Assembly (NCBI GenBank): GCA_973895155.1
Contig: OZ316891.1
Span: 23,373,899-23,437,898, forward strand
DNA from: Marsupella aquatica
Taxonomy: Eukaryota > Plantae > Marchantiophyta
DNA: 64,000 nucleotides
Direction of reading: 5' to 3'
Positions 1-64,000 of this stretch are shown here, piece after piece. Under the pieces are notes generated by a model, which did no database searches, was not told the origin of the DNA, and saw only the letters and a list, made by a program, of their open reading frames with translations. The position numbers were made by a program, and so were the translations under genes. Positions within the stretch are counted from its first letter, which is position 1. Each line of letters opens with the position of its first letter.

Positions 1-35
1 CCGAATTGAATCAGAAGCGAGTGACATGTTCTTCA

Positions 36-512
36 TTAATAATATTCTGGCTTAATAATCCAAGTAGTGCTCAAAATCATTGACGGGAGTTGGGAGATAT
101 CCGAATCCAGAATATAAAAATCGAGGTCATGGAATTCTTCTCCGATCTGTATTGGGACTCCTTTAACTCTTCCCCAAAGATTAATGATTCGTCCATCGAT
201 TGATATCTGAGCAGATATCGGTTGTACTTCTTGATGAACAAATTGCTGGCACAGTCTGTGGGAGAGGAAATTAATTCGAGAGCCTGGATCAATAACAAAG
301 TGTTGAATAGCATGTCCTCCCAGTTTGATCTTGCCTTCAAAGGAATGTTGGAAAGCACGGGGTAAAGAATTCCAACAATCCATAGTAGCTTTGATGTCCC
401 ACATGAGCAGATAAATATCAATTCGAAGGAGAAAGAAGGAAACAATTGCAGGATGCTGCAAAAGTAACGGCTTATATACATATAAATGACAACACCGTTT
501 GATATCTCTCAT
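36..512 (-). CDS. Retropepsin-like (aspartic protease fold) ORF with degenerate catalytic motifs, 3' accessory ORF of element A
   Basis: KIKLGGHAIQHFVIDPGSRINFLS...GRVKGVPIQIG...LDFYIL...MILSTTWI parallels the element's own protease (VQIQGCVIRRVPVDGGASVNLIT...GKLTRVETLIAG...LDYVVI...VLLGRPWL). Confidence 0.65.
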   Translation of the reverse strand: MRDIKRCCHLYVYKPLLLQHPAIVSFFLLRIDIYLLMWDIKATMDCWNSLPRAFQHSFEGKIKLGGHAIQHFVIDPGSRINFLSHRLCQQFVHQEVQPISAQISIDGRIINLWGRVKGVPIQIGEEFHDLDFYILDSDISQLPSMILSTTWIIKPEYY

Positions 513-524
513 AAATGGTGTCCT

Positions 525-3098
525 TCAAATCTGTGTCCTAGATAAAACACCTTGAATAATCACATCCGGATAAAAAGGAATAATAGGTAGGAACGCTAAA
601 CACCTAAGCGACTTGAACCCTTGGGAAGCCGGTAGCATACATTGTTTTGTAATCAACTGCTCCCTTAGCTTAACAAGCTTCTTCTCATATTTAATTGGAA
701 TAGCAAACCCACCAGGACAAACCCAAACATAGTATGGATAGGGCCATGGAATTTCCGGCACAAGGGGCGGAAATGGAGCTTGAGCTCGTCGAAGCATATA
801 CACCCAACACCAAATTTCGAACTCCGAAAACTTATGTCGTCTGTCCTTATCAATGGGAGGAACCGCCTTCCCAGGTTCATATGTGCGAATCAAACTACGA
901 ATCCTCGGATGGGATGTCATTGGCAAAATCTGCTGCTGCTGCAAAATGCTCTCCATCTCCAGATGTCGAAAAGCTACTCGAAAATGTTTCTTCTCCCACC
1001 TGTGAATTGAAGCCAAATTAGGGATAGGATTTCGGGGTGGCAAATCCACTGTATGCCGAAGTCGAGGAGGTACTCTGATAATGCGAGGGTCTTCGTCTTC
1101 TTCTCCATCACTTGGTGCTCCTATCCAACGGAAAATTACATCTGGCATAGCGGAAGGAATCACTGACTCCTTAACTGGTCGAATTGGCAATGTAACAGGA
1201 GACGAAGGAGCAGAAGGTTCGGGCTCCAGTGGTTCAAATTCTTCTCTTGCAACAGTAGCTGGTTGATCTGCAATGGGATGCATTGGTACTAAAACAGGAA
1301 GTTCTTCTTTAAAATTATCGCTAGGTAAAGAGACTTCCTGGTTAGTTCGATCTGTCAAAAGTACAGGAAGGGGTAGCTCGTCTGTTCCGATAGGTGCTTC
1401 TCCCTGTTCAAAATCCTGGGAAGATGCTTCAGGAAAGATCTGTCGACTGATAGCATGGCGCAACCGTTTCCAAGATTTTCGAGTATACGTCACTGAAAAC
1501 TCCTCCCGAATGTTTTTATCCTCGTTTGTAGCCAATGAAACTGGTGCTGAGCTGGTTGTCGAAGCGGGTGTCTCGGGTACCAATATGGGTACAGATATAC
1601 CCATATTACCAGATACCTGATTGCGACTCGGAAAACCAGCAGAGCCTCCTTCAATCAACTCATCTTCAGGAGAAACCCATTTTACAGGCGGAAATGAAGG
1701 AGCTCCTATCGCGGCTATTGCCTCATCTAATTCCTTAGTTATATCCAAAGGAATCGATATGAGTGAACCAGGTGTAGACCAGGCAGGGTATCTTGCGACA
1801 GATTGGGGAGAAGTCACTGGTTCACCTACTTCGTCTATATCCACAATTGCATCCTCCGAATCAACTTTAACCAGCTTCACAATTTCTGAGCTTAATATTT
1901 CTGACTCCTGGACCAGAGGGATTTCACCTATATTTGGGCTAGAACTAAGAGAGTCGGACGAATCATACTCCTGTAAAGCCTGCAAAGCATCACTATTTGC
2001 CTCTATGGGAACCAAAACAGGGGTAGAAGTAAATCCATCATACTCGTCCTCAGCAGTAGAATGTTGAAGAGGTTCCCCTGAAAAACCTTCTTCATCCACC
2101 CTCACCTCATCTTCAACATTCATCCGAGAAGCAGAATTATCCTGATCAACATCATAAATAGGCTCGGCAGCACAAGGTGAACACGAGAGTCGAGGTGACA
2201 TAGAATGCTCCAACCCTGTTGGCATTGCTGAAGGAACATCTTCGGCAACTTGAGCCTCTCTTGGTTGGTGAAGAATCGGATCGTCACTCCCTTCAGCTGA
2301 TGCTCTTGTCTCTTTCAATTTCCGAACTTCACCCACCAGTTCAGGTTCCTCACAGTCGAGTATTGCACATAGCTCTACCACTGTGGAATTGGCTCGGACT
2401 TCTCGTACTTCAGGCATATAATTTGCTTCACCGGTAGATGCTCTCTGATTGTTGCGATAAAAATCTTTTTCCAAGACAAGCAGACAGTCATACTTATGGT
2501 AAATGTGAGCTAAATAAGGGGCCAAGTAGGTACACCTTATTTTCCCCGTTTTCAGCCTGCTACGAAAATTTTTGACCTGAGTATGAATTACTCGGTGCAA
2601 AACCTTCGTCCAATTGATAGACTGCGTCTGTTCTAATGAACAGATCACCGTTGCAGCGAACGAAAGAGTGATGCGCGTCTGGCTTTCTGGGTAGAAAATT
2701 GGTGCCAGAAATCGAAATAGACGCTGCAGAGAATTATCTAAGCAGTCCGCCGCTAGCCATCCATTCCGCCTCTTGAAAGATCCTGGAGCGAAGAAGGATT
2801 CTACATAAACCCGAGGCTCACAATCAACCCTCTGTAAATCCTCGCCCTCCATCAGCGTCGAATAGACCTTCGCTATGAGCGCTTCAGTCCAAACACTGGG
2901 ACGCGAGCGCACACCAATCCTTTCTTCAGCGTCCCAGACACCTTGATCGATAAGGCTGAATTCGCAAATCTTCCAAGGAAGTTGAAGCAGCTTCTTCAAG
3001 CCCATTTTTGCCAGAGCCGTCTTCAACTGCCGCCTATGCACTGCATTCGATGGAATGTCTGCGAGTATTGGTCGCGTCGTCAGCTCAGTCTCTGCCAT
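525..3098 (-). CDS. Accessory (extra/env-position) ORF of element A, 857 aa: N-terminal plant-TE accessory domain, long acidic/Pro-rich disordered middle
   Basis: Intact ATG-started ORF downstream of integrase, same strand. The N-terminal ~200 aa shares motifs by eye with the ORF at 18410-20719. Confidence 0.8.
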   Translation of the reverse strand: MAETELTTRPILADIPSNAVHRRQLKTALAKMGLKKLLQLPWKICEFSLIDQGVWDAEERIGVRSRPSVWTEALIAKVYSTLMEGEDLQRVDCEPRVYVESFFAPGSFKRRNGWLAADCLDNSLQRLFRFLAPIFYPESQTRITLSFAATVICSLEQTQSINWTKVLHRVIHTQVKNFRSRLKTGKIRCTYLAPYLAHIYHKYDCLLVLEKDFYRNNQRASTGEANYMPEVREVRANSTVVELCAILDCEEPELVGEVRKLKETRASAEGSDDPILHQPREAQVAEDVPSAMPTGLEHSMSPRLSCSPCAAEPIYDVDQDNSASRMNVEDEVRVDEEGFSGEPLQHSTAEDEYDGFTSTPVLVPIEANSDALQALQEYDSSDSLSSSPNIGEIPLVQESEILSSEIVKLVKVDSEDAIVDIDEVGEPVTSPQSVARYPAWSTPGSLISIPLDITKELDEAIAAIGAPSFPPVKWVSPEDELIEGGSAGFPSRNQVSGNMGISVPILVPETPASTTSSAPVSLATNEDKNIREEFSVTYTRKSWKRLRHAISRQIFPEASSQDFEQGEAPIGTDELPLPVLLTDRTNQEVSLPSDNFKEELPVLVPMHPIADQPATVAREEFEPLEPEPSAPSSPVTLPIRPVKESVIPSAMPDVIFRWIGAPSDGEEDEDPRIIRVPPRLRHTVDLPPRNPIPNLASIHRWEKKHFRVAFRHLEMESILQQQQILPMTSHPRIRSLIRTYEPGKAVPPIDKDRRHKFSEFEIWCWVYMLRRAQAPFPPLVPEIPWPYPYYVWVCPGGFAIPIKYEKKLVKLREQLITKQCMLPASQGFKSLRCLAFLPIIPFYPDVIIQGVLSRTQI

Positions 3099-3481
3099 CG
3101 CGTGACTTGTTAGCTCCGTAAGCTCAGTGAGAATCGTGTTCCATAGTGAACTAGGGCGAAGCGCGACTGCTTACTCCTCAGCGTCCCGTTGAGCTGTCGC
3201 AATCCGCCATTGTACAAGATGCCTAGTCATCGGCTCACAGCGTCTCATGCAACTGAACTAATACAAAAGCGGACCTCTGCACAACGTCCTTTGTAAACTA
3301 AGTGGACGCTTCCCCAGCGTCGAGTTACAATGGACGCTTTTCACAGCGTCCAATGTAAAAACTGAAAGTAACTAAAAAAAATTAAAAAAATATGCCGAAT
3401 ACTTACTAGGGAGGGTCACTAATTCTAACTAAGTATAACTACCGCCCTCCACTTAAATTGCAACCTGTCCCAGGTGGAATT

Positions 3482-6454
3482 CTAAATGGAAGACTCATAG
3501 TACCGTTTAATCCTAAACCCATTGATTCTAGTGTTAAGTGGGTGACCATCTAAGGTAGTCAATGAAACTGAACCATTATCCCAGATGTGTGTAACTCGGT
3601 AAGGACCAATCCAATGAGTATGAAGTTTCCCAGGAAATAGCATATAACGAGAATCAAAGACTAATGCTAAATCACCAACATCTAACTGCACTACGCGCAG
3701 CTTCTTATCATAAGCAAGTTTACGCTGGTTCTGAATGGTGACTGTATGGTCTAATGCTAAAAGTCTAACTTCTTCTAATTTAACAATATTGGAAAACCGA
3801 TGTGAGAGACTATCTGAAGGAGAGAGTCGGTGTGGTACCAAGATACGTTCCGTTGGTAACGAAAATTCTATTGGAATAATACTATTCAGGCCATAGGTCA
3901 GATAGAAGGGGGTGTGAAGAGTTGTAATCTTCTCAGCGGTGCGGTAAGCCCATAATGCAGAATGGAGCTTCACATCCCAATCTGTCTTGTGAGATTCTAC
4001 CATTTTATTCAGAATCTTGCCCATAATGCCATTAGCTCTCTCGGTTAAGCCATTAGCTCGGGGGTTGTAAGGAGTAGTTTTGCGATGCTTGATAAGATAA
4101 AGGTCAGTGATTAACTCAATAGTTGAGTTAAGAAAATGCAAACCCCTATCGCTTACCAACTCCAAAGGACAACCAAACCGGGTGATAATGTGCTCAAAGA
4201 GAAATGCAGCTGCGGTTATAGCATCATTCTTGCGAGTAGCTTTCGCCTCTACCCATTTGGTGGCATAATCAGTGGCCAGAATAATATATTTGCTTCGGCT
4301 TTTCCGAGCTGCTGGAGAAATTGGGCCAATAAAATCAATCCCCCATTTCTCAAATGGTGCCAACGGAAGGATAGGCGTAAGAGGCCATTTGGAACTAGCA
4401 GTGGGCTTCCCGATCCTTTGACAGGGATCACAGGTCTTAATAAAATTGTAAGTATCTCGATGCATAGTAGGCCACCAGTATCCAGCATCCAAAATTTTCT
4501 TAACTGTGGTATTCACTGCATAATGCCCACCGGTTTCTCCTGAATGTAAAGCTTCAATTACTTGGGGAAGTTCCCTATCCTCTAGACAACGTCGCAATTG
4601 TTGATCAGGACCTTGTTTAAACAAAGTGCCCCGAATAATGGTATAGGGACCCACCTTATGAGCAAAGACAGCTCGTTCTTCCGCATTAAAGCCTTCAGGG
4701 AACGTTCCATGAAGCAGCATGTGCACAATATTAAAATATCGAGAAGACTCCCCTTCAATGTGCCACAAATGCTCGTCAGGAAATTCATCGGAGAGATTAT
4801 GCTGATTCTCCGGACCAGGTAACCGAGATAGGAAGTCTGCATTCTCATGATGTTTGCCAGGTCGGACATGAACTTCATAATCAAATTCTTGGAGTAGTAA
4901 AACCCAGCGGGCTACTCGTCCTGAGAGATCCACTTGGTTAACCAAATATTTTAAGGAATTATGATCAGTGTGAAAAGTAACCTGATACCCCAACAAATAG
5001 TGACGAAATTTCTTACACGCAAAGACGATGGCCAAAGCTTCCCGTTCAGTGACGGAGTAGTTTTTCTCGGCTGCACTCATTTGGCGGCTGGCATAGTAAA
5101 TTGGATGGTCACGGTTTTCCACATCCTTCTGACTGAGATTAGCTCCAATGCAGAACGCAGAAGAGTCAATGAAGACATGAAACTTCTTAGTCCAATCTGG
5201 GGGTGACAAAATAGGTGCAGAGATTAACCGATCCTTGAGCAACTGGAATGCTTGCTGCCGCTCCTCATTCCATGTATATTCCACATCACTTTTTAACAGT
5301 TGGGTTAAGGGTAAGGCAATATTAGCATGTTTATAAATGAACCGACGATAATACCCCACATGTCCCAGAAAAGCACGAAGCTGCTTTAAATCGGTCGGTG
5401 GTTGCAACTCCATAATTACTCTAACCTTCTCTGTATCAACCTCAATGCCGCGTTGTGAAATAACATGGCCTAACAAAATTCCCTCCTTCATACCAATAAA
5501 GCACTTTTCTGGATGAAGACACAACTGAGCCTCTCTACACTTCTGAAATGTCTTCTCCAAATGGACGAGGTGTTCAGCCGCTGACCCGTAAACACAAAAG
5601 TCGTCAATAAAAATCTCCATGAAATGCCGCAAATATTCTTGAAAAATAATCATCATAATGCGCTGAAAAGTACCCGGGGCATTACACAGCCCAAAAGGCA
5701 TCATGGTAAATGCATATGTACCCCAGTCGGTGGTGAACGTAGTCTTGTCGCGATCCTCCTTCCGAATGGACACGTGGTTATAACCAGAGTACCCATCTAA
5801 AAAACTGTATAACTCATGCAAGGCCACTGAATCAAGTACCAGATCAATAAATGGCAAAGGATAATGATCTTTCCGAGTGGCAGCATTCAACTTCCGGAAG
5901 TCTTGACAAACGCGAATTTTCGTTTTACCATCGGGTCCCGGCTTTTTGGGGACAATGACAATTGGTGAGACCCATTCACTACTCAAGACCGGGTAGATAA
6001 ATCCAGCAGTCGTGAGCTTGTCCAACTCGTCTTTAACCAGGATGGAATATTTGGGATTCAAACGGTACTGTCTCTGTCGGACAGGTACTGCTCCTTCCAT
6101 AAGGTCAATACGATGTTCGCCCAAATGTGGATGGATACCTTTTAAATCAGAATGACTCCAGGCAAAGACATCTTTATACTGGGTTAATAAAATGATATAC
6201 TGTTCCCGTAGCTCTCCTTCGATATGCTTACCAATATTCAAAAACTTGCCTAGCTCAATTTCGATTTTCTGACAAGCTTTTGGATCCACAATTCCATCCG
6301 TGAGGTTTGCCGGCTGAAGTCCAAGTTTGGATACTTCTGGTGCAAATGGCTCAAGGGTAGCTGACACTCCCATATCATGGTGTAAATCCCTATTAGCCTC
6401 AGTATTAGGAGGTTCGTCTGCTGCTGGGCCCACTTCCGATGATGAAGTTAATTG
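3482..6454 (-). CDS. pol: Pol (reverse transcriptase, RNase H, integrase) of element A; in frame with gag-PR across a single UGA
   Basis: RT motifs LDGYSGY, MPFGLCNAP, FIDDF; RNase H DSS..IGA, EREALA, TDH; integrase HHCC (H..H..CDPCQ), WGIDF, SDRG, ERAN; GPY motif WIGPY. The listed ORF 3482..6433 opens at a GTG, not an ATG. Confidence 0.95.
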   Translation of the reverse strand, partial: QLTSSSEVGPAADEPPNTEANRDLHHDMGVSATLEPFAPEVSKLGLQPANLTDGIVDPKACQKIEIELGKFLNIGKHIEGELREQYIILLTQYKDVFAWSHSDLKGIHPHLGEHRIDLMEGAVPVRQRQYRLNPKYSILVKDELDKLTTAGFIYPVLSSEWVSPIVIVPKKPGPDGKTKIRVCQDFRKLNAATRKDHYPLPFIDLVLDSVALHELYSFLDGYSGYNHVSIRKEDRDKTTFTTDWGTYAFTMMPFGLCNAPGTFQRIMMIIFQEYLRHFMEIFIDDFCVYGSAAEHLVHLEKTFQKCREAQLCLHPEKCFIGMKEGILLGHVISQRGIEVDTEKVRVIMELQPPTDLKQLRAFLGHVGYYRRFIYKHANIALPLTQLLKSDVEYTWNEERQQAFQLLKDRLISAPILSPPDWTKKFHVFIDSSAFCIGANLSQKDVENRDHPIYYASRQMSAAEKNYSVTEREALAIVFACKKFRHYLLGYQVTFHTDHNSLKYLVNQVDLSGRVARWVLLLQEFDYEVHVRPGKHHENADFLSRLPGPENQHNLSDEFPDEHLWHIEGESSRYFNIVHMLLHGTFPEGFNAEERAVFAHKVGPYTIIRGTLFKQGPDQQLRRCLEDRELPQVIEALHSGETGGHYAVNTTVKKILDAGYWWPTMHRDTYNFIKTCDPCQRIGKPTASSKWPLTPILPLAPFEKWGIDFIGPISPAARKSRSKYIILATDYATKWVEAKATRKNDAITAAAFLFEHIITRFGCPLELVSDRGLHFLNSTIELITDLYLIKHRKTTPYNPRANGLTERANGIMGKILNKMVESHKTDWDVKLHSALWAYRTAEKITTLHTPFYLTYGLNSIIPIEFSLPTERILVPHRLSPSDSLSHRFSNIVKLEEVRLLALDHTVTIQNQRKLAYDKKLRVVQLDVGDLALVFDSRYMLFPGKLHTHWIGPYRVTHIWDNGSVSLTTLDGHPLNTRINGFRIKRYYESSI

Positions 6455-9400
6455 TCAGGAGGGCCTAGTTGGTTTTATGGGAGCATCAGACAGATAAACT
6501 TCCAAGTAACGAACTTCCTCCAGTTCAAATTCCAATGGCTGCAGGACTAGCGAAGAGGTCGAAAAATCCGAGGTGTACCCATCATCTGTTTGTGTTTCTT
6601 CAAAATGTGGTTCCGGAACCCAACTAACAGTCACCTTAGGCTTCCCAAATGAAAGCTCTTGAGATTGCCAATTAACCTGAACTTGAGCCTTATACAACCA
6701 TGGTCGGCCTAACAAAACAGGAAAGCTGGATGGTATTTCCGGATTAATAACCACATAATCCAACAGAAAAGGGACACCAGCAATCAAAGTTTCTACTCTG
6801 GTCAGCTTCCCTATGGGTACCACACGAGACTGATCCGCCATGCGCAAAATCTTGGGAGTGGGCTCAAACTTAGTGAAACCCAAATTAAATGCTGCTGACT
6901 GTGTAATCAGATTAACGCTGGCTCCTCCATCCACAGGAACTCTCCGAATGACACACCCCTGGATTTGAACCTCAATTTCCATCGGTCCTTTGTCCTCCCA
7001 CTCTGTTCGTAGCACATCCACCGAAGGTAACTTCTTCTTCCTCCGTTTTCCTGCAAGGAGGCTCCTCAGCTGTCGCCTATAAACCGGATTGTCCTGTAAT
7101 AATTCCCCAATGGTGATATGTGCAGGATGATTCTTGACATCTTCAACAATATCATAACCTGGATTTTTCAGTGGCTCTTTAGCTTTGACTACTACTGGTG
7201 GGTTAGGAGATTGCACTTGCTCCTTAACTAGCTCTTCCAGATGGTCTTTCACTTCCAAAGAGATGTCGGGCAAGAAGTATTTTGGGTCATATCGGTCATA
7301 AGCAGGGTCGTCTTCTTTGTCGAGGCCTTCCTTACATGGCTTGCGCCCTTCATCCTTGGGAGCTTTCGCGACCTTCTGATGCTCGTGCTTCTTGGTCTCC
7401 TTTTTCTTCGAACGAGTAGTTGCGTAAATATTAGTCAGAACTTTATCCCGATTCTGAACTCGATCATTCGGCATACCAACTACTTCAGGTTTCACTAAAT
7501 GACTTACCAAGACATCAGGCACCACCCCGGATACTGGTTGATGAAAAAGTGAATCTGGCTTTAATTCCACCCGATTTACATCCATATGTTGAATGAAGCT
7601 GCATTGCTCCATCTCTTCAGAATAAACCATCCGAATCTTGGCTTCAGGTCGACTTGCTTCTTTAACTGGCTCTTGAGCAAATCGAACCATCAGCCTAGGC
7701 TTAGCCGGATTCGGGCATTCCACCGGTAAGTGTCCTTCTTTTCCACAGTTCCCACAGACAGGTGTATACCCCACCTCCTGTTTGGGATAAGGGCACTGGG
7801 GTGAATAATGATCAGGTTGGCCACAATTCCAACAAGCCCCTTTTTGACGCGGCATTCCTCGTGGTGGGTATCCTCCCGGGGGTCCCATGGGTGGTCTTGA
7901 CGTTGGTTTATTGAAAGTGGGCTTAGGTGGTCCCCAAGTCGGTCTGGAAGCAGGAGGTGGTGGGAAATACTGTCCAGGGGGTGCTGTTTGGACGGTATAC
8001 GTGGGATCGTACTCATACTCCTCAGCCTCTTCTTGACCATCTACATAATTCACCGGGGTTCGTAATGTGGGGCACTCGTTCGGGTAATGGCCCTGCTGAC
8101 TGCATCGGGTGCACCATACGTTCATTCTCATGGGAGCAGGCAACCTTCGTACTGGTTTTACCGCGGCGATATTGACATTCAACTTGGACAATTGGCCAGA
8201 GAGTTCTTCCATCATGCGATCCATCTTCTTCTGGTTGGGAACTTTATTATTCCCTTTTACAGAGGATTTCTTCTTTTTAGGAGCAACGGATTCTGAGTCG
8301 GAACTTGAGCTTGAACTATCACTAGTGCTCGAATTTGTACTCTCGTCCTCCTCACTAGTGCTACTTCCACTTGATTCCGTCTCCGAGTCAGATTTAGACC
8401 TGGACGTTTTCTTCTTCTTTCTTTTGTCTTTCTTCAGGTCCTTCTTAACTCGTTTTCTCTCTGAAATCTCCGAGTCTACGTACTTCTGGGCTGCCTCTTG
8501 TACTTCTTCCAAAGTGGTGCCACCTTCTCGTCTCACGTAACGAGCAATCCTGGAGGGTAAACCGTTAATAAACCAGTCCTTGATAGTAGATTTCGAGGTA
8601 GCTGGATTATATTGATCTACCAAATCCAATAATTTGTCGGCATATTTCCTCACAGACCCATGTTTCTTCATGTGCAGATGTGAGATTCGGGCAAAGGCAC
8701 GCGCAGCTGCTCCTTCTTCTTTATATTTGGCCAAGAAAGCAGCCTTCAATTTCCCCCAATCCTGCTTGTCCGGAAAACGGTCATACCATTTCTGAGCACC
8801 CTTTTTCATTAGACCACCAAACAGATTGGCTTTTTCAGCGTCTTGACTCTGTCCATTGGATGCAGCTGCAGCTTCAAATTCTTTCAAATACACCTCTGCA
8901 TCCTCCTTGGAAGTACCGAAGAACCGGTCGTACCTCACATTATTTCGAGCCATCGTGGTTGGAGCTAGGAGGGTAACGAAAGGAAGAGCTGATCGGGTAG
9001 CAAATGGGTTTGGGCTGCCCAAGCCTGAACTGCTGCTTGTCTCACTAGAAGACGAACCACCGGCTTCACTCAGTGGTTCTGGATTATCCAATTGTGAAAG
9101 ATCGACAGAATTATCTTGGGCCAGCGATTCTGCAACTGTATTCTCGGGCAAACCCAAATTTCTTCCTTCGGTATGAGATAAGGCCCTCTCAGTGGTACTA
9201 TCCACACCAGAGTCAATTTGGTTCACCGAACGTACTGTCTGCTGGCGGAGCTTGGTCTTTTGAGAACCAATAAGTTTTGGACCTGAACGAAGATTTACAA
9301 ACAGGGGTCGGGTCGACGTGGGCCTTTCCAAAGAGCCACTTGCCTCTTGAATAGATCCCACTTGTTTCCACACACTACCCGGTGCAGGTGCTCCTGGTGA

Positions 9401-9508
9401 CTGGAATTCGGGTAACAATGTGCGAGGGGTCACTACTAATTTTGCAGCATCCGAATTACTGGAGGTCTTGGTAGGTTTTCTTTTATTCGGTGGATCTCCC
9501 TCAGACAT
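6455..9508 (-). CDS. gag: Gag-protease of element A (1017 aa)
   Basis: Retrotransposon gag core; three CX2CX4HX4C knuckles (CTRCSQQGHYPNEC, CWNCGQPDHYSPQC, CGNCGKEGHLPVEC); protease VDGGASVN and LLGRPWL. Confidence 0.95.
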   Translation of the reverse strand: MSEGDPPNKRKPTKTSSNSDAAKLVVTPRTLLPEFQSPGAPAPGSVWKQVGSIQEASGSLERPTSTRPLFVNLRSGPKLIGSQKTKLRQQTVRSVNQIDSGVDSTTERALSHTEGRNLGLPENTVAESLAQDNSVDLSQLDNPEPLSEAGGSSSSETSSSSGLGSPNPFATRSALPFVTLLAPTTMARNNVRYDRFFGTSKEDAEVYLKEFEAAAASNGQSQDAEKANLFGGLMKKGAQKWYDRFPDKQDWGKLKAAFLAKYKEEGAAARAFARISHLHMKKHGSVRKYADKLLDLVDQYNPATSKSTIKDWFINGLPSRIARYVRREGGTTLEEVQEAAQKYVDSEISERKRVKKDLKKDKRKKKKTSRSKSDSETESSGSSTSEEDESTNSSTSDSSSSSSDSESVAPKKKKSSVKGNNKVPNQKKMDRMMEELSGQLSKLNVNIAAVKPVRRLPAPMRMNVWCTRCSQQGHYPNECPTLRTPVNYVDGQEEAEEYEYDPTYTVQTAPPGQYFPPPPASRPTWGPPKPTFNKPTSRPPMGPPGGYPPRGMPRQKGACWNCGQPDHYSPQCPYPKQEVGYTPVCGNCGKEGHLPVECPNPAKPRLMVRFAQEPVKEASRPEAKIRMVYSEEMEQCSFIQHMDVNRVELKPDSLFHQPVSGVVPDVLVSHLVKPEVVGMPNDRVQNRDKVLTNIYATTRSKKKETKKHEHQKVAKAPKDEGRKPCKEGLDKEDDPAYDRYDPKYFLPDISLEVKDHLEELVKEQVQSPNPPVVVKAKEPLKNPGYDIVEDVKNHPAHITIGELLQDNPVYRRQLRSLLAGKRRKKKLPSVDVLRTEWEDKGPMEIEVQIQGCVIRRVPVDGGASVNLITQSAAFNLGFTKFEPTPKILRMADQSRVVPIGKLTRVETLIAGVPFLLDYVVINPEIPSSFPVLLGRPWLYKAQVQVNWQSQELSFGKPKVTVSWVPEPHFEETQTDDGYTSDFSTSSLVLQPLEFELEEVRYLEVYLSDAPIKPTRPS

Positions 9509-10702
9509 CCCTCATTCTCCAAGCACGGGTGATTTTGAGACACCAGACCCGCTCCTCAGGAGTCTTTATGCAAGGAGTCATCATTTAGGTGCGACGTTAT
9601 CACCCCACTCCGGGAGATATGAACCTGCTTCCTCAAAGTGACTTCCCGTAGCGTCGTTCAACATCCCTTGCATGATTCCTCCCCCTTGCTATCCCGTAGC
9701 TAATACTTCCCTTCAGTGACCAGCCGAGATTCTAAAACCTCGTTTTCTCTGGTGCGTCCTTCAGGTTGAGACGCGGAAAGGCACACCAGAAGCGTCGCGC
9801 ACGTTGGTTCGTCACAGATTCCACCGGACGCTGCTCACAGCGTCCACTGGGATCGGACGCTACTCGAAGCGTCCTGACTTGCGGAATCTTCTGGGCCGAA
9901 TCGCATTGGACGCTCTTCGCGGCGTCCTTCCTTATCTCCTTTACGGTGGCGATTACTGGAACCGGGCGTTCCCCATAATCTCCGACTTCCTTCACCCTGA
10001 AATTTCTTTACCACATGGTACGCTACACTAGGCCATCCTACTAATCAGACGTCTAACTCCTTCCTAATCTTCTACGCAATTCCTGGTGCATGATTCTTTC
10101 CGCTAACTCCCGAATGGAAATGACTAAATATCACTCCTGTGTGATCCTACCATTCAGCCTTAATATTACTAAATGCAAACTTTCATCTTCCCACCAGGTG
10201 ATAGTTAACCAATGTATGCCATTCCTCCCTCTCAGGCTCAGAACCCAAGAATTAACATAACGATTCCTCAAATTCCTAATTCTTAATGTTCCCAAAGATC
10301 GGATAGGTGGCATCGGTCACACGAACCAGGATGGTTGGACAATTTTACAAATCATACGTCCCGAGCAACGTTAGAATAACTTCACTTGTCACTCAAAGTG
10401 TCTTTGGTGTCTTCGACTATCTCCAAAGCAACTTGACGAGCAACAGCTCCTCTCTGTGAGGCCTTTTCTGGTGGGAGGGCGGTTTCTTCTCTTAAGTTTG
10501 GCACCACAAATTTTTCCAATACTCTTAAGAGAGCTTCCGGGGCGCTTTGGATAGAGTACGGCATCACCTCGAAATGGAAGCTCTTCATCTTTTTAACTGG
10601 AGTGATGACGCATCTTCACAATTATAGTAGAACGTGAATTCCTCTCCCGTCTAGCTCCTTCTGGCATACACTGCCTGTACGTCAATTCAATCTTAAATTC
10701 GT

Positions 10703-10720
10703 TCCCCGGCAGCGGCGCCA
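10703..10720 (-). promoter_or_regulatory. Primer-binding site (tRNA-Asp type) of element A
   Basis: Plus strand TCCCCGGCAGCGGCGCCA resembles the plant tRNA-Asp 3' end with CCA; 6 nt from the LTR end; identical 18-mer at 61625-61642. Confidence 0.9.
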
Positions 10721-10726
10721 AAAAGA

Positions 10727-12292
10727 TGTCGTATAGTGCTAAGTATCAAAAGTGACTCTCCTCACCTAAAACCAGGGTTTCGATCCCTTTAAGAACAGAT
10801 TTCAGAATGAATTGTATAACTTTTATCACTCCGAGTGATTTAGAGTCTTGAGCTCTATGTTGACTTCACTTCTCAATAAAAAAATCGAATAAACAAACAA
10901 CAAAGTAACTGAACTTCTGATTTATGAATTAGAGAAGAAATGAGTAAGGATTTAGAGACTACAAGCTACTGCCACTCCTTCAGAAAGGATTTGGGCTCAG
11001 TATAGACATGAAATCTATCTCATAATTCATCCATCTCACTCTTCAAAACACAAAGGTTAATGATAATGGAATTCTCAATCTGATGAAGCAGAAGCTTTCT
11101 GATTGCAAATGAATGATATGATTTAAAATGCCGTCAACATGGTTTGACATCAGCGATACGCAATTCAGTCAAACTCTAAACCATATTCCAGAATCAAAGC
11201 AACAGTACTAACTACTCTGAGAATCAGAATTTACTTCTCATTTATCATTAACTATTCTTGAATTGGCTAGCGAATCCCGACTCTGCAAGCAAGCCTAGCA
11301 GTGAATTCAATACGAGTTTCAGAAATCTGCAACTGAATTCAATCACCACAGGAATCTCTTGAATTCAATCTTAACTTCAATCAATATAGCTTTACTTCCA
11401 TACAAAACACTCACAGCATGCCTTGTTACAATGGAAGGAGGAGAAAACTATTCAGAAGACTCAATTCTGAATACAGTATTAACTCTATTTCTCTCTACTT
11501 CAAATGAGCATTCTACTCTGTCTTATAAGTGCTGGAATCCTAAAATGGAGGAGGTAAGAACAGTCGTGCCTTTCCAAGCTTAAAACTAAACAAGGGAGAA
11601 GCACAGCATAAGTACTTCAACAAGGGTGGTAGAATACTACTTTACTAGTAATCTACTTCAAAAACTAAGTGTTGAGCGGACGCTGCTAGAAGCGTCGGGA
11701 GAATCTGGACGCTGCTAGAAGCGTCTTAAGTAAAACCAACGGACGCTGCTCACACTGCTCACAGCGTCAATACTAGGGTGGACGCTGCTCACAGCGTCGT
11801 GTGTTGAAGCTGACGCTTTCCACAGCGTCGGTCGAAATCCTCATAGAGTCTTGGTGGCGGTCGGGCACTGCCAAAAGCGTCATGAGGAGGTTGGACGCTT
11901 CCGCAGCGTCTTGAGTAAAAGAAACGGGCGCTGGTCACAGCGTCGGGCAAAGTACACTAGGAATCGTCAGGAAAGCCGGAGATGTCAAATATTTCTATAA
12001 GTGTCCAGAACAAGTAAATGTTGGCCGGAAGGTGTCTAAAGTGTAAGTAAATCTTGTGATATGCTAAAAATAAACAAGTTTCCAGAAAAAATTGCAGGGA
12101 CACCCATACCACAAATGTGTCTTATACACATTTGATTTGTTTAAGTCCTTTTTGACTTTAGATGTGCTAATCTTGGCCGTTGACAGTCCTTTGGATTAGT
12201 GAAAGGACTGGAGACTTTTTGCCTCCTTTGGTAGTCCTCAATCATGCAATCCACCTATTGCAAGCCATGGTCCTGCACACTCAGACCCTACA
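10727..12292 (-). repeat. 5' LTR of element A (~1.57 kb)
   Basis: TG at 10727 adjacent to the PBS. Outer end placed at ...GACCCTACA 12292 (minus TGTAGGG), after which sequence character changes. The outer boundary is inferred because the partner LTR is outside the window. Confidence 0.65.
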
Positions 12293-14599
12293 TCAGATTG
12301 TGAAACAAGAAGGAATCACAGGGTGCAGCATGACACAAAAGAATGAGGGTGCAGCATAAAATATGACATGTAACCACAAGGGTGCAGCATAAACCAATGC
12401 TTTATGGATGGCAAAGCATTTAGGACTGAGCAGCGCAAATAACCTTGGCCTATGATTGGAAGCAATCCTAAATATTGCAACCTGTATGCCTTCGCTTGTT
12501 GTACAGCAGTGCTCACTCACCTTGCCTTTTAAAATCTGTAAGGGAAACACAGAACAAATAGCAATTGAGTTTAAGCAAAGCATTCATTTGGCTCTCAAGT
12601 TTTAAAATGGACAGAGCACACAACAATGTGCACAACAAAGCACAGAGAGCAACAAAACTCCAGCAAACTAGGACTTGGGCAAGAGACACAAATTTTAGCA
12701 GCAAAATCAAATCAAGATAATTCGGACCTGTAAGTTCAACATGCAGTGCTCACTCACCCTGCCCTTTTTTAAATCTGTAAAAACCAAGTTTTATTGCGTG
12801 CCTTCTACATCTTAAGCTGCTGCACACATCTGTTATAGAACCATAAGTTGCTTTACTCTCAACAAGCTGCTGGTCCACCCACTTTTTCAAAAGTTGCACC
12901 GTACACTATCTTTGTGCAGTCATGGCATTACCAGGCTGCTGTCAGAGACCCTTATGAAGAATTTAAAATTGACCACTGATTTTAGTTTAGTTTTGTCCAG
13001 TTTGCAGACCAAAGGAAATCATGTGGTTGTATTCATGGAGTTGTATTCATTGCTGTGTATGGATGTTGTGTGAACGTCAGACAATTAGCTGTAAATTACC
13101 ATAGTTGAAGAGCAAGGCTTGTACAAAAGCCACTGAGGAATTCTCTGAGGTGGCACAGCAGTTGGCAAACCATACACAAAACTCTGAAACTTTTTGGCAA
13201 CAGAATTCTACAGAGTCGCTGCTGGAATCCAGTGAGGATTCACCATACATGCCTGCACTTCTCTTCAGTAAAAAAAGAGAAAAGAAAAGGGCTATGATAC
13301 AGAGGGATGTCAAAAGAAGAGTAAGGAAACCATTGATTGAGGAACACAGACAGACTAAGGAAAACATCATACAATGGAAAAATAAGGACTACATTGTAAT
13401 AATAAGAGATCGAGCTCACCTTGCACCACAAAGATTGTCATGAGTCACCTCGCAGTTCCTCGCAGCTTAGGTCCAAGATGACATTTCAATATGGAGGAAA
13501 GGAGTTTACTCATTTAAAATAGAGAAGGAGTGGCATCTACAGGGACTTTGGGAGCACACTCAAAAGGTTGGCGATACATCAGGTTATCTTTCTAGGTCAG
13601 ACACTGCCAATAGAATTTTGAACACAACAAACACAGCAAACACTGCCAGATATAGAATTTTGAACACAAGGGTACAACATCCTGATTTGCCTAAACTCAA
13701 TCAACTTAATAGCATATTTTTATGTTCAATTAGGCAGCACTAAATAGAACAGCCTTTCACGCAGTCAGAATAATTGGCAATAACCAAACGACAACAAGAC
13801 AACAAACTAAACTGAACATAGCAGACAAAACAAACTGCACTCAACAGTAGACTAATCCGGCAAGTAGCAATCAGAAATCAATAGCAGACAGACAGAGGAC
13901 AACTCGGTCAGAACTCCGGCACTTGATTTAGTTGTGGTAAATAGGAGAAAGCTAAGAAATAGAGAGAGAAAAAACCATTTCTTAGCAATCGGATCTGTCT
14001 GCAATCTCTGCTGCCTGATTACAATCAAGAAGATTTTGCCAAAACAAACGATAAAGCTGAGGTGGAGTCATTCAAAGCCCATTCAAGTCTCAATACTTTG
14101 TCAGAAGCATGATCAGTGGAGCGCTCAGCTACGGAGGCATGGGGTTTTGGAGGACGAAAGGCTTTTGCGGGCAGTGCAGGCAACCGTTCAGGTTTTGGAA
14201 GATTTTGCCAAAACAAACAATAAAGCTCAAAGATAGTTAAATTTCTTAGGTCTCTGATAGTTAATGGAAGGTTGCAGTGGAGCTAGCATGGGACAGGGAA
14301 GGAAATGCAGGCACTTGTGATGCAAAAGGCTACAGAGGGCGAGAAGGTGGACAACCAAACTCAACAAACTCAAAGAACATGTAGCAAATGGCAATAGAAT
14401 AGAAGATCAGAGAACATGTAGCGAATGGAGAGGGATAGATAGAGAAAAAACATAAGTAGAGAGCTCTGGCACACAGCAACACAGGTCCCAACACAACACA
14501 TTGCAGGTCCCAGGCTGGGGTGGAGCCGGAAGTGGAGAGCACAGAGCAACCAGGCAAATCACAACGTACATGGGCGCCAATGGGAATAAGGTCATACCT

Positions 14600-15090
14600 C
14601 TTCGCAGCTCTTGACCGACCAACAACTCCTCACCGACCAGCGCTCCTGCAACTCCTCCCTGATGTAACCTCTTGCAGCTCCCGTAGCTCCTCTTGCAGCT
14701 CCGTAGCTCCCGATGTAACACCTCCCGCAGCTCCCACAGCTCCTTCACGAACGGTGAGACTAGTTGCTTTCACTGCCTCCAATCCACGAGCTTCCACCAT
14801 TTTTGCCTTCCACAATGATCGGGGTCCCCAACGCGCAAATGCCTTCCCTTCCCTCCCGCAACTCAAACATGTGCTCGGAAGAGTGTCAAAACTCCTCCCC
14901 TCCTGCAACTCCAACCTATGCTCCTGTAGGTCTAAACGGTGAGACCAACGCGCGAATGCCTTCCCTTCCCTCCCGCAACTCCAATCTGTGCTCCCGGGGC
15001 AAATGTGCTTGGAAGAGTGTCGCAGCTCATCCCCTCCTGCAACTCCCACCTATGCTCCCGGGGCAAATGTGCTTGCCTTTGTTCCCTGCG
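14600..15090. repeat. Degenerate C-rich tandem repeats (GCAACTCC / GCAGCTCC and ~60-130 bp duplicated blocks)
   Basis: Recurrent CCCAACGCG.AATGCCTTCCCTTCCCTCCCGCAACTC and CTCCCGGGGCAAATGTGCTT blocks. Confidence 0.7.
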
Positions 15091-15639
15091 CTTGGTGGAA
15101 TGGAGCACAAAGCTGTGCAGCCCTAAGCCCTTGCAATGTGCACACAAAGGCATGCCAAGAAATAAGCACATATCGCCTTGCCCTCTTGATGTTTGTTGAG
15201 GAAAAAGGGCTCCTGTTGGTACGCAAGAAAACTTCAGCGGGATAAACCTAATTGCTGGACCCCTAAACCCCGTAGAGGTAAGGTATTTTGTTGGATGGGG
15301 ATGGTGGATATTGTGGGTCATTAATTAGGGTTATTTTTTGAGACTAGTTAATAACAATGTAACAAAACCCCCCATAAGGCCCATAAATAATACCAACTAA
15401 ATAGGTTAATAACAAGGTCGGGACGCCCCCATAAGGCCCTAGGGAAGGCACTGAAGGTAAATAGCTCATAATGTCGCGACACCCCCATAAGGTCATGGCT
15501 GTTTGTGTAGGTGCCAACAAGACATTGACCCTAAACCCATAACCCGCCCCTCATTTAAACCTCCTTAATGGGAGGTGAGGGTGTTGTGGATTACATTAGT
15601 GTAATTAACTATGTACCGGCCATGTCTTTTGGGTGATAG

Positions 15640-17455
15640 GTTATGTCTGCAAAAAGGACCATATGCATGAACACAATTTTGGACTACCTTATTAGTCTCA
15701 CCATGACTATATGACCTCCAATATGCCAACATTAATGGCTTCCAAGATGACAGCATGAGTGACCCCACTTTTAGTCATTCAGATTGAAGCACTATTTAAT
15801 TCACAAATGACCCAATGAACTCCCTTGTACCTCCAAAGAGAACCCCCCAATAGCCTTTGTAAGGACCACATTTCCAATCATTTGGAACTTCTTACCTGTA
15901 GTATGACAACCAAAATGACCCTAATTTGAGGTGTTTTGATTAATGACACACCATGAGGGACCTGTCTAATGACCACAAATTTGGCATTGCTCCAAATGAC
16001 CTCCAATATGACTATAAAAATGACCCTATATGTAGTCATTGGCATTAATGACACCATTATGTGAAAATGACCCAATGAAGAGTACATTACCTCTTGGAGT
16101 GCCCCCTTACAATTCATTTGGAATTTAATAGAATATATCCAAATCCAAATATCGGCACAAACATGACATAGTTATATGGAAGGACATAGTCTTCCACTAG
16201 TATTGCATTATATATCTCTTGGAGAGACAAAAACAATTTTTGTTTGCCGTTTGGATAGGACGGTATGCATGCATGGTACGTGACACTTTTGGCAAATCAC
16301 TCCAAAGTTGTATGACTTGGGAGCGATTTCCCCAAAGTTACATCGTGCCTAAAGTAAACGCAAAAACACAGCTCCAAAGTGCTAATGGTGCAACTAGTGG
16401 TTGGAGAATGGTAAATATAGTATTTTGCACCTAGTGGAGGGGTTGCAAGCTCTATGTGGGGCCACATGGCACTCTAGGGCCCGCCTCCAACCCTTAGCCC
16501 CAAATTGGTCATTCATGCTTGTCTCCAATGACTGCACTAGGGACATCTCAAATGACTCAAAGTCCAGTCATTTGCCTTATATGACATCCCATATGACCAA
16601 TTCAATGACCCTGCTTGTAGTCATTGGCAATTATGACACGACTTTGTTAAAAAATGACCCAATGAAGCTCCTAGTACGTCAAGAAAGAGGCCACTTTAGA
16701 TTTCTTGTAAAATAGGAATATTCCTATACCTTTAACCAACACACATGTCCACCGTAGAGGGAAACACCACTACCACGCCCATCCCATTGGTGTTGCACTA
16801 CCTCATTGAGGAACAAAACAAATGGCTCCATTTGCCTTTGGAACATAAGATATTCATGATCCATGATGGTGCTTTTGGCAAATCACTCCAAAGTGGTATG
16901 ACTTGGGAGTGATTTCCCCAATGTTGCATCATCCCTTAAGTAAACGCAAAAACTCACATATGAGGTACGGTGCTAATGGTGCAACTAGTGGTTGGAGAAT
17001 AGTAAATATAGTATTTTGCACCTAGTGGAGGGGTTGCAAGCTCTATGTGGGGCCACATGGCACTCTAGGGCCCACCTTCAGCCCCTAGCCCCAAACTTGT
17101 CATTTGTGCTTCTGTTTAATGACTGCATGAAGGGCCACACAAATGACCACAAGTCCAGTCACTTGACTTATATGACTTCCCATATGACAGTTTTAATGAC
17201 TTGACTTTTGCTCATTGGCATTTATGACAAGTCATTGGTCACATATGACCCAATAAAGGCCCTAGTACCTCCAAAGAGAGCCCGCAATAGATTCCTTCCA
17301 AGGTTGGAATATTCCTCTTCCCTAAACCCGCACCCACACCATACAGAGAAGCACGATTCCCATGCCCATTCCATTGGTGTAGCACCACCTCTTGGAGAAC
17401 CAAAAAATGACTTTTATTTGCCTTTGGATGTGATGGTGTGCATGCATGGACACAC
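15640..17455. repeat. ~580-bp tandem repeat array, left part
   Basis: Anchor TTTGGCAAATCACTCCAAAG at ~16288 and ~16876; repeated GGCACTCTAGGGCCC; ATGAC/GTCAT-rich. Confidence 0.85.
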
Positions 17456-20400
17456 TGTCACGTCGTCGGCTTCGGCCTTAACTCAGACTTCAGCTTAGAC
17501 GGGCACATCCCTCATAAATCTAAGGGTTCGGGCAGGAAGGGAAGCACATAATGCACCTTATTCTCGTAAACTAGCGCTAAGTGCGCATACTGCTAAATAC
17601 GGACACCTCCTAGGTATGGTTTGTGTTCCGCCGCCGAAACGTACCTTAGTCGATAGCAGGATCAACCCCGGCTTAAGGGCTTCTAAGCCTTCGTGTTGTC
17701 CGCCTTCGATCCGGATTCGATGATACAGGTCCTCAACCCGTGCTCGCAACCACTTACCCGCAGGCTGCACCCTGTGCACGTCTCGGGTAGTGCGTTCGGC
17801 CTGGCGCTGCCACCCATATACGAGAAACCCACACACATACACGCACACATGCATACAATCTCGATTTACACGAAGGAAAATGATGGGAAAGGATTTTACT
17901 ACAAAGGGAACATATGCGTACACTTAGTTGACCCGACAGCCCCGGAATGAACAGGTTCAAGGCCGAGGGTGCACACTACAACGGAGCCCGGCTCCGCACT
18001 CGCCCGACGAGCTTAGTCCTACCCCCCCTTTGGTACTCTTTCATTCCCAGAGGTCGGGACTCCCCGCATATACCGCGGACGTCCAACTCTGAAACTAAAA
18101 ACCCCCCCCTTGCCTCTACCAAGGGGTGCACTAAATACTAAGGGCCGAGGGACGGGGTGTCCTCTCGCCGAAGATTCGCTGACTAAGGTCCTAACTAAGC
18201 TGACAGTCAGGCCAGAAAACGGCTGTGTCTTATTAGAAGATCCTAATCTATGCAGGCTGGACAGCATGGCAGCGCTGCTGTACCTAAGGCAGGTGCCTGT
18301 CCCAAGAGCCTGACTAAGCCAGTCCTAATCCTAATCTATTCCTACTCCGCTGCTAATGCCTGGCACGCTTGCCAAAGCCGCCCGAATGGGAGCGGCCATC
18401 CCGCTGCCTTCAAAGCCTGTCATTGTCCGCCTTGAGGAGCTGGACCTGGTCCAGCAGAGATTTGTTCTCTCGCCTCACCGCGTCCGTCTCCTCTGCTGCC
18501 TCCTGACATGCCTCCTCCAGCTGCTGGGTGTCGCTCGTCAGTTTACCCGCCAGCTGGTCCTGCTTTTCGGCCTCGGTTTGGAGCCGCGCCACCTCGGCCT
18601 GCAGCGTGGCTATCTCCGCCGTGTCCCGTTGGGCCCGTTCCTCGGCCTCCTCCAGGTCTTTCTGCCAGGTGACAGTTTGATTCTTCAAACTGTCAATCTG
18701 GTTCCGGAGTCGTGTAATCTCGGCCTTGTTCCCAGCTTTGGTCTGTTCGGCTAGGGCGGTAAGAGCGTGCGCCTTTGCGAACAACTCATCGGCGGCTGCA
18801 ACCTTGGGTTGTAGTTGCAGAAGCTCAGCCTCTTGAGCCGCAACTTTGTTCTTTAGGTACACGGACTCCACCCGGTACCGCTCTATCCTCTGAAGGGCCT
18901 CTGACTGGGCCCGACCTGCCTTTACTGCGGCAACCAACTCCTGATTGAAGAAACAGGCTACCTTCCGGGCCATGAACTCCCCGGTATCCCGGGCAATTTG
19001 ATGAGAGAAATCTCTCAAAAGCCCGTTCAGAAATGTACCCGGTACGAAGAGTTCCGGGTGGTCCAGGTTGTGCCTGTCCGGAGTTGGGCACGGGCAGACG
19101 TCAACACGCGCGGGGGCCGGGGGAGTGACGTCCAGCCCTGGAGTGTCCTCCTGCAGCAATGTCCGGTTCTCCGGAATAGCCACCGGTGGGTCTTTGGGAG
19201 ACCCGGGCTCGGGTAAGACCTCCGCCGTACCGACTTCTGTACTTAGCCCGGCTTGTTGGGTCGCATCAACGGTTGCCACAACCGACCCATCCGGTACCTC
19301 CTCGGTTATGACTACAGCTACTTGTGGAGGTGGGGTGGGTGAAGCTGGCGTGTCCGCTGGACTTCGGGCCTCGGGTTGGGGCCGTCTCTCCAAGGCCGGG
19401 AAAACCCACCTAGCTGGGACCAGCTTTGTAACGTTGACACGGGGAAGGGTTCGTCGATCAAACCGGGCGTACCACTCAAGAATGATCTCGATGTGGCTAG
19501 CGAAATACGCCTTCCCGCCAATGTACAGCGTCTTCCTTTGCCGCTCCATTTCTTCATGGAATTTCTTAGCGAAGTACGACGCCCACTTCCTAGGTCGATA
19601 GTTCTCGACCTGGATAACCTGGGCGGCGGAGATCTCCCCCCGGGGTTCCATCATGTGGAGGGCGTACCTTTGGAACTCCAGCCGCTCAGCTATCTTGGGC
19701 ATGAGGCAGGTCCTCATCACAAACCCGTTGTCCACTGCTCCCTCCGAAGGAAAACTTGAGGATTGGTACTTGGCTCCCTTGCCCCCGGGAGCCCGTGATT
19801 CGACTCGATGGTCACCTTCGGGTAGTCCGAAGATCATCTTGAGCCGTTCTTCCGTGAGGGACATATTCCTTCCCCGCAGCCGAGTCTGTTGACGTACGTC
19901 ATCATAATTCTTGACGAATTCTGTCATGTCCTCCCCGTAGTACCTGCAAGTGTTCCAGGGGAGAGAGGTGAGGTGCTCAAATCCCTGAGTCTTCAGGTAC
20001 ACCGCATGCTTGGGATGGAGGATGTTGTTGTGAACGTTTTCCCCCATGCGGTGCATCGTCACCTTGGCTACGGCTACCGTGGCCAACGGTAACCCGGATG
20101 CAGTGGCGGATTCCTTCCTCTTCTTCCCCCGTGACTGGCTCGGGGAAGGTGACACTTCCCCATCCTCCCGATCGGGCCAGGGTAGTGCCACTGTCGTTAG
20201 TAACGGGCCCGAGGCGGCCACGGTCACCATGTTGTCTGCCGGGGCCGCTCCTGGGGTTAGAGCAGGGGGTGGGGACGATATAGTGTCGGCCCCCTGAGCG
20301 CTTGTTCCTCTAGGCCGCCTGGTCAAGGGTGGGGTAGCCTCGTCGTCATTGCTAAGATCCACAGCGTTGATGACGGAGCGTACTTGTGCTGGCTGGGCGA

Positions 20401-21450
20401 TCGGTGGTGGGGTTTGGCTAGGCTGCGGCTGAGGCTGAAGCTGAAGCTGAGCCTGAGGTTGAGCCTGAGGTTGCATGGGTACGGGTACGGGTACGGGTTC
20501 GACTGAGTTGGTCATGTTGGTTGATGGCCGAGTTCCCATGAAGCTCTGCAGGTGCTGGTAGAAGTTCTCCGAAGCAAGTGCAGACGACCTTGTCGAACGG
20601 TTAGTATTGGACTCGCTGTTGATGATAGCCCGAACCTGAGCAGGGATGTGGTCAAAGTGATGTCGTTGCAAGTCGATCGTCCTCGGGATATTGAAGACCT
20701 CATCCGGAAGCCAAAGCAATGCTTCCCAAAAACCGATATATTTGTCTCCGTTGAAGAAGTACCCAGATACATCTGCTGGTCAGTAAAGCTCGCTCTAAGA
20801 TGGGTAGTCAAAGTTAAGGATGTAGTGGTGTCGTCCTGCTAGGCGGATGGCTCTCTCGTACTCGCGTTTGATTTCGTATCGGCGCGGGTTGGCGTGTTTC
20901 AATGAGTCGGCCAAGTGCCTTCCGGTAGATAGGAACTGCATCCAGAATCGAATGGCCGAGCTGGAGAGGATCGTGTGCGACATTCAGAGGAGATAGTAGT
21001 GGCGACTTAGAGCAAACGAGAGAGCTGGGGTCAAAGCTGGCGCGTGGACTGATGGACTGGTGCACTACAAAGGGTTGGCTCCCCTTTTATACCTTGAGGG
21101 CTTGTCGATCCCTCGACGTCTCCTCGACGCCCATAGGCTGAACCGCTCACGCTTGTGGTGTACCGGCCACTCCGCCGGTCTGAGTTAGCGCGTGTCAGTG
21201 GTCGCTTCCTTAAGTTTGTTATATGGACCCGAGGGAGGGGCCCCTCCACGCTCGTAACTCGGGTGTGCGAATAGCGACCCGCCGCCAGTCCAAACCTGAA
21301 TTCCCCCTTATTGCCTAATAATGTCCTACCCATAATGATTATCTAAATATTGTCGTTATGCTAATAATAGCGGCCTAAGACACTCCTAACGCGCATGCTA
21401 AGCGCAGTTAGACCGAATCACTCATTAACCGCCGTACCGGTGGCGTCACA
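17456..21450 (-). mobile_element. Giant solo LTR (3995 bp) carrying a long ORF, inserted in the tandem repeat
   Basis: Termini TGTCAC...GTCACA, the same as element B's LTR; perfect 5-bp TSD CACAC (17451-55, 21451-55); cleanly interrupts the satellite unit (CATGGACACAC|TTTGGCAAAT); no internal direct repeat, PBS or gag/pol seen; minus-strand TATAAAA at ~21085-21091. Confidence 0.85.
18410..20719 (-). CDS. LTR-borne accessory protein (769 aa open frame; first ATG at 20539, 709 aa): Pro/Gln-rich N-terminus, central TE accessory domain, Pro-rich linker, C-terminal coiled coil
   Basis: Uninterrupted long ORF; heptad-rich C-terminus (EIATLQAEVARLQTEAEK); homologous fragments at 27054-28133. Confidence 0.8.
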   Translation of the reverse strand: MLWLPDEVFNIPRTIDLQRHHFDHIPAQVRAIINSESNTNRSTRSSALASENFYQHLQSFMGTRPSTNMTNSVEPVPVPVPMQPQAQPQAQLQLQPQPQPSQTPPPIAQPAQVRSVINAVDLSNDDEATPPLTRRPRGTSAQGADTISSPPPALTPGAAPADNMVTVAASGPLLTTVALPWPDREDGEVSPSPSQSRGKKRKESATASGLPLATVAVAKVTMHRMGENVHNNILHPKHAVYLKTQGFEHLTSLPWNTCRYYGEDMTEFVKNYDDVRQQTRLRGRNMSLTEERLKMIFGLPEGDHRVESRAPGGKGAKYQSSSFPSEGAVDNGFVMRTCLMPKIAERLEFQRYALHMMEPRGEISAAQVIQVENYRPRKWASYFAKKFHEEMERQRKTLYIGGKAYFASHIEIILEWYARFDRRTLPRVNVTKLVPARWVFPALERRPQPEARSPADTPASPTPPPQVAVVITEEVPDGSVVATVDATQQAGLSTEVGTAEVLPEPGSPKDPPVAIPENRTLLQEDTPGLDVTPPAPARVDVCPCPTPDRHNLDHPELFVPGTFLNGLLRDFSHQIARDTGEFMARKVACFFNQELVAAVKAGRAQSEALQRIERYRVESVYLKNKVAAQEAELLQLQPKVAAADELFAKAHALTALAEQTKAGNKAEITRLRNQIDSLKNQTVTWQKDLEEAEERAQRDTAEIATLQAEVARLQTEAEKQDQLAGKLTSDTQQLEEACQEAAEETDAVRRENKSLLDQVQLLKADNDRL

Positions 21451-23400
21451 CACACTTTAATTTGGCAAATCACTCCAAAGTTGTACGACTTGAGAGTGAT
21501 TTCCCCAAAGGTGCATCATGCTTTAAGTAAACGCATAAATATGTGTCCAAAGTGTTTATGTCGCAGCTAGTGGTTGGACAATGATGAGTATAGTGTCCCG
21601 CACCCATTGGAGGGGTTCTCACCTCTATGTGGGGCCCCATGGCACTCTAGGGCCCACCTCAAGCCCCTAGCCCCAAACTGGTCATTTGTGCTTTTCCTTA
21701 AAGACTGTATGAGGGACCCATATTAAAATGACCACAAATCCAATCATTAGACTGATATGACTCTCCATTGACAATTTTAATGAACCTACTTTTAGTCATT
21801 GGTATTTATGACGGGCCATTGCTCACATATGACCCAATAAAGGCCCTAGTACCTCCAAAGAGAGCCAACTTTAGATTCCTTGCAAGGTTGGAATATTCCT
21901 CTTCCCTAAACCCGCACCCGCACCATACTGAGAAGCACAACTTCCCTCCCCATTCCATTGGTGCAACACTACCTCTTGGAGAACCAAAAAACAACTTTTA
22001 TTTGCCTTTGGATGTGATGGTGTGCATGCATGGACACACTTTTGGCAAATCACTCCAGAGTCGTACGACTTGGGAGTGATTTCCCCAAAGGTGCATCATG
22101 CCTTAAGTAAATGCAAAAACATGTGTCCAAAGTGTTTATGTCGCAACTAATGGTTGGACAATGATGAGTACAGTGTCCCGCACCTAGTGGAGGGGTTCTC
22201 ACCTCAAAGTGGGGCCCCATGGCACTCTAGGGCCCACCTCAAGCCCCTAGTCCCAAACTGGTCATTTGTGCTTTTCCATAAAGACTGCATGAGGGACCCC
22301 TCAAATGACCACAAATCCAGTCATTAGACTGATATGACTCTCCATATGACAGTTTTAATGACCCTACTTTTAGTCATTGGTATTTATGACGGGCCATTGC
22401 TCACATATGACCCAATAAAGGCCCTAGTATCTCCAAAGAGAGCCAACTTTAGATTCCTTGCAAGGTTGGAATATTCCTCTTCCCTAAACCCGCACCCACA
22501 CCATACTGAGAAGCACAACTCCCCTGCCCATTCCATTGGTGCAGCACTACCTCTTGGAGAACCAAAAAATGACTTTTATTTGCCTTTGGATGTGATGGTA
22601 TGCATGCATGGTGACACTTTTGACAAATCACTCCAAAGTCATACGACTTGGGAGTGATTTCCCCAAAGGTGCATCATGCCTTAAGTAAACGCAAAAACAT
22701 GTGTCCAAAGTGCTTATGTCGCAAATAGTGGTTGGACAATGATGAGTATAGTGTCCCGCACCTAGTGGAGGGGTTCTCACCTCTATGTGGGGCCCCATTG
22801 CACTCTAGGGCCCACCTCCAGCCCCTAGCCCCAAACTGGTCATTAGTGCTTGTGTTTAATGACTGCATGAGGGACCACACAAATGACCACAAGTCCAGTC
22901 ACTTGACTTATATGACAGTCCATATGACAAATTTAATGACCCTACTTGTAGTCATTGGTATTTGTGATGCAAAGTTTTTTAGAAATGACCCAATAAAGAT
23001 TACACTGGCTCCTTGAATGCCCCATCACTATTCATTTGCAAATTAAAATATTCCCCATCCAAACACCAGCACAAACATGACACAATTACAACAAAGGATG
23101 ATAACCTTCCATTGGTATTGCCCTACTTCTTGGAGAGACAAAAAGACTTCATTTGCCTTTGGATACGATAGTATGCATCTATATATGGTAACACTTCTGG
23201 CAAATCACTCCAAAGGTGTATGACTTGAGAGTGATTTCCCCAAAGCTAGGTGCATCATGCCTTAAGTAAATGCAAGACATGTGTTCAAATTGCTAATGCC
23301 GCAACCAGTGGGAGGACAATGATGAGTATTGTGTCCCGCATTTAGTGGAAGTGTTATCAACTATATCAATGACTCTACAATTATGACCGGTGTCTGGAAT
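21451..23400. repeat. ~580-bp tandem repeat array, right part
   Basis: Anchor TG(G/A)CAAATCACTCCA at ~21461, 22042, 22620, 23198 (spacing ~578-581). Confidence 0.88.
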
Positions 23401-26219
23401 AACTATTGAGTATTTTAATCTTCATATCTCTTGGGTTCTTTAATGACTCTATAAGTAGTCATTTATGCAATAAGTCCATAATGACTATATGTTATTGTAA
23501 ACATTGATATATCGTGATTTTTAGATTGACCCTATATTTAGTCATTTATGCAACAAGTCCATAATGACAGTATGTTGTTGTAAACACTGATATATCCTAG
23601 TTTTAGTATTGACTCTGGAGTTAGTCATTTATGAGAGAAGTCCATAATGACGGTATGTTCTTATAAATACTGATACATGTCCTAATTTCAAGATTGACCC
23701 TAGGGTTGGGGTATTTACATAAGACAGGAAACAGGAAAATAGGAAACCCAAAACAGGAAACGATGACAAGAAACAGGAAACCAAATATAGAAAACTTCAG
23801 CAAAGAATGCCCAAAATTATTTAGGTGTGAACAAAGAACTTGACATTCAAAACAGGACGTTTAGAAGATTTGAGTCAAATGCACAAAAAATGGTCAAGAA
23901 TAGCGCCAGGCGCTCGTTTAAAAAGCTTATGGGAACTGTACATTTAAAACCATTTTGACCGCTATCCGTTAGCGAATAGCAAATCCGTCCCAAAGAACAA
24001 AAACTCATGTACAAGAAGATATCAAAGAATGTGCAGCATCTCGGTCGGGCAAGTGATCACGCTAGCGCCTGGCGCTAGTCCTTTCGGTTGTGGAAGAACC
24101 GTTGTCGTCCTCAATGCCAGCCTTAGATGTGGTTGTGTTGGGAGTAAAACCGTTCTCACCATCAATGCCAAGGATGGCATTCTCCTCACACCTCTTTGGC
24201 AGAGGCGGGTAACGACAAACCAAATCCAACCAATTTGCACATCCGACGCCAATCCACAATCCACGAAGTCTTGTGATAGAAAATTAATTTACTAATATGG
24301 TAGTGCCAGGCGCTTACAAAAGTTCAAAATGATCCGAGGTGTCCACCCCGTAAACCAAAGGATCGCAAAATTCAAAAAGCAACGCGTATCGCGCATCCTA
24401 TGCCTATTGCTTGATACTATCGAGACGATAAACTAGCGTCACTTGTTAGATCTATAGACAAGCGATGACAAAAATGGCTAAGACATGTATCAAATAATCT
24501 GTAAGAGATAGATCAAATAAGCTGTAGCCATATGCAAGACACACCCTAAACTGAACTCATCAACACATTTTGCAAACTACGCAATGTCCATTGTGAAGGT
24601 GACCATACTAGCGTCGGGCGCTAGTCCACTCATTCGTAGATGAGCCACAATCGTCGTCAATTCTAGCTGTAGATTGGACTGAATCAGGAACGAAACCATG
24701 CTCTCGGGTCCTGATGTAAGAGGCAGATGGACTTTGCTCGTCACCGCTTCGGGGAAACACGCCAGGAACGGTGGTGTTCTGGAAATCTACACGGCCAAAT
24801 TCTTCCTGTTTCCTCATTTCATCCTCCCGAGTTGGACTATGGGGAGGAGGTGGCCAGTGAACAAAAAACCTTTTCGCAAACCTCCTTGGCAAAGAAATTC
24901 TTAGCCACGGGATCAGCGTTTCACCAGGACTAATCGCTTTGTCTTGCGGAAGGTTGAAGCGGTTGCGGAAGGCACTTGTTTCCAACCATTCGGGCTGTTC
25001 AGTCACGGGAACCAAACTCTCTTCCAAAATGATCGTACTGTGTCTTTGAAAGTAGGCTGCGGAGATTCTCTGGGGATTATCCATGGCAGGTCATCAAAAG
25101 ATCTCGAACACAATCAAAAGTGGAAAGCACTATAAGATGATAATGGCGGATCACACTGAGAACTGATGCAATACAGGGCATTCAGGACATAATCGCTCAA
25201 AGTTTATAGGGATTAGGGTGTAACCTTGTGGCGACCTGAACCGCCCGCTCCATCCGAAAATGGTGGTAGCACCCTCAAACTCCCGTTATGGTCTAAAAAG
25301 GAAACGGCCGATTCAACATGAAACGGGCGTTTTCACCACACATGACCATCGCGGCAGACCAGACAAAATATTAACGGGAAATTTGACTGATGTCATCCAA
25401 AAGGTACGGGAGTACCAATGTACCAGCATCATGACCGTTATACAATTATAGTAGGGCGCTACTATAATAGAAAGTGTACTTCGAGCGGACACTCCATGGT
25501 TACAACTGACATATAATATTTTTATTGTGCAGTATTTCTGGCATACATTTGGGTAGCGCCCGGCGCTAGCATAGTTGCACTAAAAAATACACCCAAATTA
25601 ACAACAGAGATCCAAGTTAATTTGAGCACTCCGATTCACTGGATTCGGACTTGTCGGTAGATTGTGCCTTGATGTCTAAAAATTTGCTCTTGGCCATATC
25701 ATCCACAAATCGGTTCCGCATAAATTTTCTATCAGACCCCCTCCTTAATCTCAAGCCTTTATTCCTTAAATAATCCTTTACTCCCATACAACTCCGCATT
25801 AAACTTCTTACAATTCCCACGACACACCTACTCGTGTTTATTTTATTGAGCGCCAACTGCAATACAGGTATCGCTCTTCACATCAGATATCAATCGCTAG
25901 AGAGTCACAAACATTGGAAGCAAAGTGAACACCGATACCTGTATCGAAAGTGCCTTTTAGAGCAGGAGTCCAAAGGCCATCAAGTCGGTGGATTTCCCAA
26001 AATTTTGTCGCATGGAACTTGGAGTTTATGGGCTCATCGGTTTTGGGATTCTTTTTGGGTTGGTGTGTTGCTCGGTTTGGGCAGAGTCTCCCTGGTTTGA
26101 TGGCTTTTGGCTTGGCTTTTGGCTCTTTTCAGGTGAGGGATTGATCAGGTAAAGGATTAGATTACTTAGCATAAATGCTCTCTTTCCCAGAGATTCTGAT
26201 TGGCCTGGGCCCTGGTGGT

Positions 26220-29200
26220 TGTGACACGGGCAACGTATCACTTAACCGAACGCAGGTCCTAGATTAGGACTTATACGGTCATTAGGACCGTAGCCGTAGT
26301 GTAGAATAGCACGAATAGCCATCTTTGCCATTATGAATAGATTACGGGTAGGTTAGTTGATCGAATGATTACAAATTAAGGTAGAGGATTATTACGCTTG
26401 ATTGCGGTATGGTGGCAGCGGTGGAGTAAAAATCCGTTAGGAGAATCACGCTTGGACCAAGACACCGACTTCAGCTCATTATCAACGACCAAAACAGCCT
26501 TGAGAATGGCCTTTCCCTCTCACGCTCAAGCTCACCCTGGCACCTCCATAAGAGCAAAGTCGATGGAGCTGCGGGCCATTTGCTCATTTCTACCTTCAGA
26601 ATTTGCAGACGCTGCCATTCTCTCGCCTTTTTGCTCAAATCAAGCTGACCTTTACGAGGAGATCATCGAGGGATAAGAGCGGATTGTGGCAAGATTTAGT
26701 CAGGGCAAGTAAGGCCTCCACCAGTAAGCGGACCGGCCGGGCGGGAATGCGGACTCGGCGAACCAGACTACAAAGGTTAGTATGACCCTTACAACCTTGG
26801 GATTCTGGACCTTGTTTGGCGAGGTAGGTGCTAAGTTCTCCAAGACTTACTGGTACTCTTGTCCCAAGAAAGCCGCTTACAAAAGAAGATACGCATACGG
26901 CTTAACTTCATACAGACTACCCTACACATGATTGAGCCACAATCTGAGATCTCCCTCTACACGATCGTACAGGTGGAATAGTACAAACGGCAGAACTGGG
27001 CCCAATTCTTTTACCGTAGGTTCTCGGGAGAGCTTAAGCGGGCTCAGGGAGGAATGGCTATTGGGGGAAAGACTTACTTGGGAAGTCATATCGCCATCAT
27101 CCTCGCTTGGTACAAGGCACGGCGGGAGGCTAGAGGAAAGAATATGGCCACCTTAGCCCCGACTAATGTCACCCCCACTCCAGAGGAGGCATCCCCGAGC
27201 GAGCGGACTACCGTGCCTCGGGCAAACCCCAAGCCGGAGGCCCCAACTAATACTCCGTCACCCCCTCTTGGTGAAATTCCATCACCCCCTTCCGTCGAGC
27301 CTTCGCTACCTGCAATACAACCACCCCCTATCCCTCCACCACCTGAAGAAACCTTCCCCTCCCTAGTGCAGACTACGGAGGAGCTCACCACCCCGCCTGA
27401 GGAACCACCGGTGCCCGAGAGGATGGAGGACTACCAAGTAGCCCTGGGGAGCATGGCCTACGCCTTGGTCTAGAAGTTTAGTCAGACTCTGTCAGGGGAG
27501 CTAGCGACGTACATTGGACAACAAGTCTCAGCGTACTTTCAACCAGCCTTCTTCATGTTAGAGCACCAACCACGGATCGTAAGCCGCTTGGAAGAAGAAC
27601 TCATGGCAAAGGGGAATGAGATCGGGCGCCTCCAAATGCTGGTAGAACACCTCGAGGAGGAGGCCACTACCCGCCGTGAGGAGTTAGTCTGCACCGTCAA
27701 ACAACGGGATGGACTAACCCAGGAGTTGAGCGGGGTGCAAGTGGATCTCAAGAAGCTGGATGACACCGTGCTTCAGTTGTGCTCGGAATCCTCGGCTCGG
27801 GTTACCAGCCTGACCGACCTCAACAACCAATTCCTACAAGCAGCTCAGCAGGTGGCTAGTCTCTCTACCAAATGAGATAAATTGCTGGCGCAGGACCAGA
27901 CCCATCGTGACTCCATCGACCAGCTCAACCTAGAGGTAGCACGGCTCCAGACAGAGGCCGATGAAGCTGCAAACAAGGCGGAGGAGGCGGTGCGGGACAA
28001 CAAGGCCTTGCAGGACCACGTTACCCTGCTCGTCCTCCAATGGGGAAGACCAGGGCCCACCCCTGATCAAGGCGGCTCGAGGTCTCACCCCAACAGGGGG
28101 ACAAACCCTGATCCGACCACAGCACGCACATAAGGGGTGGTTAGCGGAGGGTGTGAGCAGGCACCGCGCCGGGCAGTTGAGTCAGCAACATCTTTTTGAT
28201 TAGGCTTAACAACAAAATAGCTATCATTAGGCACCGATTAGCGGCACAACAGGAAGAAATAGGACAAGATCAGTTAGGATCAGTCGATGTAGGATAGAGT
28301 CCATCAACGGACTAGATTGTGGTCAGTAGACTTAGCTGCTGCCACCCCGGTCAGCGCCCTTGCCGCCGACGGTCAACCGGTCAGAGGAGTGTGGCCGGCT
28401 AGTCAGAAGGTAGTTAGTCAGTAGGCATTACCCCGGAAGGTAGTATCTTCTGGTTCCTTTCCGCAACCGTAGTATTTAGGCTTCCCCTTCCGCAATGGGA
28501 GGGGGGAGAAGGCTTAGTTACTTATTTCAGCATAAGAAAAGGCGAGGCACAGGGAGTCCCGGCCTGAGCAGGGTCAGAGTGCACTAAGGAGTGAGAGCCA
28601 GAGTCAAGCTTGTTGGGCAAGTGCGGGGCGGGGCCTCGTAGAGACTGGGCATCGACTGCCGTTGGGCCTGCTGACCCCCTTAGAAGTTGAGTCAACTATG
28701 TAAACCGATTCTTCGCTGAGTAAATATAGTCTTTCCCTCTAATGTTTCCGCGAGTAACTGGTGTTGTGTGTATGCTTTGTCTGCGCAAAGGCGCCATTTC
28801 AAGGGACGTACCGGGTGCCGACTAATAGTGGGGATTGCCACCCATTGCATGTCACAAGGTTCTGTCGCGTCGATGGCTTGAAAGCCCCAAGCCGGGAGTT
28901 AGTCCGAGTCACTAACTGTGGGAATTCCAGCGGTGGAAAACAAATATACCTATGATTAGTACGAGTTGCGTAAGTGTTATACCAGTAAGTATATTGCCTT
29001 AGCCTGACTTAGGGCTAATCGAGGCCACTACACACCTCCTTGCCCAAACCCTCACCCCTACTGGTGGCCCTGGGCCCTCACTAAGGGAAATGTAATGAGA
29101 CATACCTCTGACTGAAGGCCCCCCAGGTACCCCTTGTTATATTTTGGAAGAACATTAAAATGTATCTTGTTCGTTCTAAAAAGAATTTTCAGTCCTATAT

Positions 29201-29376
29201 AAAACTTACCTATGTTATTGTAATCAAATAGATTTGGGGATTTAAAACACCCTTCACTTGTTATAAAAAAATCTTTTGCGAAGAGATTCAATCATGAATG
29301 CACATTTTATTTAATGTACCATTAGGTCGCCCCATGGAACTAAACTGGATTTAAGGCCCGGGTTAGGGGCGCGGCA
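26220..29376 (+). mobile_element. Decayed giant solo LTR related to 17456-21450, opposite orientation
   Basis: Starts TGTGAC, ends GCGGCA; flanked by GTGGT at 26215-19 and 29377-81; 28925-29050 resembles the reverse complement of 17520-17640; contains homologous ORF remnants. Confidence 0.65.
26800..28133 (+). pseudogene. Fragmented homolog of the 18410-20719 LTR-borne ORF
   Basis: MAIGGKTYLGSHIAIILAWY vs LYIGGKAYFASHIEIILEWY; EVARLQTEADE vs EVARLQTEAEK; interrupted by stops. Confidence 0.8.
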
Positions 29377-31324
29377 GTGGTTCTGTCGGGCCTGGTGGGA
29401 TGTCCTTTCCCTCTATCTTTTATACACAAGCTGTAGGGGTTGTCGTGCTGTGTTGGAGTTTTGTTCTGCCATGGTGACGACAATTATGCCGTTGGCACCA
29501 TTCTTTTGTGGTAAGTTTTGGTTCTTTGTTAGGTTGGTGGGGGGTTCAGTGGGCTGGTTTTCCCCTTCCCTTGCCTAGAAATTGGGCTTGTTTTGCTTCT
29601 GCCCTCCTGGCAGGGTGGAGTTTCCTTTGTTGTTCTTTACGATTCTGGTGCTATGAGTTCCCCCCGACTGTAGGGTCTTTGCAAATTTAATAATTATATA
29701 AAAAGTCCAAGGTGATTCTGTTGGTACTTTCTGGTAATCCACTAACCTTTCACTTTTCTATACTGATGTGGATAAAGATTGACATTGTCTATGCTTAGTA
29801 AAGCTGGAGACAAAAAAAATTCATGTGGAAGTTCAATAGCTTCCAAAGTAGATCAATATCAGTTATTCCAATCTCCAGTATAAGTATTAGTACAATATTC
29901 CAAGACAGAAAATGATGCTCTCATGGACCACAACGATGGTCTTTTGAAACCCCCATGGACCACATTTCCCAAAAATTGAGTTTAATTGTAATAACTTGAT
30001 GCTCATAAAATTCACTGTCACTTTTATGGAAATGTGGCTTACCTACTCCTCCAGCGCATCCTCAAAACTAAAAAATGTTTGAATTTGGCCATTTTGGTTG
30101 AATGAGTTATCCATCATGGAATGATGAGAGGTAAATTCTAGTAGAACTAATTTTCATTGTGTTAGTATGAAGTATGTGAGCTTGTGTTTTTTCAGGGCTC
30201 CTCCTTCTCTAGTTGCCTTGGAGGTGCAAAACTAAAAACAATTTAAGGACTTATAATCATCAAGTTATAAGCCCAAAACTCCCATGGACAATCAACATGT
30301 GGTCCACAAGAGCATTGTGTCCAACATGGATGTTCATTTACTTTTCACTTTCTCCAAGACGGGCTCCAAGACATCATCATAAAAAAGGTAAATGTATTGT
30401 AATAAACTGCAACTCAAATTATTTCATTGAAAGCTCAAGTTGATCACATCATCATTTTAATATGTACTAATATGGAAGTCTAGCTTGTAACACTTGCCTT
30501 CAACATGGGTACATTTAGTTCCGTGTCGGTAATCACACATCAAAATGTGGTAATATACCAACTGTGTGCATAACTAAAACAGGCTTCTGCGCTATCACAC
30601 CTGTGTCCTAGGACTCAATTTGATTGGGTATCCTCCTTTTACCTTGGGGGTAAGGGTTTCATACATTATACCCTTATCAGGTTCGGCTCTCTCATGCCTG
30701 CACAAGAAATCAAGCCAAGAACACTTAATAATGTCAAAATTGAAACCGTGGAATTTATACTTGGGTGGTAAGTTGCAAGGGTTTTTCACATATTACTACT
30801 AATTAGCAAACAGAAGTCAAGCTAGAGTTGGGTCTAGGCTTCTAGAGTGAAACCTCTAGACCCTAACTCTAGGGCCCCACCAAATGTATGCGTATGGAGA
30901 GCAGAATTGAGAATCGAATGTATGGTATATCAAAATGGATCATGCAAGTTGATTTTTGTTATCATTCTATTGCCATTCAAAGAATGAGCATTCAGGCTCG
31001 TCATTCAAAACTAAGACAGACATGTTGTGCAGTCTCATTGGTAAAGAGTATCCTGAGTTAGGTTCCTCATTTCTTTGAGGGCTAGCTATAGTCCACAAGG
31101 GTTCACAGGCCATGCCCCCCTAGAGTAAGCAGGCAAGTGAATATTGTAGAAGATCTGAGAAGAATAGAAGAGATAAAAGCTGAGAACGACATTGTGCTAT
31201 AATATTTCAACAAAATACCATTTATGACGTTCAAATATTCTACTGCCATTTCAAGCTCCAGACCTCTAGATATCCGAACGGCCATGCCAGATTCAAACCG
31301 AGAGAAACAAAGCATGCTCCGTAC

Positions 31325-33520
31325 CTGGCAACGGCGAAAGACCTCCGGATAGTCAATCAGATACTTAAGGATCCATACAAGAGTCGTCGTGGTAGTGTCA
31401 GAAGCAGCGAAGTTTATAAAAAAAAACATGTTCTCGGCAAGCGTGAAATCATCGAGATGCTTCAGCTCTTCTAGCCCTTCAGGGTCATCCCGAGCTGCCA
31501 GTAGAGCTCCGAAGAAAACGCCCTCGAAAGTCTTCTGGCCCTTCGTCGACTCAATCAGAGTTTGGAAGTATGCTACCAAATTTGCCCGTGCCTGATGAAG
31601 ACAACAATCAGCAGCCAAACGACGTATGGGCAGGAAGAGCATAAGCTTGGATCGGTTGGTGAGTCTACCTCTGGCAAGAGTAGGGACTGGATCTTCCACT
31701 TATGAAATATGGGCTCTCCCAATAATCTTCATCTATCTTTTCTGGATCGACTTAGCCAATCAAGACATCAAGGCCTTGGGGCACTAGCTTTACCAATCAA
31801 AGTGGTCGAGAGATAGCTTAGAACTGGGTCCGGACGAGGAGCCGGGGACCAGAAATGGCTTGTAGATTTCCGCGCACTTCGCCGGCTGAGAGGGTTCTTC
31901 GTAATGCAGTTCTTCCTCAGCCATTTCGGCTAGTGTCCCGTCAGTTTCTCTATTTTCTCATCAGTTCTTCCTTTTTGTCAGTTTTTTTACTTCGTTACGT
32001 TTGACAGGTGGGGCCCTTTTCCAGTTTTTGAGAGAATCCAATCAATCAAATGAGGTGTTGAGGAACACAAATGCACAGATTTGTTCCCGTCCAAAATTAT
32101 CATTCTCGACCTCGCTTTCGAATACTCCGGGAATGATTTCAGACTTGACAAAGTCTTCGTTGTTGAAATCTATCTACCTGTATCTGACTTAGCCTTCAGT
32201 TGGCCGAGCAGTGTTCAAGAGCCTCGGGCAAGATCTCAACTTCAAGTCCAAACTTGGCCTCCGGCAGGATTCAATTCCAAGTCCAAACTGCTGGCCAAGC
32301 ATCCGACAGTTTTCGTACCTTCATGCCTGTGCTAAACGTCGTTCCTGGAAGATTCACTGGCATTGCTGTCAATGTCCGCGAGGCCTTATTAAAGTCTTCC
32401 AAATTCTTCCTTCCTTGTGGTGCGCTACTACTGTAAATGTACTGATCACTCCTGATGGTTCCTATTTGCGCTTCTCATGGAAGGGAGCGAATGATCACAA
32501 CAGTCATCCAGAATTTTCTCTTACCAGGCCTGTCCAACCCCCTGATCAAGCCCTCAGTGTTAAGTAATATGGGAGGACATGTGAACGCTCAAAAGGGTGG
32601 ATTTTATTCATTTGAAACTAATAATTATGATTATTACAGGTAACAAGGGAACATTTTATAGAAAAATGGAAATAACAAGGGGTAAGAGGGAAGGAGTCCC
32701 GATCGCAGGGAGTTCACTTCTTTTACTCGGAGTGAGGACCCAGGGGTCCAACCAGTATTGACCACTTGTCCATGGTTGGATTGCATGGTGGGTCACCTCC
32801 ACTACTATACATGTCGTACTTCTTCACGTGGCATGCATGGACCACACTCCGCTGGTCATGTTTTAAAGGTGGGATATGTACACTCTGTCAGTGTACGGTA
32901 GTTTGTTATAGGCGTGAGTGTAGAGATTGTACCCTCTCATACTTGGACGCTCCACAATGCAACCTTCAAGCGCCCCAAGCTCTCCTGGAGGGTACACCAC
33001 AGTTCCAGACAGAGATCGAGGTTAGTGCAAGTCTACCGATTGAATCTTCATTTTCTGGGTCTATCTACTCACGTCGAGTAACAAGGCTGAGCGGAGTGAT
33101 CCCATCTTCAAACACTTTGCTGCCATTTCCAAAGCCAAGGAGGGGACAAATGAAGACAGATAGCCTGATCGATTTTGCGATGGGAGAAGGAAGTGAGGTT
33201 TAGGTTTAGAGGTCCATTTATAGTACATTGGCTGGTGACTCATTTCCTGTCCGATCCTTCATGCACACGGACTCAAGGTTTTAGTCCTGCCTGCATCCCT
33301 TCCCGGAGCTTCTGGCTAAATGTCAATGGCGCTTTTTGATCCTTGGAAGGAAATGGACGAGCGGGGTGATGAATCTGATGTCGAGAAGGGAATTGATTAC
33401 AGTAGGTGATACCCGCAGCACACAGGAAGCGACATGGGACTTTCCAGTGACATGAGAATCTACCTTCACAATGTGGGGTTGCGCTCTCGCAATGGCAGCA
33501 GGAAAATCTTTGAGGAACAT
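31325..33520 (-). pseudogene. Cytochrome P450 (CYP85-clan-like) pseudogene, disrupted by a solo LTR and lacking 3' exons
   Basis: GT-AG exon 32319-32430 (…PVNLPGTTFSTGMK) splices in frame to 31325-31591 (ARANL…FAASDTTTTTLVWILKYL, I-helix). The upstream exon is split by the 32531-33083 insert. No ExxR, PERF or heme motif found downstream. Confidence 0.8.
32531..33083. mobile_element. Solo LTR (553 bp) inserted in a P450 exon
   Basis: TGT…ACA termini; near-TSD AGGCC/AGGCT; removing it restores the frame KMGSLRSA-TG|GT donor in phase with the next exon. Confidence 0.65.
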
Positions 33521-35624
33521 CTGGTACTTAAAGGGCTGCCGGAGGGGAAACCCACAAATTTACGAACAAGTATTTTACAACTTGTGACTTTTCCATATTT
33601 CTTAAATTTCTTTGGTCTTCAACCCGTATGGGGAACCAATACAAAAAAGCCCGGGTATGCAACTCTTGTATAATAAGCAGGGGTCTGGATTTTTATATGG
33701 AGTAAAAAGTTGGCTATAAGAAAAATGAAAATCTCAAAAAACTTGGGTTTTCCACTTTTAAAAAGTTTGAAGTCATATAAAAGGTTTGGTTTTCTTATCT
33801 TCCACATAAAATTAAAAAATATTCCTAAACTTGTTGTATTTTTTATTAATATATTTTTAAAATTTTTAAAAATAATCCCCCAAAGCTGGCTAGTTTGGCT
33901 GTAGACCCATGTATTAAAAATATTCCTTGAGTGGATTTTAGTAGACTAATTTAATGAAATTTCATATGGTGAATTGGATATAAATTCATTATAAGGAATT
34001 AGAATCTTGCCTTATAAAAAGGGGAGTTGCATACTTGGGCAAAAAAGCTCCTGGACGGGAAAGATTCACAGCAGTTGGATTCAATTAACTATTTTCCTTG
34101 ACCATTGATGGAATAAATGTGCGCCCTGGCACATATGTGCTGCCCCATAAATACCCCGGCCCGACTCCCTATGAGCCTGCCCTCCTTGCACCATGCAAGG
34201 CACGGGCATAGGGCTTGTAGTAAATAACAATCCCACTTTGACATAATTATTGTATGTACTTAACTTTGTCCTTGGCTCCTTTCTTCACCCCCTCTTGCAA
34301 GATGTTTAATTTATAGGTTTGTCATCCGCGGGTCTTTCCATTATGAAGTCCTATGAGACTCTTTGATCCCCAAAACGCGGGCCAAAACGATGTCTCCAAC
34401 GTCGTATGTTGAGCCTCCACATACATATTCCTTAAAACATTTTTACGACGTGTAGGATGTCGTAAAGTAAGGAACCAAGTTCCTTGTAAGGTACTAACTA
34501 AGTCTTTATGCACTACTAGAGGTCGTTGAGTACTTCTCATTGGATGACATACTTAACTTGGCCACATTGATGTTGTGTTGCAACTTTGCGTCAACTTGTT
34601 TTGCAACTTTGCATTGAGTTCCCGGTTGAGTTGACGTTGTGCTAAACCTATTGTCAGGCTATGTTTAGTCGGCGGTGTGGTTGTGGGAGGATAATAAATC
34701 TAGCCATATCGCATTTTAAACTACAAAAAAGCCTCAGTGCTTGTCGCAGCCAGTGAAAGGCATCCATGAAGCTAAAATGTAGGGTAGCAAGGAGTACTAG
34801 CTTGTTGCCCATTCAACTTGTGTAAATTCTCATTCCATTCAGACACTACCTCTGTTGGTGGCCAGATTCTGCCAAGCTTACATCAACTTGCCCACAAGAG
34901 AGACTATGAAATTCATCAATGGCACGGTACCCAAATGCTGAGGTAACAGCTAAACTCGATCTTACTTTCTTACTAGTACTGGAATAGCCTACTGATAATA
35001 ATGATGAAGCTAAGTGACCATAGTTGGTCGTGCTGCATGAGAGGTTGTTGCCAAAGGATATGTCCTCAATGGTCATCCAGGTGAGATACTTCAGCAATTA
35101 TACCCACTGGCGCTTCACACGGCCACATGCAAGAAGAATAGGTAGCCTGTTTTTTATTTTGAATCGTCACAACTTGGACAACTAGGGAAAGTCACCTCGA
35201 GGGCCTCAATCCAAGGGGTTTCCCATATCACGCGAGAACTTTTGGAAGAATAAACACCCTAAAACTTAAAATTTGTTTTAGTAAATTTTTTCCCCTAACT
35301 GAATGAAATATTTTTGGAATATTCCTAAACTTGATTTTAAAAAACAATATGATTTTTATAATTTTCGAAATTGGATTAAAATAACCTAATATTCTTCAAC
35401 AAAAATTTAAAAGTATTTCACTAAACTCAATTAAAACAACACTATACTTATTCGAGCTTGATGGGTCGGAAGAAAAGAAGTGAAAACCCCAGAAAGTCAC
35501 TCCCCCATTGATACAATCCATTCTCCAAGACAGAGCAACCTGCACTATCTTACAAATAGGGCTGTTGGAATGGCTCATTCTTGAGAGTTTATATGAACCA
35601 ATTGGCAGATCCTTGGTTACCTCT

Positions 35625-38167
35625 TCATGAATGTTTTGCACTTTTTCGAGGGAGGAAAAAGGACAGAAAATCTGGATGATGTTCAAGAGCTTCCAGAACC
35701 TGTGGAGTAGATACAATGTGCATAAATGCAGCCGAAGAAACACCGGGGGTTGGAGGGCTGACGTAGGTCATGCCCAACGTTCCCATACAATGTGTTCCGT
35801 TCACCACTGGTGCAAAAAATGGGCTGCCAAACCCAAAATCTATATTATACAGTGGAAAGGAACTCCAGCAAGTTTGTCCCCATATCAGTGTATTATCATT
35901 CACCAGTGTATTATCATTCACCATGGCATCTATTTCAACTCCTAGCCTGCAGCATCACAGACATAATTGATATCAATGTCAATATTTGCTAGATGCATGG
36001 ACAATCCATCCTCTGTGAACAAGTAATAAAATAAGATAACACCATGGACTGACATCATTACCATGTTTTGCGACTGGTTGTATTGATCTTGTCACGGATC
36101 TTGCTTGCAATGATAGACAAGGGCATAAGCAAAAGTTCAGCACTTGAAATCGTCGGCGGCGTCATCTGTGTAACGATATTTCCTAACAAATTTGGCACTG
36201 GAGGATCATAGAACCTGATTCTCCCGTCAACACCACTCAGCATTCCAATTTCTTTTCCACCTATGATCGAGAAAGGCAGACTTGATACTGTTTTCCACAT
36301 GTGAGCGTATATGCAATCCATTGTGCTCACGTATGCTCCATCCGCACTCCTTTTAACTTCCTGTTTGAGAGATTCGATGACTGATGCATTGACCTAAGAT
36401 AGAAAATTACACGACAAATCTTACAACCGATGCAACATTATGTTGAGGCACATGAATGAATTGCACCCAAGTACGAAACAAGGCTTATCTTTGGTACCTA
36501 CCATACGCTCACCCAAAACATGGACAGATGAAGACAGCAACGCTGTTTACGCGGGTTTTTACCTCGTAACATTTTGAATTCCATGGTACACCAGGCGGAG
36601 GGGCAGATCGGCGGGATCCAGGCCCTGGGGTTGATTTCTGTATCGCTGCTCGATTGTGGTCCAGAATCATGTTGGTTTTGTCAGTTCGAGAGAGGTCGGA
36701 CCAAGCTGTCATGAAATGCATAAAACTCCTACCATCCGCGTGCATGTGATTGAAGGTGACACCAAGGACCAGGCCCCCACATTTGAAGCGTGTGATCTGT
36801 TTGAAAGGCAAGACCATTAAATAAGTCAAAACTAATCCATCGTCATTAAGTTAGATGTAAGAGGTATCTACTCTCTCTATGGAGGACAATATATACACTA
36901 TTCACTCTTTCCAGTGTCATATCATGAGATCTCTATAAGATGAAAAATATAGTGACTGTCAAAGGGTTATGCAAAACTTAATAAAAGGAGGCTTTGCCAC
37001 ACAACGCATGGGTTGGCAGGGAGTGTGCCAATTCCCGTAGAGCCTGTCTATCTCACACTCATGACCAGATTCTGAAGGGCACATAACAGAACAACAAGAA
37101 ATAAATCACGAGATATGACCACATGGAAAGTTTCTGGGTTTGCTATGAGTACAAAAAGAGAATTCGCACTCATTTACTGCCCACAGACAATGATAAGTGT
37201 AAAAGTGACAATGTCATAATTTGAACCTCAATTCGGCGAAGTGCCAGTTTCCTTCGGGCCTGCCAATTTTGCTTTTGCGCTTGTAAAACAAACAATGAAT
37301 TGCATATCAAAGGAGGGGGAGGCTCAGGCGCTGGAACGGATAGATGTCGTATTCTGGGAAGACTAACTAGTACGAATGTACTGCTGTATGGGATAGATGT
37401 AGCAATTAGATATGGATTTTCTGTACTGAAATTTGTAATATCAATGCATGTCGTGGAATTCAAGGATCTCTTTCAAAAACAAAACACTCATCCGTCCTAA
37501 GTTTCTACATTCATAGCTCCAGCCAGTTAGAGATTTTCAATGTTCAGTCAGAAGTCCGTAAATGTGCGTTTCGATTCCAGATGGGTTAGAAAAGATCGCT
37601 CTCCAGTTCCATTTCAGACCGAAATTTAGGCCAAAAGTGCAAAATCAGCGACAGTATGCTAGCTACGGAGGAAGATCCCCGTGAACTTACCTGGACGAAT
37701 GCACAAGGGAGTCCATCTGGCAGCATTGATTGCGCGAAGCTCCTCCCCTGCATGCCAAGAACGCTGTAGCCTTGTAGCTCCGGGACAGGTCGGAATTCCG
37801 CAGAGAAGCCCACAACTGAGTCCAGATCCTTGTCCACATACGCTTCTATAAACGGAATGCCCTTATTGGTGCACTGCAGCTGGCGGCCCGTACCTCCAGG
37901 GATTGCAATCCATCGGCCGGCCCATGGGAAGAACGGAACCAGCACCTTCCGCAGACCTTGTCGAATCCGATTGACCGTGTCCATATACAAAGCGTCGGAG
38001 TTGTCCGCCAGTCTGTAGGCAAACGCTACGGGTACATACGTGTCCCCTACAAAATTATCTACATCCGTTGCGTCGATTTTCTCCACATGAGGCGTCTTCT
38101 CGAGCGGCTCGACGGTGGTGAGGACTACATTAGTGAACAGAAGTGGAGGGGGCGACTCCCTTCCCAT
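35625..38167 (-). CDS. BAHD acyltransferase, 4 exons: 38167-37691, 36796-36563, 36393-36062, 35946-35625 (454 aa)
   Basis: L.PFFPWAGR, conserved Q-intron (FVQ|ITRFKCGG), HXXXD motif (HMHAD), DFGFG motif; all GT-AG junctions in phase; total 1365 nt. Confidence 0.92.
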
Positions 38168-40186
38168 GATCAGCTTCCTGATCGTCGTCCCTGGGATGCA
38201 ATTGAGAATAATAATTATACAGCAGGTGGCTCGAGAAACTCTCAGTGATGAGAACTGTCAGACCGCAGTATCAGAGAAGAGTTCAAATAGTCTGCTGAGA
38301 TTGGAAAAGAAGAGGTCCAGCCAGCTTACTAATTCTCGTCTCTGTGATTGTTGGCAGTTGTTGTGATGGGCCCCGACACCCCAGAGAGTGAGATCGGAAA
38401 AGAGGACCTCCAGTCTGATTCTCGATCAGCTTGAATACTTATTCTGGTCTCCGTCATTGTGATCTAGTGCCGCGACTTAGCCTTGCACTCACATCGGGCA
38501 AAAGCCTTGAGTACCTTGCACTGTGTCTGCCTTCAGTACTTCATGAACCCTGCACTGTCAGTTCGTCGTTGATTTGCGTGACCGCTCCAAGTGCGATGTT
38601 AGCTCATGCGTTTGCTACTATATACCCAAGGAAATGCAACAATCCCTTCCCTTGGTTCCCGCCTTACGATCGTTGTTGGACTTGCCATGGAAGTAGGTGC
38701 GCAGGACCTTCCAGTACATGCAAGACAGCCCTAAGGGCCGTATTTCTCAGAACCCCAACAAGGGAGCGAGAAAGTGCTAGGCACCGACTCGACCTCTCGT
38801 CCCGGCCTGGGCACCGACTCGACGGCCTGGCGGTGTGGAAGCTACCGACGCAACCACCGACGCGACTGTGATTATTGGAGTGTCTTGCATGTGACCGACG
38901 ACCGAGGGACCTGTGCCATGAATGAATTGTTGACGTTTGGACGAAGACCTGTTTTTCAGAATCGCGCATCCAAAGATCGAGTGATCGAGTAAATGCGAGT
39001 GCAATTGGTGTCACCTGACCTTCATGATTTCTTTCATGTGTTTCGGCACCAGTTATTGATCAACTCCCGATAGATGATCTCTTTTAGCCTAGGAATGAAG
39101 ACAGTCTTAGTTGTGCGTTCGAGTACTAGCTGTGTCATGCATATAGAATCGGCAACATGCAAGGAGCGTCGAAACTCTTCATGAGTCATGCACATAGAAT
39201 CGGCAACATGCAAGGAGCTTCGAAACTCTTCATGAGAGCAGTGCACCTTCCTTGACCTATCAACCCAAGACATGCAGATGTACGGGGTAGTCCAGCTGTT
39301 TAGGATGGAAGTTGTGTGGAGTAATTTCCGATTGCCCTATCATAATCTACGTTGTTACAAACATACTGTACAACTCCAAGGCTGCAGCAAACTTCTTTGC
39401 GGTTAAAATAATTGCAGTAGGAGTGGGCAAATTTCTTCTCCGACCACATGGAAGCACTAGCTGGACCAAGAATATTCGATTGCAATTTGGAGATATAAAT
39501 GGACACAATTAATACTTTTGGGGTACATTGCGCTGAAACGAGAGGGGCAATTATTCCCGGGGTCCTCATTTATTAACTTCTGACCCTTCTGACCCATCAC
39601 GCATGAATAAGGAATAAGTATAGCACAAATAAGGAATAAGTATAGGGTTTTTTAATTCAATTCTGCAGAATACTTAAGAATTTTTGTAGAAGAACTTTAG
39701 GGGTTGCGAAATACATATTGCAACTTAGAAGTCTAATAGGGGTGCAAAAAACCCCACTTCTTCAATGTAAGTTGTTAGTTTAAGATAGGGCATTTTTGGC
39801 CTGGACATATATGGGGGACATGTGTCCATTAATAACTTGTCCACGTGGCACATCCATATGTAAGAGGTTACTTAGTGTTATAGGGTTTCATGGTGGCATT
39901 GAGGGACATATTTGAATTATCTGGGCAGGAGGTGGATGATCCGAGAGGGGGGAAAGGGGAAGGGTTAGGGTGCAAAGTGTCGAACCCATTCTCCCACATA
40001 GACGTTGGTTTAAAGGCCTGATATTGGATTGATCGCGATTCCATCCATCCGTCCATTTTTGGGGATCTAATGGTTTACATTGCCTGGCCAGTTTTAGGGC
40101 AAATGTGACTTGGACCATTGGACGAAAGACTCCCGTTTTGCAAAGGGGAGTGCACAAGGGAGCCGCGAAGTAGGCGCTTTGTGCTC

Positions 40187-41166
40187 TGTCACCTGCTTAT
40201 CAAACAATTTACACGAAAAATACGTATTTACTCCTACTAAAATCGTTTGTTATCATATGACGAGAACGTGGAGGGACGCTATTAGGATTCTATTGCATGT
40301 AGGATGAGTATGTGTATTTCCGCTCCCGGAAATGTAATTTTTGATCAAGTCTACTGACTAGCCTCTCTGCTTTTGATCAAGTCCCATGGACTACGCCACA
40401 CACACACTCCTGTTGGTCGCTGGTGGAGTGGTGTCACCATCCCCCCCTACTCACATGGTTGACCAATCCGTGCAAGGATTCCTTAGACACTTCTTGGGAA
40501 AGAACACAATATATCATGAACCAGAAAAGATAACCCCACACCAAAACTTGAGGAATCAAACCAAATCCATATCTTTTGGCAAAAAGTGGTAACACATTGC
40601 AAGGACAACCCGGCCTCCTGCCGTCTGCCCAACTCCTGCCTCACAGGGGCAAGCGCTACACCTCTACCTCACTACTCTGGCTTGATTTCCCCTTTTGGCT
40701 ATGAGCTAACTTCCCTAAAACCCACACTAGATTGAGTTCCCCCCCTTTGCTCACTACGGGGCTCCCCCCTAAATACTGAAAAAACACCAAAGCACCCCTC
40801 ACGGAGTGGCAACTACGGCGACAACCCTAGCGGCGCCACCAAAAACATCTAAGAAATAAACTAACCTAAAGTGTGCGGCACACACACGCTGTGAAAAACC
40901 CTAGCCCACTACGGTATCAACGGTGCCTTCGCCGATACTAACATCCAATCCGTAGTGCATGAAAAGCAAGGACCCAAGAGAAACGAGGCGGTAAACATTA
41001 GAACTATTGGGATATAAAACAAGTAGAACCCTCCAGGGCAGAGCCACCTATAATGAGCGGCATAAACATTCAAAACAAAAAATGGCTTTTTTACAATGGC
41101 TATTTACATTGCACACCACTCTGCGACCCATTATTCGTGATTTTGAGTGATGGGGACCCCGTCACA
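40187..41166 (-). mobile_element. Solo LTR (980 bp) related to element B's LTR but lacking the internal ORF
   Basis: TGTCAC…GTCACA termini; perfect TSD TGCTC (40182-86, 41167-71); left ~740 bp aligns by eye to 50967-51725 and right ~200 bp to ~54835-55044. Confidence 0.88.
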
Positions 41167-41809
41167 TGCTCGCTGCCTCGTGGTTTTTAAGGAACTACAT
41201 GCGCGTACGTATGCGCTGGGTGCTATCTCATTTTTTTCAAAGGAAATCAAGCTACGCGAAGCTTGGGATGGTGCTGCCTCATTTTTTTCGTATGGAAATG
41301 CATGCGCAAAGTGCCTTTGCAATGTTTGAGTTGTAGCTAGATGTTCCCTATGTGAGCTGAAGGGTGATGCGGCAATTTTTTAGCAATCTCAGGGGTGCTG
41401 CGGCTGTATTTTGTTTGTCTGAAGGTTGTGTTCAAGCAATCTAGGTGTTGCGGTCGTGTTTGGGCTGGGTGCTGGGTGCTACGGCCATGATCGATGTGAG
41501 CTTGGGTCAGGGTCTAGACATTCATTTGCTTCCCGATCAACCTTTTTTGAAGGAATGCTTACACATAGGCTGGGCGCTATGGCTCTATTGATCGAAGGTG
41601 GCAACTGCAAGTGTGAGTGAGGTGCAGCTGAAGTCCCGGCTGAAGTCGATCGGGATTGAAAGTGATCAAGCAAGTGACACTATGGGCGAGACTGTCGGCG
41701 CTACGGGTGTGAGTTGTGGCTGCTGGTGGGATTGACATACAATTTCAATCAGGGCCGCAACATTGCTGAGAGCTTTTAGGGAACGTACTGTGGGCGATCT
41801 TCAAAGCAA

Positions 41810-42150
41810 AGTGCAAGCTTGAAGGCTAGGGCAAGCTAGAAGGGCTAAGCGCAAGCTTGAAGGTGAGCACAACGGCTGGGGCGAGCTTCAAGGGCTAAGC
41901 ACAAGCTGGAAGGGCTAAGCGCAAGCAGCTTGAAGGGCAAGCTTGAAGGCGAAGGGCGAGCTGCTTCAAGGTGAAGGGCGAGATTGAAGGCTGGGGCAAG
42001 CTTCAAGGGCAAATCGCGAGCTGGAAGGGCTAAGCGCGAGCAGCTTGAAGGGCGAGCTGCTTGAAGGTGAAGGGCAAGATTGAAGGTTGGGGCAAAGGGC
42101 ATGCTTGAAGGCTGGGGCAAAGGGCGTGCTTGAAGGCTGGGGCAAAGGGC
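41810..42150. repeat. Low-complexity tandem repeat of GCTTGAAGG(G)C-type motifs
   Basis: Many copies of GCTTGAAGG, GGGCAAG and CTAAGCGC. Confidence 0.75.
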
Positions 42151-43626
42151 AGAAGCACAGATTGTCTTAGTTTGCGATTCCAACTCAAGAGGTATTTGAA
42201 ATCTTGGAGCCAAAATGTTGTCGGCCCATTCTATTTTGCTCAGTTTCTCCCTGCTATTCTTCTTCTATAGACTTTTCTCGCAGTCAAATGATTTCTGCTC
42301 TCTCCAATTGCTGAGTATGAACTGAGTTTCCTCCTTTTGTTTGAGCCTTGGTTTGAGCTCTTCCCTTCTTCTCGAGCTCCTCCCAACTTCAATTGAGCTG
42401 CCCATCAAGCTGCTTCCTCCAATCGTGAAGCTTCAATTGAGCTCCTCTCTTTGTTTGCGCTCCTTGCTTCCATCAAGCATAGTCTTGATCAGGGGGCAAT
42501 TTTGTATCAGGCTACTGTGATTGGCCTGCTATGATCGAGGGTGATACCAAGATCTAGAGAGTGAAGCATACTAGGAATATTGTCATAGTGTAGACAATCA
42601 GTACACAGACCTTAATAATGGTCAATTGCAAGCTTGAGGGGGGAAAAAGGACACAAAAAGGATCACCAAAATGGAGAGGTAGTCCTTGTGGTGATAAGAA
42701 GATCAACGATCAAGATTGAAGGATAGTGGGGCCACCAAGGACTTCAACCCTGTGAAGGAATTAATGACGCGTATCCACACAAAAGGACATCACATCATTT
42801 CTAGCCACTAAGATCCTTCCACGGAGAAGGAGGGGACCAGTTCTGTCATTCCCGCAGTTTGAAATCGCCGCCAAGTTTGAAATAGCCGCGCGGCTTCCGC
42901 GCCATCCGCGGGTGTCCATCAACGGTGAGGAATTGGCCGTTGGGGCTTGCTATGCCTTAAATTTCCAGATGTTTGGGAGGCTTCGGGGATACTCAACAAC
43001 AGTGGCAGGGGGAGTGAATGCCGAGTAGTGTTGCAAAGTAGTTTGTTTGGGAGGCTTAGGGGATTGTCAACAACAGTGGTGGTGAGACTGAACGAGACTG
43101 AACGTCGCAAAGTAGTGGATGTCGGCAGTAAATGTCGACAATGAACGTTGAGGAGTTCCACCGAATGTTTCAATTTTAGTGCTTGAAGGAAACATAGTGT
43201 GGACTCTCTATTCTTTCAAATCTTTTCTAAGGTGGTGCGGTTTGGTGACTTTGGTTTAGAGCTTGGGTAAGCAAATGTTGCTTTGTTGCAGTTTCAACCA
43301 ATTCTAGACAAACCTTCATATTCCTGACAGTCGCAATGCATTCGGCGATAGGTGCTTGTAAACTCAAGAACTTTCAAATCAGCAATGGTGCAAATGTTGC
43401 ATACACGGTCTTTGACATATTGTGGGCATGGAGATTTTGCACAGGTTTGGGTGGAAGTGCTACTTCATGAGCGTGACATACTCCGCAGGCCAGACTAAGG
43501 GTACGCTTGTAACTTTGATACCTAATGCACCACCTATTCTACTTTCATCAATATTTGTCGTAGCCTTCTCTACTTTAGATTTACCAGAACTCTCATCAGA
43601 TTTCATCGATATTTGTCGTAGTTGTT

Positions 43627-45214
43627 TTGATGGATACCCCACTTCCATTGCCCGTTGATGGAGGTGAGGATGTAGGGTCATTAGAAAACTCTCCTCAAGA
43701 ACGCTCAACCGGGTCTGTGTTAGTCAACAAACTCTCTAAAGGAAAACCCAGTTCAGATGATTGTGGTGCTCGAGCGGTAGCATCTATTGAGAAATCTAAA
43801 GGTAGTTCAAGCCACCTTCAGAGGCAACAGACAACGAATGGGATCCAGCCGGGTCTGTGTTAGTCAAACTCTCTAAAGGAAAACCCAGTTCAGATGATTG
43901 TGTTGCTCAAGCGGTAGCATCTATTGAGAAATCTAAAGGTAGAGTCAAGCCAGCTTCAGAGGTGATAGACAACGAATGGGATCCAACCAATTTTTACAAG
44001 GACGCTTACTTCTTTGCTACCCAGTTTGGCCTTCCGAATGAAGGCAAAAATCTCCATAGAATCATTGACATTAGTGAGGAAATGCTAGTCACGTGCTTTG
44101 GAGATAAGGGACGGAGCGGTTACAAACTAGGTAGTTGCATAGGCTTGCCACAAGAGGATGTCTTACATTTATCCCAAGTTGTCAATGGATATGAGAAGCC
44201 GGTCAATGGAGTGTTGGCACATACATTTGTTAAGGGAGTGTATGTTGAGCGAGTGTTAATTGGGCCGCATATGCTGCATCTAAGTTGAAAGGCCAGATTG
44301 TTCAATGGCATAAAGAAGGCAAAGGTAAGCCTAATGGGCCCCCTTGTGTAAGGAAGACTGGTCGTGTCTATATTAAGCGCGCAGATGCACAAGTTATTGA
44401 GGATGCAATTCATGAGGTAGTTCCTCCCCCAGTTCCTTCAAGCCTCTCTTTCCCCAAGAGCGGATGGGATGTTCTTTCCCTCAAAAAAGTTCCTGTTGAG
44501 CTACTTGGTACTGCATCTGCCTCCCCTATTCCGTGGGTGCGGCCAAGTCCTTCCACTCTTGCGCAGTCGCCAAGTACCCCCCCTCGTGCCTTGTTACTAT
44601 CCATGCTTCAATCAGAAATGTCATGGAGTAAGAACCAAGTAAGAGAGGCCCGCGAAGATGTTCAGAAACTTCTTTGAAGCCTGGAAAATTTGAATCTTCA
44701 GAGTGCGACCGGCGAAGTGCACTGCAGCGGATTCATCATCAAATTTGCAAACTAGAGGAGGAGTTGAAGCTTGTAAAGGATTCAATATCAAATGAAGAAG
44801 AGAAGCATGAAGAAACCACAAATGCCATTGAGTTGGAAGAAGGCAACCAATGTGAAGACAATGAGGTTTCACTCTGATCAATTTCCACATTAGTTTTTAT
44901 CGCACTTTCTATTTATTCTCTTCACTAACGTTGGAAATCTGAGATTAGTAGCTTGCAGCTAATATGATTTGTGAGTTGATGAATGACACTCTGTTTTTTA
45001 TTCTTTGTGACAGACCCCCAACGATTACTTGACACACCTTCAGACTGATCTGAAGCAACATGAGGCCACAATTGAGATGTTGAACTCCCAGTCAAGATCA
45101 ATTTCAGATGAGTTGACTGTGTTGAGGACGCTCCACACCGACAAAGGTCATATGTTCAAAGACCTGCCAAGCAAGGTGGCAAGATTGACCAAAACCACAC
45201 AGTTAGTTAGTTAA
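43627..45214 (+). pseudogene. Degenerate TE-accessory gene (domain + Pro-rich linker + coiled coil) with ~129-bp internal duplication and a probable intron (~44866-45013)
   Basis: Consecutive frameshifted ORFs; FGLPNEG and GYKLGSC resemble FGLPEG and NGFVMRTC in the 18410 ORF; coiled-coil-like C-terminal pieces. Confidence 0.5.
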
Positions 45215-45837
45215 GTTAACCCGACGACATGTCCGAAAACTTTTTAGCCCATAACGCATGATGAATACGAGACGGGATCCAAGTATCCACTATCGTATTC
45301 AACCTCAATGTTTTCCACCTGCAACTTTGCATCTGGAGATCTTTCGACATGAATACCAACTGAGATCCATGGATCCTATTTTTTTTGCAAGTCCAAAAAC
45401 TCATTGGGAAAATAGGAGGATGAATACCAAATGGGATCCATGGATCCCATCTAGTATTCAACCTCTACATTTTGAAGTTTTTGCATCGCATACCTTGATA
45501 TTTCAGTTTGAAGACCAATTGGGATCCACGACGATTTCCTCAAAAATCTACAATTTAAATTTCAGCATTCCTTGAAAAGACAGACTCTCACTTGAAAAAA
45601 CCCTCGTACGGACCAATCAGGGAATGCCATGTGTACAATGCCCCCAAAAACTATAAAAGGAAGAGCTTGCATCTGTTTTTCATCTTCATTTCTCGCGATT
45701 ACTTTGAGGTTCGTTCAGTATTGAGTAGTTGTTTTCATAGAATACTGTAATCTGAATTATCTCTGTTGGATAGGAATATGTACTCCTATACAACTAAACC
45801 TAAACCAACAATGGCGATCGACCTAAACCCTAAATGA

Positions 45838-46479
45838 TCAAATGTCATGACTATGAAGCCCGTACCCACTATCGGGATTGTTGCTCTCCCAACTCGCTAC
45901 ATCGTCACACCACAACAATGTGTGTAGCCTGTTCTCCACCCATAGCTTGACCCTTCCAAGCTCATCCTCATCAAAGAAACTGTCATACAGATCCCTCTCA
46001 TATCTCTCTATCCTCCAAACATAATATGCCACCCAAGACTTCAATGATATAGGTGACATCATCGCGAGGGCATCAATAGGAGTAATTTGACGCAAGAGGA
46101 CTCGAAACGTGGACGCGGTTGAGTGTCGAGTCCAATGTCGATTTTCAGATATGTTTTCAACAATGTCCAGCAACACTTTTATGGCTGCCCATCCCTTCGA
46201 GTGAGTCATTAGGAATCTCCATTTCCTACTAACTCTTGACAATACACGCATGTTGTTGATTGCGTTGAATGTAGCATTATCATCTCTACCATGAGCATTT
46301 GCACATTCAAATCTGTTTTGAAGTAGAGGCCAAATGTGTCCCTCCGTCAGATCATCCGGGAGGCCGGGGATGAGACTCTGCTTTCGGGCTTCCTGACTGC
46401 GCAATGGATAACGCATAGGCTCCCCCCCAGAACTCCCGGGAGAACTCCATATTAACAACTTATTGGAAAGAGCTATCAA
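45838..46479 (-). CDS. F-box-like protein (intronless)
   Basis: SLIPGLPDDLTEGHIWPLL…LSRVSRKWRFL matches the plant F-box consensus LIPGLPD…VSR.W; start uncertain (ATG at MRYPL). Confidence 0.65.
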   Translation of the reverse strand: MIALSNKLLIWSSPGSSGGEPMRYPLRSQEARKQSLIPGLPDDLTEGHIWPLLQNRFECANAHGRDDNATFNAINNMRVLSRVSRKWRFLMTHSKGWAAIKVLLDIVENISENRHWTRHSTASTFRVLLRQITPIDALAMMSPISLKSWVAYYVWRIERYERDLYDSFFDEDELGRVKLWVENRLHTLLWCDDVASWESNNPDSGYGLHSHDI

Positions 46480-47168
46480 TTTTAGCTCAGTAACGGTCGT
46501 CCTGAACGTCTCAAGCCGTGCAGCGCACTTCTCATGATAACACCTCTACGCATTGGATCCTTCCATGTTGAACAAGAGAATAGTGTCAAGTGGAGACCTC
46601 CATGATAAGGCAACCAAAGAGTGAATAGTGATATGGATGATTGACCTCACAAATTTTGCCCAAAACTTATGGTTTATTGCTAGGAGCAGATTAACTACAA
46701 AAACATTGTCTAAATATTATGGGACTGTTCGATATATTACGGGGTCTCCTATCTGTTATCCATCTCAGAGAGGGTCTCTGAGATTTTGCGGATTGTGCCC
46801 GCCAATTTGTCAACACAATATAGTACACTTATCTTAGAGACTCTGGCCGACTTCACGAGGACAAAAGTGATGGTAAACGACCTCTCCAAGACACATCTCA
46901 AAGACTCTCGCCAACATGAGAAGGACAATTGTGTACTGCCATGTATGTTGAAGAGGTCACTAACATACGAGAACACCGCACTGAGATTCCGCTCAAAAAA
47001 TTAAAACTTTTACTATTCAAATTTTTTTGTACAAAATTGTTCTAATTGGTCTATTACACAAAATTGGTCTAATTGTTCTAATTGGTCTATTACACTAATG
47101 CAGGCTGATATTTGACATGGCATTCAATGTGGGCAAACAACTTTCACATTGGTGCTCAGTCGATGCCA

Positions 47169-47975
47169 CTAAAAATTGTCACGATTAACAGGAACACCAT
47201 TATCAAGTCTTTCTTGAACCTGTTCAATGTACCAGTTATCAACACGAGTCCTTTTCCAAGACTCTACTTGCGCTTGCTCAAGACCATATACGGAGAGGTA
47301 GCAATCCACTTCCTCTGAAGCACATAACAACCAAGAATCGATCCTTTCATTTAAGATACTATCAGACAACCGACTCCAAACATTGATCGGTGGGAACGCT
47401 CTCACTGAATCTCGAAAGAACAAAGGGGTCACTGTAGGCCATCTTACGCAACAAAATGCTATAGCTGTAGTCATTGCAACCCATAGTATGGAGTTTGTTA
47501 TCAAATGTCTCCATTTCCTGTTGATATGAGCAACTGATCGCACCGTCAGGAAGAGAGTCTTCACTGGATGATGACCATCCCGAACTGGATCCAAAACTGC
47601 AACACCTTCGAGCATTGACCGAATCCGGGGCCAGATGTGCAACTCCACAACCTCATCAGGCAACCCTGGAATCAAGTTACTCACTGGAGGGTGACATCGT
47701 AGGGGATAACGAGGATTCCAAATGCGAGCACGGTCTTGTTCCTTACTAGCCAGAAGCGTCCGCAATTCCAATCTAAGCTTTTGTTGTGTCCTATCAATCA
47801 AAAGCTCACATTCGCCTGCGCCGCAATCCATAGTAAGTTTGTAACAAAAAAACATGCCTAATCTGAGAGCGGGCGGATGGTCTACCCTCCTATTGTGACC
47901 CTGTCCATAGCAAACCCTAAACACTAAACTGACAAGAACAACGGATACATAATATCGGTCACATAAAATGGTCAT
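47169..47975 (-). CDS. F-box-like protein (intronless), paralog of 45838-46479
   Basis: RYPLR…NLIPGLPDEVVELHIWPRI…VAHINRKWRHLI. Confidence 0.65.
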   Translation of the reverse strand: MTILCDRYYVSVVLVSLVFRVCYGQGHNRRVDHPPALRLGMFFCYKLTMDCGAGECELLIDRTQQKLRLELRTLLASKEQDRARIWNPRYPLRCHPPVSNLIPGLPDEVVELHIWPRIRSMLEGVAVLDPVRDGHHPVKTLFLTVRSVAHINRKWRHLITNSILWVAMTTAIAFCCVRWPTVTPLFFRDSVRAFPPINVWSRLSDSILNERIDSWLLCASEEVDCYLSVYGLEQAQVESWKRTRVDNWYIEQVQERLDNGVPVNRDNF

Positions 47976-49220
47976 TTATCCTAAACCCTAAACCCTAGGC
48001 CCAAAACAAGTGACCCTATTTGGCTGTTTGGTAAATGTCGGCGAGGGTCTCTGAAATACAATGTTGGCGAGGGTCTCCAAGATACAATGAGGAAGGAAAC
48101 CTGTTCATGTCGGCAGAGGTCGTCCAGATCAGACAATACCGGCATTTGATACAAGTTTGCCGACCTCAAAGTCAAGATTGGTTGGTCATTTTTCCTAAAC
48201 CCTAAACCCTAGGCCCAACACAGGTGACCCTATTCAGCTGTTTGGTAAATGTCGGCGAGGGTCTCCGAAATATCAGTGAGGGTCTCAGTAATACAATGTC
48301 TGCGAGGGTCTCCGAGATACAATGAGGAAGGAAACCTGTTCATGTTGGCGGAGGTCACCGAGATCAGACAATACCGGCATTTGATACAAGTTTGTCGACC
48401 TCAAAGTCAAGATTGGTTGGTCATTTTTCCTAAACCCTAAACCCTAGGCCCAACACAGGTGACCCTATTCAGCTGTTTGGTAAATGTCGGCGAGGGTCTC
48501 CAAAATACAATGTCGGCGAGGGTCTCCGAAATACCTTGTCAGCGAGGGTCTCAGTAATACAATGTCGACGAGGGTCTCCAAAATACCCTGTTAACAAGGG
48601 TCTCAGTAATACAATGTTGGCAAGGGTCTCCGAGATACAATGAGGAAGGAAACCTGTTCATGTTGGCGGAGGTCGCCAAGATCAGACAATACCGGCATTT
48701 GATACAAGGTTACCGACCTCAGAGTCAAGATTGGTTGGTTAACACATTCATCCATTCATAGGAACCGTTCATACATAATATCGGTCACATATAACCGCGT
48801 CTTTTTTCCTAAACCCTAAACCCTAGTCCCAAAATAGGTAACCCTATTCGGCTATTTGGTAAATGTCGGCGAGGGTCTCCGAAATACAATGTTGGCGATG
48901 GTTTCCGAGATACAATGAGGAAGGAAACCCTATTCGGCTATTTGGTAAATGTCGGCGAGGGTCTCCGAAATACAATGTCGGCGAGGGTCTCCAAAATACA
49001 ATGTCGGTGATGGTTTTCGAGATACAATGAGGAAGGATACAATGAGGAAGGAAACCCTATTCGGCTATTTGGTAAATGTCGGCGAGGGTCTCCGAGATAC
49101 AATGTTGGCGATGGTCTCCGAAATACAATGTCGGCGAAGGTCGCCGAGATCAGACAATACCCGCATTTGATACAAGGTTGCTGACCTCAGTTAGAGTCAA
49201 GATTGGTTGGTTAACACATT
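47976..49220. repeat. Compound tandem repeat: 26-bp AATGTCGGCGAGGGTCTCCGAAATAC units, CCTAAACCCTAAACCCTAG blocks and duplicated 3' end of the SWIM ORF
   Basis: Higher-order blocks start at ~47980, 48195, 48430, 48808; GATCAGACAATACC..ATTTGATACAAG…GTCAAGATTGGTTGG occurs four times. Confidence 0.85.
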
Positions 49221-50661
49221 GATCTGTGTCGATATTCCTTTTGAAGATGTTTGCAAAGCACCAGTACAAGTGCTTGCACGGGAAGTAGGCTCTTCCCATA
49301 GACTCCCTGTACATGAAATCCTTGCAGGAGCAACTTGGGAAGACACAGATCTGTACGCAATGTATTGAAGTTTGGCCCCTACAAGTGTTGTTCACCATGA
49401 GCCTCACGCCTGTAGCATTCCCTGTTTTGATTCTCCTCATTGATGTGCACACAATTGCCTCGGTCTTAGAATTATGGATACGTGTGGCAGCGTACTTGGA
49501 GGTGTCTGACCTCCTTCGCCTTGCCTGGCCATTGCGTCGAGTACCACGCTCATTAGGCATTGTAGGATCTATCCGCTCTGGGTATGTGTTCAAATCCATT
49601 ATGATGTCGCCAGCACTCACCAATTCATTCATAACATCTTCACCAAAAATGACGTCCACTCCATTGTTGTGCAAGAACAGGACCTCTTCTTCTGTAAGAT
49701 TAGTTCCACGAGAGACAGGAAACTTTGAAGGCAGTGGTGGTAAAACACCGGTAATAAATGGCAAAGATGATTTTGTGCAACACTGGTTATTTGGGCAAAA
49801 CCAATACGGATATGGAACACCTGGTTTGTTAAATTTACTCCCAGCCAGCCAATAGATACCGACAATGCCTAATCCGCTTACTTTTAGTCTTGCCTCTCTG
49901 ATAAATTGAGCACATACTCCCCGTTCCTTGCCTTTGAATGCACCTCGACAATCGGGACTCTTACCAATCGTTGAGATGCGAGCCAAAAAGAACATGCCTG
50001 GAACCAAATCACTTTCCTGAACACGTCTTCTCACGGGCTCCAGACGTGGGGTTGACCTCGTCCTTCGGGGTTCCACAATGACAACATCTGGTTCGCCCGA
50101 GCCACGAGAGCCATCGGACGACAGATCCACAACTTTAGCATCCTGGCTTTTCAAGTTTGCGTCCCTATTTGCAATCCCCCTGAACTTCCTCTTCTTTGGT
50201 CTGGTTACCAAAACAATGTCAGGCCGGTGGGAATCTTCTACTACAACATGATGGCCAGCAGCGGCCTTCCCGCGTTTCATAGGAACCGTTTCTACATCTC
50301 CGCTAAGTGGGTCCGCGGATGAGAACTCACGCAAGTGTGGTTGAGTTACAGCGGTGTTCAATTTTGGAAAGAAAGATTCTACATTCCCAACGGCAGTAGC
50401 ATCTCGAAGTCAAAGTTCAAACAAGCTCGGTCCCTGTCCTTTCCTCCCACTGAGTTTGTAGTTCTTCAAAGCTCCATTCTGGCTCAACACGCGAGATGCA
50501 TCCAGGGTACAAGATTGTACTAACCCAACCTTTGTACTAGATGAGGATTTACGCATAGATGCGTGTACCGACTCTGCCCCGCTGTGGTTAGGCATGAGTG
50601 CTGCCTTTTCTCTGTCCATCTCCTGCAATATTGTTCTAGAAAACATATCAATTTTGGTCAT
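49150..50661 (-). pseudogene. SWIM zinc-finger protein, probably transposon (MULE-like) derived; one in-frame stop at 50410-12, 5' end apparently truncated by insertions
   Basis: PSCSCKDF…FPCKHLYW is a SWIM CxCx(n)CxH motif; 50410..50661 is in the same frame as 49150..50361. Confidence 0.6.
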
Positions 50662-52077
50662 TTGTTATGTCTAGGCAACAGACAAAATAGGTGTATCCGA
50701 GCGTATCTCGGAGAGCTTCGCCGAGATCCGACGTGTTGACGGATATCATGCATAGGGAGGGAAAGTGTTAAGACACTTACGAGTCTCAAAAAGTTTCCCC
50801 ATTGAGAAAACCGAACAATCCACTAAGACATCCACGTGGTGAGCTCCTTTGCTTTTCCTGGTAGCGCATTGCCCTCATTCCACCACGTTTTTAGCTTCTC
50901 AAAAACTCTATAGGCAAGAACTATATTACCGGCATGCCGAAGTGAATCCAACAATTCTTTATGCTCTGTCACTTGCCTCTCCAACGGTTAATACGTGCAA
51001 ACCGCACTTTTCTTCGCTTAAACCGTTGGTATCGTATTACGGGGTCGTGGAGGGACGCTATTTGGATTCTTTTCACACCAGGATGAGTATTTTGGTTTCC
51101 GCTCCCGGAAATGTAGGTTTTGATCAAGTCTACCGACTACCCTCACCCCACAGCTTTTGATCAAGTCCTGCCGACTACCCCACTACACCTTCACTCGGAG
51201 TCACCCAAAGAGTGCTGTCACCACCCCTACTCACAAGGCCGACTCAAACCAAGCAAGTTTCTTCAAATCATAGAACGGGAGAACACAATTCGGAAAGCGA
51301 AAAAGGGAGAAGGAACACACAACAAAAGCCCATCAAGTCAAATGTACAGATCCATATCTCTTGGGAAAAACGATACACATTGCATGAGTAACCCGGCCTC
51401 CTGCCGTCTACTCAACTCCTGCCTCTCCGGACAATGAGTATGGCTCCCCCTCACTACTCTGAACACGCTTTCAAACTCCTCAGGCTCCACTCTATCCCTC
51501 CTTGCTAACTTCACACTGAGTCCCCCTAACTACTTCGGGGCTATCCCCCTAAATACTGAAAAATCACACCAAAGCACCCCTCACAGGGTCACAACGGTGG
51601 CGGCTACCCTAGCGGCGCCGCTAAAACCTTGCACTAAGAGAAATCCTTAAACTGAAGAGGAGCATGCGGCACACACATGCTGCTAAAACCCTAAACCCAA
51701 AACAAGGGGGCCGACGGTGCCTTCGACGGCGCCCCAACAGTACACGTGAACCCTGAAAGTGAGAGGCACCCCAAAATGGCCGAAACTAGGTGCCCTTCCA
51801 AGTGCACACCTGAGCTCACCCCTGGATAGCTCTTCTTTTCCTGCTTCCGAATCACTAAGTCGCTCCCTCAACGGACTTCAGACGCCTGAGTTATGGCCGT
51901 TTCCGTACCGCAAAAACATAAGTTCTCCAGGCCATAACTTGCTCATCCTGGCTCCGTTTGAGGAGCGCCGCCTCTTGTTGGAATCAGCTCCGCGAGCTCA
52001 TCCCAACAAGCCCATGAGTGACCCCCCACTAAAATGTTGGAAATCTGGAGGCCGTACACCCACGTCCGTACGCCTAT

Positions 52078-53934
52078 CTAATCCTCCTCTTCTTCTTCGC
52101 TCTCGGTGCCCGGACTTGTGCCCCGTGAGTGGTCCTCCTCCTCATCACTCACGGGAGTGAGTGCCACCGTACTTTTCTTCTTCTTCGACGGAGTACTCTT
52201 AGTGCTGCTGCTCCCGCGCTTCCTCAAAGCAGCCAAGGCCTGCCACGCCTTGATGTACCCCTCACCAATTGTGTCCTTCCAGAGGGTAGCCTCTTCTCCG
52301 GACCGCAACTCCAACGGTAGAACTTGCCCCGTGGCCATGGGAGTCCCGGGGGTGACAGACCTGGGTGGCATCCCCGTACTGACCTGAGCCTCCCGTAACG
52401 ATTTCCGTACCTCCCGGAGCTTCTTCTCCAAGCTCTTACTCTTCTCCTGACTCTTCTTGGCTCCATCCAACAAGGGTCCATACTTCCCACTAACCTCCTT
52501 CACCACCATCTCGATAGCTTGGGAGATCACATCCGGGGAAAGTGTGGAGCCAGGTGTGCCGGGACTCTTCCGTTTCCCTAGACTCAGGGCCTCACTTCTC
52601 TTCGCTCGTGTCTCAAAGGCTGCCACCTGACTCCGTAGTGCTCCCACCTGGTTCCTCCACTCCATCACTTCTCCAGAATTTTGCTTCTCTTTGGCCAATG
52701 CTTGCCTCAACGCTCCTACTTCTTCTGCTTCCTTGGCCTTGGTGGACAAAGCTCCCTTCAAGTTGGTGATCTCTACGTGAGCTGCATTGATGTGCCTGAC
52801 CTTCTCATGAATGGTCTGCTCCTTGGTCTTGATCACCTCCTTCAGTGACAGGATGCTCTGCTCTAACGTCTCTACTTTGACTGTGGCGTGCTTGAGAGAC
52901 TCCCTCAATGCGTGGACTAGCTTGAGTCCCTCGTGGACTCCCTCTCTGAAATCCCGTAGCTCTGCCAAGTAAACATCCGGAATGTTGTATTCCAGAGGCT
53001 GTTTCGGATCTCCCACGAGTGATTCAAGCCACTCCAATGTGCAATCATCCTCCTGGTTCTCTTCTTCTCTATTATCCTCCCCACCAGCAGACAATGATTC
53101 CTCCGTGAGCTTCCCTAAAACGGTAGTGGCAATACTCCGGATCTCCGTGGTGAGAGATGATCCCGTGTCTTCATGCCCCGGAGAACCAATCAACCCTTCT
53201 GCCCTGGCCAATACAAATGACCCCATCAAATGTACAGCCCCACCTGGTTTCACACTCCCGGGCTCAGCGGCCAATAGCTTCTTCAATCCGTAGCACCACC
53301 ATCCGTACACATGGGCTGGGTAGTTCTTGATGTCCATAGCTACCACGAAATGCTCCTCATTCAGCACTCCGGATTGCACGTTGCCAAGAACCCGTTGATG
53401 CACCTTGGCCAGGAAGCCCTTATACTCAACATCCTTGACAGCAGAAAGAGGGATGGCGGTGGTGGAGGTAGGATTGGTCACCCAAGTGGCCACCATTTTC
53501 AACGTGAGTTCTCCCCTGATATTCCGAGGTGTGAATGAGAATTTCTGATTCTCAAGAAACAATAGCTTAGCCAACTCCACATGGGGCACTACACGTTTGA
53601 GACATTCAAAGTAGATTCCCTCCGTTCGGAACTCCATCCCGGCCTCAATGTCCCAGCTCTTCCCTGAAGGGATGGTAATCTCCACCTTCATGAATTCTGT
53701 AAGCCCGGTGGCTTGGAAAATGTTCCGACAATCCTCCATCACCTTGGTGGAGGTCTTGGGATAAATTCGACGAAAAATCTTCCTACCCACCGGTGAGGAA
53801 CCCGCTGCCAATCCCGTGCTCATCATAACTTCTCTCTCTTCCCTTTCCCGTGTAATCCGAGTCTCCACGTAGTCACGGTAAGCAGCCTTGTATCTCCGAA
53901 TGCGTGACGCACTAAACTCTGGTTGATCTAGCAT
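52078..53934 (-). CDS. LTR-encoded 618-aa protein: N-terminal globular domain, long coiled coil, basic NLS-like and acidic tail
   Basis: Intact ATG-stop ORF wholly inside the LTR; second copy at 62774->64000 differs by one visible substitution (52868 g vs 63564 a, T to M); PSKKKKS and LGKRKSP motifs. Confidence 0.85.
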   Translation of the reverse strand: MLDQPEFSASRIRRYKAAYRDYVETRITREREEREVMMSTGLAAGSSPVGRKIFRRIYPKTSTKVMEDCRNIFQATGLTEFMKVEITIPSGKSWDIEAGMEFRTEGIYFECLKRVVPHVELAKLLFLENQKFSFTPRNIRGELTLKMVATWVTNPTSTTAIPLSAVKDVEYKGFLAKVHQRVLGNVQSGVLNEEHFVVAMDIKNYPAHVYGWWCYGLKKLLAAEPGSVKPGGAVHLMGSFVLARAEGLIGSPGHEDTGSSLTTEIRSIATTVLGKLTEESLSAGGEDNREEENQEDDCTLEWLESLVGDPKQPLEYNIPDVYLAELRDFREGVHEGLKLVHALRESLKHATVKVETLEQSILSLKEVIKTKEQTIHEKVRHINAAHVEITNLKGALSTKAKEAEEVGALRQALAKEKQNSGEVMEWRNQVGALRSQVAAFETRAKRSEALSLGKRKSPGTPGSTLSPDVISQAIEMVVKEVSGKYGPLLDGAKKSQEKSKSLEKKLREVRKSLREAQVSTGMPPRSVTPGTPMATGQVLPLELRSGEEATLWKDTIGEGYIKAWQALAALRKRGSSSTKSTPSKKKKSTVALTPVSDEEEDHSRGTSPGTESEEEEED

Positions 53935-54351
53935 CCATGCATCCCGAAATCAATTTCTCAATCACCAATCCCGTCACCCGTGGCAATGTCAATTCCCTGG
54001 CCCAAAACAGCCCCCGTAGCCCGATCACTTAAATTCTCTCAATTTCCCGTCACTACTCCGTGCGGCCGCCACTAATGCCTGGAAGAATGACGCCAGCAAG
54101 CCCCACTAATCCACCATGAAAGAGAGAGCTTCAAAAATAATTAGAATCTGGAGAGAGCTTCCGGCAAGAGAGAGAAGAACCCCGTTTTTGCTTTCGGCAA
54201 TGAGAGGGTCGTGCAAAAGGAAGAGGGAAAGAAAAAGGAAGGAAAAAAAAATAGAACCGAAAAAACTCCTGGCGCCTTCGCCATGCGCCCCGGCCCATTT
54301 CTCGGGCCTTACCCTTGCGTCCTCCTGCGCGCGGCCCTATGCAGGGCGCGC

Positions 54352-54680
54352 GGCCATTCCTCCCAGCTCGCGGGAGGCCCTTTAACTCCCCCCCGCTCGC
54401 GTGATCCTCCCAGCTCGCGGGAGGCCCTTTAACTCCCCCCCGCTCGCGTGATCCTCCCAGCTCGCGGGAGGCCCTTTAACTCCCCCCCGCTCGCGTGATC
54501 CTCCCAGCTCGCGGGAGGCCCTTTAACTCCCCCCCCCCGCTCGCTTGCGCTCCTTCAGCTCGCGGAGCCTCATTAATTGCCCGGGCACGCAGCCCTATGG
54601 GCTCGCGAGGCAGCCCCTTCAGCTCGCGGAGCCCCATTAATCGCCCGGGCACGCAGCCCTATGGGCTCGCGAGGCAGCCC
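54352..54680. repeat. GC-rich tandem repeats in the LTR upstream of the LTR ORF (4 x ~47 bp + 2 x ~62 bp)
   Basis: CCTCCCAGCTCGCGGGAGGCCCTTTAACTCCCCCCCGCTCGCGTGAT x4; CAGCTCGCGGAGCC..ATTAAT.GCCCGGGCACGCAGCCCTATGGGCTCGCGAGGCAGCCCC x2. Confidence 0.9.
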
Positions 54681-55008
54681 CTCTTTCTCTCGGACGGCCA
54701 CTAATGGGACTCGCCCTCCTGAGGAGGGATTTATTTAAAAAAAAACCCCCCCCTCTCCTGACTTTGCAATGGGGGTCTCAACAATAGCTCTTGAAGCAAA
54801 ACGGTAAGTCCTATGGGGCTGGTCCTGGCTAGTTTCAAGGTCCCAAAATATTTGCCCACTTAGGTCGCCGCAAATCTTAGAACTATTATGAGAGAAAGAA
54901 TATAAAGTCACCTGGGGCATCATCAACCTATAATGACGGAATTAACTAAAAATTAAAAAATGGCTTATTTACATTGACTATTAACAAGGTATCGGCCTTT
55001 GCAACCAG

Positions 55009-58000
55009 TTATGTGTGACTTCCCGTGACGGGGTACCCGTCACATAGCTCCTCTCTTAATTGCGAAGCGCCCCCGCGAGCACCATACTCTTCCTCCGTGT
55101 AGTACTTCTTTAGGCGCTCTTGATTGATCCGTGTGTTGAGTAGTTGCCCCTCCAATGTCTTGAGTTGAACCGAGCCGTTGGAGTAGACGGCATCCACTAC
55201 GTAGGGTCCCATCCACCGTGTATGCAACTTCCCGGGGAAATGCATGAAGCGGCTATCGTAGAGGAGCACCAAATCTCCCTCCTCAATGGACACACGACGG
55301 AGACGGGAATCGTAATGTGACTTGCGTTTGCCTTGCTCCTGCTCCGTATGTGTCAAAGCCTCTTCTCGTGTCTCCGTGAGTTGCTCCAACTGTTGGATCC
55401 GTGAAGCGACACTTTCTTCTGCCCCTTCCCTTTCCCGTGTTAGGATTCGAATGGTTGGAACCTCAAATTCCACCGGCACAAGAGAGTGTTGTCCAAACAC
55501 AAGGAAATAGGGGCTGTGGCCCGTGGTAGTCTTGTGAGCCAGGTTGTAAGCGTAAGTGGCAGCCAACAACTTCAAATCCCAATCGGTCTTGTGAGCGGAT
55601 ACCGTTTTGTTGAGGATCTTGCCCATGATCCCGTTGGCTCTCTCAGTGAGCCCGTTGGCTCGAGGGTGGTACGGAGTGGTCTTCCTATGTGAGATCAAGT
55701 AGTTCTCCGTCAAACGTTCAATCGTATGATTGAGGAAGTGAGTACCCCTGTCACTTACCAACTCCAATGGTGGACCAAATCGTGTAAAAATCTGCTCATA
55801 CAAAAAACGTGCCGTGGTGTTGGCATCATCCTTGGCAGTAGCTCGGGCCTCCACCCACTTGGTGGCATAGTCCGTTGCAAGAATGATGTAGCGCTTCCTC
55901 CCTCTTCGTGTGATGGGAGTGAAAGGGCCAATGAAGTCCACCCCCCACTTCTCAAAGGGTGCAAGAGGAAGTATGGGCACCAATGGGTGTCGTGAGGAGG
56001 GCCCTGGTTTGCCTTGACGCTGGCACGGATCACATCGCTGGATGTACCGGTGTACATCCCGAAAGAGAGTTGGCCACCAATATCCAGCATCTAGTATTTT
56101 CCTTGCGGTGGTCTCCCGTGCAAAGTGGCCACCAGCTTCCTCCTCATGTAATGCTGCCATGACTGTATGTATCTCCGCTTCCTCCAAACAACGACGAAGT
56201 CGGCCATCCATGCCGTACTTGTGAAGTACTCCCTTCACAAGCAAGTAGGGACCTGTCTTACGCAAAAACACTGCTGCTCTCTCCGGGCCCAAACGTGAGG
56301 GAACTCTAGCCGTGCGGAGAAATTCCAAAATTTCTCCATACCAAGTAGTGGCCTCTGTATTCACGCTGAACACTTCCTCATCCGGGAACCGATCATCAAT
56401 CTCCTGGGAGTCAGATGCTCCCTCAATACGGGAGAAGAAGTCTGCATTGCTATGACTCTTCCCCGATCTTACTCTCACCTCATAGTTGAACTCTTGTAGC
56501 AACAAAACCCAACGTGCAATTCTCCCGGACAGATCTGGCTTGTTGACCATGTATTTCAAGCTGTTGTGATCCGTGTGGAACACAACCTTGTACCCCAACA
56601 AATAATGACGATACTTCTTACAAGCGTAGATGATACCAAGTGCCTCCCTATCGGTGGGTGAGTAGTTTTTCTCTGCCGGGGCCAACTGCCTACTGGCAAA
56701 GTAGATGGGATGGTCTCTTCCATCATCATCTAACTGACTCAAAACGGCACCGATGCAAAATCCTGATACGTCTACGTAAACATGGAATTCCTTATTCCAA
56801 TTGGGCGTAATGAGCACGGGGGCCTCTAGCAATCGTTTCTTCAATTCATCAAAAGCAGCCTGACGGGAAGGAGTAGGTTCAAACTCACTTCCTTTTTTCA
56901 ACATGGAAGTGAGTGGCATGGCTACCTTGGCAAAGTCTTTGATGAAGCGTCGGTAGTAGCCAACACACCCCAAGAACCCTCTCACTTCCTTCACATTCTT
57001 GGGAAATGAGACTGCTACCCACACGGCGACCTTCTCACGATCAACTTCAATCCCTCGTGCAGACACTTTGTGGCCCAATAGGATTCCCTCCTCAATTCCA
57101 AAGAAACATTTCTCCGGATGCAGCTTCAGGCAAGTCTCCCGGCACCGCTGAAAAGTCAACCGTAAGTGTTCCGGATGCTTGACTCGTTTGCCGTAGACAG
57201 CAAAGTCATCAATAAAGATCTCCAAGAACCTGCGTAAAAAGTCATGAAATATATTCATCATGAGCCGTTGGAACATGCCAGGGGCATTGCACAACCCAAA
57301 AGGCATTCTCCGGAATGCAAAAATCCCCCACTCTGTTGTGAAAGCCGTCTTGAGTTGGTCCTCCTCCCGTATCCAGATTTGGTTGTACCCAGAGTAGCCA
57401 TCCAAGAAGCTGTATATCTCCCAACCTGCTACCATGTCCAACACGATATCCGTGAACGGTAGCGGGTAGTGATCCTTCTTGGTCGCATCATTCAACTTTC
57501 GAAAATCTTGGCACACCCGTATTTTCACCTTCCCGTCTGGCCCCTTTTTCTTGGGCACGATTACGATGGGTGACACCCACTCACTATGCATGACCGGATA
57601 AATGAATCCTGCATCCAACAAACGGTCAATCTCCTCCTTCACCATGAGTGAGTATTTGGGGTTGAGGCGGTATTGGCGTTGCCTCACAGGTCGTGCTCCT
57701 GACATCAGGTCAATGCTGTGCTCACCAAACTCAGGTGGCACTCCTTTCAAATCTTGGTGGCTCCACGCAAATACGTCTTGGTACTCTTTCAACAATTCCT
57801 GAATCGTGCGTTGCTCCGTAGCATCCAACTTACTACCAATGTTGAGTGTCTTGCCCTCACCCACTTCCACCTTTGTGTACTGCTCCGGCCTGATCACGTC
57901 CAACTTGTTGCGTGTCTCCTCATCAAAGGTTTCTTCCAACCGTGCGAGCCTCATCCCTCCATACACCGGTGCATCACTCTCCTCCTGGTCTGGTCGGGAT

Positions 58001-61000
58001 GGAGGTGGATCCTTTGTCACATGGGCCATTATTTCTTCAACGTCAGATTCTTTGTAATGTGACAATAGCTCCTCTCTAAAGTCATCATCCAGGATGTCAT
58101 TCAAAAACTGCTCTCTTTGCTCATCATCAAACATGATCGTGTGGGCTTGCATTTCCACCTCCTCGGGGTGATCCTCTGCCTCCCTATCATGAATCTCTAG
58201 AGGTTCAGCCTCCATAATTTTGCTTCGCTCGTCTTCCATCTCTTCTAGAACAGCGTGCACTTGGCTAACTGATTCCTCTACTGCATGCTCTTGAGTAGCA
58301 ACTCCGGGGCCAAAAACATCTTCCTCCGTGAGGTGAGAAATCAGTTTCACCATGTATACTTCATCCTCGTCTTCATCTGAGGTGACCTCTGAATCATATT
58401 CCTCCTCCATAGTCGTAGTCTCCCCGTGAGGTGACTCCGCTGACCATGGAATAGTGATAGTGGGGATACCAAACCGAAACTGCCGTTTGCCCCAATCACT
58501 TGTGACCTTGGCCACATACAACCATGGCCTGCCAATTAAAATGGGAAAACCGTACGGCCGAACGGGTCGCATCACCAAATAGTTGAGGGGGAAAGATTTT
58601 CCCCCAATCATTGTTGGAATCTTGGTGAGACACCCCAACGGCACCACCCGTGCACCATCAGCCAACCTCATGGCACGTGCCGGTGGTTCTAACTCTGTAT
58701 ACCCCAACCGGTTTGCCGTCTCCTCAGTCATGATGTTGACTCCCGAGCCCCCGTCCACCGGTACAAACCGTATTGCACATCCATTGATGTCCACCGTGAG
58801 TTCTGGGGCACCCAAATCCTCCGTGACCCAGTTGACTTGTATGGGGTCAGCCCCAACTTTGGGTAACCTTCTTCTACGTCTCCTCCTCATGAGAATCTCC
58901 TTGACTTGGCGACGGTATAGGGAGCTATCCCGTAATAGTTGACCAATTGTGGCACTGACTGGGCAATCCAGAATGTCTTGAGCAATGTTGTACGCGGTTG
59001 CAGGAGGTATGGGTGGGATGACCTCTTCTCCCGGTTTCCAACGAACAACCCTCTCCTCCGCTTTCTTTCTGGCCTTTGCCTCCTCCATGTCTTTGTCAAT
59101 GGCCGCTTGCATGGCTTGTGCTTCTAGCTCCTCCAACTGCTTACGTACCTCTTCTCCCACCTTCGGATAGAACAACTTGGGGTTGTCCCGATCAAAGTCA
59201 CTATCCTCCATGGGTGGCACCTCCGGTTCGTGTGAGGTACCCGATGTGGAAGCTTGATGCACCTCCTTGTACTTCTGCTTGAGCTCGGACTTGCCCTTCT
59301 TTTTGCCGGATCGAGTGGAGACTCGGTAACAAGAGTAATGCCTTCTCTCCTCGTCGCTGTCTTCCTCCGGTAGATTCTCAGCATGAGTCCACTCATGACT
59401 TGGGGGTGAGGGGTTAGCAACTTCAACTTCCGTAGATGTTGCAACAACAACCACCGGTATCTCAACAACTGGAGATACTACAACGACTAGCGGTACCACC
59501 TCCTCCGTTATGGTGGTCATCCTTTGCTTGGGAATGTTCACTACGGTTTCTTCTCTTCTAGTGATTAGAGGGGTGTCGACTGCTTCCGTGGTGAGAAAGT
59601 TGACGCTAGCTTCTTTCAGAGGAGGTGGCGGCCCCTTCTTCTCTTGTGCCCCAATCGGTTGAGCCTTGAACGCCTCCAAGGTTGGGCAGTGTGGTGCAAG
59701 ACGACCCTCCCCCTTGCATAGTTGACACAGCCGGGCAAAATCTCCATTGCCTTGACGGGTGGGCTCTGGGCACACATTAGCGTAGTGGCCCGCCACTCTA
59801 CAATTGTAACAAATAGGGATCTTCCTCACTCCAGGGTACGGTGGTCGATTCCCTGGGTTAGCGTTGGAATAGTTGGAGTATGCGGGTGCTCCGGCGTTTG
59901 TTGAAACTCCATGAATGCTCCGTGGTCCCGGGTTGAGAGGTTGTACACTATACACGTTGGCCTCTGGTGGCTCCTCCATGAAGTACTCTATTGGCCCTTC
60001 CGCTGCATATGAAGGATTTGAGTAGCTTGCCCCCTCAACATCCTCCTCCCGTACTTGGAAAACCTTGGCTGGTTCTCCCGCTGGGCACTCCTTCGGGGCA
60101 TGACCAAACTTCATGCACTTGGTGCACCACACATTGGCTCTCTCCACCGGAACTTTTCTCCTCTCAGGTTTGAGTCCGGCAAAATGTACTTTCAACGCTT
60201 TCATTTGCTCCGTCAGCTCATCATATCTGGCCTCTTGCTCCTTCAGGCGTCTTGCCGTAGACAATGGTGTAACGGCCACCGTGGGTAGTATCACTTCACG
60301 GTGAGAGGACTTCTTGACTTTCTTTGACAACTTCTTCTTCTTCCTCCTTCGTCTTTCAGCTTCTGACTCCGTAGTGTCTGACTCTGTAGTACTCTCAGAA
60401 TCCTCAGATTCATCACTACTATCTGAATCAGATCCACTCGACTCCTCACTGGAGGAACTGTCAACCGGCTTCAGCTTCTTTCTTCGGCAACGCTTGCTTG
60501 TGGCATCAGCTGCGGTGTATGACTCCGCTGCTGCAATAGCTTCAGCCAATGTGGTTGGCTTGGCTTGACGTACAAAGAACCCCATCTTGCTTGGTAGGGC
60601 AGCCACAAACCAGGCTTGACGCATAGCATCATCGGTACGGGCTTGGATCCGACGTACCAGCTTTTGGAACCTTTGCAAAAACCTCCGTAATGACTCCTTC
60701 TTCTTCATCCTGAGTTGGCCCACCTTTAATAGTGAGGTGGCCTCCACTCCTATGGATCTGAACTCCTTCAAGAAGGCTTGCTTGAACAGAGCCCAATCAG
60801 CTTTCACGTTGGCCAACAACGAAATGAACCATGGACCTGCCTCCCCTCTCATCATTCCAGGAATGATAGTGAGCTTATGTGCAGACTCCCCATTAGCTTC
60901 GGCAATCCCTTCAAACTCCTCAATCCATTCGTCTGGATCATCCTTTGGTCTCCCCTTGAAGGGTACGTACTGAACACGGGTACGTTGTGCAGCTGCCATC

Positions 61001-61407
61001 GGTGCAGCCGGTGCCTGTATCAACACAGGTGGTAATGGCGCTTGTTGGGCCACCGGTAACAGCACCGATGATAGGTGTGAGATGATTTGTGGCAATGCAG
61101 TGAGCTCTGGGATCAGATTTTGTAACTCAGACTGCACCAACACAAAGGGCTCTCCTTCTTCTCGCTCGTGATCTATGTCTGGCTCTTCGTCTGGGCATAT
61201 GGCCTCATTACGTTGAGCCTCTTCCTGTTGCACACCAACTTGTTCTTCCAGCACCAGTGGCAACCTCCTCTCTTCTGCAAGCCGTAAGCGTTCTTCGGCA
61301 GCAACTCGTCGTCTGGTCCCAATCCAAGAGGGCCCCCCTTCTAGCTCTGATCTTGGGGTACGTGTGTGTTGGGGACTTCCTCTACCTCCCCTTCTCCCTC
61401 TCGGCAT
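55009..61407 (-). CDS. gag-pol: Gag-Pol polyprotein of element B (2132 aa, single frame)
   Basis: Gag, zinc knuckles (third has H to R), protease VDGGSGVN/LIGRPWL, RT FIDDF, RNase H, integrase HHCC/DDE, WMGPY; the last 11 codons run into the 3' LTR. Confidence 0.97.
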   Translation of the reverse strand: MPRGRRGGRGSPQHTRTPRSELEGGPSWIGTRRRVAAEERLRLAEERRLPLVLEEQVGVQQEEAQRNEAICPDEEPDIDHEREEGEPFVLVQSELQNLIPELTALPQIISHLSSVLLPVAQQAPLPPVLIQAPAAPMAAAQRTRVQYVPFKGRPKDDPDEWIEEFEGIAEANGESAHKLTIIPGMMRGEAGPWFISLLANVKADWALFKQAFLKEFRSIGVEATSLLKVGQLRMKKKESLRRFLQRFQKLVRRIQARTDDAMRQAWFVAALPSKMGFFVRQAKPTTLAEAIAAAESYTAADATSKRCRRKKLKPVDSSSSEESSGSDSDSSDESEDSESTTESDTTESEAERRRRKKKKLSKKVKKSSHREVILPTVAVTPLSTARRLKEQEARYDELTEQMKALKVHFAGLKPERRKVPVERANVWCTKCMKFGHAPKECPAGEPAKVFQVREEDVEGASYSNPSYAAEGPIEYFMEEPPEANVYSVQPLNPGPRSIHGVSTNAGAPAYSNYSNANPGNRPPYPGVRKIPICYNCRVAGHYANVCPEPTRQGNGDFARLCQLCKGEGRLAPHCPTLEAFKAQPIGAQEKKGPPPPLKEASVNFLTTEAVDTPLITRREETVVNIPKQRMTTITEEVVPLVVVVSPVVEIPVVVVATSTEVEVANPSPPSHEWTHAENLPEEDSDEERRHYSCYRVSTRSGKKKGKSELKQKYKEVHQASTSGTSHEPEVPPMEDSDFDRDNPKLFYPKVGEEVRKQLEELEAQAMQAAIDKDMEEAKARKKAEERVVRWKPGEEVIPPIPPATAYNIAQDILDCPVSATIGQLLRDSSLYRRQVKEILMRRRRRRRLPKVGADPIQVNWVTEDLGAPELTVDINGCAIRFVPVDGGSGVNIMTEETANRLGYTELEPPARAMRLADGARVVPLGCLTKIPTMIGGKSFPLNYLVMRPVRPYGFPILIGRPWLYVAKVTSDWGKRQFRFGIPTITIPWSAESPHGETTTMEEEYDSEVTSDEDEDEVYMVKLISHLTEEDVFGPGVATQEHAVEESVSQVHAVLEEMEDERSKIMEAEPLEIHDREAEDHPEEVEMQAHTIMFDDEQREQFLNDILDDDFREELLSHYKESDVEEIMAHVTKDPPPSRPDQEESDAPVYGGMRLARLEETFDEETRNKLDVIRPEQYTKVEVGEGKTLNIGSKLDATEQRTIQELLKEYQDVFAWSHQDLKGVPPEFGEHSIDLMSGARPVRQRQYRLNPKYSLMVKEEIDRLLDAGFIYPVMHSEWVSPIVIVPKKKGPDGKVKIRVCQDFRKLNDATKKDHYPLPFTDIVLDMVAGWEIYSFLDGYSGYNQIWIREEDQLKTAFTTEWGIFAFRRMPFGLCNAPGMFQRLMMNIFHDFLRRFLEIFIDDFAVYGKRVKHPEHLRLTFQRCRETCLKLHPEKCFFGIEEGILLGHKVSARGIEVDREKVAVWVAVSFPKNVKEVRGFLGCVGYYRRFIKDFAKVAMPLTSMLKKGSEFEPTPSRQAAFDELKKRLLEAPVLITPNWNKEFHVYVDVSGFCIGAVLSQLDDDGRDHPIYFASRQLAPAEKNYSPTDREALGIIYACKKYRHYLLGYKVVFHTDHNSLKYMVNKPDLSGRIARWVLLLQEFNYEVRVRSGKSHSNADFFSRIEGASDSQEIDDRFPDEEVFSVNTEATTWYGEILEFLRTARVPSRLGPERAAVFLRKTGPYLLVKGVLHKYGMDGRLRRCLEEAEIHTVMAALHEEEAGGHFARETTARKILDAGYWWPTLFRDVHRYIQRCDPCQRQGKPGPSSRHPLVPILPLAPFEKWGVDFIGPFTPITRRGRKRYIILATDYATKWVEARATAKDDANTTARFLYEQIFTRFGPPLELVSDRGTHFLNHTIERLTENYLISHRKTTPYHPRANGLTERANGIMGKILNKTVSAHKTDWDLKLLAATYAYNLAHKTTTGHSPYFLVFGQHSLVPVEFEVPTIRILTREREGAEESVASRIQQLEQLTETREEALTHTEQEQGKRKSHYDSRLRRVSIEEGDLVLLYDSRFMHFPGKLHTRWMGPYVVDAVYSNGSVQLKTLEGQLLNTRINQERLKKYYTEEEYGARGGASQLREELCDGYPVTGSHT
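55045..55058 (-). promoter_or_regulatory. Polypurine tract of element B
   Basis: Minus strand TAAGAGAGGAGCTA immediately before the LTR start TGTGAC. Confidence 0.75.
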
Positions 61408-61624
61408 CCCATTGAGACCTGCATTCCAAACTTACACCAATGTCTCAGAAAGCAATATTTGTAAACATCAACCGTCGCACGATGCGTTGTGGTTGACGTA
61501 CAATAACAAAGTAACCAACAAACTTCTCACGTATCAACCGTCGCAAGTTGCGTTGTGGTTGATAGGTTTGAACTCCCAATAGACGTAGCTCCCCTCCTTC
61601 GTGTCGTCAAACAAGAAGAAGGAT

Positions 61625-61642
61625 TCCCCGGCAGCGGCGCCA
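61625..61642 (-). promoter_or_regulatory. Primer-binding site (tRNA-Asp type) of element B
   Basis: Minus strand TGGCGCCGCTGCCGGGGA, identical to element A's PBS. Confidence 0.9.
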
Positions 61643-61662
61643 AAAACAAAAGACCACACTTA

Positions 61663-64000
61663 TGTCACTTGCCTCTCCAACGGTTAATACGTGCAAACCG
61701 CACTTTTCTTCGCTTAAACCGTTGGTATCGTATTACGGGGTCGTGGAGGGACGCTATTTGGATTCTTTTCACACCAGGATGAGTATTTTGGTTTCCGCTC
61801 CCGGAAATGTAGGTTTTGATCAAGTCTACCGACTACCCTCACCCCACAGCTTTTGATCAAGTCCTGCCGACTACCCCACTACACCTTCACTCGGAGTCAC
61901 CCAAAGAGTGCTGTCACCACCCCTACTCACAAGGCCGACTCAAACCAAGCAAGTTTCTTCAAATCATAGAACGGGAGAACACAATTCGGAAAGCGAAAAA
62001 GGGAGAAGGAACACACAACAAAAGCCCATCAAGTCAAATGTACAGATCCATATCTCTTGGGAAAAACGATACACATTGCATGAGTAACCCGGCCTCCTGC
62101 CGTCTACTCAACTCCTGCCTCTCCGGACAATGAGTATGGCTCCCCCTCACTACTCTGAACACGCTTTCAAACTCCTCAGGCTCCACTCTATCCCTCCTTG
62201 CTAACTTCACACTGAGTCCCCCTAACTACTTCGGGGCTATCCCCCTAAATACTGAAAAATCACACCAAAGCACCCCTCACAGGGTCACAACGGTGGCGGC
62301 TACCCTAGCGGCGCCGCTAAAACCTTGCACTAAGAGAAATCCTTAAACTGAAGAGGAGCATGCGGCACACACATGCTGCTAAAACCCTAAACCCAAAACA
62401 AGGGGGCCGACGGTGCCTTCGACGGCGCCCCAACAGTACACGTGAACCCTGAAAGTGAGAGGCACCCCAAAATGGCCGAAACTAGGTGCCCTTCCAAGTG
62501 CACACCTGAGCTCACCCCTGGATAGCTCTTCTTTTCCTGCTTCCGAATCACTAAGTCGCTCCCTCAACGGACTTCAGACGCCTGAGTTATGGCCGTTTCC
62601 GTACCGCAAAAACATAAGTTCTCCAGGCCATAACTTGCTCATCCTGGCTCCGTTTGAGGAGCGCCGCCTCTTGTTGGAATCAGCTCCGCGAGCTCATCCC
62701 AACAAGCCCATGAGTGACCCCCCACTAAAATGTTGGAAATCTGGAGGCCGTACACCCACGTCCGTACGCCTATCTAATCCTCCTCTTCTTCTTCGCTCTC
62801 GGTGCCCGGACTTGTGCCCCGTGAGTGGTCCTCCTCCTCATCACTCACGGGAGTGAGTGCCACCGTACTTTTCTTCTTCTTCGACGGAGTACTCTTAGTG
62901 CTGCTGCTCCCGCGCTTCCTCAAAGCAGCCAAGGCCTGCCACGCCTTGATGTACCCCTCACCAATTGTGTCCTTCCAGAGGGTAGCCTCTTCTCCGGACC
63001 GCAACTCCAACGGTAGAACTTGCCCCGTGGCCATGGGAGTCCCGGGGGTGACAGACCTGGGTGGCATCCCCGTACTGACCTGAGCCTCCCGTAACGATTT
63101 CCGTACCTCCCGGAGCTTCTTCTCCAAGCTCTTACTCTTCTCCTGACTCTTCTTGGCTCCATCCAACAAGGGTCCATACTTCCCACTAACCTCCTTCACC
63201 ACCATCTCGATAGCTTGGGAGATCACATCCGGGGAAAGTGTGGAGCCAGGTGTGCCGGGACTCTTCCGTTTCCCTAGACTCAGGGCCTCACTTCTCTTCG
63301 CTCGTGTCTCAAAGGCTGCCACCTGACTCCGTAGTGCTCCCACCTGGTTCCTCCACTCCATCACTTCTCCAGAATTTTGCTTCTCTTTGGCCAATGCTTG
63401 CCTCAACGCTCCTACTTCTTCTGCTTCCTTGGCCTTGGTGGACAAAGCTCCCTTCAAGTTGGTGATCTCTACGTGAGCTGCATTGATGTGCCTGACCTTC
63501 TCATGAATGGTCTGCTCCTTGGTCTTGATCACCTCCTTCAGTGACAGGATGCTCTGCTCTAACATCTCTACTTTGACTGTGGCGTGCTTGAGAGACTCCC
63601 TCAATGCGTGGACTAGCTTGAGTCCCTCGTGGACTCCCTCTCTGAAATCCCGTAGCTCTGCCAAGTAAACATCCGGAATGTTGTATTCCAGAGGCTGTTT
63701 CGGATCTCCCACGAGTGATTCAAGCCACTCCAATGTGCAATCATCCTCCTGGTTCTCTTCTTCTCTATTATCCTCCCCACCAGCAGACAATGATTCCTCC
63801 GTGAGCTTCCCTAAAACGGTAGTGGCAATACTCCGGATCTCCGTGGTGAGAGATGATCCCGTGTCTTCATGCCCCGGAGAACCAATCAACCCTTCTGCCC
63901 TGGCCAATACAAATGACCCCATCAAATGTACAGCCCCACCTGGTTTCACACTCCCGGGCTCAGCGGCCAATAGCTTCTTCAATCCGTAGCACCACCATCC
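61663..64000 (-). repeat. 5' LTR of element B (partial; predicted to end ~65740)
   Basis: Near-identical to 50967-53304. Confidence 0.93.
62774..64000 (-). CDS. 5'-LTR copy of the 618-aa LTR-encoded ORF (N-terminus beyond window)
   Basis: Near-identical to the C-terminal ~400 aa of 52078..53934. Confidence 0.85.
   Translation of the reverse strand, partial: GWWCYGLKKLLAAEPGSVKPGGAVHLMGSFVLARAEGLIGSPGHEDTGSSLTTEIRSIATTVLGKLTEESLSAGGEDNREEENQEDDCTLEWLESLVGDPKQPLEYNIPDVYLAELRDFREGVHEGLKLVHALRESLKHATVKVEMLEQSILSLKEVIKTKEQTIHEKVRHINAAHVEITNLKGALSTKAKEAEEVGALRQALAKEKQNSGEVMEWRNQVGALRSQVAAFETRAKRSEALSLGKRKSPGTPGSTLSPDVISQAIEMVVKEVSGKYGPLLDGAKKSQEKSKSLEKKLREVRKSLREAQVSTGMPPRSVTPGTPMATGQVLPLELRSGEEATLWKDTIGEGYIKAWQALAALRKRGSSSTKSTPSKKKKSTVALTPVSDEEEDHSRGTSPGTESEEEEED

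Follow-up and report, generated by a model that had tools for sequence, protein, structure and literature searches.

A probable solo LTR of an Athila-like Ty3/gypsy family in the liverwort Marsupella aquatica, holding a broken accessory gene

Here, we propose that the unit at positions 17456-21450 of the window (the 64,000-nucleotide stretch of Marsupella aquatica DNA that was analysed) is a solo LTR that recombination left behind, belonging to an abundant (high-copy) Ty3/gypsy family of Athila-like type, and that this LTR holds an accessory gene which is broken here; we regard this reading as a whole as probable. The gene is likely part of U3, where a TATA promoter of its own would drive it, and its product is a predicted nuclear protein acting on chromatin. 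The locus itself is a dead copy. Coordinates are collected in Table 1.

Table 1. Coordinates of the putative solo LTR, its parts, its surroundings and comparators in the window.
Feature	Position	Strand	Detail
Putative solo LTR	17456..21450	-	3,995 bp; TGTGAC...GTGACA ends on element strand
Target-site duplication CACAC, left copy	17451..17455	+	sequence; empty site in next satellite unit
Target-site duplication CACAC, right copy	21451..21455	+	sequence
Satellite array left of insertion	15934..17450	.	~580-bp unit; repeat comparison
Satellite array right of insertion	21456..23366	.	~580-bp unit; repeat comparison
TATAAAA, likely promoter of accessory gene (predicted)	21085..21091	-	108 bp before ATG
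Accessory ORF	18410..20983	-	857 codons in family, two in-frame stops here; from ORF reading and other copies
Premature stop 1, codon 63	20795..20797	-	without counterpart in 98.4-100% of other copies' depth
Premature stop 2, codon 68	20780..20782	-	without counterpart in 99.7-100% of other copies' depth
KKRK, nuclear-localisation-like motif, aa 287-290	20114..20125	-	ends Pro/Gln/Ser/Thr-rich linker; putative function
Conserved central domain, aa ~305-510	19454..20071	-	homolog of the extra-ORF domain in bryophyte-type retrotransposons; likeness to PMD/DUF1985/Transposase_32 is a lead
Predicted C-terminal coiled coil, aa ~701-857	18413..18883	-	coiled-coil Pfam matches, sub-threshold only
TAGTATTTAG, candidate TATA-like box for genomic RNA	18131..18140	-	kept in sister copy within homologous 3' non-coding block; putative role
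Decayed sister unit (comparator)	26220..28856	+	TGTGACA...TGTCACA; homologous ORF broken by internal stops; lacks a clean TSD
Element B 3' LTR (comparator)	50967..55044	-	4,078 bp; 623-codon open frame 52078-53949

Judged from its structure, the unit is very probably a solo LTR. It has TG...CA ends that form a short, imperfect inverted repeat with about 10 of 14 bases matching, the plus-strand ends TGTCAC...GTCACA being read as TGTGAC...GTGACA on the coding (minus) strand, and a target-site duplication (TSD) in the 4-6-bp range surrounds the single unit. The original prediction had described a clean insertion in a satellite with a perfect TSD. CACAC does stand on both sides, and an empty site with a single CACAC lies in the adjoining satellite unit at about 22030, but the right flank has about 4 additional bases directly after the TSD relative to the empty unit, so that the insertion site is clean but not perfect. 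Empty satellite units were also recovered as contigs connecting 17456 to 21461 in all four runs. One 548-base X3 contig matches only 21304-21451 and carries other sequence beyond; given this switch, another copy appears to share the boundary.

Comparison with element B, whose LTRs are paired and accompanied by a PBS and a PPT, bears out the claim that the termini are the same (identical terminal hexamers). The two units had further been called nearly equal in length and otherwise dissimilar, of which the first is approximate (3,995 against 4,078 bp) and the second stands, with no other DNA similarity found. Likewise, the unit is indeed without gag/pol, PBS or internal repeat: Pfam, motif and repeat searches of it returned no gag/pol domain, no PBS motif and no internal repeat of at least 40 nt. 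The Pfam search gave no transposase or integrase domain either, and there are no inverted pairs of at least 40 nt, so that an autonomous DNA transposon was rejected; a TRIM or LARD was rejected because internal direct repeats (short internal LTRs) and a PBS are lacking. Neither PBS nor PPT lies beside the unit, both flanks being satellite (PPT matrix score -16). Since no family copy was seen beside a PBS, PPT or gag-pol, solo-LTR status is something that we infer.

The accessory gene is not intact in this copy. An intact gene of ~710-770 aa had been claimed; the family ORF, however, is 857 codons long and the copy in the window is a nonsense allele, with stops at codons 63 and 68 that other family copies read through. 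At both sites, 98.4-100% of the other copies' depth (four of four runs) carries another letter, giving no stop. The 709-aa reading begins at the internal Met149, and its ~710 aa are a 3' remnant of the 857-codon frame; past the second stop, 789 codons stay open, conserved domain included. An intron excising both stops (a branch-point-like CTGAC...CAG is present) was rejected, since neither site holds a stop in other copies. The TATAAAA said to precede the long ORF was found at 21091-21085 (minus strand), and the first ATG past it (20983) is in frame with that ORF.

The family is abundant, with read cover even along the whole unit, and many diverged copies occur in three organisms; it is probably a high-copy liverwort family. 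Within the frame, 25 differences between copies (drawn from the 40 best-supported of 471 and thus not a random sample) comprise 14 synonymous, 9 non-synonymous and 2 stop changes, with 15 at third positions. Together with the protein identity of the sister copy at 26220-28856, this pattern suggests selection on the accessory frame. The sister matches the accessory ORF at 45% identity over 99 aa, a stretch without any DNA match in blastn, and shares a 3' non-coding block with the unit (score 113 vs at most 40 in shuffles). Its aligned frame has three internal stops, and its N-terminal half is not alignable.

What kind of protein does the frame encode? On profile evidence, its central domain is distantly homologous to the extra ORFs of bryophyte-type Athila-like Ty3/gypsy elements. 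An HMM of eight extra-ORF domains picks out the accessory ORF from 6,809 frame pieces at E 0.003 (18.9 bits vs at most 9.8 in 2,000 shuffles), hhalign gives probability 71 and E 3.7e-5, and BLASTP against the post-pol ORF of element A gives 21% over 229 aa (E 1e-4). As tblastn with the accessory protein matched none of 75 loci at E ≤ 0.05, the domain homology rests on profile methods. A direct homolog search with the 789-aa frame found none among 7,990 candidates at E ≤ 0.001, a profile search for longer proteins returned 3 of 7,995 (none of them named or with a Pfam match), and a metagenome scan with the accessory domain gave 65 pattern matches, none confirmed as relatives. The best ESM Atlas matches are unnamed Streptophyta clusters (0.91-0.92), followed by DUF1985 (0.89) and the plant mobile domain, PMD (0.88); matches to named families, all below 0.9, are leads only. 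At curated cut-offs, the accessory protein has no match to Pfam PF10536 (PMD), PF09331 (DUF1985) or PF20167 (Transposase_32); PF20167 matches one of nine aligned relatives, L011, at E 4e-5, below its curated cut-off. A PDB sequence search gave only three matches, at chance level, and Foldseek with the low-confidence folds (pLDDT 31 from single sequence, 54 from the alignment) gave no PDB or BFVD match at E ≤ 0.001. The protein has no transmembrane segment (top 19-residue hydropathy 1.17), and is thus not env-like.

The layout of relatives bears on where in the element the gene belongs. In 7 of 72 metagenome loci (L004, L005, L010, L013, L014, L016 and L029), a pre-PPT motif, a purine tract and a TG follow pol within about 100 bp and precede the homologous ORF, which, being downstream of the polypurine tract, lies inside the LTR; LTR extent in these seven is read from collapsed contigs with one end visible at a time, not from paired LTRs. 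In L004 and L005, the TG start after the PPT matches, in inverted orientation, the LTR end preceding the PBS. The pre-PPT regular expression matched once more at L014:5929, where there is no purine tract; B, L007, L009 and L010 escaped it and were assigned by eye. In integrase/pol trees, which include no named reference elements, the seven form one integrase clade (support 99.9/100), which B joins weakly (60/67). The homologous ORF is internal in three other metagenome relatives. A relic upstream PPT in internal-ORF elements, which would reveal how the LTR boundary shifted, was sought with a 16-base matrix and is unsupported, since a site just past pol came among the four best in no more than 2 of 8 loci (L006 and L008, both unresolved) and integrase codons scored higher. 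That the unit represents a second gene-in-LTR family within a wider architecture is thereby upheld indirectly, through the sister and the ORF past the PPT in seven relatives. By inference, the family itself would belong to the in-LTR clade. It is with moderate confidence that we put the accessory gene in the U3 position, given the second TATA of L005 near its LTR end, the placing of B's gene between blocks shared with a gene-less solo, and the 3' non-coding block conserved with the sister.

Could the same solo LTR instead carry its gene in R/U5? The TATA at 21091 would then start the genomic RNA, with the accessory ORF as first cistron and gag-pol expressed through splicing or re-initiation, much as the 5' ORF of Ogre precedes gag. 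We consider this improbable. The box at 21091 is the sole canonical TATA[AT]A in the unit, and that at 18131-18140 is non-canonical and backed by conservation with one sister copy, which suits a start in R/U5; but such an arrangement would call for either ~3.6 kb of minus-strand strong-stop DNA or an R region ~3 kb long. L005, moreover, has a second TATA ~190 bp before the LTR end besides the one ahead of the ORF, and a gene-less 980-bp solo in the window (40187-41166, TSD TGCTC, same type of ends) retains the last ~740 bp of a B-type LTR. Doubt is greater still over a unit that is not an LTR at all, namely a non-autonomous mobile unit with its own gene, for whose movement an integrase of gypsy type or like that of Ginger would act in trans by recognising TGT...ACA ends. 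The imperfect inverted repeat at the ends, the abundance of the family with its even cover and the failure to observe a full-length partner would fit this, but 17456-21450 has neither transposase nor integrase nor short internal LTRs, its ends are the same as those of proven LTRs elsewhere in the window, and the homologous ORF stands downstream of pol in every retrotransposon locus that carries it.

A solo LTR with its gene in U3, which we prefer, is also a different thing from a maintained system dispersing working promoter-plus-gene cassettes, as had been suggested, with 17456-21450 making a 709-aa protein from Met149. The 789 open codons with their conserved domain speak for such a system, and intact solos may exist elsewhere in the genome. 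Solo LTRs, however, form when the two LTRs of an already inserted full element recombine, and they do not move on their own; they are recombination relics, and stops interrupt the gene in each of the window's two gene-bearing solos. Those in this unit lie upstream of Met149, behind two in-frame and two out-of-frame ATGs, and are absent from the bulk of the family, and the sister solo is decayed as described. We therefore regard cassette dispersal as very improbable.

How might the present state have arisen? A full element would have entered the satellite array, and recombination between its LTRs would then have left 17456-21450. Earlier, the extra ORF of the lineage, internal in related elements, may have come to sit past the polypurine tract, from where every round of reverse transcription would place a copy of it in both LTRs. 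Each LTR would then have two promoters, the gene being transcribed from the upstream TATA and the genomic RNA from the downstream one. The protein, with its PMD/DUF1985-like domain, KKRK motif and coiled coil, and lacking a membrane segment, would most likely bind element DNA or chromatin and counter host silencing; an anti-silencing role is predicted here tentatively, from sequence features. More speculative, and in our view rather unlikely, is the full scenario in which an anti-silencing gene of PMD/VANC-like type was shifted, in a bryophyte Athila-like clade, out of the element's interior and into U3, giving two expressed copies per insertion, with each solo LTR keeping a trans-acting counter-silencing gene until it decays. 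If true, the host's recombination of elements into solo LTRs would turn from a defence into a reservoir for the element.

Extra ORFs are common in plant retrotransposons. A complete gene in an LTR is known from MMTV, whose sag gene lies in U3, is duplicated at each replication and is kept in solo LTRs; sag belongs to a vertebrate retrovirus and encodes a membrane superantigen, a protein unrelated to the accessory one and about one third its length. In the mostly non-subscription literature searched, we found no description of an ORF inside a plant retrotransposon LTR; the per-element eORF lists of PMC6317226, outside that search, may bear on novelty. As far as the accessible text of the reports goes, Athila/OTA non-chromovirus Ty3/gypsy elements carry sense extra ORFs (eORF-3'F) (PMC6317226; PMC7264820). 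The neighbouring full elements in our window resemble these in having gag-PR-RT-RH-INT, no second RNase H match, a TGGCGCCG-type PBS, long LTRs, a 5-bp TSD and, past pol, an extra ORF in sense orientation, whereas the accessory ORF of 17456-21450 lies within the LTR itself and is neither membrane-spanning nor env-like. In the accessible portions of the PMD literature, plant mobile domains are encoded by retrotransposons (PMD-A; Ogre) and by host MAIN/MAIL1 (PMC5418596), and PMD-C is reported to resemble the DUF1985 of the anti-silencing VANC proteins and to oppose Polycomb silencing, with anti-silencing by transposon-encoded PMDs put forward as a hypothesis (bioRxiv 10.1101/2024.09.27.615353). 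The accessory protein shares Atlas feature likeness with both clusters, but lacks the PF10536 and PF09331 matches, and the examples reported in those portions are angiosperm. Retand/Grande elements, in the accessible part of PMC11963269, have antisense extra ORFs encoding TRP28 plus a coiled coil, the Grande one being cited as coding for a nuclear product and as having a promoter of its own from which it is transcribed. The likeness lies in an accessory gene with a predicted DNA-binding domain and a coiled-coil part; the Retand/Grande ORFs differ in being antisense and internal, with LTRs of 0.3-1.2 kb, and are given there for flowering plants only (PMC11963269).

A clade with the ORF wholly in the LTR, beside sister lineages with an internal homolog, offers a natural experiment on the shift of an LTR boundary and on the role of the accessory protein. 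Since annotation tools take LTRs as non-coding, such genes would be missed or miscalled. The distant PMD/DUF1985 likeness also leads to a testable anti-silencing hypothesis in bryophytes.

Element B itself has a 5' LTR from 61663, 99.96% identical to its 3' LTR over 2,338 bp, and its gene sits between two blocks common to the gene-less 980-bp solo. No homology was found by any test between the LTR protein of B and the accessory protein; as the two are not detectably related, B and 17456-21450 share a layout but not demonstrably a gene. A search through B's pol gave no usable viral-contig locus, and three PBS-pattern matches in viral contigs were judged unrelated from their flanks. In Pfam searches, elements A and B have no additional RNase H or chromodomain, and their polyproteins are 40-43% identical to angiosperm and 56-72% identical to liverwort ones.

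Here, we propose that the 4-kb unit is most likely a solo LTR, left when a full element entered the satellite and its two LTRs then recombined. The clean insertion named in the original prediction is borne out by CACAC on both sides of the unit and by an empty site, with a single CACAC, in the next satellite unit. Also as predicted, no gag/pol domain, primer binding site (PBS) or internal repeat was found within the unit; its flanks hold neither a polypurine tract (PPT) nor a PBS. The minus-strand ends, TGTGAC...GTGACA, are common to the unit, the LTR of element B (a neighbouring full Ty3/gypsy element) and a 980-bp solo LTR, and the predicted dissimilarity of the remainder holds, with no DNA similarity to the element B LTR past the ends. 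About 4 added bases follow the right target-site duplication (TSD; 21456-21465) relative to the empty satellite unit.

Coordinates of LTR features in the window and of parts of the accessory protein
Feature	Position	Strand	Remarks
4-kb unit	17456-21450	minus	3,995 bp, within ~580-bp satellite
Sister copy	26220-28856	plus	TGTGACA...TGTCACA ends, no clean TSD
980-bp solo LTR	40187-41166	minus	TSD TGCTC
Element B LTR	50967-55044	minus	4,078 bp
N-terminal part	aa 1-128		globular-looking
P/Q/S/T linker			ends in KKRK; between N-terminal part and conserved domain
Conserved domain	aa ~305-510		
Second linker			after conserved domain
Coiled coil	aa 701-857		predicted

This locus is a pseudogenised solo. 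Downstream of a TATAAAA at 21091, the first ATG (20983) is in frame with the long ORF, which is broken by stops at codons 63 and 68; the "intact ~710-770-aa gene" of the original prediction thus does not stand, its ~710-aa reading beginning at internal Met149. Part of the unit is present in 6 listed runs, and copies were compared in 4 of 7 (three organisms, three studies). In these 4 runs, 452 to 14,307 contigs per run were placed on the unit plus 200-bp satellite flanks; because the contigs are numerous, mostly 90-99% alike and cover all 30 bins, the unit belongs to a large, diverged family. Another letter occupies the codon 63 position in 98.4-100% of depth and the codon 68 position in 99.7-100%, neither giving a stop, and therefore the family ORF is 857 codons long. 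Among the best 40 of 471 rows, 25 differences fall in the ORF (14 synonymous, 9 non-synonymous and the 2 stops), 15 of them at third positions; since only these rows were used, and 2 further ORF rows (mainly one run or low share) were omitted, these counts hint at selection on the frame and are not a rate estimate.

In the sister copy, the homologous ORF is decayed (45% over 99 aa, E 2e-19; 24% over 427 aa), carries 3 internal stops and can be aligned in its C-terminal half only. The two copies have in common a 3' non-coding block that contains TAGTATTTAG (score 113; shuffles reach at most 40). The window's two gene-bearing solos are both dead copies.

Direct homolog searches with the accessory protein gave no match, no membrane segment was found in it, and its predicted folds were too weak to be informative. 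Over its full length, the central domain of this protein can be aligned to the post-pol ORF of element A, the other full Ty3/gypsy neighbour (21% over 229 aa, E 1e-4), and to related post-pol ORFs that form a family in metagenome loci (18.9 bits; best of 2,000 shuffles 9.8). Atlas matches were unnamed Streptophyta clusters (0.91-0.92), DUF1985 (0.89) and the plant mobile domain, PMD (0.88), and PF20167 matched one of nine aligned members, below cut-off; we treat PMD-like affinity as a lead, not as membership. By analogy, the protein might be nuclear, chromatin-acting and counter-silencing, a possible if somewhat doubtful role modelled on PMD-C and VANC; in the portions consulted, what PMDs carried by transposons do is likewise a hypothesis (bioRxiv 10.1101/2024.09.27.615353; PMC5418596).

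Is the gene-in-LTR layout wider than the 4-kb unit, as originally predicted? A metagenome scan built on 27 aligned polyproteins yielded 72 loci; element A's domain matched an ORF in 8, and an HMM added L010. In L004, L005, L010, L013, L014, L016 and L029, a conserved pre-PPT motif, purine tract and TG lie within ~100 bp after pol, before the ORF. In L004 and L005 this TG start matches, in inverted form, the LTR end that precedes the PBS, placing the ORF inside the LTR. The same PPT signal comes after the post-pol ORF in L007, L011 and L015, and gave no placement in L008, L012 and element A; in element A, the ORF is not repeated in the sequence upstream of the PBS. An integrase tree was built from 23 sequences, restricted to loci with an integrase stretch and an assigned ORF. 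In it, the seven loci with the signal ahead of the ORF group as a single clade (99.9/100), surrounded by internal-ORF elements; element B joins this clade at 60/67 only (FastTree 0.94). The layout thus appears to be wider; the element B ORF is unrelated to that of the 4-kb unit by BLASTP, hhalign and Atlas. As metagenome contigs are collapsed, the gene is directly visible in both LTRs only in element B.

Element B has a TGGCGCCG-type PBS, a purine tract and an LTR partner at 61663 that is 99.96% identical over the 2,338 bp present in the window. Its PBS (61642-61662, minus) starts 20 bases past the LTR end set by LTR-LTR identity, versus 4-9 bases in the relatives L004, L005, L007 and L009. 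In its LTRs (50967-55044 and 61663-64000, minus), the ORF is open over 623 codons; no relative was detected, a canonical TATA is lacking, and tandem repeats of 47 bp and 64 bp precede the ORF. The 980-bp solo lacks the gene and is ~69-73% like both ends of the element B LTR. Its left flank (CTTTGTGCTC) resembles that of element B (CTTTATGCTC), a hint of a target preference.

Because a TATA lies ~190 bp before the LTR end in L005, and the element B gene sits between blocks common to its LTR and the gene-less solo, we suggest that the accessory gene probably occupies U3 with a TATA of its own, and that genomic RNA would be driven by a second promoter further downstream. The gene may have entered the LTR when plus-strand priming shifted to an upstream tract; the tree fits such a shift, but a search for a relic upstream purine tract as its trace gave no support for one. 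MMTV sag is a precedent for a gene in an LTR. In plant Ty3/gypsy elements, extra ORFs are a familiar feature and, in the portions consulted, described as internal (PMC7264820, PMC11963269, PMC6431247); the portion consulted of PMC7466625 holds nothing pertinent. Within limited literature coverage, excluding REXdb supplements, no description was found of a plant element whose LTR carries a gene; the clade-level variant is real and probably undescribed.

Among named sequences, the element B polyprotein is closest to those of Calypogeia fissa (71-72%) and Riccia sorocarpa (53-60%); angiosperm proteins reach 41-50%, so a liverwort or another bryophyte is the likely host. Elements A and B have RT-RH-INT and a common PBS, and neither a second RNase H nor a chromodomain was matched in them, features that would fit Athila-like non-chromoviruses as defined in the part consulted of PMC6317226. 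The extra ORF of element A (525-3170, minus) and L007:4213-6447 have a second, C-terminal domain in common (32% over 171 aa) that is absent in other relatives. After this ORF, a 162-codon frame (36-524, minus) weakly matches an aspartyl protease (PF13650, E 0.024) and may be a second retropepsin.

A 419-codon open frame (49150-50409, minus), without a Pfam match, adjoins 26/86/127/235-bp tandem repeats at 47950-49220. It carries a C-x-C...C-x-H motif that we take, by eye, to be SWIM-like, and is probably a DNA-transposon remnant.

Follow-up and report, generated by a model that had tools for sequence, protein, structure and literature searches.

Can the LTR of a plant retrotransposon carry an intact protein gene, and how would such a gene come to lie there? 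LTRs are commonly treated as non-coding. The available portions of two earlier accounts (PMC6317226, PMC7264820) place the extra ORFs of plant retrotransposons in the internal region, on either side of gag-pol, and an LTR-borne gene of the layout reported here was not found described in the plant literature. The question is raised by a Ty3/gypsy element near one end of a 64,000-nt stretch of Marsupella aquatica DNA, referred to below as the window.

The element and its 4078-bp LTR

The following features of the element were located (strand in brackets):
50967..55044 (-): 3' LTR, 4078 bp, sense TGTGAC...GTGACA; outer edge backed by a contig end, a depth step and the 980-bp solo LTR
51550..51555 (-): TATTTA, which may serve as the TATA box for the genomic RNA
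51827..51839 (-): AAAAGAAGAGCTA, resembling a PPT and lying 250 nt past the stop of the ORF; may be a relic of a former terminal PPT
52078..53934 (-): intact 618-aa accessory ORF, entirely within the 3' LTR
54358..54676 (strand not assigned): GC-rich tandem repeats of 47-bp and 64-bp units (families D8 and D18) upstream of the ORF; putative U3 promoter/leader
55009..61407 (-): single gag-pol ORF, 2132 aa, with Gag, CCHC knuckle, protease, RT, RNase H and integrase
55045..55057 (-): functional PPT AAGAGAGGAGCTA (sense), in the last pol codons
61625..61642 (-): PBS TGGCGCCGCTGCCGGGGA, separated by 20 nt from the edge of the 5' LTR
61663..64000 (-): 5' LTR, truncated where the window stops, with the last 408 codons of a second ORF copy (62774-64000)

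The domain order Gag-protease-RT-RNase H-integrase, together with two TG...CA direct repeats, a PBS and a PPT, is that of Ty3/gypsy elements. Within the 2132-aa polyprotein, Pfam matches to gag, RT, RNase H and integrase exceeded the curated cut-offs and the protease match was weak (E 0.005); neither a chromodomain nor an additional (archaeal-type) RNase H was matched at E ≤ 0.1. The PBS is of the type TGGCGCCG(C/T)TGCCGGGG, shared by 9 of 80 related loci, which we take to be the Athila tRNA-Asp type. The nearest named relatives of the element are in liverworts, and a quick tree of 38 proteins placed pol with two Calypogeia fissa proteins, away from those of flowering plants; because this tree held no labelled Athila, Phygy, Selgy or Tat references, the element is filed only as Athila-like. 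No pol relatives were found in viral contigs. The available part of PMC6317226 defines the Athila clade (OTA) by the lack of both a chromodomain and an additional RNase H, and presents Phygy and Selgy as short elements without extra ORFs; membership of either is ruled out by the 618-aa extra ORF and a total length of ~14.8 kb. The Athila arrangement of an internal extra ORF between pol and the PPT was not found here. Instead, pol crosses the PPT, which sits 57 nt past the RLKKY motif of the integrase, and the pol stop codon falls 36 nt within the 3' LTR; no 3' internal region remains, and the extra ORF is LTR-borne.

The first-pass annotation had placed the 3' LTR between TGTCAC (50967) and GTCACA (55044) beside a PPT, and this was confirmed, with AAGAGAGGAGCTA directly preceding the LTR start. 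Bases 50967-53304 recur at 61663-64000 (2338 bp) with a single mismatch, at position 52868 (T356M); similarity stops at 50967, with none to its left, and bases 53305-54652 were seen in one copy only. The 618-aa ORF lies wholly inside the LTR, as had been claimed, and its recurrence after the PBS holds for the 3' 408 codons in view.

Contig depth, which when summed does not equal copy number, roughly doubled towards the LTR at the 55044 boundary in two of four runs. In X1, possibly the source sample, the main identical contig (depth 1523.6) stops exactly at 55044 and internal contigs have depths of 688-719; in X2, from a different study, the values were 5630.6 on the LTR side and 2957-3088 internally. 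X4 showed no such step (LTR side 17.4, internal 41.9), nor did X5, where no long identical LTR contig was among those listed. The contig end and the approximately twofold depth in X1 and X2 argue against a tandem or segmental duplication, an alternative that the first-pass annotation had itself raised. Together, the window layout and this depth step support a gene inside a 4.1-kb LTR that is delivered twice with every insertion.

The TATTTA motif lies 589 nt from the 3' end of the 4078-bp LTR, and 589 and 682 nt from the 3' ends of the 980-bp and 3995-bp solo LTRs described below. Since this candidate TATA box is near the LTR 3' end, the 618-aa ORF is probably located in U3. No canonical TATA box was found ahead of the ORF. 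The PPT-like AAAAGAAGAGCTA behind it would be expected 0.003 times per 350 nt, for a motif picked after being seen, and no TG follows it.

The 618-aa protein

The ORF is longer than expected by chance: it spans 623 stop-free codons, whereas none of 300 shuffles exceeded 296. Its product has a conserved N-terminal region (residues ~50-250), a conserved motif near 546-573 and an acidic tail. The first-pass annotation had described a coiled-coil, NLS-like protein. Coiled coils are predicted at 320-451 and 467-520, where AlphaFold gives long helices (pLDDT ~60-80), and a basic PSKKKK motif lies at residue 582. No hydrophobic or membrane segment was found (highest 19-residue Kyte-Doolittle mean 1.09), and an env-like role is ruled out by the lack of a transmembrane segment.

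Thirteen homologs were recovered at E ≤ 0.001 among 1.84 billion representatives, with 27-62% identity across three conserved blocks. A word-index search gave no homolog among 7994 candidates, no relative was found in viral or metagenome contigs, and Pfam returned no family match, only sub-threshold coiled-coil matches. Profiles of the clade's extra ORFs did not match the protein (hhalign probability 0.1-0.2%), and its Atlas scores for ATHILA ORF1 (0.81) and Transposase_32 (0.79) are reached by shuffled proteins one-third of the time. Whole-model pLDDT was low (44 from a single sequence, 51 from 8 sequences); with this poor model, the Foldseek search that had been proposed gave no match at E ≤ 0.001, and VIA-align reached a best Z of 5.4 on helical fragments only. 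The gene product is predicted to be a nuclear coiled-coil accessory protein of the element, and the LTR-borne gene is probably expressed. A role in nuclear chromatin or silencing control on behalf of the element is conceivable but less likely than not, and the trans-activator or anti-silencing function proposed in the first-pass annotation is a candidate only.

Accessory genes in a solo LTR and in related elements

Two solo LTRs of other families lie in the same window:
17456..21450 (-): solo LTR of 3995 bp from a second family, flanked by the TSD CACAC and sitting in a 580-bp tandem unit
18410-20539 (-): 709-codon ORF within the 3995-bp solo LTR; canonical TATAAAAG upstream, 360 nt from the LTR start
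40187..41166 (-): 980-bp solo LTR of a related family, TSD TGCTC on both sides, without the ~3.1-kb gene-bearing middle

Both ends of the long LTR had been said to match the 980-bp solo LTR, and they do (69% over 737 columns and 73% over 121 columns; z 121 and 31 against 100 shuffles), but the solo LTR belongs to a diverged family (~70%) and is not a copy. It carries no gene, its longest stop-free run being 71 aa. The further suggestion that a solo LTR keeps the gene therefore fails for the example originally cited but holds in a different family, that of the 3995-bp solo LTR. The latter has TG...CA ends with 10 of 14 terminal bases inverted and CACAC at both flanks, contains no internal direct repeat or pol, and its flanks rejoin into an intact tandem unit. 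It shows no DNA similarity to the long LTR (z 0.5-2.0), and a word-index search with residues 140-380 of the 709-aa protein found no homolog among 1904 candidates. Two LTR-borne copies of this second family have codon-position identities of 0.53/0.63/0.34 (120 codons), a purifying-selection pattern.

Among the 80 related loci, the 5 closest in pol (54-63%) each carry an extra ORF in sense orientation behind pol. L002 and L003 possess a terminal-type PPT behind this ORF, 2856 and 2036 nt past the pol stop, and a further PPT-like tract nearer to pol, at 53 and 76 nt. In L001, which falls with L005 in the element's sister group (quick tree, SH-aLRT 99), a PPT motif lies 86 nt after pol and is followed by TGTGGGAGC, found once in the contig and matched at the U5 end by a perfect inverted repeat of 9 bp; the extra ORF begins 514 nt beyond TGTGGGAGC, behind the LTR start. 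With leave-one-out profiles, the L001 ORF joined the internal-ORF family at E 6.5e-40 and the 709-codon solo-LTR ORF did so at E 2.5e-4 (2674 sequences); the L003 member of this family gave a candidate match to Transposase_32 (PF20167) at E 1e-4. Members of one accessory family lie before the PPT in L002, L003 and window 525-3098, and behind it in L001 and window 18410-20539.

The clade's 3' accessory gene thus occurs on either side of the PPT, and an accessory gene is LTR-borne in no fewer than three families, represented by this element, L001 and the 3995-bp solo LTR. Because relatives keep such ORFs internally, a point that the first-pass annotation had missed, the LTR-borne gene may be read as a relocated ordinary 3' accessory gene, not a retrovirus-like novelty in gene content. 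The relatives with an internal accessory gene provide a natural control.

Origin of the LTR gene and comparison with known systems

We somewhat favour an origin by a shift of the PPT, in which plus-strand priming would have moved to the pol-proximal purine tract, pulling the accessory gene into U3. Genomic RNA would start ~30 nt behind the TATTTA of the 5' LTR (near the 51550 equivalent) and would therefore contain a single copy of the gene, in the position behind pol that the 3' extra ORF occupies in relatives. With priming of the plus strand at the PPT within the last pol codons, the whole sequence behind pol, gene included, would end up in the U3 of both LTRs. An LTR would then form a small but complete transcription unit, with promoter and repeats in the first kilobase, the ORF, and in R a poly(A) site; recombination between the two LTRs would leave one gene copy at the site. 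A study of Athila4 reportedly describes multiple PPTs, and Athila elements are said to occur with internal PPTs. Several points count against the PPT shift: the 618-aa protein has no detectable link to the clade's extra-ORF family, the vestigial PPT lacks a TG, and the functional PPT is preceded by sequence closer to the terminal PPTs of L002 and L003 than to their pol-proximal tracts. The 980-bp solo LTR would also have to be a deletion product, because it shares both LTR ends. Overall, this is probably a Ty3/gypsy element of very recent age, Athila-like and not a chromovirus, with an intact 618-codon gene in its 4078-bp LTR, likely in U3 and likely by a priming shift.

It is possible, if unlikely, that an ancestral short LTR resembling the 980-bp solo LTR gained a 3.1-kb U3 gene cassette by recombination or capture while the PPT stayed fixed. 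The shared LTR ends would fit such a capture, as would the protein's lack of detectable membership in the internal extra-ORF family and the context of the functional PPT, whose preceding 45 nt match the terminal PPTs of L002 and L003 at 26/45 and 29/45 positions and the pol-proximal tracts at 19/45 and 21/45. However, L001 and the 3995-bp solo LTR hold members of a family that is internal elsewhere, and the order of PPT then gene therefore arose with a resident gene. Capture is also opposed by the pol stop inside the LTR, which leaves no 3' internal region, by the PPT-like vestige behind the ORF, and by the limits of the 3.1-kb middle, where only 7-9 nt matches, at chance level, were found and no TIR or TSD. 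A nested DNA transposon was rejected as the source of this middle, there being no inverted repeats ≥ 60 nt in the window.

Placement of the gene in R/U5 appears improbable. Transcription would begin in the first few hundred LTR bases, and the genomic RNA would open with this ORF, much as Ogre and Retrosat2 have a 5' ORF, except that here it would precede the PBS. An A/T-rich TATA-like stretch 306 nt from the long-LTR start and TATAAAAG at 360 nt in the 3995-bp solo LTR agree with this, but TATTTA near the 3' end is retained in three LTRs, the gene-less one included. Such a transcript also requires ~3.7-kb minus-strand strong-stop DNA, and splicing or reinitiation for gag-pol. We consider it quite improbable that the ORF is a functionless passenger kept intact solely by the youth of its family: the LTR copies differ at 1 in 2338 bp and many database homologs are fragments, but homologs at 27-62% identity keep the same blocks and the second family shows a pattern of purifying selection. 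A short LTR (~860 bp) behind the motif at 51827-51839, with an internal ORF and the window a tandem dimer or segmental duplication, would suit that motif, the outer 5' LTR end beyond the window and the internal layout of L002 and L003, but is very improbable given that no TG follows the motif, that a PPT then TGTGAC stand at 55044, where the TSD-flanked solo LTR ends on the same base, and that X1 and X2 give the contig end and depth step there.

If the gene is expressed, its dosage per insertion would be doubled, and solo LTRs would supply protein genes that persist, as well as false 'orphan' host genes in the annotation of bryophyte genomes. The function of an Athila-type accessory ORF would become testable in a young, abundant family of a transformable plant group. 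A broader proposal is doubtful: that a whole bryophyte clade of Athila-like elements has shifted its accessory gene to U3, so that solo-LTR recombination, by which the host mainly deletes such elements, leaves self-contained genes for a nuclear anti-silencing or trans-activating factor that continue to aid the remaining full-length copies.

The closest known system is the Athila clade. In the available portions of PMC6317226, PMC7264820 and PMC11728184, it shares the Gag-PR-RT-RH-INT order, the absence of a detected chromodomain or additional RNase H, the PBS type, a very long LTR with tandem repeats, and, behind pol, an accessory ORF in sense orientation that has a basic NLS-like motif, such ORFs including Athila ORF-1 (PF03078) and Transposase_32 (PF20167). 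Unlike those described there, the present accessory ORF lies behind the PPT, is LTR-borne and duplicated, and leaves no 3' internal region; the 618-aa protein has no Pfam match, and pol groups with liverwort rather than flowering-plant proteins. Retrosat2, RIRE3 and RIRE8 (Tekay) resemble it in long LTRs (over 3 kb), an extra ORF of unknown function and many solo LTRs, but they are chromoviruses, and their ORF0, as far as the available text of PMC3485330 describes, is upstream of gag-pol and not part of the LTR. Grande gene23 and the Retand antisense ORFs likewise offer a nuclear accessory protein whose gene, behind pol, has a promoter of its own, but in the part of PMC7264820 available they are antisense and internal, in the Tat clade with its additional RNase H.

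Compared with MMTV, the element has no env and is not a retrovirus, and its 618-aa protein has neither a membrane segment nor a sequence link to sag. The protein is also about twice the length of sag. The likeness is one of layout only, a whole protein gene in the LTR, twice per provirus, with a likely second LTR promoter; in the available part of PMC9412291, the MMTV sag/naf ORF lies in U3 and has its own U3 promoter, P2. The element's LTR gene and MMTV sag are of independent origin, and a moved plus-strand primer would offer a simple route to a sag-like layout.

Extent of the gene-bearing LTR

The minus-strand, Athila-like Ty3/gypsy element whose 3′ LTR encloses a 618-aa ORF comprises the following parts:

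50967–55044, minus strand: 3′ LTR (4078 bp)
52078–53934, minus strand: 618-aa ORF, flanked by the PPT on one side and the 50967 edge on the other
55045–55057, minus strand: PPT (purine tract), AAGAGAGGAGCTA
55009–61407, minus strand: gag-pol frame of 2132 aa (Gag, CCHC knuckle, protease, RT, RNase H, integrase)
61625–61642, minus strand: PBS
61663–64000, minus strand: 5′ LTR, cut by the window end

The nearest named pol relatives are from liverworts, Calypogeia fissa (69–73%) and Riccia sorocarpa (54–60%). In a quick tree built from 38 proteins, the element's pol grouped with a pair of Calypogeia proteins (SH-aLRT 100), and these affinities point to a liverwort host. The 5′ leader contains another PPT-like motif, the third, GAAGGAGGGGAGCTA (61586–61600, minus strand), which closely follows the PBS.

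The first-pass annotation had placed the LTR at 50967–55044, and its full length is very probably real, being backed by the PPT junction at its outer edge, by a related solo LTR and by a depth step in two public sequencing runs. The region 61663–64000 is a second copy of 50967–53304 with 1 mismatch in 2338 bp, which indicates a very young insertion; the likeness breaks off sharply at TGTCAC, the 50967 edge, and the PPT and TGTGAC meet at 55044, the outer edge. The 980-bp solo LTR at 40187–41166, bordered by TGCTC on both sides, matches both ends of the long repeat to the same terminal base (z of 121 and 31, 100 shuffles). The 5′ LTR is visible up to 64000, without its outer end, and 53305–54652 is seen in one copy; of the ORF said to recur there, the last 408 codons are present with one difference (T356M), the rest lying beyond the window end. 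The left flanks of the two independent insertions (40177–40186 and 50957–50966) differ at a single one of their 10 bases, and TGCTC terminates each, a possible target-site preference.

Depth was compared across the listed public contigs that align to 54765–55800, where summed contig depth is not equivalent to copy number. The main identical contig of run X1, possibly the source sample, stops exactly at 55044 (depth 1523.6, with internal contigs at 688–719), and in run X2, from a separate study, the LTR-side contig stops at 55032, with a depth of 5630.6 versus 2957–3088 internally. A ratio of about 2 with a break at the PPT argues for an LTR edge and against the tandem or segmental duplication raised in the earlier annotation. 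Two further runs lacked this step: X4 was contrary (17.4 on the LTR side, 41.9 internally), and X5 had no long identical LTR contig among the contigs listed. Diverged-subfamily contigs in X1 and X5 share the LTR start and depart left of 54833, where they are still recognisably alike.

The 618-aa protein

The ORF spans 623 stop-free codons, against a maximum of 296 in 300 shuffles. A HMMER search of 1.84 billion representatives returned 13 homologs (E ≤ 0.001, identity 27–62%), which carry neither names nor genomic context and cover the N-terminal region, the coiled coil and two motifs, one around 300–335 and the other around 546–573. Pfam, VIA-align and Foldseek, the last suggested at first pass, all gave no usable match (models with pLDDT 44 and 51). 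The protein, described at first pass as coiled-coil and NLS-like, has long helices predicted at 320–451 and 467–520 and a basic PSKKKK preceding an acidic tail; no hydrophobic segment was found. Read from this anatomy, the product is likely a soluble accessory protein, likely nuclear and likely oligomeric, rather than an envelope. Its Atlas neighbours, at lead level only, include ATHILA ORF1 (0.81) and Transposase_32 (0.79) clusters. An Athila extra ORF is reported with Transposase_32 and an NLS (PMC11728184), and predicted coiled-coil pentamers are reported for VANC, an anti-silencing factor, as well as for the Athila domain (PMC13547354). A nuclear role in chromatin or silencing control is the preferred reading, though less likely than not, with packaging, nuclear import or targeting as alternatives.

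Extra ORFs before and behind the PPT

Further features of the window are:

36–12113, minus strand: second gypsy element, with a 1017-aa gag-protease frame and a separate 963-aa pol frame
17456–21450: solo LTR of 3995 bp, starting TGTCAC and ending GTCACA, with CACAC on both sides
26220–about 29100, plus strand: degenerate LTR-like unit that opens with TGTGAC; its ORF is broken and resembles that of the 3995-bp LTR
31103–31642 and 37586–38167, minus strand: likely host-gene exons (Pfam: cytochrome P450, BAHD-type transferase)

Gene retention by solo LTRs, as proposed earlier, is seen in the 3995-bp LTR, a different family; the 980-bp solo LTR originally cited is without a gene. At the DNA level the 3995-bp LTR is not similar to the long LTR. 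It splits a 580-bp tandem unit, the two parts of which restore an intact unit when joined, and carries a 709-codon ORF in its own orientation. TATAAAAG sits 360 nt from the LTR start. Upstream, the frame extends past two in-frame stops, separated by five codons, to an earlier ATG that follows a canonical TATA box at a distance of ∼105 nt; given these stops, slight decay of this copy, or splicing of a small intron, is possible. The broken ORF of the 26220 unit shares 38–45% protein identity with the 709-codon ORF (codon-position identity 0.53/0.63/0.34 over 120 codons); a right end and TSD were looked for and not found in that unit. In the array hosting the 3995-bp insertion (15735–23700), tandem units of ∼580 bp, each containing an imperfect palindrome, give way to 83-bp repeats.

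Among 80 loci fetched by pol alignment from part of the collection, the five closest (54–63%) all carry an extra ORF downstream of pol in sense orientation. The second gypsy element serves as an internal-ORF control, with an 857-aa sense ORF behind pol (525–3098) and a separate, ORF-free LTR of ∼1.4 kb (10727–12113); it also has a 158-aa ORF with what we take to be a protease-like motif. The related contig L002 runs from pol through a PPT-like tract, which starts 53 nt past the stop codon, to the ORF, and on through the terminal PPT and 991-bp LTR to the PBS; contig L003 is similarly laid out (PPT-like tract, ORF, terminal PPT). In L001, a contig of 7.5 kb, the U5 end before the PBS forms a perfect inverted repeat of 9 bp with TGTGGGAGC. 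This sequence has a single occurrence on the contig, immediately following a PPT motif that lies 86 nt past pol. The extra ORF begins 514 nt past this LTR start and thus lies in the LTR, of which the contig shows one copy only. The short contigs L004 (2324–3332) and L005 (2388–4978, without U5) have a PPT-like motif and TGT right behind pol and ahead of the extra ORF, making both ORFs candidates for LTR-borne genes; L005 shares the motif of L001 and has TATATAAAG before its ORF. The sister group of the 618-aa ORF element includes both L001 and L005 (quick tree, SH-aLRT 99).

In leave-one-out profiles, the ORFs of L001 (E = 6.5e-40), L003 (1.4e-6) and the 3995-bp LTR (2.5e-4) joined the internal-ORF family, one of whose seven members matched Transposase_32 (E = 1e-4). 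Since those of L001 and the 3995-bp LTR are LTR-borne, a single family lies before the PPT in certain elements and behind it in the rest.

Other ORFs were noted on the minus strand. Nested 26/86/127/235-bp tandem repeats (47945–50280) adjoin a 376-aa ORF (49150–50280), without a Pfam match at E ≤ 0.1, whose terminal CxC...CxH motif is presumably reminiscent of a SWIM finger. ORFs at 45838–46416 and 47169–47975, also without a Pfam match, have in common a LIPGLPD motif that we assume to recall F-box proteins.

Origin of the LTR-borne gene and comparison with known systems

The simplest account is that the plus-strand primer moved to a pol-proximal tract, which would have brought the accessory gene into the LTR. 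The PPT lies 57 nt past the integrase end motif, the internal tracts of L002–L004 lying at 60–85 nt, and a PPT-like motif persists 250 nt behind the 618-aa ORF (0.003 expected per 350 nt, for a motif picked after seeing it). Three points count against such a shift and favour the main rival, a cassette inserted into a short ancestral LTR: profile comparisons detected no membership of the 618-aa protein in the relatives' extra-ORF family, the context of the functional PPT is closer to terminal PPTs (26–29/45) than to internal ones (19–21/45), and a shift requires the 980-bp LTR to be a deletion product. With the primer shift still preferred, the architecture is real and unusual, and is best read as an ordinary accessory gene relocated into the LTR.

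The long and 980-bp LTRs each have a TATTTA 589 nt from their 3′ end; in the 3995-bp LTR the distance is 682 nt. If this is the genomic-RNA promoter, R plus U5 would span ∼560 nt and the gene would lie in U3, present once in the RNA and twice in the DNA. A second putative promoter is clear in the first kilobase of the 3995-bp LTR and only suggested in that of the long LTR, which has an A/T-rich stretch at 306 nt and GC-rich 47- and 64-bp repeats.

No plant LTR retrotransposon whose LTR contains an entire gene emerged from a phrase-dependent search of the literature outside subscription journals, although supplementary tables to PMC6317226 may list some. That study classes 3372 gypsy extra ORFs as 5′ or 3′ and notes LTRs of up to ∼5 kb; other reports place additional ORFs in the internal region (PMC7264820) or an ORF0 upstream of gag-pol (PMC3485330), and the accessible portions of PMC12885004, PMC7466625 and PMC11656987 do not mention LTR-borne ORFs. 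Here, at least three families of the bryophyte clade show an LTR-borne accessory gene; among known systems, a U3 ORF and its P2 promoter are described for MMTV (PMC9412291).
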